From Malacoraja senta (taxonomy: Eukaryota): a stretch of 64,000 nucleotides of DNA. Location: the NCBI GenBank assembly GCA_038087875.1, contig CM075987.1, positions 18,168,001 to 18,232,000 of the forward strand, written 5' to 3'. Below are positions 1 through 64,000 of the stretch, one piece after another. Made by a program: the position numbers and the translations under genes. Every line of letters begins with the position of its first letter. The stretch's first letter is position 1. The notes beneath the pieces were generated by a model. That model was not told where the DNA came from. It was given only the letters and a program-made list of their open reading frames with translations, and ran no database searches.

Positions 1-2
1 TG

Positions 3-1199
3 AAGAAGAAGAAGAAGCCCAGGAAGAGGTCTGTGTGGACAAGGTCTTTGTTCCGGATGAGACTTACTTTGGGCCAGTATGAGACCATGATGATGGATCT
101 GCAGCGGGTAGATGATGCTGCCTTTAGAAATTTCACCAGGATCCCCCCTGACCTGTTTCAGGAGCTCAAGACACGAGTCGGACCTCTACTGCAGAAAAGG
201 GACACCGTCATGCGGAAGTCACTGGAACCAGGACTGCGCCTAGCCATCACCCTCCGCTACCTTGCATCAGGGGATTCCTACAAGAGCCTCTCGTATAACT
301 TCCGTGTGGCTCACAACACCATCAGCAGTGTAGTCCGAGAGACTTGTGACGCCATCATCAAAACATATGATGAGCTTATTGACTGCCCAACTACACCAGA
401 CGGGTGGAGGAGTGTGGCGCACGGCTTTCAAAGCAGTTGGAACTTCCTGCACACATGTGGGGCTGTTGATGGGAAGCATGTGGCCATCCGGTGTCCACCC
501 GGGGGAGGTTCTGTGTACTTCAACTACAAGAAGTTCCATTCCATCGTGCTGTTAGCTGTGGTAGATGCAAACTACAACTTCATGTTTGTGAATGTGGGCA
601 CACCTGGCAGTGCCGCAGATGGAGGGATCTGGAGAGAGACCTCCCTTGGGCAAGCATTGGAAGAAGGGAGAGCAGGCCTTCCTGATCCAGAACCTCTGCC
701 GGGAGAAGACAACCCTGACATCACCTACGCACTGGTTGGTGATGATGCCTTCGCACTCAGGCCATGGATGATGAAGCCATACCCTCACAGGGGGATGTCA
801 AGGGAGCAAAGGATCTTCAATTACAGGCTGTCCAGGGCTAGGAGGGTAGTGGAAAATTCTTTTGGTATCCTTGCTAGCAGATTCAGATGCCTGCTGACAA
901 CAATGGAGCAGGAGCCCGAGAATGTGCAGGCCATTGTCTACGCGGCATGTGTCCTCCATAACCTGATCCGCACCAGAGGTGCATCTGCAGCCTTGGTGGA
1001 GGGTGACACGATGGACAAACAGACTGGTGAAGTCACACCAGGTTCATGGAGAGCTGCAAGACAGGCATCACTGATGGTGGCACTAGGGTCATTGCAAGGA
1101 AACACCAGCAACAAAAGAGCAAAGGAGCTGAGGAACCATCTCTGTGCTTACTATAACTCAGAGCGAGGCAGTGTACCCTGGCAGGACAATATGTTTTGA
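3..1199 (+). CDS. Harbinger (HARBI1-like, DDE_Tnp_4) transposase, open to the left window edge
   Basis: Uninterrupted frame from base 3 (KKKKKPRKRSVWTR...). Motifs LAITLRYLASG, GAVDGKH, FNYKKFHSIVL, VGDDAF, FNYRLSRARRVVENSFG, ACVLHN; DDE triad present. Confidence 0.93.
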   Translation, partial: KKKKKPRKRSVWTRSLFRMRLTLGQYETMMMDLQRVDDAAFRNFTRIPPDLFQELKTRVGPLLQKRDTVMRKSLEPGLRLAITLRYLASGDSYKSLSYNFRVAHNTISSVVRETCDAIIKTYDELIDCPTTPDGWRSVAHGFQSSWNFLHTCGAVDGKHVAIRCPPGGGSVYFNYKKFHSIVLLAVVDANYNFMFVNVGTPGSAADGGIWRETSLGQALEEGRAGLPDPEPLPGEDNPDITYALVGDDAFALRPWMMKPYPHRGMSREQRIFNYRLSRARRVVENSFGILASRFRCLLTTMEQEPENVQAIVYAACVLHNLIRTRGASAALVEGDTMDKQTGEVTPGSWRAARQASLMVALGSLQGNTSNKRAKELRNHLCAYYNSERGSVPWQDNMF

Positions 1200-1807
1200 G
1201 GATCAAAAGCAAACAGGGGATGTCAGGGTTGTCTTCTCACGGCAGAGGTACCCGATCATGAAGGCCCCAGATCTAACAAAAGTGCGATCCATGTATGTTG
1301 ATGGATGGTTTTACATTGTGAAATTATTAATTCTGTGTTAATAGTAATACCTACATCACTTATTTTAAAATTGCCTGATCTTTAAAGCGTTTAAATGCCA
1401 TTGTTTGATTTTCATGGCTTATAATGACAAATTTTGCAATTCAATGCTATTCTATGCCTGTTTGTGTTTTATTTCTCTAATAAATCAATGCTTTTGTATG
1501 TGAGATGCATTCCATCATTAGAGGTTGTTTCCATATGAGAGATCTACGCCATGATTAACAGACACTTTTTTTCACAATACAATATTAAATTTAAACTGTT
1601 TATTTAGTGGAAACAATTAACATATTGAAAAACAAGAAATTCTTTTTAAATATGCAACACAATTCCACAGAACATTGTTCATTAGTGCAAGCAAACAAAT
1701 AACGTAGTGAGAAACAACAGTGAATTAAACGTTAATGTGCAACACTCAAGCAGACACAACAGTGAATTTTGGGGGCAATCTCACTCCTTACGGCCCATGT
1801 CCACATG

Positions 1808-3691
1808 TCAATTATCAATATAAAAGTCTGAGAGTTCTGTGCCGGAGTTTGTGCTTTCTTCGGGACCCTCAAATTGCACATGGAAATCGCTTTCCCCTAG
1901 CCTATCCATGCCACGTGATGAATGATGTGGCGGTGGGGTGTGTCCACTGACATAGTGGGGGGGGCCTGCCATCCACGGGTATGCCATAGAACGGGATTCC
2001 ATCCTTGCCTGTGGGCAAAACACATAAGCGTATCAATATGTATCGGTGCCAAACAAATCTTATAAAACAAATCACAACCTTTCACAAGCTGTGTGTTAGA
2101 GACAATCTTGAGTCAGGCTGAAGACTCACAAATGTTTCACAGTGTGCCTGGGGAGGATATTGTGGTGGCATCATCATGGTTTGTTGCAGTGGCACTAATG
2201 GCATGGGCCTCATCGGACTCTGCAACACAAAGAAAATCGTAGTAAATGATTCATAGACAGCATTAAATTAAAACTTTTATAAATTCAATAAACTTTGATT
2301 AAAATATTTTACTGGCAGAGCAAATCTGTGTGCCCTTGCCAAGGACAATCCCTCTATGCTGTAGTGTTGCCAATTTTCCTCAGGGATCAAAAACATCTCC
2401 TCCTTCAGTAACATTGCGTAAGCATGGACGATCCTTTCCTGCGACGTCCTTGGCTGTGACAAAACGTTTATCATGCCCGACGTTGTCTTTGCCTGTTGCA
2501 TGATCTGCAACAAGAGAGTACAATCATGATAATTATATTGTGGGATGCGATGGAGAAACGTGGACGTAGGGCGGAGTGAAAGAGATTTGATGATGGGTAA
2601 TCCAAAAGCACTTACATCCGTGAACATCTCCCGTTGAAGACCTTGAACAGCCACCTCGCTATCTGACGCAGTTGTGCAGGCCCGCTTCCGTTTTGCGTGC
2701 TGCTGCAGTTCGACAGCAGTGCATGACCCGGATGGTCCATCTGAGGGTCCCTCTAGCGGATCAGGCTCGCCCTCACTCGAGTCCGCGCACGTTGATACAC
2801 CCACAGTACACTTGAAGAAAGTGAATGCATATCATAAATGTGCAAGGTCATCAGGACGTAGCAAGAAAAGTGAATACCAAGTTATCATTGTTAAAATATT
2901 TTTGACTGACTTGCCGACAAATATTAATTGTCACATAATTTTCGTAATTATTCACCTTCCTGCAACTTTCCTTCCTCTGCACTCTTACAATGTGGTCCCG
3001 CACGAACCCCCATTTTTCATATATCCACTGGTCTCTGTCAGTCAGTGTCCTACTGCCAGAGCCAGACTTGCGAAGACTTTGAGAAATTTTCCCGAACCGT
3101 GTCCTCTGACTCTTTAGCCATTGACACAATTGGTCATCTGTGAAAACATAGAATAAATGAAGATAAGTGTTGAGCAACTTATAATATGAATTGGGACTTC
3201 AATTACAAACACAGAAATGTAGATAAACTACAAATTATGTACTTACAAGAGCAGTCAGGGAACTCCTTCACCTTTTCTCCAATTCTGACGTTGCGGAGAC
3301 CCCTGTTCCTAAAATCACGGTGGGTCTTGTCATACAGCTCATGGTGGGCCTGATACCATTCCACCAGGTCCCCCTCTTGTTCCCTTGAAAAATTATATGG
3401 CTTTGAGCCAGACCTGTTCCACACCCATGCAGGGACATAAGCTGGAGCAGGAGATGGGCCAGCAGATGGGGCAGCAGATGGGGAAACAGATGAGGCAGCA
3501 GATGGAGAAGCAGATGGGGCAGCAGATGTGGAAGCAGATGGGGCAGGAGATGGGGCAGGAGATGGGACAGGTAATGAAGCAGGGGCAGGGGCAGGAGCAG
3601 TGGCTGGACCCTCCAGTACCTGAATGTTTTCCATTATTACTTTTTTTACTTTGTCCTGCATCGATCTTCTTACACTCCTTGTTCTCCTCAT
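1808..3691 (-). CDS. Harbinger accessory MADF/Myb-SANT-like DNA-binding protein, 6 exons, ~434 aa
   Basis: Exons 3691-3247, 3137-2956, 2810-2616, 2504-2313, 2219-2130 and 2008-1808 join in frame (1305 nt) across five GT-AG introns of 93-145 nt. MADF-like segment LVEWYQAHHELYDK...WLKSQRTRFGK...KSGSG...WIYEKWGFVRDH; Pro/Ala/Ser-rich N-terminus. Confidence 0.82.
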
Positions 3692-4241
3692 GTTTCTAAT
3701 AAACTGTCAAACACTCCGTTTGAAAAACGCGGTAATATGCTACAATGTTGAAGTCTCAAATCTCGCGTGGTTTGGACGTGAACAGCTAAAAGAGGCGGGC
3801 CGACTGCAAAAGGACGTCGCGCGGCGTCGGGTGATGACGATATCGCGCAACGAGACGCGATATGCGATGACGTCATTTAGGATCGCGGGGCTGTGGCGGC
3901 GGTAGTGCTGATCGCGGCGCTGTGGCGGCACCCGTGCCGCACACGTGCCTCACTGGTGGAGGCTGTGGCGGTGAAGGTTCGACCCGCGGCGGTCTTGCCA
4001 CACTGGCAGCGGCTGTGGCGGTGACCGTGCCGCACTCGTGCCTCACTGGCGGCAGCTGTGCGGTAAGAAATTATTTTTCGACATTGCTGGCATTTTGTGA
4101 GCACCGTGCGGTGTTGGGACCAATGCCGCACGGCCTCGGCGGTGTGCGTTTCACCGAACCCGCGGTCTCTGGCGGTCCACGAGCGGTAGATACTTCCTGT
4201 ATCACTGCCAATGACCGCAGACTCGTGAGACAGGCCTTTTA

Positions 4242-5262
4242 GTGGAGTAATGGGGAGGGAGGGGAAGTGTGTGGATGAATGGTGAAGAGTTGGGGGAGAG
4301 AGGAGAGTGAGGGGAGAGGGGGAATGGTGGACGGGAGAGGGAGCTAAATGTAGGAATAAAAGAAGGGGAGGATTGTGTGAGCGAGTGGTGGAGTTGTGTG
4401 GGGAGACTGAAGGCGGAGTGAGGGGGAGAGGTGGAGGGGAAGAGGGGACAACGTGGCAGGGAGAGAGAGTGGGCAATTATGGAGCGATGTTATGAGGACA
4501 TCAGGAGGGGATGAGAACGATACGATGTGGAGAGTTTGTAATGAAGTGAGGAGCGACGGAGTGTGGAGAAAGTGAGGGGAGTGGGGAGAAAGATAAAGAG
4601 AGAGCGCGAGAGAGAGAGAGAAAGAGAGAGAGTGAGGAATGCGAAGTGAGAGGTCCGTAGAAATGTCGACAAGGTCGGAGGAGTGGCGGGAGAGAGTGAG
4701 CGAGGAGTGGGTAGAGAGAGGGAAGGCAGGGCGAGCGAGTGGGCTGGAGGTGTGTGTGGATAGGATGGGGGTGGTATGAGGAGAGAGGGGGAGAGAGGGA
4801 AGGTGGGGAGAGAGAGAGGAGGCCGGAGGTGTGTGGGGATAGGGTGGTATGAGGAGAGAGAGGGAGAGAGGGGCATTGTGTGGAGAGCGATGGGGAGGAG
4901 TGTGGAGAGAGAGTGCGGGATATTGGGAAAGGGGATGGGGTGGGAAGAGTGGAAAGGGAGGTTTGCGGATAGAGTGCGGGAGAAAGGGATGAGGAGAGAA
5001 AGAGGGCCGGAGGAGGGTGGGGAGAGAGAGTTGCTGTGGTTAGAGAGATGCGGGGGAATGGGCAGAGTGGGGTAGGTGTGGAGGAGTGGGGTGAGAGGGG
5101 GAGGAGGATGGCAGAGAGGGATTAGGAGGGGAGAGAGGTAGAGGATTGGAGAGAGATATGATTTGGGAGATTGAGAGGCGAGTGCGAGGGAATAGGGCGG
5201 TGTGCGGGACGAAGGGGAGAGTGGGGATGAGGAAAGGGAGGCAGCTGGAGAGGGGGGGGGGG
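4242..5262. repeat. Purine-rich (G/A) low-complexity tract
   Basis: Predominantly G/A on the + strand; overlapping ORFs are P/S/L or G/E/R low complexity. Confidence 0.85.
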
Positions 5263-5607
5263 GAGAGTCGGACTCTGGTAAGGCGACGGCTGCGGCCCAC
5301 TGGTGGGCGGTGGAATGGCCACGGCCGGCAGAGCTGCAGGGAGTGGAGTGGCACACGGGCGAAGCGTCGGGAGTGCCTGTCAGTGGATAAACGGGAAGGC
5401 AGTGAGGGTGGATGGCTCCGGTGAGGCAGCGAGGGTCGGCAGTGTCGCTGAAGGTCGGCGGCAACGGCCACAGGTGAGGCCGCGTTGGAGAGGTCCATGA
5501 CAGCGTCATCCTTGGTGATCCAGGCCCGAGATCGGTCAGGAAGGCAGTGAGTGTTGGTGCTGCTCCTCGTGGCAGCAATGGTGTCATGGGGCTGTCAGTT
5601 CTGCCTG

Positions 5608-5831
5608 TCCCTTACTCCCCCAAGCTGGCTACCTACCATTCCCCTTACTCCCCCAAGTTGGCTACCTCCCATTTCCCTTACACCCCCAAGCTGGCTACCT
5701 ATCATTCCCCTTACTCCCCCAAGCTGGCTACCTACCATTCCCTTTACTCCCCCAAGTTGGCTACCTCCCATTCCCCTTACTCCCCCAAGCTGGCTTCCTC
5801 CCATTCCCCTTACTCCCCCAAGCTGGCTTCC
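5608..5831 (+). repeat. 33-bp minisatellite, ~7 units
   Basis: Unit TTCCCCTTACTCCCCCAAGCTGGCTACCT(A/C)CCA; a more diverged copy lies at ~51555-51820. Confidence 0.9.
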
Positions 5832-5990
5832 ACCGCACTGTGACGGGCTGTGGGTCAGCAGCGCTCACATACGGGGCCGCGGCTCCGGGCAACGGACACA
5901 CGGGGCCAGCAACATACCCGTCAGTCTGGTCCCTCCGCCCACCCAGAGTCACTGACCACACTGCACCGGCACTGGCACCATGACCCCCCA

Positions 5991-6320
5991 CCAGGGTGAT
6001 TCACTCCCCCCCGACCCACACACCGGGGTGATTCACTTCCCCCGACCCACACACCGGGGTGATTCAACACCCCCCGACCCACACGCCGGGGTGATTCACT
6101 CTCATTCACCCCCACTGGACCCACACACCGGGGTGATTCATCCCCCACCCCCCGACCCACACACCGGGGTGATTCACACCCCCCGACCCACACATCGGGG
6201 TGATTCATCCCCCACCCCCCGACCCACACACCGGGGTGATTCACCCCCCACCCCCCCCGACCCACACACCGGGGTGAGTCACCCCCCCCCCGACCCACAC
6301 ACCGGGGTGATTCACCCGGG
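5991..6320 (+). repeat. Tandem array of 9 units with constant core GACCCACACACCGGGGTGATTCA and variable C-rich linkers
   Basis: Read directly; only about one unit exists in the paralogous copy at ~52020-52075. Confidence 0.88.
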
Positions 6321-7147
6321 TTTCCGTGTTGACTATGCCTGAACCCCTCTGTCGGTGGATCACCAGCTTCCTGACAGACAAGAAGCAGCATGTGAGGGTG
6401 GGAAAGCACATCTCGGATCCACAAACGCTCAGCATAGGAGCACCGCAAGATGCGTACTCTCTCCTCTCCTCTACTCTCTCTACACCAATGACTGCACCTC
6501 CACTAACTCCTGTCAAGCTTCTCAAGTTTGCGGATGACACAACCCTGATTGGACTGATCCAGGATGGGGAGGAATCTGCCTACAGACAGGAAGTGTCACA
6601 ACTGGCATCATGGTGCCATTGCAACAACCTAGAGCTCAATGCTGTTAAGACAGTGGAATTGATTGTAGACTTTAGGAGAGTTCCCCCTCCCCTCACCCCA
6701 CTCACCATCAACAACACCACAGTTGCATCTGTGGAGTCTTTTAAGTTCCTAAGAACAATCATCTCCAAGGACCTTAAGTGGGGGGCTACCATCGACTCCA
6801 CAGTCAAAAAGGCACAACAGAGGATGTGCTTCCTACGGCAGCTGAGGGGGCACAATCTGCCACAGGCAATGATGGTCCAATTCTACACGGCCATCGTAGA
6901 GTCTGTCCTCACCTTCTCCATCATGGTCTGTGCAGATTGGTTATTGCATGAGAACCAAACAGAGCAGTGTAGCATCATTAACACATTAACCCCACCTTAC
7001 TGTACACTTTATATTAACACCCACTTCCTACATTAAGCAGTCTTGGAAGCGGGAGTGGTGAGCTAACAACCTGATGTACCGCTCTGCCATATGTTATATA
7101 TTAAAGATGACTTAAACTCAAGACCCGTGGTCCTTTAATCATTAACA

Positions 7148-7184
7148 TGGTGTCAGAAGTGGGATACGAACCCATGCCTCCATT
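7148..7184 (-). other. Primer-binding site extended into a partial tRNA-Leu copy (3' ~37 nt including CCA)
   Basis: TGGTGTCAGAAGTGGGATaCGAACCCAtGCCTCCATT is the reverse complement of the vertebrate tRNA-Leu 3' end (...TGGAGGCGTGGGTTCGAATCCCACTTCTGACACCA, recalled from memory) with two mismatches. Confidence 0.8.
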
Positions 7185-7697
7185 TGGACCTGCACCATTG
7201 GATCTGCACGATCATAGCAGCTGCACGATTGCAGCGCATCATGATGCAGCTCCAGCGGTTCGACTTCAGAATCGTTTACAAAAAAGGAAAGGACATGCTC
7301 GTTGCCGACACTCTCTCTCGTGCACCACGTGCATCTAGTGAACGACATCCCTATGAATGTGATGAACTTACGGTTCTCAAGGTTGACTTCGTTCCCACGG
7401 AACGCCTGCGTTGCCTGGCTGAACACAAAGCCACTGACGGCACTCTACAGCTACTCTCATCCATTATCAAAAGAGGCTGGCCAGACAAGACAATCTAGCA
7501 CACCACTGGAGGTGCAGCCGTTCTTCCTAGTCCGCGATGAACTGGTAATACAAGACGGAGTCATTGTTAAAGGTCACAAGTCAAGTCAAGTCAAGTCACA
7601 TTTAGTTATATAGCACATTTTAAAAAAAAACTCTCGTTGGCCAAAATGCTTTACATTTGTTATAAGAATAGCACAAACAAAACAAACTACATACATA

Positions 7698-9371
7698 GGT
7701 ACACAAAAATGCTGGAGAAACTCAGCGGGTGCAGCAGCATCTATGGAGCGAAGGAAATAGGTAACGTTTCGGGCTGAAACCCTTCTTCAGAATGATAGGG
7801 GGTGGGAAGAAGAAAGGAAAAAAGGAAAAAGGCGGAGGAGGAGCCCGAGGGCTGGGGGGGGGGGGAGGAGACAACCAGACGGCTGATGAAGGGGAGGGGA
7901 CAGCAAGGGCTAGCAGAATTGGGAGAATTCAATGTTCAAGCCCCCAGGATGTAGACTGCCCAAGCGGAATATGAGGTGCATTTCCTCCAATTTACGGTGT
8001 TGCTCGCTGTGGCCATGGAGGAGACCCAGGACAGAGAGGTCAGATACGGAATGGGAGGGGGAGTTGAAGTGCTGAGCCACCGGGAGGTCAGGTTGGTTAT
8101 TGCGGACCGACCGGAGGTGTTCGGCGAAACGATCGCCAAGCCTCCGCTTGGTCTCACCGATGTAGATCAGCTGGCATCTAGAGCAGCGAATGCAATAGAT
8201 GAGGTTGGAGGAGATGCAGGTGAACCTCTGTCGCACCTGGAACGACTGCTTGGGTCCTTGAATGGAGTAGAGGGGGGAGGTGAAGGGACAAGTGTTGCAT
8301 CTCTTGCGGTTGCAAGGGAAAGTACCAGGGGAGGGGGTGGTATGGGAGGGAAGGGAAGAATTGACAAGGGAGTTACGGAGGGAGCGGTCTTTGCGGAAGG
8401 CAGACATGGGGGGAGATGAGAAGATGTGGCGAGTGGTGGGGTCACGTTGGAGGTGGCGAAACTGACGGAGGATCATTTGTTGTATGTGACGGCTGGTGGG
8501 GTGAAAGGTGAGGACTAGGGGGACTCTGCCCTTGTTGTGAGTGGGGGATGGGAAGAGAGAGCAGTGTTGCGGGGTATGGCAGAGACCCTGGTGCGAGCCT
8601 CATCTATGGTGGAGGAGGGGAACCCCCGTTCCCTGAAGAATGAGGACATTTCAGATGCCCTGGTGTGGAACGCCTCATCCTGGGAGCAGATGCGGCGTAG
8701 ACGGAGGAATTGGGAGTGGGGGATGGAGTCCTTACAGGAAGCAGGGTGGGAAGAAGTGTCGTCCAGATAGCCATGGGAGTCGGTAGGTTTGTAGTGGATG
8801 TCGGTAAGGAGTCTATCACCTGCGATGGAGATAGTGAGGTCAAGGAATGGTAGGGAAGTGTCGGAAATGGTCCACGTGTATTTGAGTGCCGGATGGAAGT
8901 TGGTGGTGAAGCGGATGAAGTCAGTCAGTTGTGTGTGGGTGCAGGATGTGGCACCAAAACAATCATCGATGTAGCGGAGGTAGAGGTCGGGGATGGGGCC
9001 CTGGTACGCATTGAACAAGGATTGTTCTACGTACCCGACAAAGAGGCAGGCGTAGCTGGGGCCCATGCGTGTGCCCATAGCTACGCCTTGTATTTGGAGG
9101 AAATGGGAGGAGTCAAATGAAAAGTTATTAAGTGTAAGGACCAGCTCCGCTAGGCGGAGGAGGGCGTCAGTGGCCGGGTATAGATTGCTTCTACGGTCGA
9201 AGAAAAAACGGAGGGCTTCGAGACCATCCTGGTGGGGGATGGAGGTGTACAATGACTGGACGTCCATGGTGAAGATGAGGGGGTGAGGGCCTAGAGAGTG
9301 GAATGCGCGGAGATGACGGAGAGTGTCTGAGGTGTCTTGAACATAGGTAGGGAGGGATTTAACCAAGGGGG
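7698..9371 (-). mobile_element. Penelope-like element, 5'-truncated (RT, GIY-YIG endonuclease, pLTR)
   Basis: RT motifs TMDVQSLYTSIPH, QIQGVAMG, RYIDD; endonuclease LIYCIRC...IYIGETKR...RFAEH...GLN; 14-bp TSD AAACTACATACATA (7684-7697, 9372-9385). Confidence 0.93.
7761..7790 (-). ncRNA. Minimal hammerhead-ribozyme core in the Penelope pLTR
   Basis: Minus strand CTGAAGA-AGGGTTTCAGCCC-GAAACGTTA has the CUGANGA/GAAA core; stem I pairing looks poor. Confidence 0.6.
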
Positions 9372-11332
9372 AAACTACATACATATATACATGTAGCCCT
9401 CACTCAGAGGACATCAGGAAAGGCTTGGGAGTATAGATAAGTCTTTAGTCTTATCTATCACAAAGTCGTGATCCCGTCATCCTTGCAAGACGAATACTAC
9501 AAAGAGGCACACAACGGTCACCCAGGCACCGAGGCCACGTTGGCTCATGCACAGAGCATGTTCTATTGACCTGGGATGACCAAGTACATATGGGACAGAA
9601 CAGCATCCGGCCCCATCTGCTACAGTTTGGCACCACACCAACAGAAACAGCCTCTGCTACAACAACAACAGCCTTGGATATCTCTGGCAGCAGACATTTT
9701 CAAATGGCACTGTAAACACTACATAGTCCTAGTCGCCTCCTACTCCAACTGGTTCGAACTCGATTTACTGCCCACCATCACATCCGACATGGTTATACAA
9801 AAGCTACGGAGACACTTTTCCGTATTCGGCACACCAGTCCATCTGCAAACTGACAACGGAAGACAATTCACCAGCTATGCATTTAAACACCTTGCCAACC
9901 GATGGAACTTCCACCATGTCACAAGCAGCCCCTGGATACCCCCAAAGCAACGGGCTCGCTGAATGTGCCATCAGGAGGACAAAACAACTAATGGAACGCT
10001 CCCACCTGGCCAAGCCAGATGTTTATCTGGACCTTATAAACCTCAGAAACATTTCCAGAGACGGGGTCCCGGGTTCACCAGCTCAACGCCTGATGTCTCG
10101 GACAACACGACCTCCGATACCAATTGCCCAGCAACAGCTGAAGCCACAGGTGTTTAAACCAGCCGCGGTCCAGAAGCGCATTCAGGAGAAACACAACATT
10201 CAGAAGCGCTCTTATGACAAGTCCAGCAAACCACTGAAGCCGCTACTGCATGGTCAAGTTGTCCATCTGCAGACTGCTGTAGGATATTCCCGTCTGGGTT
10301 TCATGGTCGACCCGTCGAAGGAACCCCGCTCCTACCTTGTCAACGTCCATGGTGTCCTGTACAGACGGAGCCACCAACATTTGCTGCTTGTAAACGAACC
10401 TCGACCACCTCCAGCTGATCCATTTGCTCCACCCATGCTGTTTAAACCCCCTGCTGCTCCTGCCACCACTAGTGCCAGTGTGCGCTCTCCACCACGGTCA
10501 GCAACCCCATCTAACGTTACCTCTACTGCATGCTCACCTCACTGGTCGCCCCAAGTGTCCCCAGCTGCTTTCTCCTTTCCGGGTTCACTGCCTCCCTCCC
10601 CTACTAACTTTTCTAGTACGGAGGAAGAGGGGTTTGTCCGTAAGCGTTTGGGTTGTATACTATTAGTAGACCGCCTGACAGATACGGCGAGTATGTTTAA
10701 ATCCGTGTGTTTAACCTTTGCCTAACTATCTTTACTCTTTACGGGGAAGGATGTAGATTGGTTATTGCATGTAAACCAATCAGAGTAGTGTAGCATCATT
10801 AACTCATTAACCCCACCTTATTGTACACTTTATATTAACACCCACTTCCTACATTAGGCAGTCTTGTAAGCGGTAGTGATGAGCTAACAACCTGATGTAC
10901 CGCTCTGCCATATGTTATATATTAAAGATGACTTAAACACTAGACCCGTGTTCCTTTAATCATTTACATTCTGGTTTGGCTCAGCCACCAAGCACGACAC
11001 CTGGAGGCTGCAGCGAATCATCCAATCAGCTGAGAAGGTTATTGGCTGCAACCTTCCCTCCATTGATGAACTGTACACTGCAAGGGCCAGGAAGCGAGCG
11101 GGCAAGATCATCTCTGACCCCTCTCACCCTGGCCACAAACTCTTTGAATCACTTCCCTCTGGAAGGTGACTCCGGACTGTCAAAGCTGCCACAGCCAGAC
11201 ATAAAAACAGTTTTTATCCACGAGTAGTTGCTCTACTCAACAGCCAAAAATCTGTAGCCTCCCTTTGATCTGGTATTTTGTTGGTTCACATGCTTGATCA
11301 ATGGTGTTTTATCATTAATGTTTTGTGTTTTT

Positions 11333-14300
11333 TAGCCCAGGAACCGTTGGAGCGGTCGCAGAGGGAGGAGCAACGTCCAAGCGGTAGGGTTAAAACCCGA
11401 GCGCAGGGCTTGTTTTTTTTACAGAGGCCCAGGAGCGGTTGGAGCGGTTGCAGAGGGAGGAGTAACGTCCAAGCTGTGAGTTTAAAACCCGATCGCGGGG
11501 CTTTACTTTACAGAGCCGTTGGAGCGGTTGCAGAGGGAGGAGGAACCCAAATCTGTAACGTTCCAACGTTCCATTCGCATTTCAAAACAAGTGGGCTTGA
11601 GGAAGCCGCTGATTGATGGAAGCGGACAAGAGGGAGCAGCCGATTGGAAGTCTGATCCCTGCTGATTTCTTCCAGCAGTTTGTATTGTATTGTATTGCAC
11701 TTTGTATTGTATCCAGGGTAAGGGGGGAGTATGAGGGCCAGGGCAGTTTACTGTTCCGGATGTCAGATGTTGGAGGTCAAGGAATCTGATAGCCTTCCAG
11801 ACGTCCACATTTGCGCCAGGTGCATTGAGATGGGGCTCCTAAGGGACCGTATTACGAACCTGGAGCAGCAGCTCGATGACTGGTCAGGGAGAGCGAGGAA
11901 GTCATAGAGAGGAGTTAGAGAGGAGGTCACTCCAAGACCACAGGAGGCAGGCAAGTGGGTCACGGTTAGGAGGGGCAGAGAGTACCCCGGTGGCTGTACA
12001 CCTTGACAATAAGTACTTCTGTTTGAGTACTGTTCGGGGGGGACAGCCTACCTGGGGGTAGCAATAGCGACCGGGCCTCCGATACAGAGACCGGCCCTGT
12101 TGCTCAGAAGGGTAAGGAAAAGAAGAGGAGGGCAGTAGTAATAGGGGACTCTATAGTTAGGGGGTCAGATAGGCGATTCTGTGGATGCAGTCAGAAGACC
12201 CGGACGGTAGTTTGCCTCCCTGGTGCCAGGGTCTGGGATGTGTCTGAACGTGTCCAAGATATCCGGAAATTGGAGGGAGCGGAGCCCGAGGTCGTGGTAC
12301 ATATAGGTACCAATAACATTGGTAGAAAAAGAGAAGAGGTCCTGAAAGGAGAATTTAGGGAGTTAGGAGGAGAGTTAAGGAGGACCGCAAAGGTAACAAT
12401 CTCAGGAATACTGCCTGTGCCACGCGACAGTGAGAGTAGGAATGGAGCGAGGTGGAGGATAAATGCGTGGATGAAGGACTGGTGCAGAGGGCAGGGATTC
12501 AAGTTTCTGGATCATTGGGACCTCTTTTGTGGAAGGTGTGACCTGTACAAAAAGGACGGGTTGCACTTGAACCCGAGGGGGACCAATATCCTGGCAGGGA
12601 GATTTGCAAAGACTACTGCGGAGACTATAAACTAGAACGGTTGGGGGAGGGACTCAAATAGAGAAAGCTAGTAGACAGTGTGTGAGGCAGGAGGCAGAGA
12701 AGGGAAGCACTCAGACCCAACATGTAGGTGGGAAAGAAGTAAAAAATAATAAACAGAGAATAAGAGGTGGTTGGTTTCTTAAATGTGTGAGCAGAGAGAC
12801 AGAGGGGTGTAAAATGAGGGTAGAAGCAATAGGTAGCAAGGTGAAAAGTAAAACTGGCAGGCAGACAAATCCAGGGCAAAAATCAAAATGGGCCACTTTT
12901 CAACATAATTCTATAACCGGTAAGAGCGTTGTAAAAACAAGCCTGAAGGCTTTGTGTCTCAATGCAAGGAGCATTCGTAATAAGGTGGATGAGTTCAATG
13001 TGCAGATAGCTATTAATGACTATGATATAGTTGGGATCACGGAGACATGGCTCCAGGGTAACCAAGGCTGTGAGCTGAACATCCAGGGATATTCAATATT
13101 CAGGAGGGATAGACTGAAAGGAAAAGGAGGTGGGGGTAGCGTTGCTGGTTAGAGAAGAGATTAACGCAATGGGAAGGAAGGACATTAGCTTCGAGGATGT
13201 GGAATCGATATGGGTAGAGCTGCGAAACACTAAGGGGCACAAAACGCTAGTGGGTGTTGTGTACAGGCCACCTAACAGTAGTGGTGGAGTTGGGGATGGC
13301 ATCAAGGAAATTAGAAATGCATGCAACAAAGGTAAAACAGTTATAATGGGTGAATGAAATTGGCAGGGGTGCTGAGGAAGAGGATTTCTTGGAATGTATG
13401 CGGGCTAGTTTTCTAAACCAACATGTAGAGGAACCAACGAGAGAGCAGGCTATTCTAGACTGGGTATTGAGTAATGAGGGTTAGTTAGCAGTCTTGTTGT
13501 GTGTGGCCCCTTGGGCAAAAGTGACCACAATATGGTTGAGTTCTTCATTAGGATGGAGAGTGACATTGTTAATTCAGAAACAAGGGTCCTGAACTTAAAG
13601 AAAGGTAACTTTGAGGGTATGAGACATGAATTGGCCAAGATTGACTGGCAATTGATTCTTAAAGGGTTGATGGTGGATATGCAATGGAAGGCATTTAAAG
13701 ACTGCATGGATGAACTACAACAATTGTTCATCCCAGTTTGGCAAAAGAATAAATCACGGAAGGTAGTGCATCCGTGGATAACAAGGGAAATCAGGGATAG
13801 AATCAAAACAAAAGAGGAAGCGTACAAATTAGCCAGAAAAAGCAGCCTACCAGAGGACTGGGAGAAATTCAGTACAGCAGAAGAGGACAAAGGGCTTAAT
13901 TAGGAAAGGGAAAATAGATTATGAAAAAAACTGGAAGGGAACATAAAAACTGACTGCAAAAGTTTTTATAGATATGTGAAGAGAAAGAGATTAGTTAAAA
14001 CAAATGTAGGTCCCTTGCAGTCAGAAACAGCTGAATTGATCATGGGGAACAAGGACATGGCAGACCAATTGAATAACTACTTTGGTTCTGTCTTCACTAC
14101 GGAAGACATAAATAATCTGCCGGAAATAGCAGGGGACCGCGGGTCAAATGAGATGCAGGAACTGAGTGAAATCCAGGTTAGCCGGGAAGTGGTGTTAGGT
14201 AAATTTAATGGATTAAAGGCCGATCAATCCCCAGGGCCAGATAGGCTGCATCCCAGAGTACTTAAGGAAGTAGCCCCAGAAATAGTGGATGCATTAGTGA

Positions 14301-15797
14301 TAATTTTTCAAAACTCCTTACATTCTGGAGTAGTTCCTGAGGATTGGAGAGTAGCTAATGTAACCCCACTTTTTAAAAAGGGAGGGAGAGAGAAAACGGG
14401 GAATTACAGACCAGTTAGTCTAGCATCGGTAGTGGGGGAAACTGCTAGTCAGTTATTAAAGATGGGATGGCAGCACATTTGGAAAGTGGTGAAATCATTG
14501 GACAAAGTCAGCATGGATTTACGAAAGGTAAATCATGTCTGACGAATCTTATAGAATTTTTCAAGGATGTAACTAGTAGAGTGGATAAGGGAGAACCAGT
14601 GGATGTGTTATACCTGGACATTCAGAAGGCTTTCGACAAGATCCCACACAAGAGATTAGTATACAAACTTAAAGCCCACGGTATTGACGGTTCAGTATTG
14701 ATGTGGATAGAGAACTGGCTGGCAAACAGGAAGCAAAAAGTAGGAGTAAACGGGTCCTTTTCAGAATGGCAGGCAGCGACTAGTGGGGTACCGCAAGGCT
14801 CAGTGCTGGGACACCAGCTATTTACAATATATATTAATGATTTGGACGAGGGAATTGAATGCAACATCTCCAAGTTTGCGGATGACACGAAGCTGGGGGG
14901 GCAGTGTTAGCTGTGTGGAGGATGCTAGGAGGCTGCAAGGTGACTTGGATAGGCTGGGTGAGTGGGCAAATGCATGGCAGATGCAGTATAATGTGGATCA
15001 ATGTGAGGTTATCCACTTTGGTGGCAAAAACAGGAATTAGACTATTATCTAAATGGTGGCTGATTAGGAAAAGGGGAGATGCAGCGAGACCTGGGTGTCA
15101 TGGTACACCAGTCATTGAAAGTAGGCATGCAGGTGCAGCAGGCAGTGAAGAAAGCAATTGGTATGTTATCATTCATAGCAAAAGGATTTGAGTATAGGAG
15201 CAGGGAGGTTCTACTGCAGTTGTACAGGGTCTTGGTGAGACCACACCTGGAGTATTGCGTACAGTTTTGGTCTGAAGAAAGACATTCTTGCCATAGAGGG
15301 AGTACAGAGAAGGTTCACCAGGCTGATTCCTGGGATGTCAGGACTTTCATATGAAGAAAGACTGGATAGACTCGGCTTGTACTCGCTAGAATTTAGAAGA
15401 TTGATGGGGGATCTTATAGAAACTTACAAAATTCTTAAGGGGTTGGACAGGCTAGATGCAGGAAGATTGTTCCCGATGTTGGGGAAGTCCAGGACAAGGG
15501 GTCACAGTTTAAGGATAAGGGGGAAATCTTTTAGGACCAAGATGAGAAAAACATTTTTCACACAGAGAGTGGTGAATCTGTGGAATTCTCTGCCACAGAA
15601 GGTAGTTGAGGCCAGTTCATTGGCTATATTTAAGAGGGAGTTAGATGTGGCCCTTGTGGCTAAAGCGATCAGGGGGTATGGAGAGAAGGCAGGTACAGGA
15701 TACTGAGTTGGATGATCAGCCATGATCATATTGAATGGCGGTGCAGGCTCGAAGGGCCGAATGGCCTACTCCTGCACCTATTTTCTATGTTTCTATG
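11333..15797 (+). mobile_element. Near full-length, degenerate CR1 LINE (HER1-like)
   Basis: 5' UTR with three tandem units; ORF1 with Cys motif and SGNH esterase (IGDSIVR, VVVHIGTNN, DGLHLN); frameshifted ORF2 APE+RT ([28 protein letters not shown]); (TTTCTATG)n tail. Confidence 0.93.
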
Positions 15798-15899
15798 CTT
15801 GAGTCATTCGTAACTGTCACTGTATGTCATATTGTTACTTGTGGGTGGAGCACCAAGGCAAATTCCTTGTATGTGAATACTTGGCCAATAAACTTATTT

Positions 15900-17430
15900 A
15901 AAGAAAGCAGACAGCAACAAAATTATTATAGGTAAACCAAAGCAATCTTTCAATCAATTTGTCAGACGGGAGTGGCGAGATCTACAAAGAGCACACACGT
16001 TGCTCAGTGCTTCTCAGCCTCCACTCAATAAACAAAGGAAGGTTAGTGTAATACTTGTTCTTATCAATAAAACACAACCTAAATCTGAGTGAAAAATCTG
16101 TAGCCAAATGAAAAGGGAGGCTGGACCCATATATTTGCAATGTCAGCCTTATTCTCAAATCTTGGCACAGCTTCTGTACAGTTGCCCATTTTGGAAGGTC
16201 AACTAACTCCATTTTGTTTTCAAATGACTTCCATCTTGGTTCCAGAATGGGCATCCGTCTGTGAACTAAAACACGCTTGTAAGACTTGGATGAAAGCCAC
16301 TACCTTGTCCTTAGCTGGGGCAGGCAGTTCAGACAGATATCTAATATGGTGCTGTGCCCAGACAATACATCTCTATGTTAATACATTGTTTCAATGATTA
16401 GTATAAACCAAGCTTGTAAGATTTTCCCAGACTTTATTCTGCTGGGAAAATTCTCTTTTAAATTTGACTGCTTTCTGTTTTTCAGCAAATCTCCATTTTA
16501 ATTTACGAACCAAACATGACCAAATTAAACTCTTTCACAGTGAGGTCAGGATAATCTTGCATTATTTGTTACGTAAGACACAAATGCGTCAAAACTTTCT
16601 TTAAAAAAACACTTTAAAATGCCTTTACGTTTTGGGCCAGTGGCAGCCAGCTGGTACTGTGAGCAATCGGCTGTGTGCAGCTTGGCTCACTATTGCATTT
16701 TCACTTGGGTACAGTATGAATGAGAAGATGCTGGTACTGTTCATTGTCTGATCCTCGACAGGGGCAAGGAGGGCTTATAGAAGGAACACTTCTCCATCCA
16801 TTTTCCACCACGGATGGCTGACCTGCTGAGTTCTACCGGCACTTTGGAGGGGATAGGACGGGCGACGTGTCGGGTCTGGACACTGCTGTTCCTCCATCTT
16901 GCGCGTCACCTTGTCAAAGTTTGTCTCTTAAAAAGCAGATAGCAACAAAATTGTTAAAGGTAAACCATGGCAATCTTTAATTGATTCGTCAGACGGGAGT
17001 GGCAAGATCTACAATGAGCACAAACGTTGCTCAGTACTTCTCGGGCTCCACTCTCGGAACAAAGGAAAGTTAGCACAATTATACACTTTTCTTAACAGTA
17101 AAACCCTCCTACCGAGTATGAATATGGCACGACTGTAAGCTTCTATAGCCTTTCAGAATATAGGAAAAGCAGGGCCTAAACAAGCTCATCCAATAACAAG
17201 TTATTACATATCTCTGGAGCGTCAGCTATTTTTTTCAATCTTGGCTTCTGTATGGCCTTGAAAGAAGCACGTTATTATGTAGGCTTCCATCTAATGTCTT
17301 TATTAAAAAGACAACCTGTCCTCCATATTATGTTCCATATAATTTGCAAAGTCATTCAGACTTGCACCGAGCCATTCTTTTGTTCTACTAGACAATGCTT
17401 TTGTAGAGAACGACTCCATTTTAGATTTGA
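15900..17430 (-). pseudogene. Possible degenerate TIR-domain-like coding relic (also ~23800-24310, 52600-53026, 54659-54835)
   Basis: Short minus-strand motifs SFDAFVSY (behind an AG acceptor), RLCFIDK/KLCLLNKDI, KAIEAYSRAIFIL and LFIEW; many stops and frameshifts. Confidence 0.35.
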
Positions 17431-17439
17431 CTATTAGCT

Positions 17440-17585
17440 CTTTCAACCTCACTCTGGCAATGGAGGCGGCCCAGGACAAAAAGATCAGTGTGGGAGTGGG
17501 AAGGGAGTTTAAATGGTTGACAACCGGGAGATCTAGCAGGCCTTGGCAGACTGAGTGCAAGTGTAGTGTGAAATGCACGCCTAGT
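17440..17585 (-). mobile_element. Penelope endonuclease fragment (duplicate at ~24325-24470)
   Basis: Minus strand RLGVHFTLHLHSVCQGLLDLPVVNHLNS resembles RLGDRFAEHLRSV...DLPVAQHFNS at 7910-8476. Confidence 0.7.
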
Positions 17586-17599
17586 CTAGATACAAGAAG

Positions 17600-18697
17600 A
17601 CTGCGTGTGTGAGAAAGAGCTTTAGTGAGAGAGCATGTAAGAGTGTGTGTGAGAGAGTGTGTGAGTGAGAGTATGTGTGTGAGAGTATGTGTGAGAGAGT
17701 GCGTGTGTGAGTGTGTGAGTGTGTGAGAGAGTGCGTGTGTGAGAGAGCGTGTGTGAGAGAGTGCGTGTGTGAGTGCGTGTGAGAGAGTGCGTGTGTGAGT
17801 GCGTGTGTGAGAGTGCGTGTATGAGAGTACGTGTGTGAGAGTGCGTGTGAGAGAGTGCGTGTGTGAGCGAGTGCGTGTGTGAGAGTGCGTGTGTGAGAGC
17901 AAGAGAGAGAGGGAGTGTGTGAGAGAGAGGGACTGTGTCTGTGTGTGTGTGTGAGGGGGAGGGGGGGAGGTGGGGGGGTGGGGGGGGAGGGGGGGTGTGG
18001 CGGAGAGAGAGGACTGTGTGTGTGTGTTGTGGGTGAGAGTGGAGAGAGAGAGAGAGAGGGAGTGTTTGGTGTGTGTGAGAGAGGGGACTGGCATGTGCGA
18101 GAGAGCGGGGAGTGTTTGTGAGAGAGAGCAAGAGAGAGGGGAGTGTGTGTGGAGAGAGAGAGAGAGCGGGTGTGTGTGGAGAGAGGGAATGTGTGAGAGA
18201 GAGCAAGAGAAGAGAGGGAGTATGAGTGAGAGAGGGAATGTGTTGAAAGACAGCAAGAGAGAGTAAGAGGGAGTGTGGTGAGGTAGTTGTGTGAGAGAGA
18301 GGCTAGAGAGAGAGGATGTGTGCGTGAGAGCAAGAGAGGTTGTGTGAGACAGCAAGAGGGCTGCGTGTGTGAGAGTGTGTATGAGATAGAAAGAGGATGT
18401 GTGTGTGAGAGAGAACAAGAGAGAGAACAAGAGAGAGAGGGAGTGTGTGTGTGAGAGGGGGGTGGGGGAGAGGGACGGAGGAGATGTGGGGAAGGAGAAG
18501 CTATCTATTTCTGAGTGGGGGAGGCACCGAGGGAAGGGGTGTCAAGGGTGTGTGTGAGAGACAGCAAACGAGAGAGGGGACTGTGTGAGAGAGAGGGAGC
18601 GAGAGAGGGAGTGTGTGAGACAGAGGGGACACAGAGGGGTGGAGTGGAGAGAATTTGTGTATGAGTGGGGGGGAGAGAGTGTTGAGAGGGAGAGAGG
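17600..18697. repeat. Compound (GT)n/(GA)n microsatellite mosaic (duplicate ~24485-25520; diverged ~54838-55090)
   Basis: Read directly. Confidence 0.9.
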
Positions 18698-19321
18698 ACA
18701 TGTATATGTGCAGCTTTAAGGGATATTGGTCAGGTAAGCATTTGGAGTATTGCATACAGTTCTGGTCACTCCATTACAGGACTGATGTGGAGGCTTTGGG
18801 GAAGGTGCAGAGATGGTTAAACAGGATGTTTAAAAACAAGGAACTGCAGATGCTGGTTTACAAAAAAGAACACAAAATGCGGGAGAAACTCAGCGGACAG
18901 GCAGCATCTCTGGAGAGAAGGAATTGGTGACATTTCGGGTCGAGACTGAAGAAGGGTCATGATACGAAACGTTACCCATCTTCCTCCCCCTCTGCCCCAG
19001 CATTTTGTGTCTACATAAACAGTGCCTATCCACGTGGCGGTGTGCCAGCAGGCCGGAGGAGCGGGCAAAGGCCTTGCCATAGAGTGGGCAGGTGAAGGGG
19101 CGCTGGCTGGTGTGGACTCGCCGGTGCACCAGCAGGTGGTCAAGGTGGGTGAAGCCCTTACCACAGGACGTGCAGGGGAAGGGACGCTCACCGCTGTGGG
19201 TACGCCGGTGCTGGCCACAGGCTGGTCATGCAGGTGAAACACTTGCCACACTCTGCGCACACAAAGGGTCTCTCTCCTGTGTGTATCCGCTGGTACTTCC
19301 AGCAGCCCCCGTGCATTCTTG

Positions 19322-20473
19322 TCACAGTGGGAGCAGTTGCTCGCCGGCATGGGTCCGCCGGTGTAGCCCGCAACCCCCCGCGAGCTGTCAAACTCCTCAC
19401 CGCAATGCGGACAGTCGTAGGGCTGGCCACTGGTGTGCACGCACTGGTGAGACAGGGCCTTGGGAGGCCATGGTAAAGCGCTCTCCAGACACTGGGCTGG
19501 GAAGGGATGGTCGCTGGCGTGGCACCCGCTGGTGGTACAGCAGCTTGGTGGAGCAGGTGAAGCCCTTGCCACACTTGGTGCAGGTGTAGGGACGCTCGCC
19601 GGTGTGGGTGCCGCTGGTGCTCCAGCAGGGTGATGGACTGGGTGAAGCCCTTGCCCGCACTGGGTGCAGGTGTAGGGACGCTCCGCCGGTGTGGGTGCGC
19701 TGATGCACCAGCAGGTTGCTGGACTGGGTGAAGCCCTTGCCGCACTGGGCGCAGGTGTAGGGGCGCTCGCCGTTGTGGGTGCGCTGGTGCTTCAGCAGGT
19801 TGCTGGAGTGGGTGAAGCCCTTGCCGCACTGGGCGCAGGTGTAGGGGCGCTCGCCTGTGTGGGTACGCTGGTGGAACAGCAGGTGAGTGGACTGGGTGAA
19901 GCCCTTGCCGCACTGGATGCAGGTGATAGGGACGCTCGCTGGTGTGGGTGCGCTGGTGCACCAGCAGGTTGCTGGAATGGGTGAAGCCCTTGCCGCATTC
20001 GCGGCAGGTGTAGGGCCGCTCGCTGGAGTGGGTGCGCTGGTGCTCCAGCAGGTTGCTGGAGCGGATGAAGCCCTTGCCGCAGTCGCTGCAGGTGTAGGGA
20101 CGCTCCCCGGTGTGCAGGCGCCTATGCTGCTTCAGGTGTGTGGACAACTTGAAGTCTTTGCCGCAGTCGGAGCAGGTGAAGGGCCGCTCACTGCTGTGCA
20201 CCCGCCGGTGATCCTTGCAGCCCCGACAACCGGGCAAAGCTCTTGCCGCAGGTGGACCAGCCATAGGGCTTCTCACCCGTGTGCACCCCGCCGGTGTCTC
20301 TTCAGGTCATACGCCCTCGTAAAGTCCTTGTCGCAGTCGGAGCAGTCGAAGGGGTCGTTCTCCCCGTGTGAACCCGCCGGTGGATCTCCAGCTGGCTAGG
20401 CTTCTGCCAGGCCTTGCCACACACGTCACACTCATAACGTTTCTCCTTGTTGTGCCCCAATGTGGTCCTCCAT
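19322..20473 (-). CDS. C2H2 zinc-finger gene copy A (about 13 fingers, no KRAB seen); frameshifted as assembled
   Basis: Repeated CxxC...HxxxH with TGERPY/F linkers. Acceptor CCCCTCCTGCAG ends at 20597; start MEDH at 20473; stop after GEQLLPL. Its indels differ in position from those of copy B. Confidence 0.8.
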
Positions 20474-20695
20474 CGAGGCTCAGCCCCTCCAAGCTCAGCT
20501 GCAGATGGGGGGGGGGGGGGGCTCGCCGGCACCCTGGCCGCCCTCAATGGCTGTTCACGTCCCCGTGTCTCCGTCCACAGCCACGGCTACTAGACCCTGC
20601 AGGAGGGGAACACAGAGGGTCAACAAGCTGGCAAACAGGACATTACTAGAACATATTGGGTGTGTTTATGGCGGAGGAAACCGTTATATAATTCT

Positions 20696-20971
20696 GCGCG
20701 GCACAGTGGCACAGTTGCTGCCTCACCGCAAGAGACACTGGCTCGATCCTGACCGCTGTCTGCGTGGCGTTTGTACGTTCTCTTCTTGGTCTGCGTGGGT
20801 TTTTACTCCGGATGCTCCAGTTTCCTCTCCAACATTTCAAAGACGTTCAGTGTTGTAGATTAATCGGCCACCGCAAAATTGATAAATTGTCTCTAATGTG
20901 CGTCAGATAGTGCTGGTCAACGGGGTGACCACTGGTCGTCGCGGACCGAAAGGTGCATCTCTAAACTAAAC
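20696..20971 (+). mobile_element. tRNA-derived V-SINE (HE1-like); duplicate at 27501-27778
   Basis: V-domain-like core GTTTGTACGTTCTC...TGCGTGGGTTT...CCGGATGCTCCAGTTTCCTC and (CTAAA)n tail. Confidence 0.8.
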
Positions 20972-21055
20972 CAAGGAAGGGTTTCGACAATAAATGTCCC
21001 CCATTCCTTCTCTCCACAGATGCTGCCTGTCCTGCTGAATTACTCCAGCACTTTG

Positions 21056-21912
21056 TAGGCTGGGTGAGTGGGAAAATGTTTGGCAGATGCTGTATAATTG
21101 TGGAAAAATGTGAGGTTATCCACTTTGGTGGCAAAAACAGGAAAGCAGACTATTATCTAAATGGTGGCCGATTAGGAAAACGGGGAGATGCAGCGAGACC
21201 TTGGTGTCATGGTACACCAGTGATTGAAAGTAGGCATGCAGGTGCAGCAGGCAGTGAAGAAAGCGAATGGTATGTTAGCTTTCATAGCAAAAGGATTTGA
21301 GTATAGGAGCAGGAGGTTCTACTGCAGTTGTACAGGGTCTTGTGAGACCACACCTGGAGTATTGCGTACAGTTTGGTCTCCAAATCTGAGGAAGGACATT
21401 ATAGCCATAGAGGGAGTGCAGAGAAGGTTCACCAGACTGATTCCTGGGATGTCAGGACTTTCATATGAAGAAAGATTGGATAGACTCGGCTTATACTCGC
21501 TAGAATTTAGGAGATTGAGAGGGGATCTTATAGAAACTTACAAAATTCTTATGGGGTTGGACAGGCTAGATGCAGGAAGATTGTTCCCGATGTTGGGGAA
21601 GTCCAGGACAAGGGGTCACAGTTTAAGGATAAAGGGGAAATCCTTTAAGACCGAGATGAGAAAAAACGTTTTCACACAGAGAGTGGTGAATCACTGGAAC
21701 TCTCTGCCACAGAGGGTAGTTGAGGCCAGTTAATTGGCTATATTTAAGAGGGAGTTAGATGTGGCCGTTGTGGCTAAAGGGATCAGGGGGTATGAGAGAA
21801 GGCAAGTATGGGATACTGAGTTGGATGATCAGCCATGATCATATTGAATGGCGGTGCAGGCTCGAAGGGCCGAATGGCCTACTCCTCCACCTATTTTCTA
21901 TGTATCTATGTA
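21056..21912 (+). mobile_element. 5'-truncated CR1 3' end (duplicate ~27865-28722)
   Basis: RT C-terminus (RRLRGDLIETYK, RTRGH) and 3' tail. Confidence 0.9.
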
Positions 21913-22177
21913 TCTATCTTCTCCACAGATGCTGCCTGTCCTGCTGAATTACTCCAGCACTTTGTGTCTATCTTCTCCACAGATGCTGCCTGACCCGCTG
22001 AGTTACTCCAGCACTTTGTGTCTACATCACAGATGCTGCCTGTCCCGTTAATTACTCCAGCACTTTGTGTCTATCTTCTCCACAGATGCTGCCTGACCCG
22101 CTGAGTTACATCAGCACTTTTTGTGTCTATCTTCTCCGCAGATGCTGCCTGACCTGCTGAGTTACTCCAGCACTTTC
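21913..22177 (+). repeat. About 5 tandem ~54-bp units derived from the Penelope pLTR (also ~28722-28986, ~57000-57150)
   Basis: Unit CACAGATGCTGCCTG.CC.GCTGA.TTACTCCAGCACTTTGTGTCTATC resembles the reverse complement of pLTR 7700-7745. Confidence 0.8.
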
Positions 22178-23342
22178 TCATAGAGATACAGTGTGGGAAA
22201 AAGGCCCTTTGGCCCAACTTGCCCACACTGTCCAAAATGTCCCAGCTACACTAGTCCCACCTGTCTGCGCTTGGCCCATATCCCTCCAAACCTGTCCAAT
22301 CCACGTACCCATCTAACTGTTTATTAACATTGGGATAGTCTCAGCCTCAACTACCTCATCTGGCAGCTCGTTTCATACACCTTTATTGTGTGAAAAAGTT
22401 ACCCCTCAGGTTCCCCTTCACCTTGAACCCATGTCCTCTGGTCATCGATTCCCCACTCTGGCGCAAGAGACTCTGTGCGTCTACCCGATCTATTCCCTCA
22501 AGAATTTATAAGTTCTCCATAAGATCACCCCTCATCCTCCTGTGCTCCAAAAAAATAAGGGCCCAGCCTACTCTGATATAGTAGTGGCCAGAGGATCTGG
22601 GGTGACGGAGGAACTGAAGGAAATCCACATTAGGCAGGAAATGGTGTTGGATGAACTGATGGGACTGAAGGCTGATAAATCCCCAGGGCCTGATGGTCTG
22701 CATCCCAGGGTACTTAAGGAAGGGCTCTAGAAATCGTGGATGCATTGGTGATAATTTTCCAATGTTCTATTGACTCAGGATCAGTTCCTGTGCATTGGAG
22801 AGTAGCTAATGTTATCCCACTTTTTAAGAAAGGCGGAGAGAAAAAACAGGGAATTATAGAAGTTAGCTTGACATCGGTGGTGGGGAAGATGCAGGAGTCA
22901 ATTATAAAAGATGAAATAGGTGAACATTTGGATAGCAGTAACAGGATCGGTCTCAGCATGGATTTACGAAGGGGGAATCATGCTTGACTAATCTTCTGGA
23001 ATTTTTGAAGATGTAACTAGGAAAATGGACAGGGAGAGCCAGTGGATGTAGTGTACCTGGACTTTCAGAAAGCATTTGATAAGGTATAGAGACCGGTCCT
23101 GTTGCTCAGAAGGGTAAGGAAAAGAAGAGGAGGGCAATATTAATAGGGGACTCTATAGTTAGGGGTCAGACAGGCGATTCTGTGGACGCCAGTCGGAGAC
23201 CCGGATGGTAGTTTGCCTCCCTGGTGCCAGGGTCTGTGATGTGTCCCAACGTGTCCAAGACATCCTGAAAGGGCAGGAGAGAGAGCCCGAGGTCGTGATA
23301 CATGTAGGTACCAATGACATAGGTAAAAAAAGAGAAGAGGTC

Positions 23343-23542
23343 NNNNNNNNNNNNNNNNNNNNNNNNNNNNNNNNNNNNNNNNNNNNNNNNNNNNNNNNNN
23401 NNNNNNNNNNNNNNNNNNNNNNNNNNNNNNNNNNNNNNNNNNNNNNNNNNNNNNNNNNNNNNNNNNNNNNNNNNNNNNNNNNNNNNNNNNNNNNNNNNNN
23501 NNNNNNNNNNNNNNNNNNNNNNNNNNNNNNNNNNNNNNNNNN
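23343..23542. other. Assembly gap (200 N)
   Basis: Run of N. Confidence 1.
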
Positions 23543-26129
23543 GTGGCCTGCAGCTGGCTCCAATCGTATTAGGCATTTTCACTTGGGTACAAGTATGAAT
23601 GAGAAGATGCTGGTACTGTTCATTGTCTGATCCTCGACAGGGGCAAGGAGGGCTTATATAAGGAACACTTCTCCATCCATTTTCCACCACGGATGGCTGA
23701 CCTGCTGAGTTCTACCGGCACTTTGGAGGGGATTGGACGGGCGACGTGTCGGGGTCTGGACACTGCCTGTTCCTCCATCTTGCGCGTCACCTTGTCAAAG
23801 TTTGTCTCTTAAAAAGCAGATAGCAACAAAATTGTTAAAGGTAAACCATGGCAATCTTTAATTGATTCGTCAGACAGGAGTGGCAAGATCTACAATGAGC
23901 ACAAACGTTGCTCAGTACTTCTCGGGCTCCACTCTCGGAACAAAGGAAAGTTAGCACAATTATACACTTTTCTTAACAGTAAAACCCTCCTACCGAGTAT
24001 GAATATGACACGACTGTAAGCTTCTATAGCCTTTCAGAATATAGGAAAAGCTGGGCCTAACAAGCTCATCCAATAACAAGTATTACGTATCTCTGGAGCG
24101 TCAGCTATTTTTTTCAATCTTGGCTTCTGTATGGCCTTGAAAGAAGCACGTTATTATGTAGGCTTCCATCTTAATGTCTTTATTAAAAAGACAACCTGTC
24201 CTCCATATTATGTTCCATATAATTTGCAAAGTCATTCAGACTTGGCACCGAGCCATTCTTTTGTTCTACTAGACAATGCTTTTGTAGAAGAACGACTCCA
24301 TTTTAGATTTGACTATTAGCTCTTTCACCTCACTCTGGCAATGGAGGCGGCCCAGGACAAAAAGATCAGTGTGGGAGTGGGAAGGGGAGTTAAAATGGTT
24401 GGCAACCGGGAGATCCAGCAGGCCTTGGCAGACTGAGTGCAAGTGTAGTGTGAAAGGCACGCCTAGTCTAGATACAAGAAGACTGCGTGTGTGAGAAAGA
24501 GCTTTTGTGAGAGAGCATGTAAGAGTGTGTGTGAGAGAGTGTGTGAGTGAGAGTATGTGTGTGAGAGTATGTGTGTGAGAGTGCGTGTGTGAGTGCGTGA
24601 GTGTGTGAGAGAGTGCGTGTGTGAGAGTGCGTGTGTGAGAGTGCGTGTGTGAGTGCGTGTGAGAGAGTGCGTGTGTGAGTGCGTGTGTGAGAGTGTGTGT
24701 GTGAGGAGTGCGTGTGAGAGAGTGCGTGTGTGAGAGAGTGCGTGTGTGAGAGCAAGAGAGAGAGGGAGTGTGTGAGAGAGAGGGACTGTGTCTGTGTGTG
24801 TGTGTGTGTGAGGGGAGGGGGGAGTGTTGTGTTGTGTGCGAGAGAGAGGGACTGTGTGTGTGTGTGTGTGAGAGTGAGAGAGAGAGAGGGAGTGTTTGTG
24901 TGTGTGAGAGAGGGACTGCATGTGTGAGAGAGCGGGAGTGTTTGTGAGAGAGAGCAAGAGAGAGGGAGTGTGTGTGAGAGAGAGAGAGAGCGGGGTGTGT
25001 GGTGAGAGAGGGAATGTGTGAGAGAGAGCAAGAGAGAGAGGGAGTATGTGTGAGAGAGGGAATGTGTGAAAGACAGCAAGAGAGAGTAAGAGGGAGTGTG
25101 TGAGAGGTAGTGTGTGAGAGAGAGCAAGAGAGAGGATGTGTGCGTGAGAGCAAGAGAGGTTGTGTGAGACAGCAAGAGAGGGCTGCGTGTGTGAGAGTGT
25201 GTATGAGATAGAAAAGGATGTGTGTGTGAGAGAGAACAAGAGAGAGAACAAGAGAGAGAGGGAGTGTGGTGTGAGAGGGGGTGGGGAGAGGGACGGAGGA
25301 GATGTGGGGAAGGAGAAGCTATCTATTTCTGAGTGGGGGAGGGCACCGGAGGGAAGGGGTGTCAAGGGTGTGTGTGAGAGACAGCAAACGAGAGAGGGAC
25401 TGTGTGAGAGAGAGGGAGCGAGAGAGGGAGTGTGTGAGACAGAGGGGACACAAGAGGGTGGAGTGGAGAGAATTTGTGTATGAGTGGGGGGGGGGGAGAG
25501 AGTGTTGAGAGGGGAGAGAGGAATGTATATGTGCAGCTTTAAGGATATTGGTCAGGTAGCATTTGGAGTATTGCATACAGTTCTGGTCACTCCATTACAG
25601 GACTGATGTGGAGGCTTTGGGGAAGGTGCAGGATGGTTAACCAGAATGGTTTAAAAACAAGGAACTGCAGATGCTGGTTTACAAAAAAGAACACAAAATG
25701 CGGGAGAAACTCAGCGGGACAGGCAGCATCTCTGGAGAGAAGGAATTGGTGGCATTTCGGGTCGAGACTGAAGAAGTGTCATGATACGACACGTTACCCA
25801 TTCCTTCCAGCATTTTGTGTCTACATAAACAGTGCCTATCCACGTGGCGGTGTGCCAGCAGGCCGGAGGAGCGGGCAAAGGCCTTGCCCATAGAGTGGGC
25901 AGGTGAAGGGGCGCTGGCTGGTGTGGACTCGCCGGTGCACCAGCAGGTGGTCAAGGTGGGTGAAGCCCTTACCACAGGACGTGCAGGGGAAGGGACGCTC
26001 ACCGCTGTGGGACGCCGGTGCTGCCACAGGCTGGTCATGCAGGTGAAACACTTGCCACACTCTGCGCACACAAAGGGTCTCTCTCCTGTGTGTATCCGCT
26101 GGTACTTCCACAGCCCCCGTGCGTTCTTG

Positions 26130-27271
26130 TCACAGTGGGAGCAGTTGCTCGCCGGCATGGGGTCCGCCGGTGTAGCCGCAACCCCCGCGAGCTGTCAAAC
26201 TCCTCACCGCAATGCGGGCAGTCGTAGGGCTGGCCACTGGTGTGCACGCACTGGTGAGACAGGGCTTGGGAGGCCATGGTAAAGCGCTCTCCAGACACTG
26301 GGCTGGGGAAGGGATGGTCGCTGGCGTGCACCCGCTGGTGGTACAGCAGCTTGGTGGAGCAGGTGAAGCCTTGCCACACTTGGTGCAGGTGTAGGGACGC
26401 TCGCCGGTGTGGGTGCGCCTGGTGCTCCAGCAGGGTGATGGACTGGGTGAAGCCCTTGCCGCACTGGGTGCAGGTGTAGGGACGCTCGCCGGTGTGGGTG
26501 CGCTGATGCACCAGCAGGTTGCTGGACTGGGTGAAGCCCTTGCCGCACTGGGCGCAGGTGTAGGGGCGCTCGCCGTTGTGGGTGCGCTGGTGCTTCAGCA
26601 GGTTGCCGGAGTGGGTGAAGCCCTTGCCGCACTGGGCGCAGGTGTAGGGGCGCTCGCCTGTGTGGGTACGCTGGTGGAAACAGCAGGTGAGTGGACTGGG
26701 TGAAGCCCTTGCCGCACTGGATGCAGGTGTAGGGACGCTCGCTGGTGTGGGTGCGCTGGTGCACCAGCAGGTTGCTGGAATGGTGAAGCCCTTGCCGCAT
26801 TCGCGGCAGGTGTAGGGCCGCTCGCTGGAGTGGGTGCGCTGGTGCTCCAGCAGGTTGCTGGAGCGGATGAAGCCCTTGCCGCAGTCGCTGAAGGTGTAGG
26901 GACGCTCCCCGGTGTGGCAGGCGCCTATGCTGCTTCAGGTGTGTGGACAACTTGAAGTCTTTGCCGCAGTCGGAGCAGGTGAAGGGCCGCTCACTGCTGT
27001 GCACCGCCGGTGATCCTGCAGCCCCGACAACCGGGCAAAGCTCTTGCCGCAGGTGGACCAGCCATAGGGCTTCTCACCCGCTGTGCACCCGCCGGTGTCT
27101 CTTCAGGTCATACGCCCTCGTAAAGTCCTTATCGCAGTCAGAGCAGTCGAAGGGTCGTTCTCCCGTGTGAACCCGCCGGTGGATCTCCAGCTGGCTAGGC
27201 TTCTGCCAGGCCTTACCACACACGTCACACTCATACCGCTTCTCCTTGTTGTGCCCCATGTGCCCCATCAT
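26130..27271 (-). CDS. C2H2 zinc-finger gene copy B (near-identical to A); frameshifted as assembled
   Basis: Same finger series as copy A; acceptor ends at 27402. Confidence 0.78.
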
Positions 27272-29901
27272 CGAGGCTCAGCCCCTCCAAGCTCAGCCTG
27301 CACACCGAGCAGATGGGGGGGGGGGGGGCTCGCCGGCACCCTGGCCGCCCTCATGGCTGTTCACTCCCCGTGTCTCCGTCCACAGCCACGGCTAATAGAC
27401 CCTGCAGGAGGGGAACACAGAGGGTCAACAAGCTGGCAAACAGGACATTACTAGAACATATTGGGTGTGTTTATGGCGGAGGAAACCGTTATATAATTCT
27501 GCGCGGCACAGTGGCACAGTTGCTGCCTCACCGCAAGAGACACTGGCTCGATCCTGACCACGGGTGCTGTCTGCGTGGCGTTTGTACATTCTCTTCTTGG
27601 TCTGCGTGGGTTTTTACTCCGGATGCTCAGTTTCCTCCAACATTTCAAAGACGTTCAGTGTTGTAGATTAATCGGCCACCGCAAAATTGATAAATTGTCT
27701 CTAATGTGCGTCAGATAGTGCTGGTCAACGGGTGACCACTGGTCGTCGCGGACCGAAAGGTGCATCTCTAAACTAAACCAAGGAAGGGTTTTCGACAATA
27801 AATGTCCCCCATTCCTTCTCTCCACAGATGCTGCTTGTCCTGCTGAATTACTCCAGCACTTTGTAGGCTGGGTGAGTGGGAAAATGTTTGGCAGATGCTG
27901 TATAATGTGGAAAAATGTGAGGTTATCCACTTTGGTGGCAAAAACAGGAAAGCAGATTATTATCTAAATGGTGGAGATTAGGAAAACGGGGAGATGCAGC
28001 GAGAACTTGGTGTCATGGTACACCAGTCATTGAAAGTAGGCATGCAGGTGCAGCAGGCAGTGAAGAAAGCGAATGGTATGTTAGCTTTCATAGCAAAGGA
28101 TTTGAGTATAGGAGCAGGGAGGTTCTACTGCAGTTGTACAGGGTCTTGGTGAGACCACACCTGGAGTATTGCGTTACAGTTTTGGTCTCCAAATCTGAGG
28201 AAGACATTATAGCCATAGAGGGAGTGCAGAGAAGGTTCACCAGACTGATTCCTGGGATGTCAGGACTTTCATATGAAGAAAGATTGGATAGACTCGGCTT
28301 ATACTCGCTAGAATTTAGGAGATTGAGAGGGGATCTTATAGAAACTTACAAAATTCTTATGGGGTTGGACAGGCTAGATGCAGGAAGATTGTTCCCGATG
28401 TTGGGGAAGTCCAGGACAAGGGGTCACAGTTTAAGGATAAAGGGGAAATCCTTTAAGACCGAGATGAGAAAAAACGTTTTCACACAGAGTGGTGAATCAC
28501 TGGAACTCTCTGCCACAGAGGGTAGTTGAGGCCAGTTCATTGGCTATATTTAAGAGGGAGTTAGATGTGGCCGTTGTGGCTAAAGGGATCAGGGGGTATG
28601 GAGAGAAGGCAATTATGGGATACTGAGTTGGATGATCAGCCATGATCATATTGAATGGCGGTGCAGGCTCGAAGGGCCGAATGGCCTACTCCTCCACCTA
28701 TTTTCTATGTATCTATGTATCTATCTTCTCCACAGATGCTGCCTGTCCTGCTGAATTACTCCAGCACTTTGTGTCTATCTTCTCCACAGATGCTGCCTGA
28801 CCCGCTGAGTTACTCCAGCACTTTGTGTCTACATCACAGATGCTGCCTGTCCCGTTAAATTACTCCAGCACTTTGGGTCTATCTTCTCCACAGATGCTGC
28901 CTGACCCGCTGAGTTACATCAGCACTTTTTGTGTCTATCTTCTCCGCAGATGCTGCCTGACCTGCTGAGTTACTCCAGCACTTTCTCATAGAGATACAGT
29001 GTGGGAAAAAGGCCCTTTGGCCCAACTTGCCCACACTGTCCAAAATGTCCCAGCTACACTAGTCCCACCTGTCTGCGCTTGGCCCATATCCCTCCAAACC
29101 TGTCCAATCCACGTACCCGTCTAACTGTTTATTAAACATTGGGATAGTCTCAGCCTCAACTACCTCATCTGGCAGCTCGTTTCATACACCTTTATTGTGT
29201 GAAAAAGTTACCCCTCAGGTTCCCCTTCACCTTGAACCCATGTCCTCTGGTCATCGATTCCCCACTCTGCGCAAGAGACTCTGTGCGTCTACCCGATCTA
29301 TTCCCCTCAAGAATTTATAAGTTCTCCATAAGATCACCCCTCATCCTCCTGTGCTCCAAAAAAATAAGGCCCAGCCTACTCTGATATAGTAGTGGCCAGA
29401 GGATCTGGGGTGACGGAGGAACTGAAGGAAATCCACATTAGGCAGGAAATGGTGTTGGATGAACTGATGGGACTGAAGGCTGATAAATCCCCAGGGCCTG
29501 ATGGTCTGCATCCCAGGGTACTTAAGGAAGGGGCTCTAGAAATCGTGGATGCATTGGTGATAATTTTCCAATGTTCTATTGACTCAGGATCAGTTCCTGT
29601 GCATTGGAGAGTAGCTAATGTTATCCCACTTTTTAAGAAAGGCGGGAGAGAAAAAACAGGGAATTATAGAAGTTAGCTTGACATCGGTGGTGGGGAAGAT
29701 GCAGGAGTCAATTATAAAAGATGAAATAGGTGAACATTTGGATAGCAGTAACAGGATCGGTCCGAGTCAGCATGGATTTACGAAGGGGAAATCATGCTTG
29801 ACTAATCTTCTGGAATTTTTTGAAGATGTAACTAGGAAAATGGACAAGGGAGAGCCAGTGGATGTAGTGTACCTGGACTTTCAGAAAGCATTTGATAAGG
29901 T

Positions 29902-32900
29902 ATAGAGACCGGTCCTGTTGCTCAGAAGGGTAAGGAAAAGAAGAGGAGGGCAATATTAATAGGGGACTCTATAGTTAGGGGGTCAGACAGGCGATTCTGT
30001 GGACGCAGTCGGGAGACCCGGATGGTAGTTTGCCTCCCTGGTGCCAGGGTCTGTGATGTGTCCCAACGTGTCCAAGACATCCTGAAAGGGCAGGGAGAGG
30101 AGCCCGAGGTCGTGATACATGTAGGTACCAATGACATAGGTAAAAAAAGAGAAGAGGTCCTGAAAGGAGAATTTAGGGAGTTAGGAGGGGAGTTAAAGAG
30201 AAGGACAGCAAAGGTAACAATCTCGGGATTACTGCCTGTACCACGCGACAGTGAGAGTAGGAATGGAGCGAGGTGGAGGATAAATGCGTGGCTGAAGGAC
30301 TGGTGCAGAAGGCAGGGATTCAAATTTCTGGATCATTGGGACTTCTTTTGTGGAAGGTTCGACCTGTACAAAAAGGATGGGTTGCACTTGAACCTGAGGG
30401 GGACCGATATCCTGGCGGGGAGATCTGCAAAGGCTACTGGGGAGACTTTAAACTAGAATGGTTGGGGGGAGGGACGCAAATAGAGAATGCTATTAGACAG
30501 TGTGTGAGGCAGGAGGCAGAGAAGGAAAGCACTCAGACCCAACATGTAGGGGGGAAAGAAGAAAACAATAATAAACAGAGAATAAGAGGTGGTGGGGTTC
30601 TTAAATGGGTGAGCAGAGAAACAGAGGGGTGTAAAATGCGGGCGGAAGCAATAGGTAGCAAGGTGAAAGGTAAAAGTGGCAGGCAGACAAATCCAGGACA
30701 AAAATCAAAAAGAGCCACTTTTCAACATAATTGTATAAGGGGTAAGAGCGTTGTAAAAACAAGTCTGAAGGCTTTGTGTCTCAATGCAAGGAGCATTCGT
30801 AATAAGGTGGATGAGTTGAATGTGCAGATAGCAATTAATGATTATGATATAGTTGGGATCACGGAGACATGGCTCCAAGGTGACCAAGGCTGGGAGCTGA
30901 ACATCCAGGGATATTCAATATTCAGGAGGGATAGAGAGAAAGGAAAAGGAGGTGGGGTGGCGTTGCTGGTTAGAGAGGAGATTAACGCAGTGGAAAGGAA
31001 GGACATTAGCTTGGAGGATGTGGAATCGGTATGGGTAGAGCTGCGAAACACTAAGGGGCAGAAAACGCTGGTGGGCGTTGTGTACAGGCCACCTAGCAGT
31101 AGTAGTGAAGTTGGGGATGGCATCAAACAGGAAATTAGAAATGCGTGCAACAAAGGCAAAACAGTTATAATGGGTGACTTCAATCTACATATAGATTGGG
31201 TGAATCAAATTGGCAGGGGTGCTGAGGAAGAGGATTTCTTGGAATGTATGAGGGATAGTTATCTAAACCAACATGTAGAGGAACCAACGAGAGAGCAGGC
31301 TATTCTAGACTGGGTATTGAGTAATGAGGAAGGGTTAGTTAGCAGACTTGTTGTGCGTGCCCCCTTGGGCAAGAGTGATCATAATATGGTTGAGTTCTTC
31401 ATTAGGATGGAGAGTGACATTGTTAATTCAGAAACAACGGTTCTGAACTTAAAGAAAGGTAACTTTGAGGGTATGAGACATGAATTGGCCAAGATTGACT
31501 GGCAATTAGTTCTAAAAGGGTTGATGGTGGATATGCAATGGAAGGCATTTAAAGACTGCATGGATGAACTACAAAAATTGTTCATCCCAGTTTGGCAAAA
31601 GAATAAATCAAGGAAGGTAGTGCATCCGTGGATAACAAGGGAAATCAGGGATAGTATCAAAGCAAAAGATGATGCGTACAAATTAGCCAGAAAAAGCAGC
31701 ATACCAGAGGACTGGGAGAAATTCAGAGACCAGCAGAGGAGGACAAAGGGCTTAATTAGGAAAGGGAAAATAGATTATGAAAGGAAACTGGCAGGGAACA
31801 TAAAAACTGACTGCAAAAGTTTTTATAGATATGTGAAGAGAAAGAGATTAGTTAAATCAAATGTAGGTCCCTTGCAGTCAGAAACAGGTGAATTGATCAT
31901 GGGGAACAAGGATATGGCAGACCAATTGAATAACTACTTTGGTTCCGTCTTCACTAAGGAAGACATAAATAATCTGCCGGAAATAGCAGGGGACCGCGGG
32001 TCAGAGATGGAGGAACTGGGTGAAATCCAGGTTAGTCGGGAAGTGGTGTTGGGTAAATTGAATGGATTAAAGGCCGATAAATCACCAGGGCCAGATAGGC
32101 TGCATCCCAGAGTACTTAAGGAAGTAGCTCCAGAAATAGTGGATGCATTAGTGATAATTTTTCAAAACTCTTTAGATTCTGGAGTAGTTCCTGAGGATTG
32201 GAGGGTAGCAAACGTAACCCCACTTTTTAAGAAGGGAGGGAGAGAGAAAATGGGGAATTACAGACCAGTTAGTCTAACATCGGTAGTGGGGAAACTGCTA
32301 GAGTCAGTTATTAAAGATGGGATAGCAGCACATTTGGAAAGTGGTGAAATCATTGGACAAAGTCAGCATGGATTTACGAAAGGTAAATCGTGTCTGACGA
32401 ATCTTATAGAATTTTTCGAGGATGTAACTAGTAGAGTGGATAGGGGAGAACAAGTGGATGTGTTGTATCTGGACTTTCAGAAGGCTTTCGACAAGGTACC
32501 ACATAAGAGATTAGGATACAAACTTAAATCACACGGTATTGGGGGTTCAGTATTGATGTGGATAGAGAACTGGCTGGCAAACAGGAAGCAAAGAGTAGGA
32601 GTAAACGGGTCCTTTTCACAATGGCAGGCAGTGACTAGTGGGGTACCACAAGGCTCAGTGCTGGGACCCCAGCTATTTACAATTTATATTAATGATCTGG
32701 ACGAGGGAATTGAAAGCAACATCTCCAAGTTTGCGGATGACACTAAGCTGGGGGGCAGTGTTAGCTGTGAGGAGGATGCTAGGAGACTGCAAGGTGACTT
32801 GGATAGGCTGGGTGAGTGGGCAAATGTTTGGCAGATGCAGTATAATGTGGATAAATGTGAGGTTATCCACTTTGGTAGCAAAAACGGGAAGGCAGACTAT

Positions 32901-33667
32901 TATCTAAATGGTGGCCGATTAGGAAATGGGGAGATGCAGCGAGACCTGGGTGTCATGGTACACCAGTCATTGAAAGTAGGCATGCAGGTGCAGCAGGCAG
33001 TGAAGAAAGCGAATGGTATGTTGGCCTTCATAGCAAGAGGATTTGAGTATAGGAGCAGTGAGGTTCTACTGCAGTTGTACAGGGTCTTGGTGAGACCACA
33101 CCTGGAGTATTGCGTACAGTTTTGGTCTCCAAATCTGAGGAAGGACATTATAGCCATAGAGGGAGTGCAGAGAAGGTTCACCAGACTGATTCCTGGGATG
33201 TCAGGACTTTCATATGAAGAAAGACTGGATAGACTTGGCTTATACTCGCTAGAATTTAGGAGATTGAGAGGGGATCTTATAGAAACGTACAAGATTCTTA
33301 TGGGGTTGGACAGGCTAGATGCAGGAAGATTGTTCCCGATGTTGGGGAAGTCCAGGACAAGGGGTCACAGCTTAAGGATAAGGGGAAAATCCTTTAAGAC
33401 CGAGATGAGGAAAAACTTTTTCACACAGAGAGTGGTGAATCTCTGGAACTCTCTGCCACAGAGGGTAGTTGAGGCCAGTTCATTGGCTATATTTAAGAGG
33501 GAATTAGATGTGGCCCTTGTGGCTAAAGGGATCAGGGGGTATGGAGAGAAGGCAGGTACGGGATACTGAGTTGGATGATCAGCCATGATCGTATTGAATG
33601 GCGGTGCAGGCTCGAAGGGCCGAATGGCCTACTCCTGCACCTAATTTCTATGTTTCTATGTTTCTAT
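29902..33667 (+). mobile_element. Young CR1 LINE, 5'-truncated in ORF1, inserted into an older CR1 RT (29380-29901, 33668-33897)
   Basis: Host frame AFDKV|xHRRLVGKIKAHG rejoins across it; ORF1 esterase is open to 30456; (TTTCTATG)3 tail. Confidence 0.92.
30273..33569 (+). CDS. CR1 ORF2 apurinic endonuclease + reverse transcriptase, uninterrupted (first in-frame ATG at 30636)
   Basis: 1098-codon open frame with [49 protein letters not shown] and KFADD. Confidence 0.95.
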   Translation: MEDKCVAEGLVQKAGIQISGSLGLLLWKVRPVQKGWVALEPEGDRYPGGEICKGYWGDFKLEWLGGGTQIENAIRQCVRQEAEKESTQTQHVGGKEENNNKQRIRGGGVLKWVSRETEGCKMRAEAIGSKVKGKSGRQTNPGQKSKRATFQHNCIRGKSVVKTSLKALCLNARSIRNKVDELNVQIAINDYDIVGITETWLQGDQGWELNIQGYSIFRRDREKGKGGGVALLVREEINAVERKDISLEDVESVWVELRNTKGQKTLVGVVYRPPSSSSEVGDGIKQEIRNACNKGKTVIMGDFNLHIDWVNQIGRGAEEEDFLECMRDSYLNQHVEEPTREQAILDWVLSNEEGLVSRLVVRAPLGKSDHNMVEFFIRMESDIVNSETTVLNLKKGNFEGMRHELAKIDWQLVLKGLMVDMQWKAFKDCMDELQKLFIPVWQKNKSRKVVHPWITREIRDSIKAKDDAYKLARKSSIPEDWEKFRDQQRRTKGLIRKGKIDYERKLAGNIKTDCKSFYRYVKRKRLVKSNVGPLQSETGELIMGNKDMADQLNNYFGSVFTKEDINNLPEIAGDRGSEMEELGEIQVSREVVLGKLNGLKADKSPGPDRLHPRVLKEVAPEIVDALVIIFQNSLDSGVVPEDWRVANVTPLFKKGGREKMGNYRPVSLTSVVGKLLESVIKDGIAAHLESGEIIGQSQHGFTKGKSCLTNLIEFFEDVTSRVDRGEQVDVLYLDFQKAFDKVPHKRLGYKLKSHGIGGSVLMWIENWLANRKQRVGVNGSFSQWQAVTSGVPQGSVLGPQLFTIYINDLDEGIESNISKFADDTKLGGSVSCEEDARRLQGDLDRLGEWANVWQMQYNVDKCEVIHFGSKNGKADYYLNGGRLGNGEMQRDLGVMVHQSLKVGMQVQQAVKKANGMLAFIARGFEYRSSEVLLQLYRVLVRPHLEYCVQFWSPNLRKDIIAIEGVQRRFTRLIPGMSGLSYEERLDRLGLYSLEFRRLRGDLIETYKILMGLDRLDAGRLFPMLGKSRTRGHSLRIRGKSFKTEMRKNFFTQRVVNLWNSLPQRVVEASSLAIFKRELDVALVAKGIRGYGEKAGTGY

Positions 33668-33894
33668 GTCACACATAGGAGATTAGTGGGCAAAATTAAG
33701 GCACATGGTATTGGGGGAGAGTGCTGACACGGATAGAGAAGTGGTTGGCAGATATGAAACAAAGAGTACGGATTAACGGGTCCCTTTCAGAATATCAGGC
33801 AGTGACTTGTGGAGTACCACAAGGCTCCGTGCTGAGACTGCAGCTATTTACAATATACATCCATGATTTGGATGAAGGGATTCAAAGTAACATT

Positions 33895-33929
<35 letters not shown>

Positions 33930-33932
<3 letters not shown>

Positions 33933-36900
33933 GAACAGCCGGCAGTAGTTGTGCACGTAGGCACAAACGACATCGGGAAGAAGAGGAAGGAGGTTCTCCA
34001 ACATGACTTCAGAGAGTTGGGAAGAAGACTGAAATGCCGGACTTCTAGGGTGGTTATCTCTGGATTGCTTCCAGTACCACGTGCTAGTGAGGACAGGAAC
34101 AGGGAGATAGGGGATCTGAATGTGTGGCTGAGGGGCTGGTGCAGGGAGCAAGGATTTAGATTTATAGACCACTGGGATCTCTTCTGGGGTAGGGGTGACC
34201 TGTACAAAAGGGACGGATTACACCTTAACTGGAGGGGGGCCGACATTCTGCCAGGCAGGTTTACTTGGGCTACACGTGTGGGTTTAAACTAAATAGTGGG
34301 GGGGGAGGGATTGACAAATTGGGAGTATAAAGCTGGAGTTGAAGAGGAAGTGGCTACAGGAAAAATTACAAAAGATTCCCGAATTAATGGGAAGGAAAGC
34401 TCGAGAATGGACAAAAGAGTAAGGTCAGAGCGAATTGAGAGGGGGGAAGTGAATATGGATGTCAAAGAACTGTATATGAATGCACGAAGTATAAGGAATA
34501 AAGTGGACGAGCTTGAGGCTCAGTTAGAAATTGGCAAGTATGATGTTGTGGGAATTACTGAGACATGGCTGAAAGAGGGCCAGGGCTGGGACATGAATTT
34601 TCAAGGGTATACCTCCTATGGAAAAGACAGACAGGTGGGCAGAGGGGGTGAGGAATAAAATTCAGTCCCTTGCAAGAGGTGACATTGAAACGGGAGATGT
34701 GGAGTCAGTATGGATAGAACTAAGGAATTGTTCTATCTAACGTACAAAATTCTTATGGGGTTGGACAGGCTAGATGCAGGAAGGTTGTTCCCGATGTTGG
34801 GGAAGTCCAGGACAAGGGGTCACAGCTTAAGGATAAGGGGGAAATCCTTTAAGACCGAGATGAGGAAAAACTTTTTCACACAGAGAGTGGTGAATCTCTG
34901 GAACTCTCTGCCACAGAGGGTAGTTGAGGCCAGTTCATTGGCTATATTTAAGAGGGAATTAGATGTGGCCCTTGTGGCTAAAGGGATCAGGGGGTATGGA
35001 GAGAAGGCAGGTACGGGATACTGAGTTGGATGATCAGCCATGATCGTATTGAATGGCGGTGCAGGCTCGAAGGGCCGAATGGCCTACTCCTGCACCTATT
35101 TTCTATGTATCTATGTATCTATGTAAGGGTAAAAAGACTAATGGGACTAACCTACAGGCCCCCAAACAGTGGCCTGGACATAGGGCGCAAGTTGAATCAG
35201 GAGTTAAAATTGGCATGTAGTAAAAGTAATGCTGTGGGAGATTTCAACCTGCAGACTGGGAAAATCAGGTTGGTACTGGACCCCAAGAAAGGGACTTTGT
35301 AGAGTGCCTTCGTGATGGATTCTTTGAACAGCTTGTATTGGAGCCTACCAGGGAGAAGGCAATTCTGGATTTAGTGTTATGTAATGAACCGGATTTGATA
35401 AAAGATCTCGAGGTTAATGAGCCATTAGGAGGCAGTGACCATAACATGTTCAGGTTTCATCAACAATTGGAGAGGGAGAAGAGTAGATCGGAAGTGTCAG
35501 TGTTGCAGTTGAATAAAGGGGACTATGGGGCCATGAGGGAGGAGCTGGCCAAAGTTGGCTGGAAAGATACACTAGCAGGGATGACAGTGGAACAAAAATG
35601 GCAGGTGTTTCTAGGAATAATACAGAATGTGCAGGATCAGTTCATTCCTAGGAGGAAGAAAGATTCCAAGGGGAGAAATGGACAACCATGGCTGACAAGG
35701 AATGTCAGGGACAGTATAAAAATTAAAGCGAAGAAGTACAACATAGCAAAGATGAGCAGGAAGCAAGAGGATTGGGTAATGTTTAAAGGACAACAAAAGA
35801 TAACTAAAAAGACAATACAGGGAGAAAAGATGAGGTACGAAGGTAAGCTAGCCAAGAATATAAAGCAAGATAGTAAAAGCTTCTTTAGGTATGTGAAGAG
35901 GATAAAATTAGTTAAGACCAAAGTTGGACCCTTGAAGACCGAAAAAGGTGCATTTATTATGGGGAACAAGGAAATGGCAGATGAGTAGAACAGGTACTTT
36001 GGATCTGTCTTCACTAAGGAGGACACAAACAATCTTCCTGATATAGTAATGGCCAGAGGATCTGGGGTGACAGAGGAACTGAAGGAAATCCACATTAGGC
36101 AGGAAATGGTGTTGAATAGACTGATGGGACTGAAGGCTGATAAATCTCCCGGGGCTGATGGTCTGCATCCCAGGGTACTTAAGGAAGTGGCTCTAGAAAT
36201 TGTGGATGCATTGGTGATAATTTTCCAATGTTCTATAGACTCAGGATCAGTTCCTGTGGATTGGAGGGTAGCTAATGTTATCCCACTTTTTAAGAAAGGC
36301 GGGGGAGAGAAAATGGGAAATTATAGACCAGTTAGCCTGACATCGGTGGTGGGGAAGATGCTGGAGTCAATTATAAAAGATGAGATAGCCGCACATTTGT
36401 ATAGCAGTAACAGGATCGGTCCGAGTCAGCATGGATTTACGAAGGGGGAATCATGCTTGACTAATCTTCTGGAATTTTTTGAAGACGTAACTAGGAAAAT
36501 GGACAAGGGAGATCCAGTGGATATAGTGTACCTGGACTTACAGAAAGCATTTGATAAGGTCCCACATCGGAGATTTGTGGGCAAAATTAGGGCACATGGT
36601 ATTGGGGGTAGAGTGCTGACATGGATAGAGAAGTGGTTGGCAGACAGGAAACAAAGAGTAGGGATTAACGGGTCCCTTTCAGAATGGCAGGTGGTGACTA
36701 GCGGGGTACCGCAAGGCTCGGTGCTGGGACCGCAGCTATTAACAATATACATCAATGATTTGGATGAAGGGATTCAAGGTAACATTAGCAAATTTGCAGA
36801 TGACACAAAGCTTGGTGGCAGTGTGAACTGTGAGGAGGATGCTAAAGAAAAGCGGAAGTACAACGGGATCTGGGGAGTCCTTGTCATCAGTCTATGAAAG

Positions 36901-37062
36901 TAAGCATGCAGGTACAGCAGGCAGTGAAGAAAACGAATAGCATGTTGGCCTGAATAACAAGAGGAATCGAATATAGGAGCAAAGAGGTCCTTCTGCAATT
37001 GTACAGAGCCCTAGTGAGACAAGGGCTGAATGGCCTACTGCTGCACCTATTGTCTATTGTCT
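33930..37062 (+). mobile_element. Degenerate CR1 of a second subfamily, with a nested truncated CR1 at ~34737-35123
   Basis: Esterase (HVGTND, DGLHLN), APE and RT pieces, and an (ATTGTCT)n tail. ELRNC|KGKK rejoins across the insert. Confidence 0.88.
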
Positions 37063-37464
37063 ACTCAACCTCTCCCTGTAGCTGACACCCTCTATTCCAG
37101 TGCTTCTTGAACTGGTGAATGGTTGGCACAATGGTGATAGAAATTATTTTGGGGTGAATAAAACTGGAGGGGTGAATGAAGGGTGAATGATTTAATTTAT
37201 TCAGATATAGCACACAAGGGAGAATAAGATGAAAGTTACTAAAAAACATAAGAGAATTTAGTTGAGGATGAAATGTTGTGACAAAGACTCAAGGGTGAAT
37301 GACACTGAAATAGTTTAAGCACTGCCCACCTCGTCCTTTGTGTCTATCTTCCCCATAGATGCTGCGTGACCCTCCCCTCCCTCCTCCCTTCCCCCCTCCA
37401 CTACACTCCCCCTTCCCCACCCCCCCCTCCACTCCACTCCCAACTCCCCCCTTTCCCCTCCTAA

Positions 37465-39070
<1,606 letters not shown>

Positions 39071-39533
39071 AATGCTGCACTGACTTGGTCATAAAGTGAT
39101 GGAGTGATTGAAGTCAAGAATCAAGATGTTTTATTGTCAGATGTCCCAGATAGAACAATGACATTGTTACTAAACTTGATGCAGCTCAACACGATATATC
39201 TATATATATAGAGAGAGAAAGGGAGAGGGGGTGGAGGGGAGAGATGGGGGTAGGGTAGGGGGGGGGGGGGAGATTCGGGGAGTGGAGAGGGGGGAGAGTC
39301 AAGAGTGTTTTCTTGTCATATAGAACAATGAAATTCTTACTTGCTGCAGCACAGCCAGACATAAAAACAGTTTTTATCTACGAGTGGTTGCTCTACTCAA
39401 AAGCCAAAAATCTGTAGCCTCCCTGTGATCTGGTATTTTGTTGGTTCACATGCTTGATTAAAGGTGTTTTATCATTAATGTTTTATGATTATTAATATTT
39501 TGTGTTTTCTGAGTCATTCGTAACTGTCACTGT

Positions 39534-40055
39534 ATAATAATAATAATAATAAATTTTATTTGTGGGCGCCTATACAAAGGTCTCAAGGACACCTTACAGA
39601 GTTTAACAAAGAAACAAATAATCGGGGTAAAATAAGTTATAAAGACATCACCAATACACAAATGAAAGACAGAATTCAATCCAAAGACACAAAAAAGAAA
39701 ATCAGAAACACAATGTGAGGAGAGAGCAGCGGCAGCTAAACCGCGCCAGCATCCACTCTCCCCTCCGACCGCCATCTTGGACACAGACTAACATAGACAC
39801 AACACACAAAAATCATCCCCCCACAATGGTTACCACTGTGGGGAAAGGCACAATGTCCAGTCCCCAACCCCAGTTCACCCAAAGTCAGGCCTATTGAGGC
39901 CTCCGCTATTGCCTCTACGGAGGCCCGATGTTCCTGGCCGTTCTCACCGGGTGATGTTGCCCCCGCGTCGGGAGAGTCCTCTCAGCGGCTGGGCCACCTG
40001 GAACGGCCGCATTCCTCACCGGAGGCCGCAGCTACCGAAGCCGACAAGGCCGCGC
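39534..40055 (-). mobile_element. Non-autonomous retroelement with L2-like (TAT)n tail; second copy at ~43130-43399 (+)
   Basis: Shared AAGATGGCGG...GCCGCTGCTCTCTCCTCA...CTGTAAGGTGTCCTTGAGACC and tail; it interrupts a Rex 3' UTR. Confidence 0.7.
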
Positions 40056-40222
40056 ACTATGTCATGTTGTTACTTGTGGGCGGAGCACCAAGGCAAATTC
40101 CTTGTATGTGAATACTTGGCCAATAAACTTACTTACTTACAACAGAATATGTAAACAGTACATAACGAGAGAGAAAAACAAGGTTAAGTTAGGGTTGCCA
40201 ACAATTTCTCATTCCCAAATAA

Positions 40223-42080
40223 AAGGAATGTTACAAAATGTTGAGATTTTAAAAATCAAGCCTGTAATTTATCCCATCAGATGAAGCATAATTTTTTTTT
40301 AAATTTGATACCTAATTCACTTTCATATCTTCAGTATTAAAAAAAGTTATGGTCATTTTCATCCTCGGAAATTAGCATCTTGTTCCCTATTGCTTTTCCA
40401 TTAACTTAACACAAAAGCTGTGATCGAGGACAGTCAAAAGCCCATAACGTTTTTTTAAATTAAGAGAACTGAATGAAATGTTCAGTTATCATAGATTGAA
40501 GCATTCTGAATCAAACATGATTCATCTTACTTGGATGACCTGACATTAAAGCATATAATTAGTTAGTTACCTAATTGTAGATAATTATAAAATTGACCGT
40601 GGTGACGGAAATAGTAATAAACACCCAGACTTGCTTGAAAATTCAAAAATGTGATGTTCTCAAGATCAGAACTTTAATATTATTGTATTATGTGCTGTAA
40701 CTCTGTAACAGACAGGTAAAGAAATTAGAATTTCTAGCAAATGACCAAGACTTTATGGTGAAGATCAATTGCTAGCTGGTACATTGGCATATCATAATCA
40801 ATAGCATCATCATACTCCTCAAATGGTAACCAATAAGCAACTCTGTACACCTTGTTTTTCCTCAACTTTTCAATTTTAGCATTGTAAATGACATGTTTTT
40901 GCTCTTCAAACCACGCATGACATGCCTTTCTGCCCACTACTTTCCCATTAAGAATGTCCTGTAGAACATCACATTTGGAGTAGTCCAAATTCAGATAATC
41001 TCTGCGAATGCTGTCTAAGTCAGTCTCTTTTGCTAGGCATTTGGATTGACAATTTTGCATTTCTTCTTCGGAGACATCTGTTTAAAATGTGAAGGAAAAA
41101 AAACACTGAACAGCATTAACAGAAACGAGTTATTATTTGCAGTTTTAGATACAAGGTAGAAATGATAAAGTTAAACGCTAAAACAAATATTAAATACCCA
41201 ACAGTTTCATCAAATCAATTAAATTAATCCAATCAATTAAATTCATCTATCCATTTCTTAAGAAAACACAGAAAATTTTAAATAGCCTAAGTATCCAAAT
41301 AACAAATAACAAACTGATCCCATTCACACAAGAATTCATAATTTAACAAGATTTTTAAATCTCACCTTGTTATGAATACATATGCCAAATGGAAGGAATT
41401 TAATGTTCAATTCCCATAAATTAATCCAGAAACATCCACACTCAAGATAATCAAAATCATTATTTTTTGCACAATACATCTGACTCAAACTGTACTCTGA
41501 TATTCAGTATGAAAATATTGATCATGGACAGACAATAACACAACATATAGATGATTTAGATGGTCTTATGACATGATTGTGCAAAAAAATAATGAATTTG
41601 ATTATCTTGAGAGTGGATGTTTCTGGATTGTGATCGATAGGAATGTGGCGGCTGCCATGATTTAAGCCCCTATCGGTAGGCAAGACATGGTCGATTCGTA
41701 TCGGGGTCTAAATAATTTTTTTGGATCGTAAGATTAAATTGAAGCCACACCAAAAAGCAAGATAATAAGTTAAATATACGACATGCCTTTTGCTTTGTCC
41801 TGATATTGCGATCCGTGATGTTCAAGGCGTGTTTAGTCGCGTTTACATTTAATCCAGCCATGCAATCATCCAGCAATCTTTTTTTTTTTAAAGCCCCCGA
41901 AGAGAAGCCCAACGGAAGATTTTTTTTCATCAGCTAGCCGCCCGAGGAAATCCCTCCCCGACAACCAATACAAACCTGCATTTTAATCCCCCCCCCCCCC
42001 CCCGCCAAGTCTCCGGATTTGCACGCACAGACAGTGGCAGATTTGTAACACCGCTGATGGTAGGTTTTGTAACAACGCTA
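40223..42080 (-). mobile_element. Non-autonomous hAT-like DNA transposon with a 7-bp TSD
   Basis: Imperfect TIRs AAGGAATGTTACAAAA / TTTTGTAACAACGCTA; CAAATAA on both sides (40216-40222, 42081-42087). Confidence 0.75.
40734..41077 (-). CDS. Terminal exon encoding a Spindlin/Tudor-like domain (probable transposase C-terminus)
   Basis: Polypyrimidine tract and CAG acceptor at 41078-41080; open ~114 codons; VVGRKACHAW...YRVAY...MYQLAIDLHHKVLVI. Confidence 0.6.
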
Positions 42081-42461
42081 CAAATAAGGGACAAATGATC
42101 AAAATACGGGACACATTTCCGACGGCAATTCATTGAGCTACTCGGCCGTGGCTGGCTGAATGATGAGTTGGTCCGGGTGCTGGACTGCACACAAAGCCCA
42201 GCCAGTGGGCCAGCAGAGCTTTGGCCCAGGCCGCGCGCAAAGTGCGGCACCCCATCCAACTCATGGACCGATGATCGGCCATGAGAAGGAGAGAGGCATG
42301 TTGGTGTCGGCGGTAAGCGATGGTCCGAAGGTCGAACAGATGGCCAGACTGCCAATCGACCGACGGGGCCACGGACGAGGCGCTCCTGCGGCATTACATA
42401 GGCTGTGGTACGTTGGGAGGGTGAGGCGGAGCCAGACGTGGCGCTCCGACCCGACAGTCCC

Positions 42462-42960
42462 CTCAACCCAGCAGTGAACATCCCTTCCCCTGCCCGTCCT
42501 GTGGTAAGGGCTTCACCCGCCTTGACCACTTGCTGGAGCACCGGCGAGTCCACACCAGCCAGTGCCCATTTACCTGCCCACTCTGTGGCAAGGCCTTTGC
42601 CCGCTCCTCCAGCCTGCTGGCACACCGCCACGTGGATAGGCACTGTTTAGGTAAACACAAAATGCTGGAAGGAATGGGTAACGTTTCAGGTCGAGACTCT
42701 TCTTTAGTCTTGACCCGAACATTACCCATTCCTTCTCTCCAGAGGTGCTGCCTGTCCCGCTGAGTTACTTCAGCATTTTGTGTCTTTTTTTCTAAACCAG
42801 CATCTGCAGTTCCTTGTTTTTAAACTATTCTGGTTAACCATTTCTACACCTTCCCCAAAGCCTCCACATCAGTCCTGTAATGGAGTGACCCGAACTGTAT
42901 GCAATACTCCAAATGCTACCTGACCAATGTCACTTAAAGCTGCACATATACATTCCTCTC
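42462..42960 (+). pseudogene. Zinc-finger cassette copy D: last two fingers and 3' flank, inverted
   Basis: [35 protein letters not shown] followed by the same pLTR and CR1 pieces as copies A-C. Confidence 0.8.
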
Positions 42961-43909
42961 TCCTTATCTGACGCCTATTTATCTCATTACTAGACTAAGT
43001 AGAACCCACTGGGTCCCAGCTTCACAGAGGGCTGGTCCCCCTACGCAATATTCCACCTCTCCACCAAATCCAATATTGCTGGCCAGGGTGTTGTGGGCTG
43101 AAGGGACTGGTTTCCAGAGGGCTAGTATGTAATGGTTTGTAATTGTATTTGTTAGTCTGTGTTCAAGATGGCGGAGAGTGGACGCTGGCGCGGTTTCGTT
43201 GCCGCTGCTCTCTCCTCAAATTGTGCTTCTGATTTTCTTTTTTTGTCTTTTTGGAAGGAATTCTGTCCCTGATTTGTGTATTGGTCTTTATAACTTATTT
43301 TTTTAAATTCTGATTATATGTTTCCTATAAATCTCTGTAAGGTGTCCTTGAGACCTCGGTATAAGGCGCCCGTAAATAAAATTCATTATTATTATTATTG
43401 TAGGGCGAATGGAATCTTGAGCTGGCAGCTCAGTCACTGAGGCGAGGCAGCTCACTCACTCAGGCTGGCAGCTCAGTAACTCAGGCCTGTCAGGCTGGCA
43501 GCTCAGAAACTGCCAGAAATTCTGCCGAAAACAGGTGACAGACTGTGAGAAAGGGGGAGAGGGTGCACAATCGATTTCAGACATTTTCATCTTTTTTTTA
43601 CAGATCACAGCAATGAAGGAGGAAAGTCTATCCTTGCATGGATCTCTGGAGTGCTAGTATGGTTGTTGTCAGCTGAAGGGACTGGTTTCCAGAGGGCTAG
43701 TATGGACATTGTGGGCTGAATGGATTCTTGGACTTGCAGTTCAGTGAGTCATGGCTGGTGGGCTGGCAGTTCACTAAGTCATGGCTGGTGGGCTGGCAGT
43801 TCACTAAGTCATGGCTGGTGGGCTGGCAGTTCACTAAGTCATGGCTGGTGGGCTGGCAATCAGTCACTTACAGCTGGATCGGTGGCAGTTCACTTACTCA
43901 TAGAACATA

Positions 43910-45810
43910 GAAAATAGGTGCAGGAGGAGGCCATTTGCCCCGTAGAGCCAGCACCGCCATGCATTGTGATCATGGCTGATCATCCCAAATCAATAACCCA
44001 TGCCTGCCTTCTCCTCATATCCCCTGATTCCACTAGCCCCTATCGCTCTATCTAACTCTCTCTAAAATCCATACAGTGATTTGGCCTGCACTGCCCTCTG
44101 TGGCAGGGAATTCCACAAATTCACAGCTCTCTGGGTGAAAACGTTTTTTCTCACCTCAGTCTTAAATGCATCTAGCTTATCCAGTCCTTTTATTTACAAG
44201 ATTTTACAAGATACATTTATTTGTCACATGTGCCAGATGGCACAGTGAAATGTGTGATTTATAATTTTATATGTTTCTATAAGACCCCCCCATCCTTCTA
44301 AACTCCAGTGAATACAAGCCTAGTCTTTTCAATCTTTCCTCATATGACAGTCCCGCCATCCAAGGTATCAATCTCGTGAACCTACGCTGCACTGCCTCAA
44401 TCACAAGCATGTCCTTCCTCAAATTAGGAGACCAAAACTGTACACAATACTCCAGATGTGGTCTTACCAGAGCCCTATACAACTGCAGAAGAACCCCTTT
44501 ACTCCTATATTGAAATCCTCTTGTTATGAAGGTCAACATTCCATTAGCTATCTTCACTGCCTGCTGTACCTGCAGCCAACTTTCAGTTACAGGTGTACAA
44601 GGACACCCAGGTCTGTCTGTACCTCCCCCTTACCTAACCTAACCCCATTGGGATAATAATCTGCCCGCTTATTTTTGCCGCCAAAGTGGATAACCTCACA
44701 TTTATCTATCTTATACTGCATCTGCCTCGCATCTACCCAGTCACTCAACCTGTCCAGGTCACCCTGCAACCTCCTATCATCCTCGTCACAGTTCACACTG
44801 CCACCCAGCTTTGTGTCATCCGCAAACTTGCTAGTGTTGCTCCTAATTCTCACTTCCAAATCATTAATATATATGGTAAACAGTTGCGGTCCCAACACCG
44901 AGCCTTGCGGCACTCCACTCGCCACTGCCTGCCATTCTGAAAAGGACCCGTTCACTCCCACACTTTGCTTCCTGTCTGCCAACCAATTTTCTATCCATGT
45001 CAACACCCTACCCCCAATACCGTGCTCTAATTTTAGTCACCATTCTCCCGTGCGGAACACCATTCTTCCTCATATGACAGTCCCGCCATCCCAGGGATCA
45101 ATCTCGTCAACCTACGCTGCACTGCCTCAATCACAAGGATGTCCTTCCTCAAATTAGGAGACCAAAACTGGACACAATGCTCCAGATGTGGTCTCACCAG
45201 AGCCCTATACAACTGCATCTTCAAAAAATTCCAGTAGCTTAGTCAAGCATGATTTCCCTTTCATAAATTCATGTTGACTTGGACTATCCCTTTTACTGCT
45301 ATCCAAAAGCCCCATCATTACCTCTTTAATAATTGACTCCAGCATCTTTCCCACCACCGGTCAGGCTAACTGGTCTGTAATTCCCCGTTTTCTCTCTCGC
45401 TCCTTTCTTGAAAAGTGGGATAACATTTATCCTCCAATCCACAGGAACAGATCCTGAATCTATTGAACATTGGAAAATGATCACCAATGCATCCACTATT
45501 TCTAGAGCCACCTCCCTGAGGACCCTGGGATGCAGACCATCCAGTCCAGGGCATTTATCATCCTTCAGTCACATTAACTTACCCAATACTATTTCTCGCC
45601 TAATGAAAATTTCTTTCAGTTCCTCTACCCCCCTAAGATCCTCTGTCCTCCAGTACATCTGAGAGATTGTGTCTTCTTTAATGAAGACAGATCCGAAGTA
45701 CCTGTTCAACTCTTCTGCCATTACCTTGTTACCCATAATAATTTCACCCGTGTCTGCCTTCAAGGGACCCACATTTGACTTTGCTACTCTTTTTCCCTTG
45801 ACATTTCTAA
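43910..45810 (-). mobile_element. Fragmented CR1 ORF2 and 3' end
   Basis: RT motifs on the minus strand; tail at 43910. Confidence 0.88.
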
Positions 45811-46556
45811 AGAAGCTCCACCTCCTAAAGTCCACAGGCCGCACTGGGCGGAGATTCAACACTGGCAGCCCTCGGCAAAGGGCCCCAGGTCTCCGTGATG
45901 TTGAAGTCAGCGGCGACCGCGCTGGGAGCTCTCCAAACCCATGTTGAAATGTTGAAGCAGCAGGCCCAACACTCTGGAACTTCAACGGTGATCCAGGTAA
46001 TGCATCGCCCCGCTCCGCGGTGAACCCAGCGCTGCACCGCCGCTGCTGGAGCTCTGGTCCGGTCCCCGGCAGGAAAGGCCACTCCAATCCAGTTGGTAGG
46101 CCACGGGAGGGGGGCGAGGACACGACTTGGAGAATAGTCGTGTCCCCGCCAGGAAGTGACTGGGAAACGGTTTCACCCTTACCCTACTGCCCTCCCTCAC
46201 ATAGAAAAGCTAATAGACAATAGGTGTAGGAGTAGGCCATTCGGCCCTTCGAACCTGCACCGCCATTCAATGTGAACATGGCTGATCATCCCCAATCAGT
46301 ACCCCGTTCCTGTCTTCTCCCCATATCCACTGACTCCGCTATTTTTAAGAGCCCTATCTAGCTCTCTCTTGAAAGCATCCAGGGAGCCCACCTCCACCAC
46401 CCTCTGAGTCAGAGAATTCCACAGACTCATTACTCTGTGTGAAAAAGTGTTTCCTCGACTCCGTTCTAAAAGGCTTACTCCTTATTCTTAAACTGTGGCC
46501 CCTGGTTCTGGACTCCCCCAACATCGGAGAGAGAGAGAGAGTCCGTGTCTGTCCGT

Positions 46557-49500
46557 GAAGAGTTGAATAGGTATTTCGGATCTGTCTTCACTAAGACACA
46601 AACAATCTCCCAGACATACTGGAGGACAGAGGATCTAAGGGGGTGGAGGAACTGAAAGTAATTTTCATTAGGCAAGAAATAGTATTGGGTATCTATGTAT
46701 CTATGTATCTATGTATTGGCTAATAGGACTGAAGGATGATAAATCCCCTGGGCCTGATGGTCTGCATCCTAGGGTCCTCAGGGAGGTGGGTCTAGAAACA
46801 GTGGACACATTGGTGATCATTTTCCAATGTTCAATAGATTCAGGATCAGTTCCTGTGAATGGGAGGATAGATAATGTTATCCCACTTTTCAAGAAAGGAC
46901 CGAGAGAGAAAACGGGGAATTACAGACCAGTTAGCCTGACTTCGGTGGTGGATAGATGCTGGAGTCAGTTATCAAAGAGGTAATAATAATGGGGCATTTG
47001 GATAGCAGTAAAAGGATTAGTCCAAGTCAGCATGGATTTATGAAAGGAAAATCATGCTTGACTAATCTTCTGGAATTTTTTGAGGATGTGACAAGTAAAA
47101 TGGATGAAGGGGAGCCAGTGGATGTAGTGTATCTAGACTTTCAGAAAGCCTTTGATAAGGTCCTTAGCATGGGAGACTAGTGACTAAAATTAGAGCACAT
47201 GGTATTGGGGGTAGGGATAGACATGGATAGAAAATTGGTTGGCAGACAGGAAGCAAAGAGTAGGAGTGAACAGGTCCTTTTCAGAATGGCAGGCAGTTAG
47301 AGAGTGCAGTGCCGCAAGGCTCGGTGTTGGGGCCGCAACTGTTTGCCATATATATTAATGATTTGAAAGAGGGAATTAGGAGCAACACTAGCAAGTTTGC
47401 GGATGACACAAAGCTGGGTGGCAGTGTGAACTGTGAAGAGGATGTTAGGAGGTTGCAGGGTGACCTGGACAGGTTGAGTGAGTGGGCAGATACAGTATAA
47501 TATAGATAAATGTGAGGTTATCCACTTTGGTGGTGTAGCGGCAGATTTTCATATCTTTCAGGTAATTAGCACCCTAGCCGCTAAATGATGAGAATGGTTG
47601 AAGAGGGTGTCTTGGAAACGCATGCGAGCTCACTCACAGAGACCTTCTGAGCTTCTTCTCAGATATGGCTTCAAAACACAGTCTTTTGATGAATAAATGG
47701 TTTATTGTTGATAGAAAACAGTAAGATACATCCAAGTTTCCCCCGACTCGTTACTACAATCTTCGAGTTCCAGCTTATTACTTTAGACATTAGCAAACAT
47801 TTGGCCATTCTCTGTCTGGCTTGCAGAGAGATTTTAGTTCATTGATCCATCTCTTCTCGCTTAAGATACGGTTCACTGTCAGTTCTCTGGAAACTTAATT
47901 CCCAGGATTTTCTTCCGTGTTAACATACTTCAATTGTACAACATTAGTAACTCCCAAAGCTCTTTCCATTGGCAGATCGTCTTTGTCCAAATCCAACTCT
48001 CTGGTTTCTTTGGCTCTAACATCTAGTGGAATGCTTTTACAATTGTCACTGTTCCAATTAGAAAGTGTAAATCCTCCCTTATTGCAAAGAGGTCAGATGT
48101 TCTACTGGTGGAATTGCTTCCTGCTCAGTAGACATAGATTTTAAGCAATCATCCTTGTGGAATTTATTCTTCAAAGAGATTCTTCTTTCATGAAACTTAA
48201 TATTCTCGTCAAACTTGCGTTTCAAATTCTGGGTACGTTGTTCTGCCATATAACGATTATTCGGCAGATTAACACTTTCTTGTTTGAAAGGTAAGTGCAC
48301 ACAATAGTGTCTGTCAGTTTTCACTTAGTAGTTCATAACATCCATGAACTTCAATTCTTCATTCGACATCTCTTCAGATTCCTTGCTGGTACTTTCATTG
48401 AAGTCATGATTGTTTGGCTTCATCACCGGCTTTTCTAATTCATTAGTAGACATTAGATTAACACCAATGGCAGGACAGTTCTTCTGATTTCTGTTTTGGG
48501 GTTTTCTGTTCACATGGTATCGGGGGTAGGGTATTGACATGGATAGAAAATTGGTTGGCAGACCGGAAGCAAAGAGTAGGAGTGAACGGGTCCTTTTCAG
48601 AATGGCAGGCAGTGGTGAGTGGAGTGCCGCAAGGCTCGGTGTTGGGGCCGCAAATGATTTGGAAGAGGGAATTAGGAGCAACACTAGCAAGTTTGCGGAT
48701 GACACAAAGCTGGGTGGCAGTGTGAACTGTGAAGAGGATGTTAGGAGGTTGCATGGTGACCTGAACAGGTTGAGTGAGTGGGCAGTTGCATGGCAGATGC
48801 AGTATAATATAGATAAATATAAGGTTATCAACTTTGGCGGCAAAAACAAGGGGGAAGATTATTATCTCAATGGGGTTAGATTAGGTAAGGGGGAGGTGCA
48901 GCGAGACCTGGGCATCCTTATACACCGGTCACTGAAAGTTGGCTTACAGGTACAGCAGGCAGTGAAGAAAGCTAATGGCCTTCATAACAAGAGGATTTCA
49001 GTATAGGAGTAAAGAGGTCCTTCTGCAGTTGTGTATGGCTCTGGTGAGACCACATCTGGAATATTGTGCACAGTTTTGGTCTCCTAATTTGAGGAAGGAC
49101 ATCCTTGTGATTGAGGCAGTGCAGCGTAGGTTCAGGAGATTGATCCCTGGGGTGGCGGGACTGTCATATGAGGTAAGATTGAAAAGACTAGGCTTGTATT
49201 CACTGGAGTTTAGAAGGATGAGGGGGTATCTTATAGAAACATATAAAATTATAGAAGGACTGGACAAGCTAGATGCAGGAAAAATGTTCCCAATGTGGGG
49301 CGAGTCCAGAACCAGGGGCCACAGTCTTAGAATAAAGGGGAGGTCATTTAAGATTGAGGTGAGAAAAAACTTTTTCACCCAGAGAGTTGTGAATTTATAG
49401 AATTCCCTGCTACAGAGGGCAGTGGAGGCCAAGTCACTGGATGGATTTAAGAGAGAGTTAGATGGAGCTCTAGAGGCTAGTGGAGTCGAGGGATATGGGG

Positions 49501-49624
49501 AGAAGGCATGCACGGGTTATTGATAGGGGACCATCAGCCATGATCACAATGAATGGTGGTGCTGGCTCGAAGGGCCGAATGGCCTCCTCCTGCACCTATT
49601 TTCTATGTTTCGATCTATGTTTCT
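46557..49624 (+). mobile_element. CR1 RT and 3' end, with an internal duplicated segment flanking a BEL fragment
   Basis: RT motifs; 47196-47533 is repeated at 48511-48840; tail at ~49600-49624. Confidence 0.85.
47534..48510 (-). mobile_element. BEL/Pao LTR retrotransposon pol remnant
   Basis: HYCVHLPFKQESVNLPNNRYMAEQRTQNLKRKF and ERALGV motifs, typical of BEL/Pao pol. Confidence 0.7.
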
Positions 49625-50130
49625 AAAAGCCAAGACAATTTGGCAAACACTTTACAACCAACACATTTTTTGAAAACTCTTTAAAAACCAAGACAATTCT
49701 GGAAAAATCTCTTTACAACCAACACATTTTCTGAAAACACTTTAAAAGCCAAGACAAGTTGGCAAACACTTTACACCCGCAACGAGGTGACTCACCGTCG
49801 AGTAGACGTGCGTTCAGTGTTATTTGCAGTTCACGGAGCCGTGACCCTCTCGCTTCCTCCGTCTCGCAGAGACTGAGTGAGGCACAACACTTCCGGGTTT
49901 TATAGTCCCTCCCCCTGCCGCCAGCGGGGGCAGCAGAGAGAATGGCGACATTTATTAAAACATTAATAACTCTGATTTTTCATCAATGGGAAAAATCCTC
50001 CGGTCCAATCCGGCGGAGGGGGACTCTGAGCAAGGTGGCCAAAAATGACGGCCGTAAGTGCGGGCAACTTTCGGAAATCACGAAACAGAAAGGCAAAATG
50101 CGGTCAAGATCTTGGTTTTAGTAATATAGA

Positions 50131-51060
50131 TTTCAATGATTTAGATGAAGGGATTACAAGTAACAGTAGCAAATTTGCAGATGACGCAAAGCTGGGTGGT
50201 AGTGTAAACTGAGGATGGTGCTCTGAGGATGCAGGATGACTTGGACAGGTTGGGTGAGGTCATGGCAGATGAATTTTAATGTGGATAAATGTGAGCTTAT
50301 CCACTTTGGTAGCAAATATAGGAAGGCAGATTATTATCTGAATGGTGTCAAATTGGGAAAAGGGGAAGTACAACGGGATCTGGGGGTCCTTGTTCATCAG
50401 TCACTGAAAGTAAGCAGGCAGTGAAGAAACCGAATTTCATGTTGGCCTTCCGAACAGGAGGAGTTGAGTATAGGTGCAAAGAGGTCCTTCTGCAGTTGTA
50501 CAAGGCCCAAGTGAGACCACACTGGGAGTATTGTGTGCAGTTTTAGTCTCCAAATTTGAGGAAGGACATTCTTGCTATTGACGGAGTGCAGCATAGGTTC
50601 ACCAGGTTAATTCCCGGGATGGCAGGACTCATGTTGATAGAATGGAACGGCTGGGCTTGTATACTCTGGAATTTAGAAGGATGAGAGAGGACCTTATTGA
50701 GACATATAAGATTACTAAGGGTTTGGACACGCTAGAGGCAGGAAACTTGTTCCCAATGTGGGGGAGTCCAGAACCAGGGACCACAGTTTAGGAATAAGGG
50801 GTAAGCCATTTAGAACGGAGATGAGGAAACACATTTTCACTCAGAGTTGTGAGTCTGTGGAATTCTCTGTCTCAGAGGGCCGTGGGGGCCGGTTCTCTGG
50901 ATACTTTCAAGAGCGAGTTAGATAGGGCTCTTAAAGATAGCAGCGTCATGGGATATGGAGAGAGGGCAGGCACGGTGTACTGATTGTGGATGATCACATT
51001 GAATGGCGGTGCTGGCTCCAAGGGCTGAATGGCCTACTCCTGCACCTATTGTTTATTGAG
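50131..51060 (+). mobile_element. Degenerate CR1 3' fragment
   Basis: NDLDEG, KFADD and tail. Confidence 0.88.
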
Positions 51061-52084
51061 GTTCCCTTATGGAGGAAGGAGAGCATTAGGACGCAGCGCA
51101 GTCAGACACGTGGCATGAGAGAATGCAGCGTGGAGACTCCAGACCCGGTGCTGAGCCTAGGACTCTGGTAAGGCGACGGCTGTGGCCCACTGGTGGGCAG
51201 TGGAATGGCCAGGGACGGCAGAGTCGCTGGTTGAGGCCCGCGGGGAGTGGAGTGGCACACGGTTGAAGTGCCGGTTAGCTCCAGTGAGGCAGCGAGGGTC
51301 GGCGGCTGCAGTGAGGCAACAAGGGTCGGCGGTGTCGATAAGTCGGTGAAGGTCGGTGGCGTGGGAAGGTTAACGACAGCGGCATCCTTGGTGGTCTGGG
51401 GCCGAGATCGGTCAGGAAGGCGGTGAGTGTTGGTGCTGCTCCTCGTGGTAGCAATGGTGTTGCGGGGCTGGGCCTAGTGGTGTTCGGGCAGGCGGAGCAG
51501 GCCACAGGTGGGGCCCCGGGCCTGCAAGTGGACGAGTCGCGGATTGGCGTTACCTCCCATCCCAAACTCCCCCAAGCTGGCTACCTCCCATTCCCCTTAC
51601 TCCCCCAAGCTGGCTCCCTCCCATTCCCCTTACTCCCCCAAGCTGGCTACCTCCATCCGTTACCCCTCAAGCTGGCTACCTCCCATTCCATTCTCCCGGA
51701 AGCTGATTGCCTCCCATCCCTTATTCCTCCCATCCCATCTTCCCCCAAGCTGGCTGCCTCCCATCCACTACCTCCCCAAGCTGGCAGCATCCCATTCCCC
51801 TTACTCCCCCAAGCTGGCTCCCGCACTGTGACGGGCTGTTGGTCGGCAGCACCCACACACGGGGCCGGGTGGAGCGGGGCCACTGCTCCTGGCAGCGGAC
51901 ACACACGGGGCCATAAACCCAGCAACAACCCCGTCAGCTGCAGCAGAGTTGGGGAGTCTGGTCCCTCCGCGCACCCAAAGTCACTGACCGCGCTGCCCCG
52001 GCACCACGACCCCCTTACCAGGGTGATTCAAATTCCTTCGACCCACACACCGGGGTGATTTGCCCCCCACCGACCCCCACGCCA

Positions 52085-52540
52085 GGAACTCGGAGCTGGG
52101 GTTTGGAGAGCTTCCAGCACGGGCAGCCCTGACCAACATCGAGGAGTCCTGGGACCCTTTGCCGAGGGCCGCCAGCATTGAATCTCCTACCAGCGCAGCC
52201 TGTGGACTTCGGGAGCCTTGGACCGATTCGGATGTCCAAGCCTTTGTGGTGGTTCTCCCGTTCCAACGTCGGAGTTCCATCATCCCGGCGTGACGGCCTG
52301 AACATCGGGCCCCCCTGCGAGAGGTTCGGGAGCCCCCCGACCACGGGTGAACAACAGAGGAGGATGACTGTATTTTAGAGCCTTCCCTCACAGTGGGAAA
52401 TTCTGATTCCGCTGTGTGGGGATGTCTGTGTTGAAGTCTATCCTGTTCTGTGCTCTTTATTATTCATATGGCTGTATGGTGACAACTCATTTCACTGTAC
52501 CAATTGGTACATGTGACAAATAAATGTATCTTGTATCTTT
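52085..52540 (+). mobile_element. Non-autonomous element with Rex-type tail; related inverted piece at ~45815-45945
   Basis: Shared GGTTTGGAGAGCT.CCAGC...CCCTTTGCCGAGGGC...CCTGTGGACTT; tail TGTGACAAATAAATGTATCTTGTATC. Confidence 0.6.
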
Positions 52541-53026
52541 GAAGTAGTGGGGAGGCGTGCGACTGCCCTATGGCTACAGATATGCATGGAGGCGAGAATA
52601 ATTTCTTCTCATTTCTGGAGATGGTTGGCATTTTCTTTCTTTATTAATAGCACAACCTGAATTCTGAAGAATTCCAAAGAGCACAGTTGTCAAAGTTTCA
52701 TCTCTTAAAGAAGCAACAGAATTGTTAAAGGTAAACCAAAGCAAATCTTTGAATCAATTTGTCAGACGGGAGTGGTGAGATCTACAAAGAGCACACACGT
52801 TGCTCAGTGCTTCTCGGGCTCCACTCAATGACTCTGTTTTTCAGCAAATCTCCATTTTTAATTTACGAACCAAACTTGACCAAATTAAACTCTTTCACAG
52901 TGAGGGCAGGATCAACTTGCTTTATTTGTTACGTAAGACACAAATGCGTCAAAGTCTGAATATGGCATGACTGAAAGATTCTGCAGTCGTTCAGAATATA
53001 GGAAAAGCTGGGTCTAAATCAAGCTC

Positions 53027-54658
53027 GACAAAAGTGCTGGAGAAACACAGCGGGTACAGCAGCATCCATGGAGCAAAGGAAATAGGCAACGTTTCAGGCC
53101 AAAACCCTTCTTCAGACTGATGTGGGTGGGGGGGGGGGAGAAGAAAGGAGAAAGGAAGAGGAGGAGCCCAAGGGCTGAGAAGGGAAGGAGACAGCAAGGG
53201 CTACCGGTAATTGGAGATGTCAATGTTTATGCCACTAGGGTGCAAACTGCCCAAGTGGAATATGAGGTGCTGTTCCTCCAATTTCCGGTGGTGCTCACTC
53301 TGGACATGGAGGAGGCCCAGGACAGAAAGGTTGGATTTGGAATAATAATAATAATAATAATACATTTATTTTATATAGCGCTTTTCAGGACTCAAAGTCG
53401 CTTTACATTACATACATTACATTTTACAGTCAAATTTTTTTTTTAAATAGAGCAGTAAGACACAGATGCAAAGGGGAGGGGGACATGGGACTAAGGGTAT
53501 GCAGAGGTGAAGAGATGGGTCTTGAGGCGGGACTAGAAGATGGTGAGGGACTCAGAATTTCGGATCAGTTGTGGGAGCGAATTCCAGAGCCTGGGAGCTG
53601 CCCCTGGAGAAGGCTCTGCCTCCATAAGTGCAGAGGTTTGATTTCGGAGTGGAGAGGAGACCAGCTGATGTGGATCTGAGGGACCGTGAGGGTTGGTAGG
53701 GGGAGAGGATGTCAGTGAGATAAGGGGGGGCCAAGTGGTTGAGGGCTTTGTAGGTGAGGACCAGGATTTTGTAGATGATCCAGTGGGAAATGGGAAGCTA
53801 GTGAAGTTCTTTGAGAACTGGGGTGATGTGGTGCCAGGATTTGGTGTGGGTAATGCGTCGGGCGGCTGCATTCTGGACCAGTTGGAGTCGGTTGATGTTG
53901 CTGGAATTGATGCCAAAGAGAAGAGAGTTACAGTAGTCCAGTCGGGAGGAGATGAAGGCATGGATGAGTCTTTCAGAGAGAGAGGATCTGATTTTGGCAA
54001 TGTTGCGGAGGTGAAAAAATGATGTTTTGACAACATTGCGGATGTGAGGCTCAAGGGAGAGGGTTGAGTCAAAGATCACGCCAAGGTTGCGTGCCTGGGG
54101 AGATGGGGAGACAGTGGTGCCGTCAATAGTGAATGGGAAGTGCTGAGCCACCGGGAGATCAGGTTGGTTAATACGGACCGAGTGGAGGTGTTCGGCGAAA
54201 CGATTGCCAAGCCTACACTTATTGCCAATAACTACAGGTCACACCAATGTAGATCAGCTGACATCTAGAGCAGCGGATGCAATAGATGAGGTTGGAGGAT
54301 ATGCAGGTGACCCTGTCGCACCTGTAACGACTGCTTGGGTCCTTGAATGGAGTCGAGGGGGGAGGTAAAGCAACAAGTGTCGCATCTCTTGCGGTTGCAA
54401 GGGAAAGTGCCCGGGGAGCGGGTGGTGCGGGAGGGAAGGGAAGAATTGACCAGAGAGTTATGGAGGGAGCGGTCTTTGCGGAAAGCAGATGGGGTGGGGG
54501 GGGGAGATGTGAAGATGTGGCGAATGGTGGGGTCACGTTGGAGGTGGTGAAACTGACGGATGACTATTTGTTGTATGTGATGGCTAGTGGGGTGAAAGGT
54601 GAGGACTCCCTTGTTCCGAGTGGGTATGGGGAGAGAGCAGTGTTACAGGAGTATGGAA
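53027..54658 (-). mobile_element. Penelope-like element 3' part, split by L2
   Basis: pLTR with a decayed hammerhead core, GIY-YIG remnant (SNLIYCIRCSRCQLIYIG) and 14-bp TSD TCTAAATCAAGCTC (53013-53026, 54659-54672). Confidence 0.9.
53344..54129 (-). mobile_element. L2 LINE 3' end
   Basis: ARNLGVIFD, LIHAFISSRLDYCNSLL, LQLVQNAAAR, HITPVL; (TAT)n tail. Confidence 0.9.
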
Positions 54659-55479
54659 TCTAAATCAAGCTCATCCAATAACAATTTATTACTTATCTCT
54701 GGACGTCAGCTATTTTTTTAAATCTTGGCTTCTTTATGGCCTTGAAAAAAGCACATGTTATTATGCAGGCTTCCATCTTAATGTCTTTATTTAAAAGACA
54801 AAGTTTCCTCCATATTGTGTTCCATATAATTTGCAAAGAGAAAGAGGGAGTGTGTGTGTCAGAGAGGGAGTTTGTGAGAGAGACAAGAAGTGAGAGAGGA
54901 AGTGTGTGAGACAGGAACAAGAGAGGGAGTGTGTGAGAAACGGAGCGAGAGAGGGAGTGTGTGAGACAGACGGAGAGAGAGAGGGAGTGTGCGAGAGAGC
55001 AAGTGTATGAGAAAGAGGAGGGGGCACGAGAGGGTAGAGTGGAGACAATTTGTGTACGAGTGGGGTGGAGGTGGAGTGAGGGGGAAAGAGGGGAATGTAT
55101 ATGTGCAGCTTTAAGGGACATTGGTCAGGTAGCATTTAGAGTATTGCATACAGTTCTGGTCACTCCATTACAGGACTAATGTGGAGGCGTTTGGAAAGGT
55201 GCAGAGATGGTTAACCCGAATGGTTTCAAAACAAGGAACTGCAGATGCTCGTTTACAAAGAAAGGACACAAAGTGCTGGAGTAACTCAGCGCAACAGGCA
55301 GCACCTGTGGAGAGAAGGAATGGGTGACTGCAGATGCTGGTTGACAAAAAAGGACAGAAAGTGCTGGAGTAACTCACAGGACAGGCAGCATCTCTGGAGA
55401 GAAGGAATGGGTGACTGAAGAAATGACCCTGAAGCGTTACCCATTCCTTCCAGCATTTTGTGTTTACCTAAACAGCGCC

Positions 55480-56563
55480 TATCTATCCACGTGGCAGTGT
55501 GCCAGTAGGCTGGAGGAGTGGGCAAAGGCCTTGTCACAGAGCGCACAGGTGAAGGGGCGCTGGCCGGTGTGGACCCGCCGGTGCTCCAGCAGGAGGTCAA
55601 GGCGGGTGAAGCCCTTACCTCAGGACGGGCAGGGGAAGGGACGCTCAACGCTGTGGGTACGCCGCTCCTGCCACAGGCTGGACATGCGGGTGAAACCCTG
55701 GCCACACTCAGCGCATGCAAAGGGTCTCTCTCTGGTGTGTATCCACTGGTGCTCCCACCGCCCCCGTGGGCGCAGCTGCTCGCCAGCATGGGACAGCCGG
55801 TGCTGCCGCAACCCACCGCAAGCTGTCAAGCGCCTCACCGCAATACGGGCGGTCCTAGGGCTGGCCACTGGTGTGCACGCGCTGGTGAGACAGGGCATGG
55901 GAGGCCATGGCAAAGCTCGGTCGCCAGCGTGCACCTGCTGGTGGAACATCAGCCTGGTGGAGGTGGTGAAGCCCTTGCCGCACTGGGCGCAGGTGTAAGG
56001 GCGCTCTCCGGTGCGCTGGTGGGACAGCAGGTGTCTGGAGTGGGTAAAATCCTTGCTGCAGTCACTGCAGGTGTAGGGGCGCTCGCCGGTGTGGGTGCGC
56101 TCATGCACCAGCAGGCTGTTGGAGCGGGTGAAGCCCTTGCCGCACTGGGCACCATAGGGCTTCTCGCCTGTGTGCACCTGCCGGTGACTTCAGGTCATTC
56201 ACCGTCTTGAAGCACTTGCCGCAGTCGGAGCAGGTGAAGGGCGGAGTGCACGTGGTTGTGCTGCTGCAGGTTGCTGTAGTGGGTGAAGCTCTTGCCGCAC
56301 TCCGAGCAGATGAAGGGGCGTTCTCCCGTGTGAACTAGCCGGTGGATCTCCAGCTGGCTCGGTTGCTGACAGGCCTTGCCACACAGGTCACACTCATAAC
56401 ACTTCTCCTTGTTGTGCCCCGTCATGTGGTCCTCCGTCGAAGCTCAGCTCCGCGAAGCTCAGCCCGCACACCGAGCAGATGTGGGGGGTTCACCGGCACC
56501 CTGGCCGCCCTCAATGACCGCTCACATCCCCGTCTCTCCATCCACAGCAACGGCTCCTAAACC
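55480..56563 (-). pseudogene. C2H2 zinc-finger gene copy C, diverged with deletions, frameshifts and a stop
   Basis: [18 protein letters not shown]... and the same acceptor as A/B; fewer fingers; broken frame. Confidence 0.8.
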
Positions 56564-56658
56564 CTGCAGGAGGGGAACACAGAGGGTCAACAAGCTGGTA
56601 AACGACATTACTAGCTCATATTGGGTGTGTTTATGGCGGAGGAAACTTCTATAATTCT

Positions 56659-56964
56659 GCGCGGCACAGTGGCGTAGCGGTACTGTTGCTGCCTCACCGC
56701 CAGAGACCGGGTTCGATCCTGCCTACTGGTGCTGTCTGCGGAGTTTGTACGTTCTCCCCTTGACCTGCGTGGGTTTTCACTCCGGGTTCTCCAGTTTCCT
56801 CCAACATTTCAAAGACGTTCAGAGTTGTAGATTAATCAGCAAAATTGTTAAAGCGTCCCAAATGTGAGTAGGATAGTGCTAGTGTACGGGGTGATCGCTG
56901 GTCGGCGCGGACTCCGCAGGCTGAAAGACCTGTTTCCATATTGCATCTCTAAACTAAACTAAAC
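56659..56964 (+). mobile_element. V-SINE (HE1-like) with Pol III boxes
   Basis: A box TGGCGTAGCGG (56670-56680), B box GGTTCGATCC (56710-56719), V-core and (CTAAA)n tail. Confidence 0.85.
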
Positions 56965-57894
56965 CAAAGAAGGGTCTCGACCCAAAACGTCACCCATTCA
57001 TTCTCTCGACAGATGCTGCCTGACCCGCTGAGTTACTCCAACATTTTGTGTCTATCTTCTCCACAGATGCTGCCTGTCCCGCTGAATTACTCCAGCTCTT
57101 TGTGTCTACTCCACAGATGCTGCCTGACCTGCTGAATTACTCCAACACTTTCTCTCTCTGCCTCTTTCTCTCTGTCTGTTTATCTCTGTCTCTGTATCTC
57201 TCTCTCTCTATCTCTCTGTCTCTCTCTCTCTGTCTCTCTCTCAGTCTGTGTGTCTCTCTCTCTGCCTGTCTCTATCTCTCTCTCCCTCCCTCTGTCCCTC
57301 TCCCCCTCTCTCTCTATCTATCTATCTCTGTCTCTCACGCTCCCTCTCTGTCTCCCACTCTCTCTCTGTCTCCCACTCTCTCTGTCTCTCTGTCTCTCAC
57401 AGGCCCGTACGAAGCTTTTCAAAAAGGGGGGTGGCATGACAGGATTTGCAGAACCAGGGTTGGTTTACAGGGCAAGGCCAACGAATGCCCTTGCATTAGT
57501 AGTGGTAAATGGCAATATACATTCAGGAGCACCTGTTCCATTGTTTTGCACAATCCGCAAGCATTGCCACTTTCATTTTACTGCACATCTTGTATGTGTA
57601 TGTGACAAATAGACTTGACTTACCTTGACTTGACGACAAGTGATTTCCTGTTGTTCACAAACAAGGCACAAAGTAGGCAAAAGACGCCATCCACATGATC
57701 GCTATATACAAGCCAGGGATATGCTCGAAACCAGTCAGGGTTAAATATTCGCAAGCATCCATTCTTATACAAGGCACCATATTTATATGTTGGACCCAGT
57801 TTAAAGTGAATCTGTATGTGAGGTACAGCTTCTGAAGAGAGTTGGCAATAGCTTTAGCAGCTTCTTCATTGGTTGTTGGTAGAATTAAGGAGAA

Positions 57895-58759
57895 CTAGAC
57901 CAAGTGCAAGACACCGTTGGGGGAGAGAGAAAGAGGTGGGGGGAAGAGAGAGGGAGAGAGAGAGGTGGGGGAGAGAGAGAGGGGGTGGGGGGAGAGAGAG
58001 AGCGGTGGGGGAGAGAAAGAGGAGGGAGAGAGGGAGAGGAGGTGGAGAAAGAGAGGAGGTGGAGAAAGAGAGAGAGGAGGGGGGAGAGAGGAGGGAGAGA
58101 GAGAGAGAGGTTGGAGAGAAAGAGAGAGGTGGGGAAGCAAGAGAGGTGGGGGAGGGAGAGGAGAGAGGAGGGGTGAGAGAGGCAGGGAGGGGGGGAGGTT
58201 GCATGGTTTTTATCAAAGGACTTTGCGAGCGGCGCGACTTGCAGCGTGTTGGGTTTGCAGCGGGTAGGTGATGGAGGGGCAGCCATATCTACCATTGGGC
58301 GGGGGATACGGAAAGGATTCAGAAGCCGGTGGCCTCCAGTGACCAGCTGTAACCTGCCGTGACCTCCCGATCTGCAGAACGCTAGTTCTTTCTGCGCATT
58401 TGTATGGGGGTGGGGGGGGGGGATTGGAGCGGGCGGACGTGGGAGTCCAGCTGCAGGGGGCATGGTGCGAGCGTACCTGCGCGGGGGGGCGGGGGCCAGG
58501 AGCCAGGTGGGGCCTCGATTGGTGGCATGTGGGTCAGTAAAACACGAGTCAAGATCAACTAAAGGGCCTGTCCCACCTGCGGGGACCTAATTTGTAAGTT
58601 TAGAAGCGTTTGCACTCGACTCAAACTTGCAGCATGGTCGACACATGGTTCTAGGAGGTCTATGTAACTCTCCTTCATGCTATAGAGACAGTTCTGAGCA
58701 AGAATTTCATTGTCCTATCTGGGACACATGACAATAAACTCTCTTGAATCTTGATTAGA
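57895..58759 (-). mobile_element. Probable non-autonomous Helitron, containing a Harbinger-like end (58562) and a Rex-type tail
   Basis: A|CTAGACCAAGTG...CCGTTGGG start similar to 42990, and TAGA|T end. Confidence 0.45.
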
Positions 58760-59404
58760 TTATAGCTATTGACAGTTCCCGAACCCAATCACAAAATTCA
58801 CCATTTACATTGTTTCTACCGAAAGTTCTAGCAGGAGACAGTTTACAACAAGAATAGAAACATCTCTCCAGGTAGTATAAACAATTTGAACAAGGCTTCA
58901 CACTTCACAAGATAACAGCACAAACACTCTGCAACATAATAACAGTACTTTACAACACCCCCCTATCTGACCAAACCTAATCATGCATATGCAACACCCT
59001 CTTAGGTCTTCTACAAAACCTTCATAACATTATAAACAAAAGGAGAGACATTTGGACCTTGCCTTATCCTCAACTTCATTCTAGGATACAGACTCCTTGG
59101 AGCGTGACTCACAGCTTGCAACCTTCCACAGAAAGTGGACAAACAGGCTTTACAAATACATAGATTCTCCATTTTGTGACATATTTTATTTGGCCAATAT
59201 TATCATTAACAGGACTTAAGACATGACATGTATTCAAAAATATTTTACTGATAGGCTGCATATATGTGAAGTTTTCACAATTCTTGTAAGAACTCGTGAT
59301 TTTGAATCATAAAACGTTTGGTTTTTACTGCACCAAGGAGATCTTCCAACTACATCTTCTGCCTAGCTTCCACAGCAGCAACATCATCAACGGACTGCTG
59401 CATT

Positions 59405-62400
59405 ACATAGAAACATAGAAAATAGGTGCAGGAGTAGGCCATTCGGCCCTTCGAGCCTGCACCGCCATTCGATATGATCATGGCTGATCATCCAACTCAG
59501 TATCCCATCTCTGCCTTCTCTCCATACCCCCAGATCCCTTTAGCCACAGAGGGGCCACATCTAACTCCCTCTTAAATATAGCCAATGAACTGGCCTCAAC
59601 TACCTTCTGTGGCACAGAATTCCACAGATTCACCACGCTCTGTGTAAAAAATGATTTTCTCATCTCGGTCCTAAAAGACTTCCCTCTTATCCTTAAACTG
59701 TGACCCCTTGTCCTGGACTTCCCCAACATCGGGAACAATCTTCCTGCATCTAGCCTGTCCAACCCCTTAAGAATTTTGTCAGTTTCTATAAGATCCCCCC
59801 TCAATCTTCTAAATTCTAGCATGTACAAGCCGAGTCTATCCAGTCTTTCTTCATATGCAAGTCCTGCCATCCCAGGAATCAGTCTGGTGAACCTTCTCTG
59901 TACTCCCTCTATGGCAAGAATGTCTTTCCTCAGATTAGGAGACCAGAACTGTATGCAATACACCAGATGTGGTCTCACCAAGACCCTGTACACACTGCAC
60001 TGGAACCTCCCTGCTCTTATACTCAAATCCTTTTGCTATGAATGCTAACATACCATTTGCTTTCTTCACTGCCTGCTGCACCTGACTGGTGTACCATGAC
60101 ACCCACGTCTCGTTGTATCTCCTCTTTTCCTAATCGGCCACCATTCAGATAAAGTCTACTTTCCTATTTTTGCCACCAAAGTGGATAACCTCACATTTAT
60201 CCACATTATACTGCATCTGCCATGCATTTCCCCGCACACCCAACCTATCCAAGTCACCTTGCAGCCTCCTAGCATCCTCCTCACAGCTAACACTGCTCCC
60301 AGCTTCGTGTCATCCGCAAACCTGGAGATGTTGCATTCAATTCCCTCATCCAGTTCATTAATACATATTGTAAATAGCTGGGGTCCCAGCACTGAGCCTT
60401 GCGGTACCCCACAGTCACTGCCTGTCATCCTGAAAAGGACCCGTTTACTCCTACTCTTTGCTTCCTGTCTGCCAGCCAGTTCACTATCCACATCACTACT
60501 GAACCCCCAATACCGTGTGCTTTAAGTTTGCATACTAATCTCTTATGTGGGACCTTGTCGAAAGCCTTCTGAAAGTCCAGATACTACACATCCACTGGTT
60601 CTCCTTATCCACTCTACTAGTTACATCCTCGAAAAATTCTATAAGATTCGTCAGACATGATTTACCTTTCATAAATCCATGCTGACTTTGTCCAATGAAT
60701 TCACCACTTTCCAAATGTGCTGCTATCCCATCTTTAATAACTGACTCCAGAATTTTCCCCACCACCGATGTTAGACTAACTGGTCTGTAATTCCACGTTT
60801 TCTCTCTCCCTCCCTTTTTTAAAAGTGGGGTTACATTAGCTACCCTCCAGTCCTCAGGAACTACTCCAGAATCTAAAGAGTTTTGAAAAATTATCACTAA
60901 TGCATCCACTATTTCTGCGGCTACTTCCTTAAGTACTCAGGGATGCAACTTATCTGGCCCTGGGGATTTATCGGCCTTTAATTCATTCAATTTATACCTA
61001 ACACGACTTCCCGGCTAACCCTGGATTTCACTCAGTTCCTCCATCTCATTTAACCCTTGCTATTTCGGCAGATTATTTATGTCTTCCATAGTGAAGACAG
61101 TACCAAAGTAGTTATTCAATCGGTCTGCCATGTCCTTGTTCCCCATGATGAATTCGCCTGTTTCTGACTGTAAGGGACCTACATTTTGTTTTAACTAATC
61201 TTTCCTCTTCACATATCTATAAAAACTTTTGCAGTCAGTTTTTATGTTCCCTGCCAGTTTTCTTTCAAAATCTATTTCCCTTTCCTAATTAAGCCTTTTG
61301 TCCTCCTCTGCTGGACTCTGAATTTCTCCCAGTCCTCTGGTAGGCTGCTTTTTCTGGCTAATTTGTACGCTTCATCTTTTGTTTTGATACTATCCCTGAT
61401 TTCCCTTGTTATCCACGGACACACTACCTTCCCTGATTTATTCTTTTGCCAAACTGGGATGAACAATTGTTTTAGTTCATCCATGCAGTTTTTAAATGCC
61501 TTCCATTTCATATCCACCGTCAACCCCTTTAAGAATCATTTGCCCGTCTATCTTGGCCAATTCACGTCTCATACCCTCAAAGTCACCTTTCTTTAAGTTC
61601 AGCACCCTTGTTTCTGATTTAACAATGTCACTCTCCATCCTAATGAAGAACTCAACCATATTATGGTCACTCTTGCCCAAGGGGCACGCACAACAAGACT
61701 GCTAACTAACCCTTCCTCATTAATCAATACCCAGTCTAGAATGGCCTGCTCTCTCATTGGTTCCTCTACATGTTGGTTTAGATAACTATCCGCATACATT
61801 CCAAGAAATCCTCTTCCTCAGCACCCCTGCCAATTTGATTCACCCAATCTATATGTAGATTGAAGTCACCCGATTATAATTGTTTTACCTTTGTTGCACG
61901 CATTTCTAATTTCCTGTTTGATGCCATCCCCCACTACTACTGTTAGGTGGCCTGTACACAACTCCCACTAGCGTTTTCTGACCCGTAGTGTTTCGCAGCT
62001 CTACCCATATCGATTCCACATCCTCCAAGCTAATGTCCTTCCTTTCTATTGCGTTAATCTCCTCTCTAACCAGCAACGCTACCCCGCCTCCTTTTCCTTT
62101 CTGTCTAACACTCCTGAATATTGAATATCCCTGGATGTTCAGCTCCCAGCCTTGGTCACCCTGGAGCCATGTCTCCGTGATCCCAACTATATCATATTCA
62201 TTAATAACTATCTTCACATTCAACTCATCCACCTTATTACGAATGCTCCTTGCATTAAGATACAAAGCCTTCAGGCTTGTTTTTACAACACTCTTACCCC
62301 TTATACAATTATGTTGAAAAGTGGCCCTTTTTGATTTTTGCCCTGGATTTGTCTGCCTGCCACTTTTACTTTTCACCTTGCTACCTATTGCTTCTACCCT

Positions 62401-62460
62401 CATTTTACACCCCTCTGCCTCTCTGCTCTTGCACCCATCCCCCTGCCACATTAGTTTAAA
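59405..62460 (-). mobile_element. CR1 with nearly complete but frameshifted ORF2
   Basis: APE and RT motifs; tail at 59405. Confidence 0.92.
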
Positions 62461-62720
62461 TGCTCCCCGACAGCGCCAGCAAACACATCGGCGTCTGGTG
62501 TTGGGGTTACAGCCGCTCCCGCCCGGCGACGGGAGGACGGTCTCCAGGTCGCCTAACTGGCCGTTGGTGATGCACCGATGCCGCGGATGGAATCGCTGGA
62601 CTGGGCGGGCGGGCAGACACCGCAACCCCCCCCCCCCCGGCACCGCGGATGGAATCGCTGGACCGGGCGGGCGGGCAGGCGGGCAGACGCCGTGCTGCAC
62701 CGCACCCCCCCCCTACTGAC

Positions 62721-62885
62721 CTGGAGTAAATGCGAGGCATCGAGCTTAATGGGTGAAGCACAAATGGCAGTCTGATCCCGCCCGGACCCACTGCGCACGC
62801 GCGGAGAGATGGCGTCATTTTGCGTCGCTTCCCCAACTGCGCAGGCGCGTATGGGCGCATTTCTTTCTCCCCCATTGGCCGGAAC
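62721..62885 (-). promoter_or_regulatory. CpG promoter and first exon inside the hAT 5' end
   Basis: NRF1-type TGCGCACGCGC (62792) and TGCGCAGGCGC (62838), CCAAT (62874-62878), GC box (62777), YY1-like GCCATTT (62762-62768), donor CAG|GTCAGT at 62720. Confidence 0.6.
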
Positions 62886-63159
62886 CAGAATTTCGGACGA
62901 TTTCCCACAAAGTGGAAATGCTGATTGTACTTCGATTTTTAAAAAAAATTCTGGGGATTTTTTCTTACTCTGGGGAAAATAAGGCGGGTGCGGTCGCACC
63001 CCGTGCACCCCCCCCCCTTCGGACGGCCATGACTCACTCTGCCTCTCACTTTGTCTCTCTCTCTCTCTATCTCTTTCCCTCACTCTCTCTCTGTCTTTCT
63101 CTCCCTGTCTCTCTCTCTGTCTCTGTATCTGTCTCTCTCTGTTTTTCTTTCTCTCTCAC

Positions 63160-64000
63160 AACAGACAATAGACAATAGGTGCAGGAGTAGGCCATTTGGC
63201 CCTTCGAGCCAGCACCGCCATTAAATGTGATCACGGCTGATCATCCCAATCAGTACCCCGTTCCTGCCTTCTCCCCATATCCCCTGACTCCGCTATCTTT
63301 AAGAGCCCGATCTAGCTCTCTCTTGAAAACATCCAGGGAACCTACCCGCACCGCCCCGAGGCAGAGAATTCCACAGATTCACAACTCTCTGTGAGAAAAG
63401 GTGTTTCCTCGTTTCCGTTCTAAATGGATTACCGCTTATTCTTAAAATGTGGCCCCTGGTTCTGGACTCCCCTAAAATCAAGAATATGTTTCCTGCCTCC
63501 AGCGTGTCCAAACCCTTAACAATCTTATGTTTCAATAACATCCCCTCTCTTCCTTCTAAACTCCAGAGTGTACAAGCCCAGCTGCTCCATACTCTCAGCA
63601 TATGACAGTCCCGCCATCCCTGGAATTAACCTGAACCTACGCTGCACTCCCTCAATAGCAAGAATGTCCTTCCTCAAGTTTGGAAACCAAAACTGCACAC
63701 AATGTTCCAGGTGTGGTCTCACTAGGCCTCTGTCCAACTGCAGGAGCTCTTTGCTTCTATACTCGATTCCTCTTGTTATAAAGGCCAACATGCCATTCGC
63801 TTTCTTCACTGTCTGCTGTACCTGCATGCTTACTTTCATAGACAGATGAACAAGAACCCCTAGATCCCGTTGTACTTCCCCTTTTCCCAACTTGGCGCCA
63901 TTTATATAGTAATCTGCCTACCTGTTTTTGATACCTAAGTGGATAACATCACATTAATGCGCATTAAACTTTATCTGCCATGCATCTGCCCACTCCACCA
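63160..64000 (-). mobile_element. CR1 3' end, continuing beyond the window
   Basis: RT C-terminus and (ATTGTCT)n tail. Confidence 0.9.

Follow-up and report, generated by a model that had tools for sequence, protein, structure and literature searches.

A probable over-run of the primer tRNA at the deletion junction of a Ty3/gypsy-like element in Malacoraja senta

In LTR retroelements, a tRNA primes minus-strand DNA from the primer-binding site (PBS), and plus-strand DNA starts at the polypurine tract, copies the LTR and then copies the attached tRNA. The stretch of Malacoraja senta DNA analysed here, 64,000 nucleotides long and called the window throughout, holds an LTR element in which complementarity to tRNA-Leu runs on beyond the PBS up to the junction of a large internal deletion, raising the question of whether the extended match and the deletion might be traces of one and the same accident of reverse transcription.

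The element and its tRNA-derived tail

A single integrated, internally deleted Ty3/gypsy-like LTR element occupies positions 6931-10968 of the window. It lies in a LINE reading frame and was itself invaded later by another retroelement; its parts, with the flanking target, are listed below.

6311..6930, + strand: LINE reverse-transcriptase reading frame, 5' part of the insertion target, from the list of open reading frames; it resumes at 10974, after the element
6926..6930, + strand: 5' copy of the target-site duplication, GTCTG, identical to the 3' copy at 4 of 5 positions
6931..7147, + strand: 5' LTR of 217 nt, TG...CA, with a second copy in the window at 93% identity
7148..7165, + strand: PBS, complementary at 18 of 18 positions to the 3' end of host tRNA-Leu plus CCA
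7166..7190, + strand: tail interpreted as a read-through copy of the primer tRNA, from alignment, shuffles and a tally of variable sites
7166..7166, + strand: A instead of T opposite tRNA position 58, from alignment to host tRNA-Leu(CAA)
7166..7181, + strand: copy of the T loop and T stem, part of the read-through
7182 to about 7188-7190, + strand: copy of the variable arm, part of the read-through
7191..7215, + strand: junction filler, neither tRNA nor colinear pol, with its 3' limit at about 7209-7215
7216..7583, + strand: pol remnant with the last RNase H residues and the N-terminal integrase region (..APARLQRIMMQLQRFDFRIVYKKGKDMLVADTLSR..), 93.5% identical to the relative L086
7584..9457, - strand: later nested retroelement with reverse transcriptase (RT) plus GIY-YIG endonuclease, Penelope-like, from open reading frames and Pfam, its limits taken from alignment to a relative
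9458..10742, + strand: remaining integrase, its rve core (E 1.7e-9) at about 9715-9935, and the 3' internal part, interrupted by frame breaks
10743..10751, + strand: polypurine tract GGGGAAGGA, read from the sequence, abutting the 3' LTR
10752..10968, + strand: 3' LTR of 217 nt, partner of the 5' LTR
10969..10973, + strand: 3' copy of the target-site duplication, TTCTG, read from the sequence

The two LTRs, each 217 nt long, differ at 15 positions and by no insertion or deletion. Excision of the element together with one copy of the duplication joins ..SIMV to WFGSAT.. and restores the LINE frame; the LTR pair, the polypurine tract, the 5-bp duplication and this restored frame establish that the locus arose by one integrase-mediated insertion and is not a chance mosaic. 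The Ty3/gypsy-like assignment is based on LTRs of the TG..CA type with a target duplication, on the PBS and polypurine tract, and on the pol order protease - RT - RNase H - integrase, which is displayed by a relative, L009/L086; of pol, the window copy retains only the RNase H end and the integrase (rve). Both Pfam hits in the nested insertion fall below their cut-offs (RVT_1, 25.5 bits against 29.6; GIY-YIG, 22.0 bits against 22.6). A 28-mer of the LTR start, searched in exact and near-exact form, missed the 3' LTR in the window, and the LTR pair is absent from the top 20 families of the repeat finder; it was located through the genome searches, which covered the 1.94-Gb genome of the same organism.

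The PBS fits a tRNA-Leu of the CAA type or of the CTTCTGACA-type CAG, plus CCA. The 3' end of host tRNA-Leu(CAA) plus CCA, taken in antisense, aligns to the window with full identity over bases 1-18 (7148-7165), A in place of T at base 19 (7166) and a further match over bases 20-27 (7167-7174); base 28 (7175) is T for C, a CpG-to-TpG change, bases 29-35 (7176-7182) match again, and base 36 (7183) has T for G, facing the C of the four-nucleotide variable loop. Beyond 7183 the alignment continues with TTGGA, a 2-nt gap and then CC, ending at 7190. The tRNA-derived length is thereby about 41-43 nt, and the part beyond the PBS covers tRNA positions 58 to about 44. The 17-mer of tRNA positions 19-35, with up to two mismatches allowed, occurs once in the 64-kb window (at 7166-7182) and in 0 of 100 shuffles, which excludes a chance likeness. 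ARAGORN reports 0 tRNA genes in the whole window, and Rfam, at E values up to 10, gives no match in 7050-7300; both tools are silent because a 43-nt 3' piece of a tRNA is too short for either.

Host tRNA-Leu genes were sought with a pattern search and then with the 5' half of the genes so found. Two tRNA-Leu(CAG) genes (L063/L064, the same as L072/L073) end in 34 nt that equal the PBS plus its extension. The 5'-half search returned 14 places, among them three intron-containing tRNA-Leu(CAA) genes (L074 and L077/L078) with the same acceptor end as the Leu(CAG) genes; other tRNA genes were absent from the 94 loci fetched. Position 58 is A in every host tRNA-Leu gene found, and T is therefore predicted at 7166. 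The genes found lack CCA, the complement of which is present at the PBS.

A preliminary description of this stretch had quoted the sequence of 7148-7190 correctly and had proposed that the match to tRNA-Leu continues past 18 nt, through the T arm into the variable arm, for some 37 nt. The continuation stands; the length is corrected to the value given above. The same description had pointed to A at 7166 in place of T, and had asked for a comparison with the host tRNA-Leu genes: these match well beyond 18 nt, and all those found have A58. Its 5' LTR likewise proved genuine, with the partner and the flanking duplication in the LINE frame described above.

Tails and their errors across the genome

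The arrangement in the window turned out to be common. The T-arm extension, with at most two mismatches, is found at 684 places and its reversed pattern at 0. Such genome-wide figures count copies, not events: segmental duplicates are among them, as are a few lineages that multiplied once the tail had formed. Of the first 100 matches listed, one is a tRNA gene (L074). In the 30 extension loci that were fetched, TGG (29) or TAG (1) stands directly upstream in every case, preceded in 29 of 30 by an LTR-type CA end. These loci display at least 11 different LTR ends and mostly different downstream sequence. A separate census used as its pattern a perfect 18-nt Leu PBS, then 16 free bases and a non-G, and returned 1179 sites. 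The first 100 of these, classed by eye, comprise 40 tailed sites (tRNA positions 20-27 continue with at most two mismatches) from at least 12 LTR families, 2 short or gapped ones, 54 with unrelated leaders of several families and 4 ambiguous ones, a fraction that holds for perfect-PBS sites only. The event in the window is thus no curiosity of a single copy but one of hundreds in this genome.

Tail length across the genome ranges from a few nucleotides to the whole tRNA. At L079 a complete spliced tRNA-Leu(CAA) with CCA abuts the LTR end, and the tail at L065 is nearly complete; at L040 the tail extends to position 27 and ends before G26.

The A at 7166 belongs to a conspicuous error pattern. 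Among 287 copies of the 34-mer that are exact outside position 19, this position is T in 188, A in 60, C in 31 and G in 8, so that 99 of the 287 copies depart from T at this one base while their 33 others are intact (A 60, C+G+T 227 and C+G 39 were counted, the 8 G by hand, and the 188 T are obtained by subtraction). As a control, four non-CpG neighbours were freed in the same way; of the resulting 201 copies, 188 are exact and 13 changed, or about 1.6% per position, and position 19 differs from these control positions with a Fisher p of 3.7e-49. The 25 non-T copies with visible downstream bases represent 24 distinct junctions, according to a cross-reference of coordinates by hand. Expressed in the tRNA sense, the position-58 errors are A-to-T in 61%, A-to-G in 31% and A-to-C in 8%, the share read as C being 8/99. 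One study records that m1A gives misincorporation and that the C signal is low when A follows m1A (Hauenschild et al. 2015, PMC4787781); the A58 context here is of the m1A-followed-by-A type. According to a review, m1A58 of tRNA-Leu CAA/CAG is among those that rise on T-cell activation (PMC13191261). From the error pattern, together with findings in other species (zebrafish, human), we infer that A58 is methylated in this host. With the correct T in two thirds of the tails, the data fit a partial, sub-stoichiometric m1A58, and this same proportion indicates that read-through does not need misincorporation.

If read-through does not need misincorporation, the window copy might have arisen by faithful copying of an unmethylated A58, with the A at 7166 added by mutation after integration. 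Faithful read-through is indeed the commoner outcome, judging from the 188 of 287 otherwise perfect copies with T, and the copy is old enough to have mutated, with 15/217 LTR differences and the CpG change at 7175 inside the extension itself. Yet the control positions change at only about 1.6% each (13/201 copies over four positions), whereas A occupies position 19 in 60/287 copies whose other 33 bases are untouched; a T-to-A mutation in the window copy would have a chance of roughly 1%, against about 21% under misincorporation, and the same copy carries a second non-template base at the other hypervariable site, 7183. Post-integration mutation is accordingly an improbable account of 7166. Misincorporation is the best reading of both wrong bases, with a presumed m1A58 as the template at 7166 and, at 7183, a variable-loop C that would be methylated on its Watson-Crick face.

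Tallies for the variable-loop C and for G37 come from hand-classed listings and are weaker than that for position 58. Tails or genes reach ..GGAGACCAGAA (tRNA position 38) at 71 places, made up of 67 tails and 4 tRNA genes, three of which were fetched while the fourth was recognized from its intron end. Opposite the variable-loop C, where the genes have G, the 67 Leu(CAA) tails have A in 43, G in 13, C in 6 and T in 5, and are thus miscopied in 54 of 67; the spread is seen in both the ..TTGG.. and the ..TCGG.. isodecoder types, and Leu(CAG)-type tails have A, C or T in the clear cases. In zebrafish, m3C at the variable-loop position (m3Ce2) is named only for the Leu-CAG and Ser clusters in the accessible part of the tRAM-seq study (PMC11417395). 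An alternative source of the errors in Leu(CAA) tails would be an unseen Leu(CAA) isodecoder bearing T at this position, which would also account for the A in 43/67 tails.

Only 9 of the 67 tails clearly enter the anticodon loop, and opposite G37 they have A in 5, G in 1 and C in 3, so that G37 is miscopied in 6/9 Leu(CAA) tails; it is also miscopied in 3/4 Leu(CAG) tails passing it. The remaining tails end at or beside position 38, forming a pile-up just before G37. The stop before G26 at L040 is possibly a fourth site of this kind.

The deletion, its filler and the family of the element

The extent of the deletion emerges from comparison with other copies. In a genome search with 7148-7560, in which the best 40 of 1091 candidates were scored and a diverged sibling could be missed, the 39 other copies align to the window no earlier than 7213-7217, with 89-94% identity from there on; before this acceptor point, the relatives read ..TDHQPLVTILNKPIHA, the end of RNase H. 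As the other copies match only from about 7216, the bases at 7191-7215 are classed as filler, and the window junction itself is unique among these best 40 of 1091. A near full-length relative is represented by L009 and L086, two overlapping loci that were kept apart. Behind its PBS, L009/L086 has a leader, a gag whose knuckle is of the CCHC type, a protease motif, RT and RNase H, followed by APARLQRMMMQLQRF; Pfam identifies RVT_1, RT_RNaseH and Integrase_H2C2, and a weak aspartyl protease. L009/L086 contains stops and lacks 350 nt of the integrase core that are kept in the window copy. The distance from PBS to acceptor in L009/L086 is about 2.55 kb, and comparison with it shows that leader, gag, protease and RT are gone from the window copy, as is RNase H except for its last residues, roughly 2.5 kb in all. 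Past 7216, homology to the relatives continues to the 3' LTR, the nested insertion aside. The jump to late pol with loss of gag, protease and RT, as the preliminary description had it, is thus confirmed, except that the junction is not direct and has the filler at 7191-7215 in between.

Together with the last tRNA bases, the filler forms two imperfect units of 14-15 nt, ATT(T)GGA(C/T)CTGCAC(C/G), and the CTGCAC of these units recurs at the acceptor site. To judge from the bases at the junction, the repeated units look like the result of switching back and forth between the tRNA and the acceptor. The filler bases are only partly traceable to a template, and the junction is complex. No clean microhomology is visible that would link the acceptor with the last base of the tRNA. 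In the family's RNase H coding sequence, TATGCCTCC(C/T)GCACCATGACGG lies 161 nt before the acceptor, and CTGCACCAT is present in the filler. These pieces could mark a first landing site beside a GCCTCC that is common to the tRNA, but their order misfits a simple model and no weight is placed on this reading. Elsewhere in the genome, a segment of the tRNA has been re-copied in the tails at C1:166078503, C4701:16986, C1743:48608, C1:184567239 and C1:198052416, a stutter of the same kind as the filler in the window.

Other copies in the same LTR family also carry tails. The tail is joined to leader and early gag at L018 (A at position 19), to the gag knuckle in a tandem array on C2 (L004; T), to the 3' untranslated region in a set of segmental duplicates (L013-16/23; T), to the 3' LTR at L010 (A), and elsewhere at L025 (G) and at C1:290943804 (C); at L011 the PBS leads straight into RNase H and there is no tail. 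Since tail lengths and acceptors differ among the lineages of the family, these tailed copies are, as far as their junctions tell, independent accidents and not descendants of an inherited leader. L010 shares with the window the A at position 19 and CCTGC after GGA and was considered as a product of the same event; this was rejected, as its tail joins the 3' LTR.

Tails could nonetheless be inherited. It may be argued that the family carries a functional extended PBS, akin to a 'primer over-extension sequence', and that the deletion is an unrelated, later chromosomal event. Over-extension sequences do exist in lentiviruses (review PMC13191261), and some read-through lineages in this genome have spread with their tail, identical junctions such as ..AGAATGTCGTCAA and ..GCGAGTAGCTCCT being present at 3-4 dispersed places, which establishes that a tail can be carried through replication. 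The family members that keep gag and pol, however, have a different leader after the PBS. L019 has an 18-nt PBS followed by the leader GACCCACTGCGTCC..., and in L003, L009, L021 and L030 the PBS has partly decayed and is followed by an L019-type leader that runs into gag, as the preliminary description had predicted for copies of this kind. The idea that this leader (GACCCACTGC.TCC..) is itself a decayed tRNA tail was rejected, its likeness to the tRNA being at the level of shuffles: where shuffles average about 10.4, three leaders obtain local alignment scores of 14, 14 and 12, and these scores are reached by 133, 157 and 524 of 2000 shuffles, the 133/2000 belonging to L019. Also against inheritance, each tailed lineage of the family has its own tail length and acceptor site, the window junction is unique among the scored candidates, and the tail is located exactly at the deletion junction, beside a filler whose stutter is typical of template switching. 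An inherited extension with an unrelated deletion is thus very unlikely.

For this single fossil, the junction supports an origin of the deletion in reverse transcription and not in a later loss from the chromosome. Such an origin agrees with the tRNA tail, the stuttered filler and the independent parallels at other acceptors. The proposal in the preliminary description that RT read through position 58 and then switched template has likewise gained support, from the unique junction and the site-specific error, with methylation of A58 as its probable background.

There remains the reading of the tail as a tRNA-derived SINE or tRNA pseudogene fragment that lies beside the LTR by chance, for which the tRNA likeness alone speaks and which is refuted for practical purposes, as the match starts with the CCA complement that the tRNA-Leu genes found do not encode, abuts the terminal CA of the LTR without a gap and in the antisense direction that a PBS requires, as in 30/30 fetched loci, and is not recognized as a tRNA gene by ARAGORN or Rfam.

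A deferred transfer and its counterparts in known systems

The locus as a whole is best explained by a plus strand that over-ran position 58 of its primer tRNA and then underwent an aberrant second-strand transfer, an account that we regard as very probable. Two features of a deferred second-strand transfer are present: an LTR and PBS that run on past position 58, and an insert at the deletion junction. According to the proposed sequence of steps, tRNA-Leu would have primed the minus strand, and the plus strand, started at the polypurine tract, would have copied the LTR and then the attached tRNA. Copying would have passed position 58, leaving A at 7166, continued through the T stem and the variable arm, leaving T at 7183, and ended about 41-43 nt into the tRNA. 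The resulting tail would have found no partner in the minus-strand copy of the PBS, and the growing end may have stuttered, generating the filler with its ATTGGA..CTGCAC units. Synthesis would then have picked up again some 2.5 kb downstream on minus-strand DNA, where RNase H borders on integrase (7216). Integration of the two-LTR product presumably created the 5-bp duplication, and repair or replication would have fixed the strand that carried the deletion. What happened later is visible as the 15 LTR differences, the CpG decay and the insertion of the other element at 7584-9457.

Read-through of the primer accounts for the missing gag, protease and RT in one step and would date the deletion to reverse transcription. 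Over-runs are frequent in the germ line in the form of deleted elements and may be a regular route to non-autonomous LTR elements, and the error spectrum suggests that genomes record tRNA base methylation as seen by the polymerase of a retroelement. These considerations lead to a joint proposition, toward which we incline by a modest degree: that tRNA-Leu-primed LTR elements habitually over-run position 58, that the tailed DNAs are a major source of deleted elements, and that their junctions archive methylation. If this is true, a large part of the internally deleted, non-autonomous elements would descend from tailed strong-stop DNAs, some having spread later with the tail acting as a ready-made over-extension sequence. 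The junctions would then preserve in DNA the methylation of germ-line tRNAs at three sites, namely a sub-stoichiometric m1A58 that is miscopied in 35%, mostly as dA; a variable-loop C methylated on its Watson-Crick face in both Leu(CAG) and Leu(CAA); and m1G37, just before which most tails end. It is enticing to think that past modification states of germ-line tRNAs might in that case be readable from genomes alone. Two questions are made testable in this way: how complete m1A58 is on the primer tRNAs of germ cells, and whether the choice and modification of the primer shape the decay of LTR elements.

The closest counterpart is found in HIV-1. A report in Commun Biol describes 44 proviruses whose deletion junction holds a tRNA(Lys3) insert of 7-54 nt, with position 58 changed in 5 of the 44, and names the mechanism 'aberrant/deferred second-strand transfer' (Hardy et al. 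2025, PMC12657518). These proviruses resemble the window element in having an intact 5' LTR and PBS that run into the primer tRNA past position 58, an insert that marks the junction of a large internal deletion, a variable insert length and some changes at position 58. In contrast to the exogenous lentivirus, the window element is a germ-line Ty3/gypsy-like fossil primed by tRNA-Leu. Changes at position 58 are far more frequent here, in 99/287 copies versus the 5/44 given for HIV-1. Tails are also very common in this genome, where about 40 in the first 100 sites with a perfect Leu PBS have one, and two further miscopied sites and the pile-up before G37 are added to the record.

An older parallel comes from spleen necrosis virus vectors, in which Pulsinelli and Temin, in J Virol in 1991, reportedly found large deletions arising from strand-transfer errors. 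These deletions are said to begin at the PBS and to have been attributed to a faulty transfer of plus-strand strong-stop DNA, as proposed here, although the study reportedly used an experimental single-cycle system, unlike the genomic fossil in the window.

For lentiviruses it has been established that RT sometimes passes m1A58 and that the next stops are at the modified positions 55, 54 and 37 (PMC13191261, PMC8599865); the tails in this genome accumulate just before the last of these. Lentiviruses carry a short matching over-extension sequence that still enables short over-runs to transfer correctly, whereas a leader of this kind is absent from the family of the window element. According to Fukuda et al. 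(2021, PMC8599865), over-runs beyond position 54 cannot give integrated DNA. The fossils described here are, to the contrary, integrated over-runs, in the guise of deleted forms. The errors at A58, the variable-loop C and G37 also resemble the signatures by which tRNA-seq maps m1A, m3C and m1G (PMC4787781, PMC11417395), with the difference that tRNA-seq cDNA is made in a tube and the fossil 'cDNA' was made in vivo by the element's own RT and archived in a chromosome.

In the literature covered, which excludes most subscription journals, no description of such tails in chromosomal LTR retrotransposons was found, nor any use of them to read tRNA modifications. The mechanism itself is already in print for HIV-1; it is the genome-wide frequency of the tails and their record of errors at several sites that constitute the more novel part of the present findings.

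Tails reaching beyond position 37

Two loci elsewhere in the assembly carry tails, that is, DNA copies of primer tRNA-Leu continuing past the usual 18-nt primer-binding site (PBS), that are long enough to pass position 37. The tail at L040 (G000:C1:46169383 onward) passes G37, opposite which the element strand reads G, and ends at tRNA position 27, immediately ahead of G26, while that at L065 (G000:C9:14536906) extends to the D loop with position 37 altered and a gap near position 26. These tails may point to an additional stop, at m2,2G26. At a further locus, L079, the copy is complete:

G000:C4936, ~178233-178260, minus strand: complete spliced tRNA-Leu(CAA) copy plus CCA, adjoining an LTR-type end

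The LTR-type end (..TTTACACA) leads directly into TGG.., with no gap before the CCA end of the tRNA copy. The plus strand apparently copied the entire primer here, to base 1; positions 58, 37 and 26 all show the right base, which is what copying from an unmodified template should give.

Nested element and neighbouring repeats in the window

The window's LTR element is interrupted within its integrase N-terminal region by a nested insertion, at whose ends ~11 nt of the host LTR element are duplicated, one copy on each side.

7584-9457, minus strand: Penelope-like retroelement, RT plus GIY-YIG endonuclease

Elsewhere in the window, a segment of ~6.1-6.9 kb is present in three copies of 92-99% identity (15271-29532), which contain C2H2 zinc-finger-like repeats with an 84-nt period on the minus strand as well as long GT/GA-rich simple repeats. 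Just upstream of a LINE fragment lie three minisatellite arrays:

3416-3607: period 12 nt
5576-5872: period 33 nt
5961-6325: period ~31-36 nt

Later history of the LTR elements

Across the genome, identical tail-plus-junction sequences occur at scattered sites on separate contigs, one set of examples comprising C1:247338653, C5:30039405, C5:32759939 and C6142:181885, and a second C1:325921725, C10:18357537 and C3527:4232. Some of the deleted forms produced by read-through therefore went on to spread as non-autonomous elements, with the tRNA tail still attached. A read-through derivative of the window's LTR family gave rise to a tandem array (L004, L005, L026), the origin of which is probably unequal recombination between LTRs:

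G000:C2:128850355-128853666: LTR-internal-LTR-internal-LTR, spacing 1552 nt

The gag-pol-bearing member L019 has a perfect 18-nt PBS, whereas several gag-bearing relatives (L003, L009, L021, L030) have in common a PBS of which just the first 10-11 nt, TGGTGTCAGA(A), match the tRNA, with AGCGTGA.. following. Both a genomic-RNA version and a tRNA-copied version of the PBS seem to persist in the family.

Follow-up and report, generated by a model that had tools for sequence, protein, structure and literature searches.

A deleted copy of a cut-and-paste DNA transposon in Malacoraja senta and its 4.27-kb parent, whose protein ends in a predicted Tudor-type domain

Tethering by reader domains is exemplified by the lentiviral integrases, which are tethered by LEDGF, and by the RAG recombinase, in which RAG2 carries a PHD finger. 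Readers that steer integration are already known for retroelements and for this recombinase. The C-terminal chromodomain of chromovirus integrases is also thought to steer integration, according to passages in two papers (PMC3605345, PMC2832683). A search of the literature found no description of a Tudor domain built into a cut-and-paste transposase. As set out in part of PMC3706591, transposases of the hAT, Kolobok, P, MuDR and IS256 groups are marked by a C/DxxH motif that follows the second D. Within the hAT superfamily, the sections cited of PMC8721813 describe hATx-6 as an element that makes an 8-bp target-site duplication (TSD) and carries a BED domain as well as a hAT dimerisation domain; for hATm-3 an 8-nt TSD is shown there. 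Here we describe the anatomy of an element whose protein carries a predicted Tudor fold with conserved aromatic positions, together with its internal deletion and its family.

Positions 40223-42080 of the window (the whole stretch of Malacoraja senta DNA that was analysed, 64,000 nucleotides) are one member of a 1.86-kb repeat that has thousands of copies in the genome. A search of the genome DNA with this copy gave 4296 first-look candidates, 40 of which were scored to define the edges of the element, and a search with the remnant peptide gave 2172. Full-length copies elsewhere align to query positions 2-1858, which puts the edges at 40223/40224 and 42080. The features of the copy are given below by position in the window; the minus strand is the reading strand of the parent gene.

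40223..42080, minus strand: non-autonomous, internally deleted transposon copy of 1858 bp, from genome-wide copy alignments.
40216..40222, no strand: left TSD copy, 7 bp, CAAATAA, identical to 42081-42087.
42081..42087, no strand: right TSD copy, 7 bp, CAAATAA, identical to 40216-40222.
40223..40238, minus strand: 3' TIR, AAGGAATGTTACAAAA on the plus strand, with the first base changed T>A in the window copy.
42065..42080, minus strand: 5' TIR, TTTTGTAACAACGCTA on the plus strand, from end comparison among copies.
42042..42079, no strand: subterminal direct repeat, TTTGTAACA(C/A)CGCT present twice at a distance of 24 bp (repeat family D18).
41423..41629, no strand: inverted repeat whose arms of 46 nt lie 115 nt apart and are 96% complementary, from self-comparison (I1).
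41602..41658, minus strand: 18-codon ORF MAAATF... and its stop, the "first exon" of the initial annotation; coding support absent.
41033..41077, minus strand: authentic start of the parent gene, MSPKKKCKIVNPNA and then a stop, in agreement with the initial codons of P0005, the 978-aa protein.
41030..41033, no strand: junction of the 2.6-kb deletion, linking parent codons ~15 and ~880 out of frame, from the parent alignment.
40734..41081, minus strand: 115-codon stop-to-stop frame and its stop, a 3' remnant of the parent gene and not an exon, from the ORF list and the parent alignment.
40737..40946, minus strand: remnant encoding the predicted Tudor core, GKVVGRKACHAW ... VLVIC, from the domain model and alignments.

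The TIRs and the 7-bp TSD that the initial annotation had reported are real. The TIRs of the window copy (AAGGAATGTTACAAAA ... TTTTGTAACAACGCTA) are imperfect, 16 bp long and complementary at 12 of 16 positions, and CAAATAA lies on both sides of them. Other copies start with TAGGAATG, which indicates that base 1 has mutated in the window copy. Compared with a majority sequence built from 28 copies, the window copy diverges by 9.4%; it is an old, decayed and non-autonomous member of a family of cut-and-paste DNA transposons. The subterminal copies of TTTGTAACA(C/A)CGCT are possibly binding sites for the transposase. The inverted repeat at 41423..41629 sits in a 5' stretch that is absent from the autonomous element, and opposite-strand self-matches are present in other copies as well.

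Both ends were recognisable in 23 of the 28 non-autonomous copies examined. The TSDs of these 23 were perfect (7/7) in 17, and had one mismatch in three copies, three mismatches in two and six in one; all five autonomous copies with both ends had a perfect 7-bp TSD. At a sixth autonomous locus the 5' end was altered. Insertion sites varied, with a preference for a loosely palindromic C-WWWWW-G target. When 25 reconstructed target sites were symmetrised to n = 50, C was found in 28/50 at position 1, G in 28/50 at position 7, and A/T in 38-43 of 50 at positions 2-6. TIRs together with a TSD of fixed length across many copies fit the TIR order of class II.

The full-length parent postulated by the initial annotation was recovered from the same genome as a TIR-bounded autonomous element of 4.27 kb. 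At locus L021 it extends from 1932 to 6204 and holds one ORF of 978 aa at 2757-5693, so that the parent gene is intronless, a single frame of 978 codons. Its TIRs (TAGGTATGTTACAAAA / TAGCAATGTTACAAAA) are 16 bp long, complementary at 14 of 16 positions, and begin with TAG. The 978-aa frame was intact in 12 of 88 scored copies. Over the 2.5 kb found only in the autonomous form, 35 of 40 scored copies were at least 99% identical, and the pairwise identity of L020, L021 and L022 was 99.8-99.9%. The parent element looks to be still active in the Malacoraja senta genome. For the 2.7 kb specific to the autonomous form, a search for RNA data sets that contain it listed none. A contig of 2.7 kb in each of runs X20 and X23 matched the right flank of L021 (6206-6638), and the match ended at the 3' boundary of the element; an empty orthologous site at L021 in these two runs is a possibility.

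Alignment with the parent showed how the window copy was derived. Its sense positions 7-109 and 656-1048 align to the 5' part of the autonomous element and positions 1051-1857 to the 3' part, at 90%. An internal deletion of 2.6 kb fuses the first 14-15 codons of the parent gene to the last ~98, out of frame, and the junction (L021 2801>5397) was present in contigs of all four runs examined. The 115-codon frame at 40737-41081 exists on the minus strand as the initial annotation had quoted it. It had been called an intact last exon; the frame is indeed open, but it comprises the last ~98 codons of an intronless gene and is not an exon. The putative catalytic region has been lost as had been proposed, but by deletion within one uninterrupted frame and not as a set of exons.

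The 978-aa protein starts with a basic N-terminal region that is variable; then come a long coiled coil at about residues 200-345, a conserved core, a helix rich in lysine and arginine, and at its C-terminus (about residues 908-978) the Tudor domain. The core has the pattern D429 ... D506-x4-N ... C531-x2-H534 ... R603-Y-x-G-N-R ... W670 ... H779-N-x3-E784. Its D..D..CxxH..E part was kept across 87 relatives, and D429, D506, N511, C531, H534 and E784 were each conserved in at least 93% of the aligned sequences. Judged by sequence pattern, the core is a putative DDE catalytic domain with a long insertion, and we infer that the protein is the transposase and that the conserved acidic residues form its active site.

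Relatives of this protein are numerous, and those with names are called "uncharacterized" proteins, in a crinoid, a chiton, a whelk and a sea urchin. At E<=0.001, 1384 cluster representatives matched, and among the matches listed the C-terminal domain was present in 14 of the 17 relatives of at least 850 aa. A profile search of a set of 5.8 billion proteins yielded 18 close relatives, none of them with a Pfam domain. Many metagenome relatives lie on contigs of 3-6 kb, which is the size of the element. Searches of named families gave no match in Pfam for P0005 or its relatives (20 proteins searched), coiled-coil noise only in NCBIfam (8 proteins searched), and only coiled-coil or chance matches among PDB sequences with P0005 and the A2 profile. 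In the Protein Atlas, the 115-aa ORF had no usable match; residues 380-860 of the full protein matched unnamed eukaryotic clusters, with a DUF659 cluster at rank 27 (score 0.79). No convincing TIRs were seen in L062, a distant full-length relative with 42% identity.

The C-terminal domain was modelled with AF2 (pLDDT 91.2, pTM 0.80). The strands of the model (65-72, 75-87, 91-98, 107-112 and 125-127) make up a Tudor barrel that is superposable on a Spindlin repeat. The initial annotation had expected a Tudor-like domain at the C-terminus of the parent protein, and such a fold is predicted, with Spindlins as the nearest solved structures. They made up 26 of the 36 Foldseek matches listed against the PDB; the top match, 7e9m_A, had E 1.3e-2, probability 1.00, 77 columns and rmsd 3.2, and no match reached E<=0.001. 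The Tudor domains of RDM15, BAHCC1, SMN, PHF20 and SETDB1 were matched as well. With hhalign, the domain profile aligned to repeat 1 of the host spindlin at a probability of 78% over 41 columns, and to repeats 2 and 3 at 0.6% and 0.07%. Among 57 sequences of the domain, the aromatic residues were kept at W70 (56/57), Y79 (55/57), Y92 (50/57), Y96 (57/57), W97 (55/57) and F109 (51/57), and D119 was kept in 57/57. In the hhalign alignment the conserved aromatics fall on repeat-1 positions of spindlin, which we take to be those of its aromatic cage.

Membership of the Spin/Ssty family itself was not borne out. The Pfam model Spin-Ssty (PF02513) matched neither the window ORF nor any of 25 A1 members at E<=10, and none of 19 full-length relatives at E<=0.1. 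Genome-wide, it found only the host spindlin gene, with 6 above-cut-off matches at two loci, and no transposon copy. PTM_DIR17_Tudor matched 1 of the 25 A1 members (E 2.7e-5) and Agenet matched 2. The domain occurs singly in the 978-aa protein, as against three repeats in the host spindlin.

The hAT assignment put forward for the parent found no support in domains, TSD length or profile comparison. The hAT dimerisation domain (PF05699) was not detected in P0005 at E<=10 or in 19 relatives at E<=0.1; a genome search with PF05699 picks up 150 genuine hAT loci. The duplication is 7 bp, as seen in 17/23 non-autonomous and 5/5 autonomous copies, and not the 8 bp of hAT elements. The family profile aligned to one genuine hAT ORF of the genome at 0.08% by hhalign, where the single-sequence template makes a weak test. 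For a P-like ORF and a MULE ORF, one of each from this genome, the values were 0.65% and 0.76%. The initial annotation gives 7-bp TSDs as reported for the hATw group; in the papers found, the name occurs only as the RepeatMasker label hAT-hATw, and for two sister groups of hATw, hATx-6 and hATm-3, PMC8721813 gives TSDs of 8 bp. The P superfamily was not supported, with no Pfam match for THAP or for the P/THAP9 RNase H and with only the 7-bp TSD fitting. MuDR/MULE was not supported either, with no PF10551 match and a TSD of 7 bp against 8-10 bp. Dada does not fit the TIRs and the varied target sites, as judged from the features given in part of PMC3706591.

Other readings of the locus have to be weighed against these data. 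The initial annotation had placed the start of a spliced gene at the minus-strand ATG at 41658 (MAAATF), with the Tudor domain in an intact last exon of an hATw-type hAT element. That ATG and the open frame both exist, 41077 has a polypyrimidine tract and then AG in front of it, and the TIRs start with TAG, as do many hAT ends. We nevertheless find this model scarcely credible. The ATG opens 18 codons only (MAAATFLSITIQKHPLSR*), in a segment with no counterpart in the autonomous element; the supposed splice acceptor was rejected as the 5' leader before the true start codon of the intronless parent at 41077; and against a hAT element stand the dimerisation and BED domains, which were not found, the length of the TSD and the hhalign result. 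A further proposal is that the non-autonomous family makes a Tudor-only protein of 108 aa, which could compete with or regulate the transposase like truncated P-element proteins. From a second ATG, which lies out of frame at 41060, a frame of 108 codons could be read. This ATG is kept in 27 of 28 copies, has a purine at -3 where the first ATG has a pyrimidine, and the frame is open in 18 of the 28 (107 codons in one copy). However, changes are spread evenly over the codon positions (73, 70 and 55 of 3217 each; 2.3, 2.2 and 1.7%), and 18/28 open frames are about what we estimate for roughly 2% neutral divergence. Retention of the Tudor part also looks incidental, since another, larger set of deletion forms lacks the whole gene. 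A product of this kind is very improbable, and the even distribution of changes fits the view that the 115-codon frame of the window is a neutral remnant in decay.

The role of the protein and the ligand of its domain are subject to alternatives as well. The 978-aa gene might be a passenger or accessory gene of an element moved by an enzyme encoded elsewhere, and known transposase families indeed lack a sequence match to it. It is, however, the only ORF of at least 600 codons in L021, which holds the whole autonomous element; the non-autonomous forms are the elements that lack most of this gene; the spacing and conservation of D..D..CxxH..E fit the hAT/P/MuDR/Kolobok group; and many relatives come from element-sized contigs. 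A passenger gene is therefore quite improbable. More weight, although still on the unlikely side, is due to the idea that the Tudor domain is not a histone reader and serves instead in binding methyl-arginine on a non-histone partner, in binding nucleic acid or in transposase assembly. Such partners might be proteins of the piRNA pathway or of splicing, as for the SMN and TDRD Tudors. The fold alone does not give the ligand, and an alignment to this core was also obtained with the Tudor domain of host SMN (hhalign probability 17%). On the other side, the best structural matches are the histone readers (Spindlins, the BAHCC1 TTD and RDM15), and the conserved aromatics occupy the positions aligned with cage residues of spindlin repeat 1.

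We consider it likely that the locus is a deleted copy of a 4.27-kb Tudor-tailed cut-and-paste DNA transposon with an intronless 978-aa gene, whose product would be a chromatin-tethered transposase. The autonomous element would encode the transposase as its one protein. The 2.6-kb deletion, with its out-of-frame fusion of codons ~15 and ~880, would have given the 1.86-kb derivative, and transposase from other copies would then have mobilised it to thousands of copies. By analogy with Spindlin, the Tudor domain would bind methylated histone tails and tether the transposase to particular chromatin, which would bias the sites of integration. The element may thus pick its landing sites by reading chromatin. 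A more far-reaching reading appears distinctly unlikely to us: that the family is a DDE transposon lineage of superfamily rank not in print, found in marine invertebrates and at least one vertebrate, with 7-bp duplications and no curated model, that its integration is guided by a Spindlin-type Tudor domain, and that the vertebrate spindlin/Ssty genes, in whole or in part, come from a domesticated copy of this domain.

If the domain reads a histone mark, the family would represent a naturally occurring case of DNA transposition guided by chromatin, and the near-identical intact copies would make it a possible source of a targetable transposase. For 1384 cluster representatives there is no curated protein model, so that annotation calls members of the family "uncharacterized".

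Compared with known systems, the C-terminal domain is closest to repeat 2 of Spindlin-1 in structure (7e9m, 5y5w, 4mzg, 4h75), with a common strand order and a closing helix and strand. Aromatics at the aligned cage positions of Spindlin-1 are also found in the transposon domain, whose motif MYQL..D...GDL is similar to one in repeat 2 of the host spindlin. Spindlin differs in having three repeats instead of a single domain, the Spin-Ssty model fails on the transposon domain, sequence identity is 13-19%, and the transposon domain is fused to a mobile-element protein, where its reader role is predicted. P transposases have a coiled coil upstream of the catalytic region, and the 978-aa protein likewise has one upstream of its putative catalytic region. 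In the P superfamily (Galileo/1360), 7-bp TSDs are reported for Galileo in passages of PMC2775673 and PMC4168063. The family differs from P elements in that no THAP domain or THAP9/P RNase H match was detected and in having CxxH in place of DxxH.

The hAT superfamily (Ac, hobo, Hermes; Hydra hATx-6) resembles the family in TIR-bounded cut-and-paste elements, TIRs that begin with TAG, the CxxH after the second D (PMC3706591, in part) and a long stretch from the second D to E. It differs in that hATx-6 has an 8-bp TSD and BED and dimerisation domains, as given in sections of PMC8721813, whereas the TSD here is 7 bp and neither domain was found. Dada elements share TSDs of 6-7 bp and a DDE domain with a C/DxxH motif, but in the account cited from PMC3706591 they lack TIRs, have genes of several exons with CCCC and CCHC zinc fingers, and integrate in small-RNA genes; the present family is TIR-bounded, its gene is intronless and without such fingers, and its CWWWWWG target sites vary. 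The chromoviruses (Ty3/gypsy) have a like design, with a small royal-family reader at the C-terminus of the integrating enzyme. They are LTR retrotransposons with an integrase of retroviral type and a chromodomain, whereas the element described here is a cut-and-paste DNA transposon with a predicted Tudor domain.

The interval 40223-42080 was AT-rich (35% GC) and lay between flanks richer in GC. Searching the skate's own genome (1.94 Gb) with this element gave 4296 first-look candidates, and all 40 that were scored proved to be matches. Full-length genomic copies aligned from position 2 to 1858 of the query at 82-88% identity; therefore the edges proposed in the initial annotation coincide with the limits of a genuine interspersed repeat. 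Ends were examined in 28 non-autonomous copies (the window copy and 27 others), and both were recognisable in 23, with sense-strand termini TAGCG(T/A)TGTTACAAAAC ... TTTTGTAACATTCCTA. The 7 flanking bases of these 23 copies were identical in 17 cases and differed at one base in 3, at three in 2 and at six in 1. The window copy carried CAAATAA on each side, with its terminal base 1 mutated (A for T). This comparison of ends bore out the claimed TIRs and 7-bp TSD.

The 115-codon open frame was present in the window copy as claimed. Pfam returned nothing for it except a chance-level match to DUF5734. Its relatives in public protein sets were 55-68% identical, and one was 486 aa long. A genome search with the 486-aa relative yielded numerous copies of one continuous frame of 978 codons, which has the same domain at its end. 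This frame starts with MSPKKKCKIVNP, and the minus strand of the window reads from 41077 MSPKKKCKIVNPNA-stop, immediately upstream of the supposed exon. As shown by alignment to six autonomous loci, sense positions 7-109 and 656-1048 of the window element matched the autonomous 5' part at 71-78% and positions 1051-1857 matched the 3' part at 90%, with 2.6 kb of the autonomous element missing in between. At base level the deletion junction passes from codon 15 through two extra bases to codon ~880, and therefore the authentic frame stops early; in every one of the 28 non-autonomous copies it had 14-28 codons, and in most of them 20. Thus there is neither a splice acceptor nor a last exon, and the two-part spliced gene model falls: the 'acceptor' is the leader of the intronless parent gene, and what was taken for a 'last exon' is that gene's 3' end, which the deletion spared. 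The supposed MAAATF start at 41658 opens merely 18 codons in a 5' stretch absent from the autonomous element. The proposed loss of catalytic exons holds as the 2.6-kb internal loss, from an intronless parent gene.

The three codon positions had similar numbers of differences from the 28-copy majority (73, 70 and 55, out of 3217 sites per position), as neutral decay would produce. No other copy among the 28 lay as far from the majority sequence as the window copy (9.4%), which is a dead deletion derivative of the ordinary kind. The non-autonomous copies have a 5' stretch without counterpart in the autonomous element, and within it 41423-41629 held a near-perfect hairpin with arms of 46 nt (96% complementary). 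This hairpin could represent a nested MITE or else a replaced segment.

Elsewhere in the window, a frame of 1102 codons at 30261-33569 (plus strand), intact and with motifs of endonuclease and reverse transcriptase, looks like a LINE ORF2, with partial copies at 12027-14542, 35230-36897 and 59478-62712. A segmental duplication in tandem, about 7 kb in size, spans 17640-22176 and 24522-28984. Both units contain a GT/GA-rich microsatellite, a minus-strand C2H2 zinc-finger array of 84-bp repeats (at 19527-20198 in the first unit, 26333-27001 in the second) and a SINE-like tandem of 54 bp (at 21909-22176 in the first, 28716-28984 in the second). Besides the two arrays, another zinc-finger ORF was located at 55620-56189. 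A G-rich 18-bp minisatellite, GTGGGTGAGGCAGGGGGT, filled 37558-38797 with about 72 copies (70% GC, strong GC skew), and a run of N (assembly gap) at ~23300-23600 appeared as X in the frame 23166-23711.

Both ends of the parent element were present in five of the six autonomous loci. These five were 4270-4274 bp long, with TIRs TAGGTATGTTACAAAA and TAGCAATGTTACAAAA (14/16 complementary), and each had a perfect 7-bp TSD. One autonomous locus, L021, is laid out as follows.

1932-6204, element
2757-5693, ORF

The 2.5 kb that is specific to autonomous elements gave 215 first-look candidates, and 35 of 40 scored were full-length at an identity of at least 99%. An intact 978-aa frame was found in 12 of 88 scored protein matches in the genome, and three autonomous copies were 99.8-99.9% identical to each other. 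The family therefore looks recently active, and the full-length parents sought do exist in the same genome, as 4.27-kb TIR-bounded copies with an intact frame. Twenty-five target sites were reconstructed, and symmetrising gave n=50. Position 1 was C in 28/50, position 7 was G in 28/50 and the five central positions were A/T in 38-43/50. The 7 duplicated bases thus show a loosely palindromic preference, C-WWWWW-G.

When contigs from four public runs were aligned to a single autonomous locus, every run showed the junction of the window-type deletion and also a second, more abundant junction set in which the whole gene is gone (L021:2593-5841). In these gene-less forms, ~670 bp from the 5' end is fused to ~370 bp from the 3' end, with 3230-3239 bp skipped; a 3087-bp skip at the L021 locus was found in 3/4 runs. 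Given the greater abundance of gene-less forms, the window's subfamily seems to have kept its Tudor-coding part by chance, through the position of its deletion.

A complete search of 1.84 billion cluster representatives found 1384 relatives (E<=0.001), of which 704 reached E<=1e-10. Among the 150 relatives listed, 17 had at least 850 aa, and 14 of these 17 carried the C-terminal domain. Named members were 'uncharacterized' or 'hypothetical' proteins of crinoid, chiton, whelk and sea urchin. The chiton protein XP_064605117.1 (973 aa; P0160) fell in the same 90% cluster as the relative P0006, which was 64% identical to a further relative, P0001, itself about 75% identical to the skate genome copies. 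Such high similarity across phyla hints at horizontal transfer. No curated model matched the family: Pfam (the skate protein, P0005, and 19 full-length relatives) and NCBIfam gave coiled-coil or chance matches and nothing else, and neither the protein nor an 87-sequence profile had a relevant sequence match in the PDB. In the 87-sequence alignment, D429, T431, H437, N439, D506, R507, N511, C531, H534, R603, Y604, G606, N607, R608, H610, P669, W670, H779, N780 and E784 were 87-100% conserved among covering sequences. The core spacing, D-(77)-D-(25)-CxxH-(250)-E, matches that of DDE transposases with a C/DxxH motif, a group comprising hAT, Kolobok, P, MuDR and IS256 (PMC3706591).

Candidate superfamilies were compared with the family. 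The hAT assignment of the initial annotation is not supported, as the TSD is 7 bp and not 8 bp and no dimerisation domain was detected. For the P superfamily, neither THAP nor its RNase H models matched; of the features that define Dada, neither the lack of TIRs nor zinc fingers nor small-RNA targets were seen in the family, and the defining features of MULE were missing as well. The family profile against single ORFs of the same genome scored 0.08% for a genuine hAT, 0.65% for a P-like ORF and 0.76% for a MULE, weak tests with single-sequence templates.

The C-terminal domain was modelled with confidence from a 25-sequence alignment (pLDDT 91.2, pTM 0.80) as a long basic helix, two short helices, four strands, a helix and a final strand. 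The structure check supported the proposed Tudor-like fold: in Foldseek against PDB, Spindlin-1, -2B and -4 filled most top rows with probability 0.97-1.00, the best E being just 1.3e-2. Membership of the Spin/Ssty family was not supported: Pfam Spin-Ssty matched 0/25 domain members; PTM/DIR17 Tudor matched 1/25 and Agenet 2/25. The domain profile reached no better than E 1.2 (Spindlin-3) and 1.7 (Spindlin-4) against PDB, and hhalign against host spindlin gave 78% for repeat 1, 0.6% for repeat 2 and 0.07% for repeat 3, with 17% for the host SMN Tudor. The sequence-level link to spindlins is thin. The aromatics W70, Y79, Y92, Y96, W97 and F109 were conserved in 50-57 of 57 sequences and D119 in 57/57; W70, Y79 and Y96 align with residues of the Spindlin-1 repeat-1 cage. 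We read the domain as a predicted Tudor of Spindlin type by structure, and as no demonstrable member of the Spin/Ssty sequence family. The host spindlin gene, with three Spin-Ssty repeats in three exons, was found twice with identical scores, on a chromosome-scale sequence (G000:C1:146910001-146913122) and on a small contig (C1031:213027-216144) that is probably an uncollapsed haplotig.

With the element ends, duplication length, single gene, deletion derivative and Tudor fold established, a mechanism may be proposed. By analogy with known transposon families, the 978-aa protein would bind the TIRs and subterminal TTTGTAACA repeats and assemble via its coiled coil, and the predicted DDE site would cut and rejoin, with cuts staggered by 7 bp. 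The fold and conserved cage suggest that the Tudor domain may bind a lysine or arginine in methylated form, with a histone tail as the most plausible carrier; such binding would tether the complex to particular chromatin. The interest lies in the parent element and not in the window's own dead copy. A literature search of limited coverage found no description of a Tudor-bearing DNA transposase. The closest functional parallel to the C-terminal Tudor is the terminal chromodomain of chromovirus integrases (PMC3605345 and PMC2832683).
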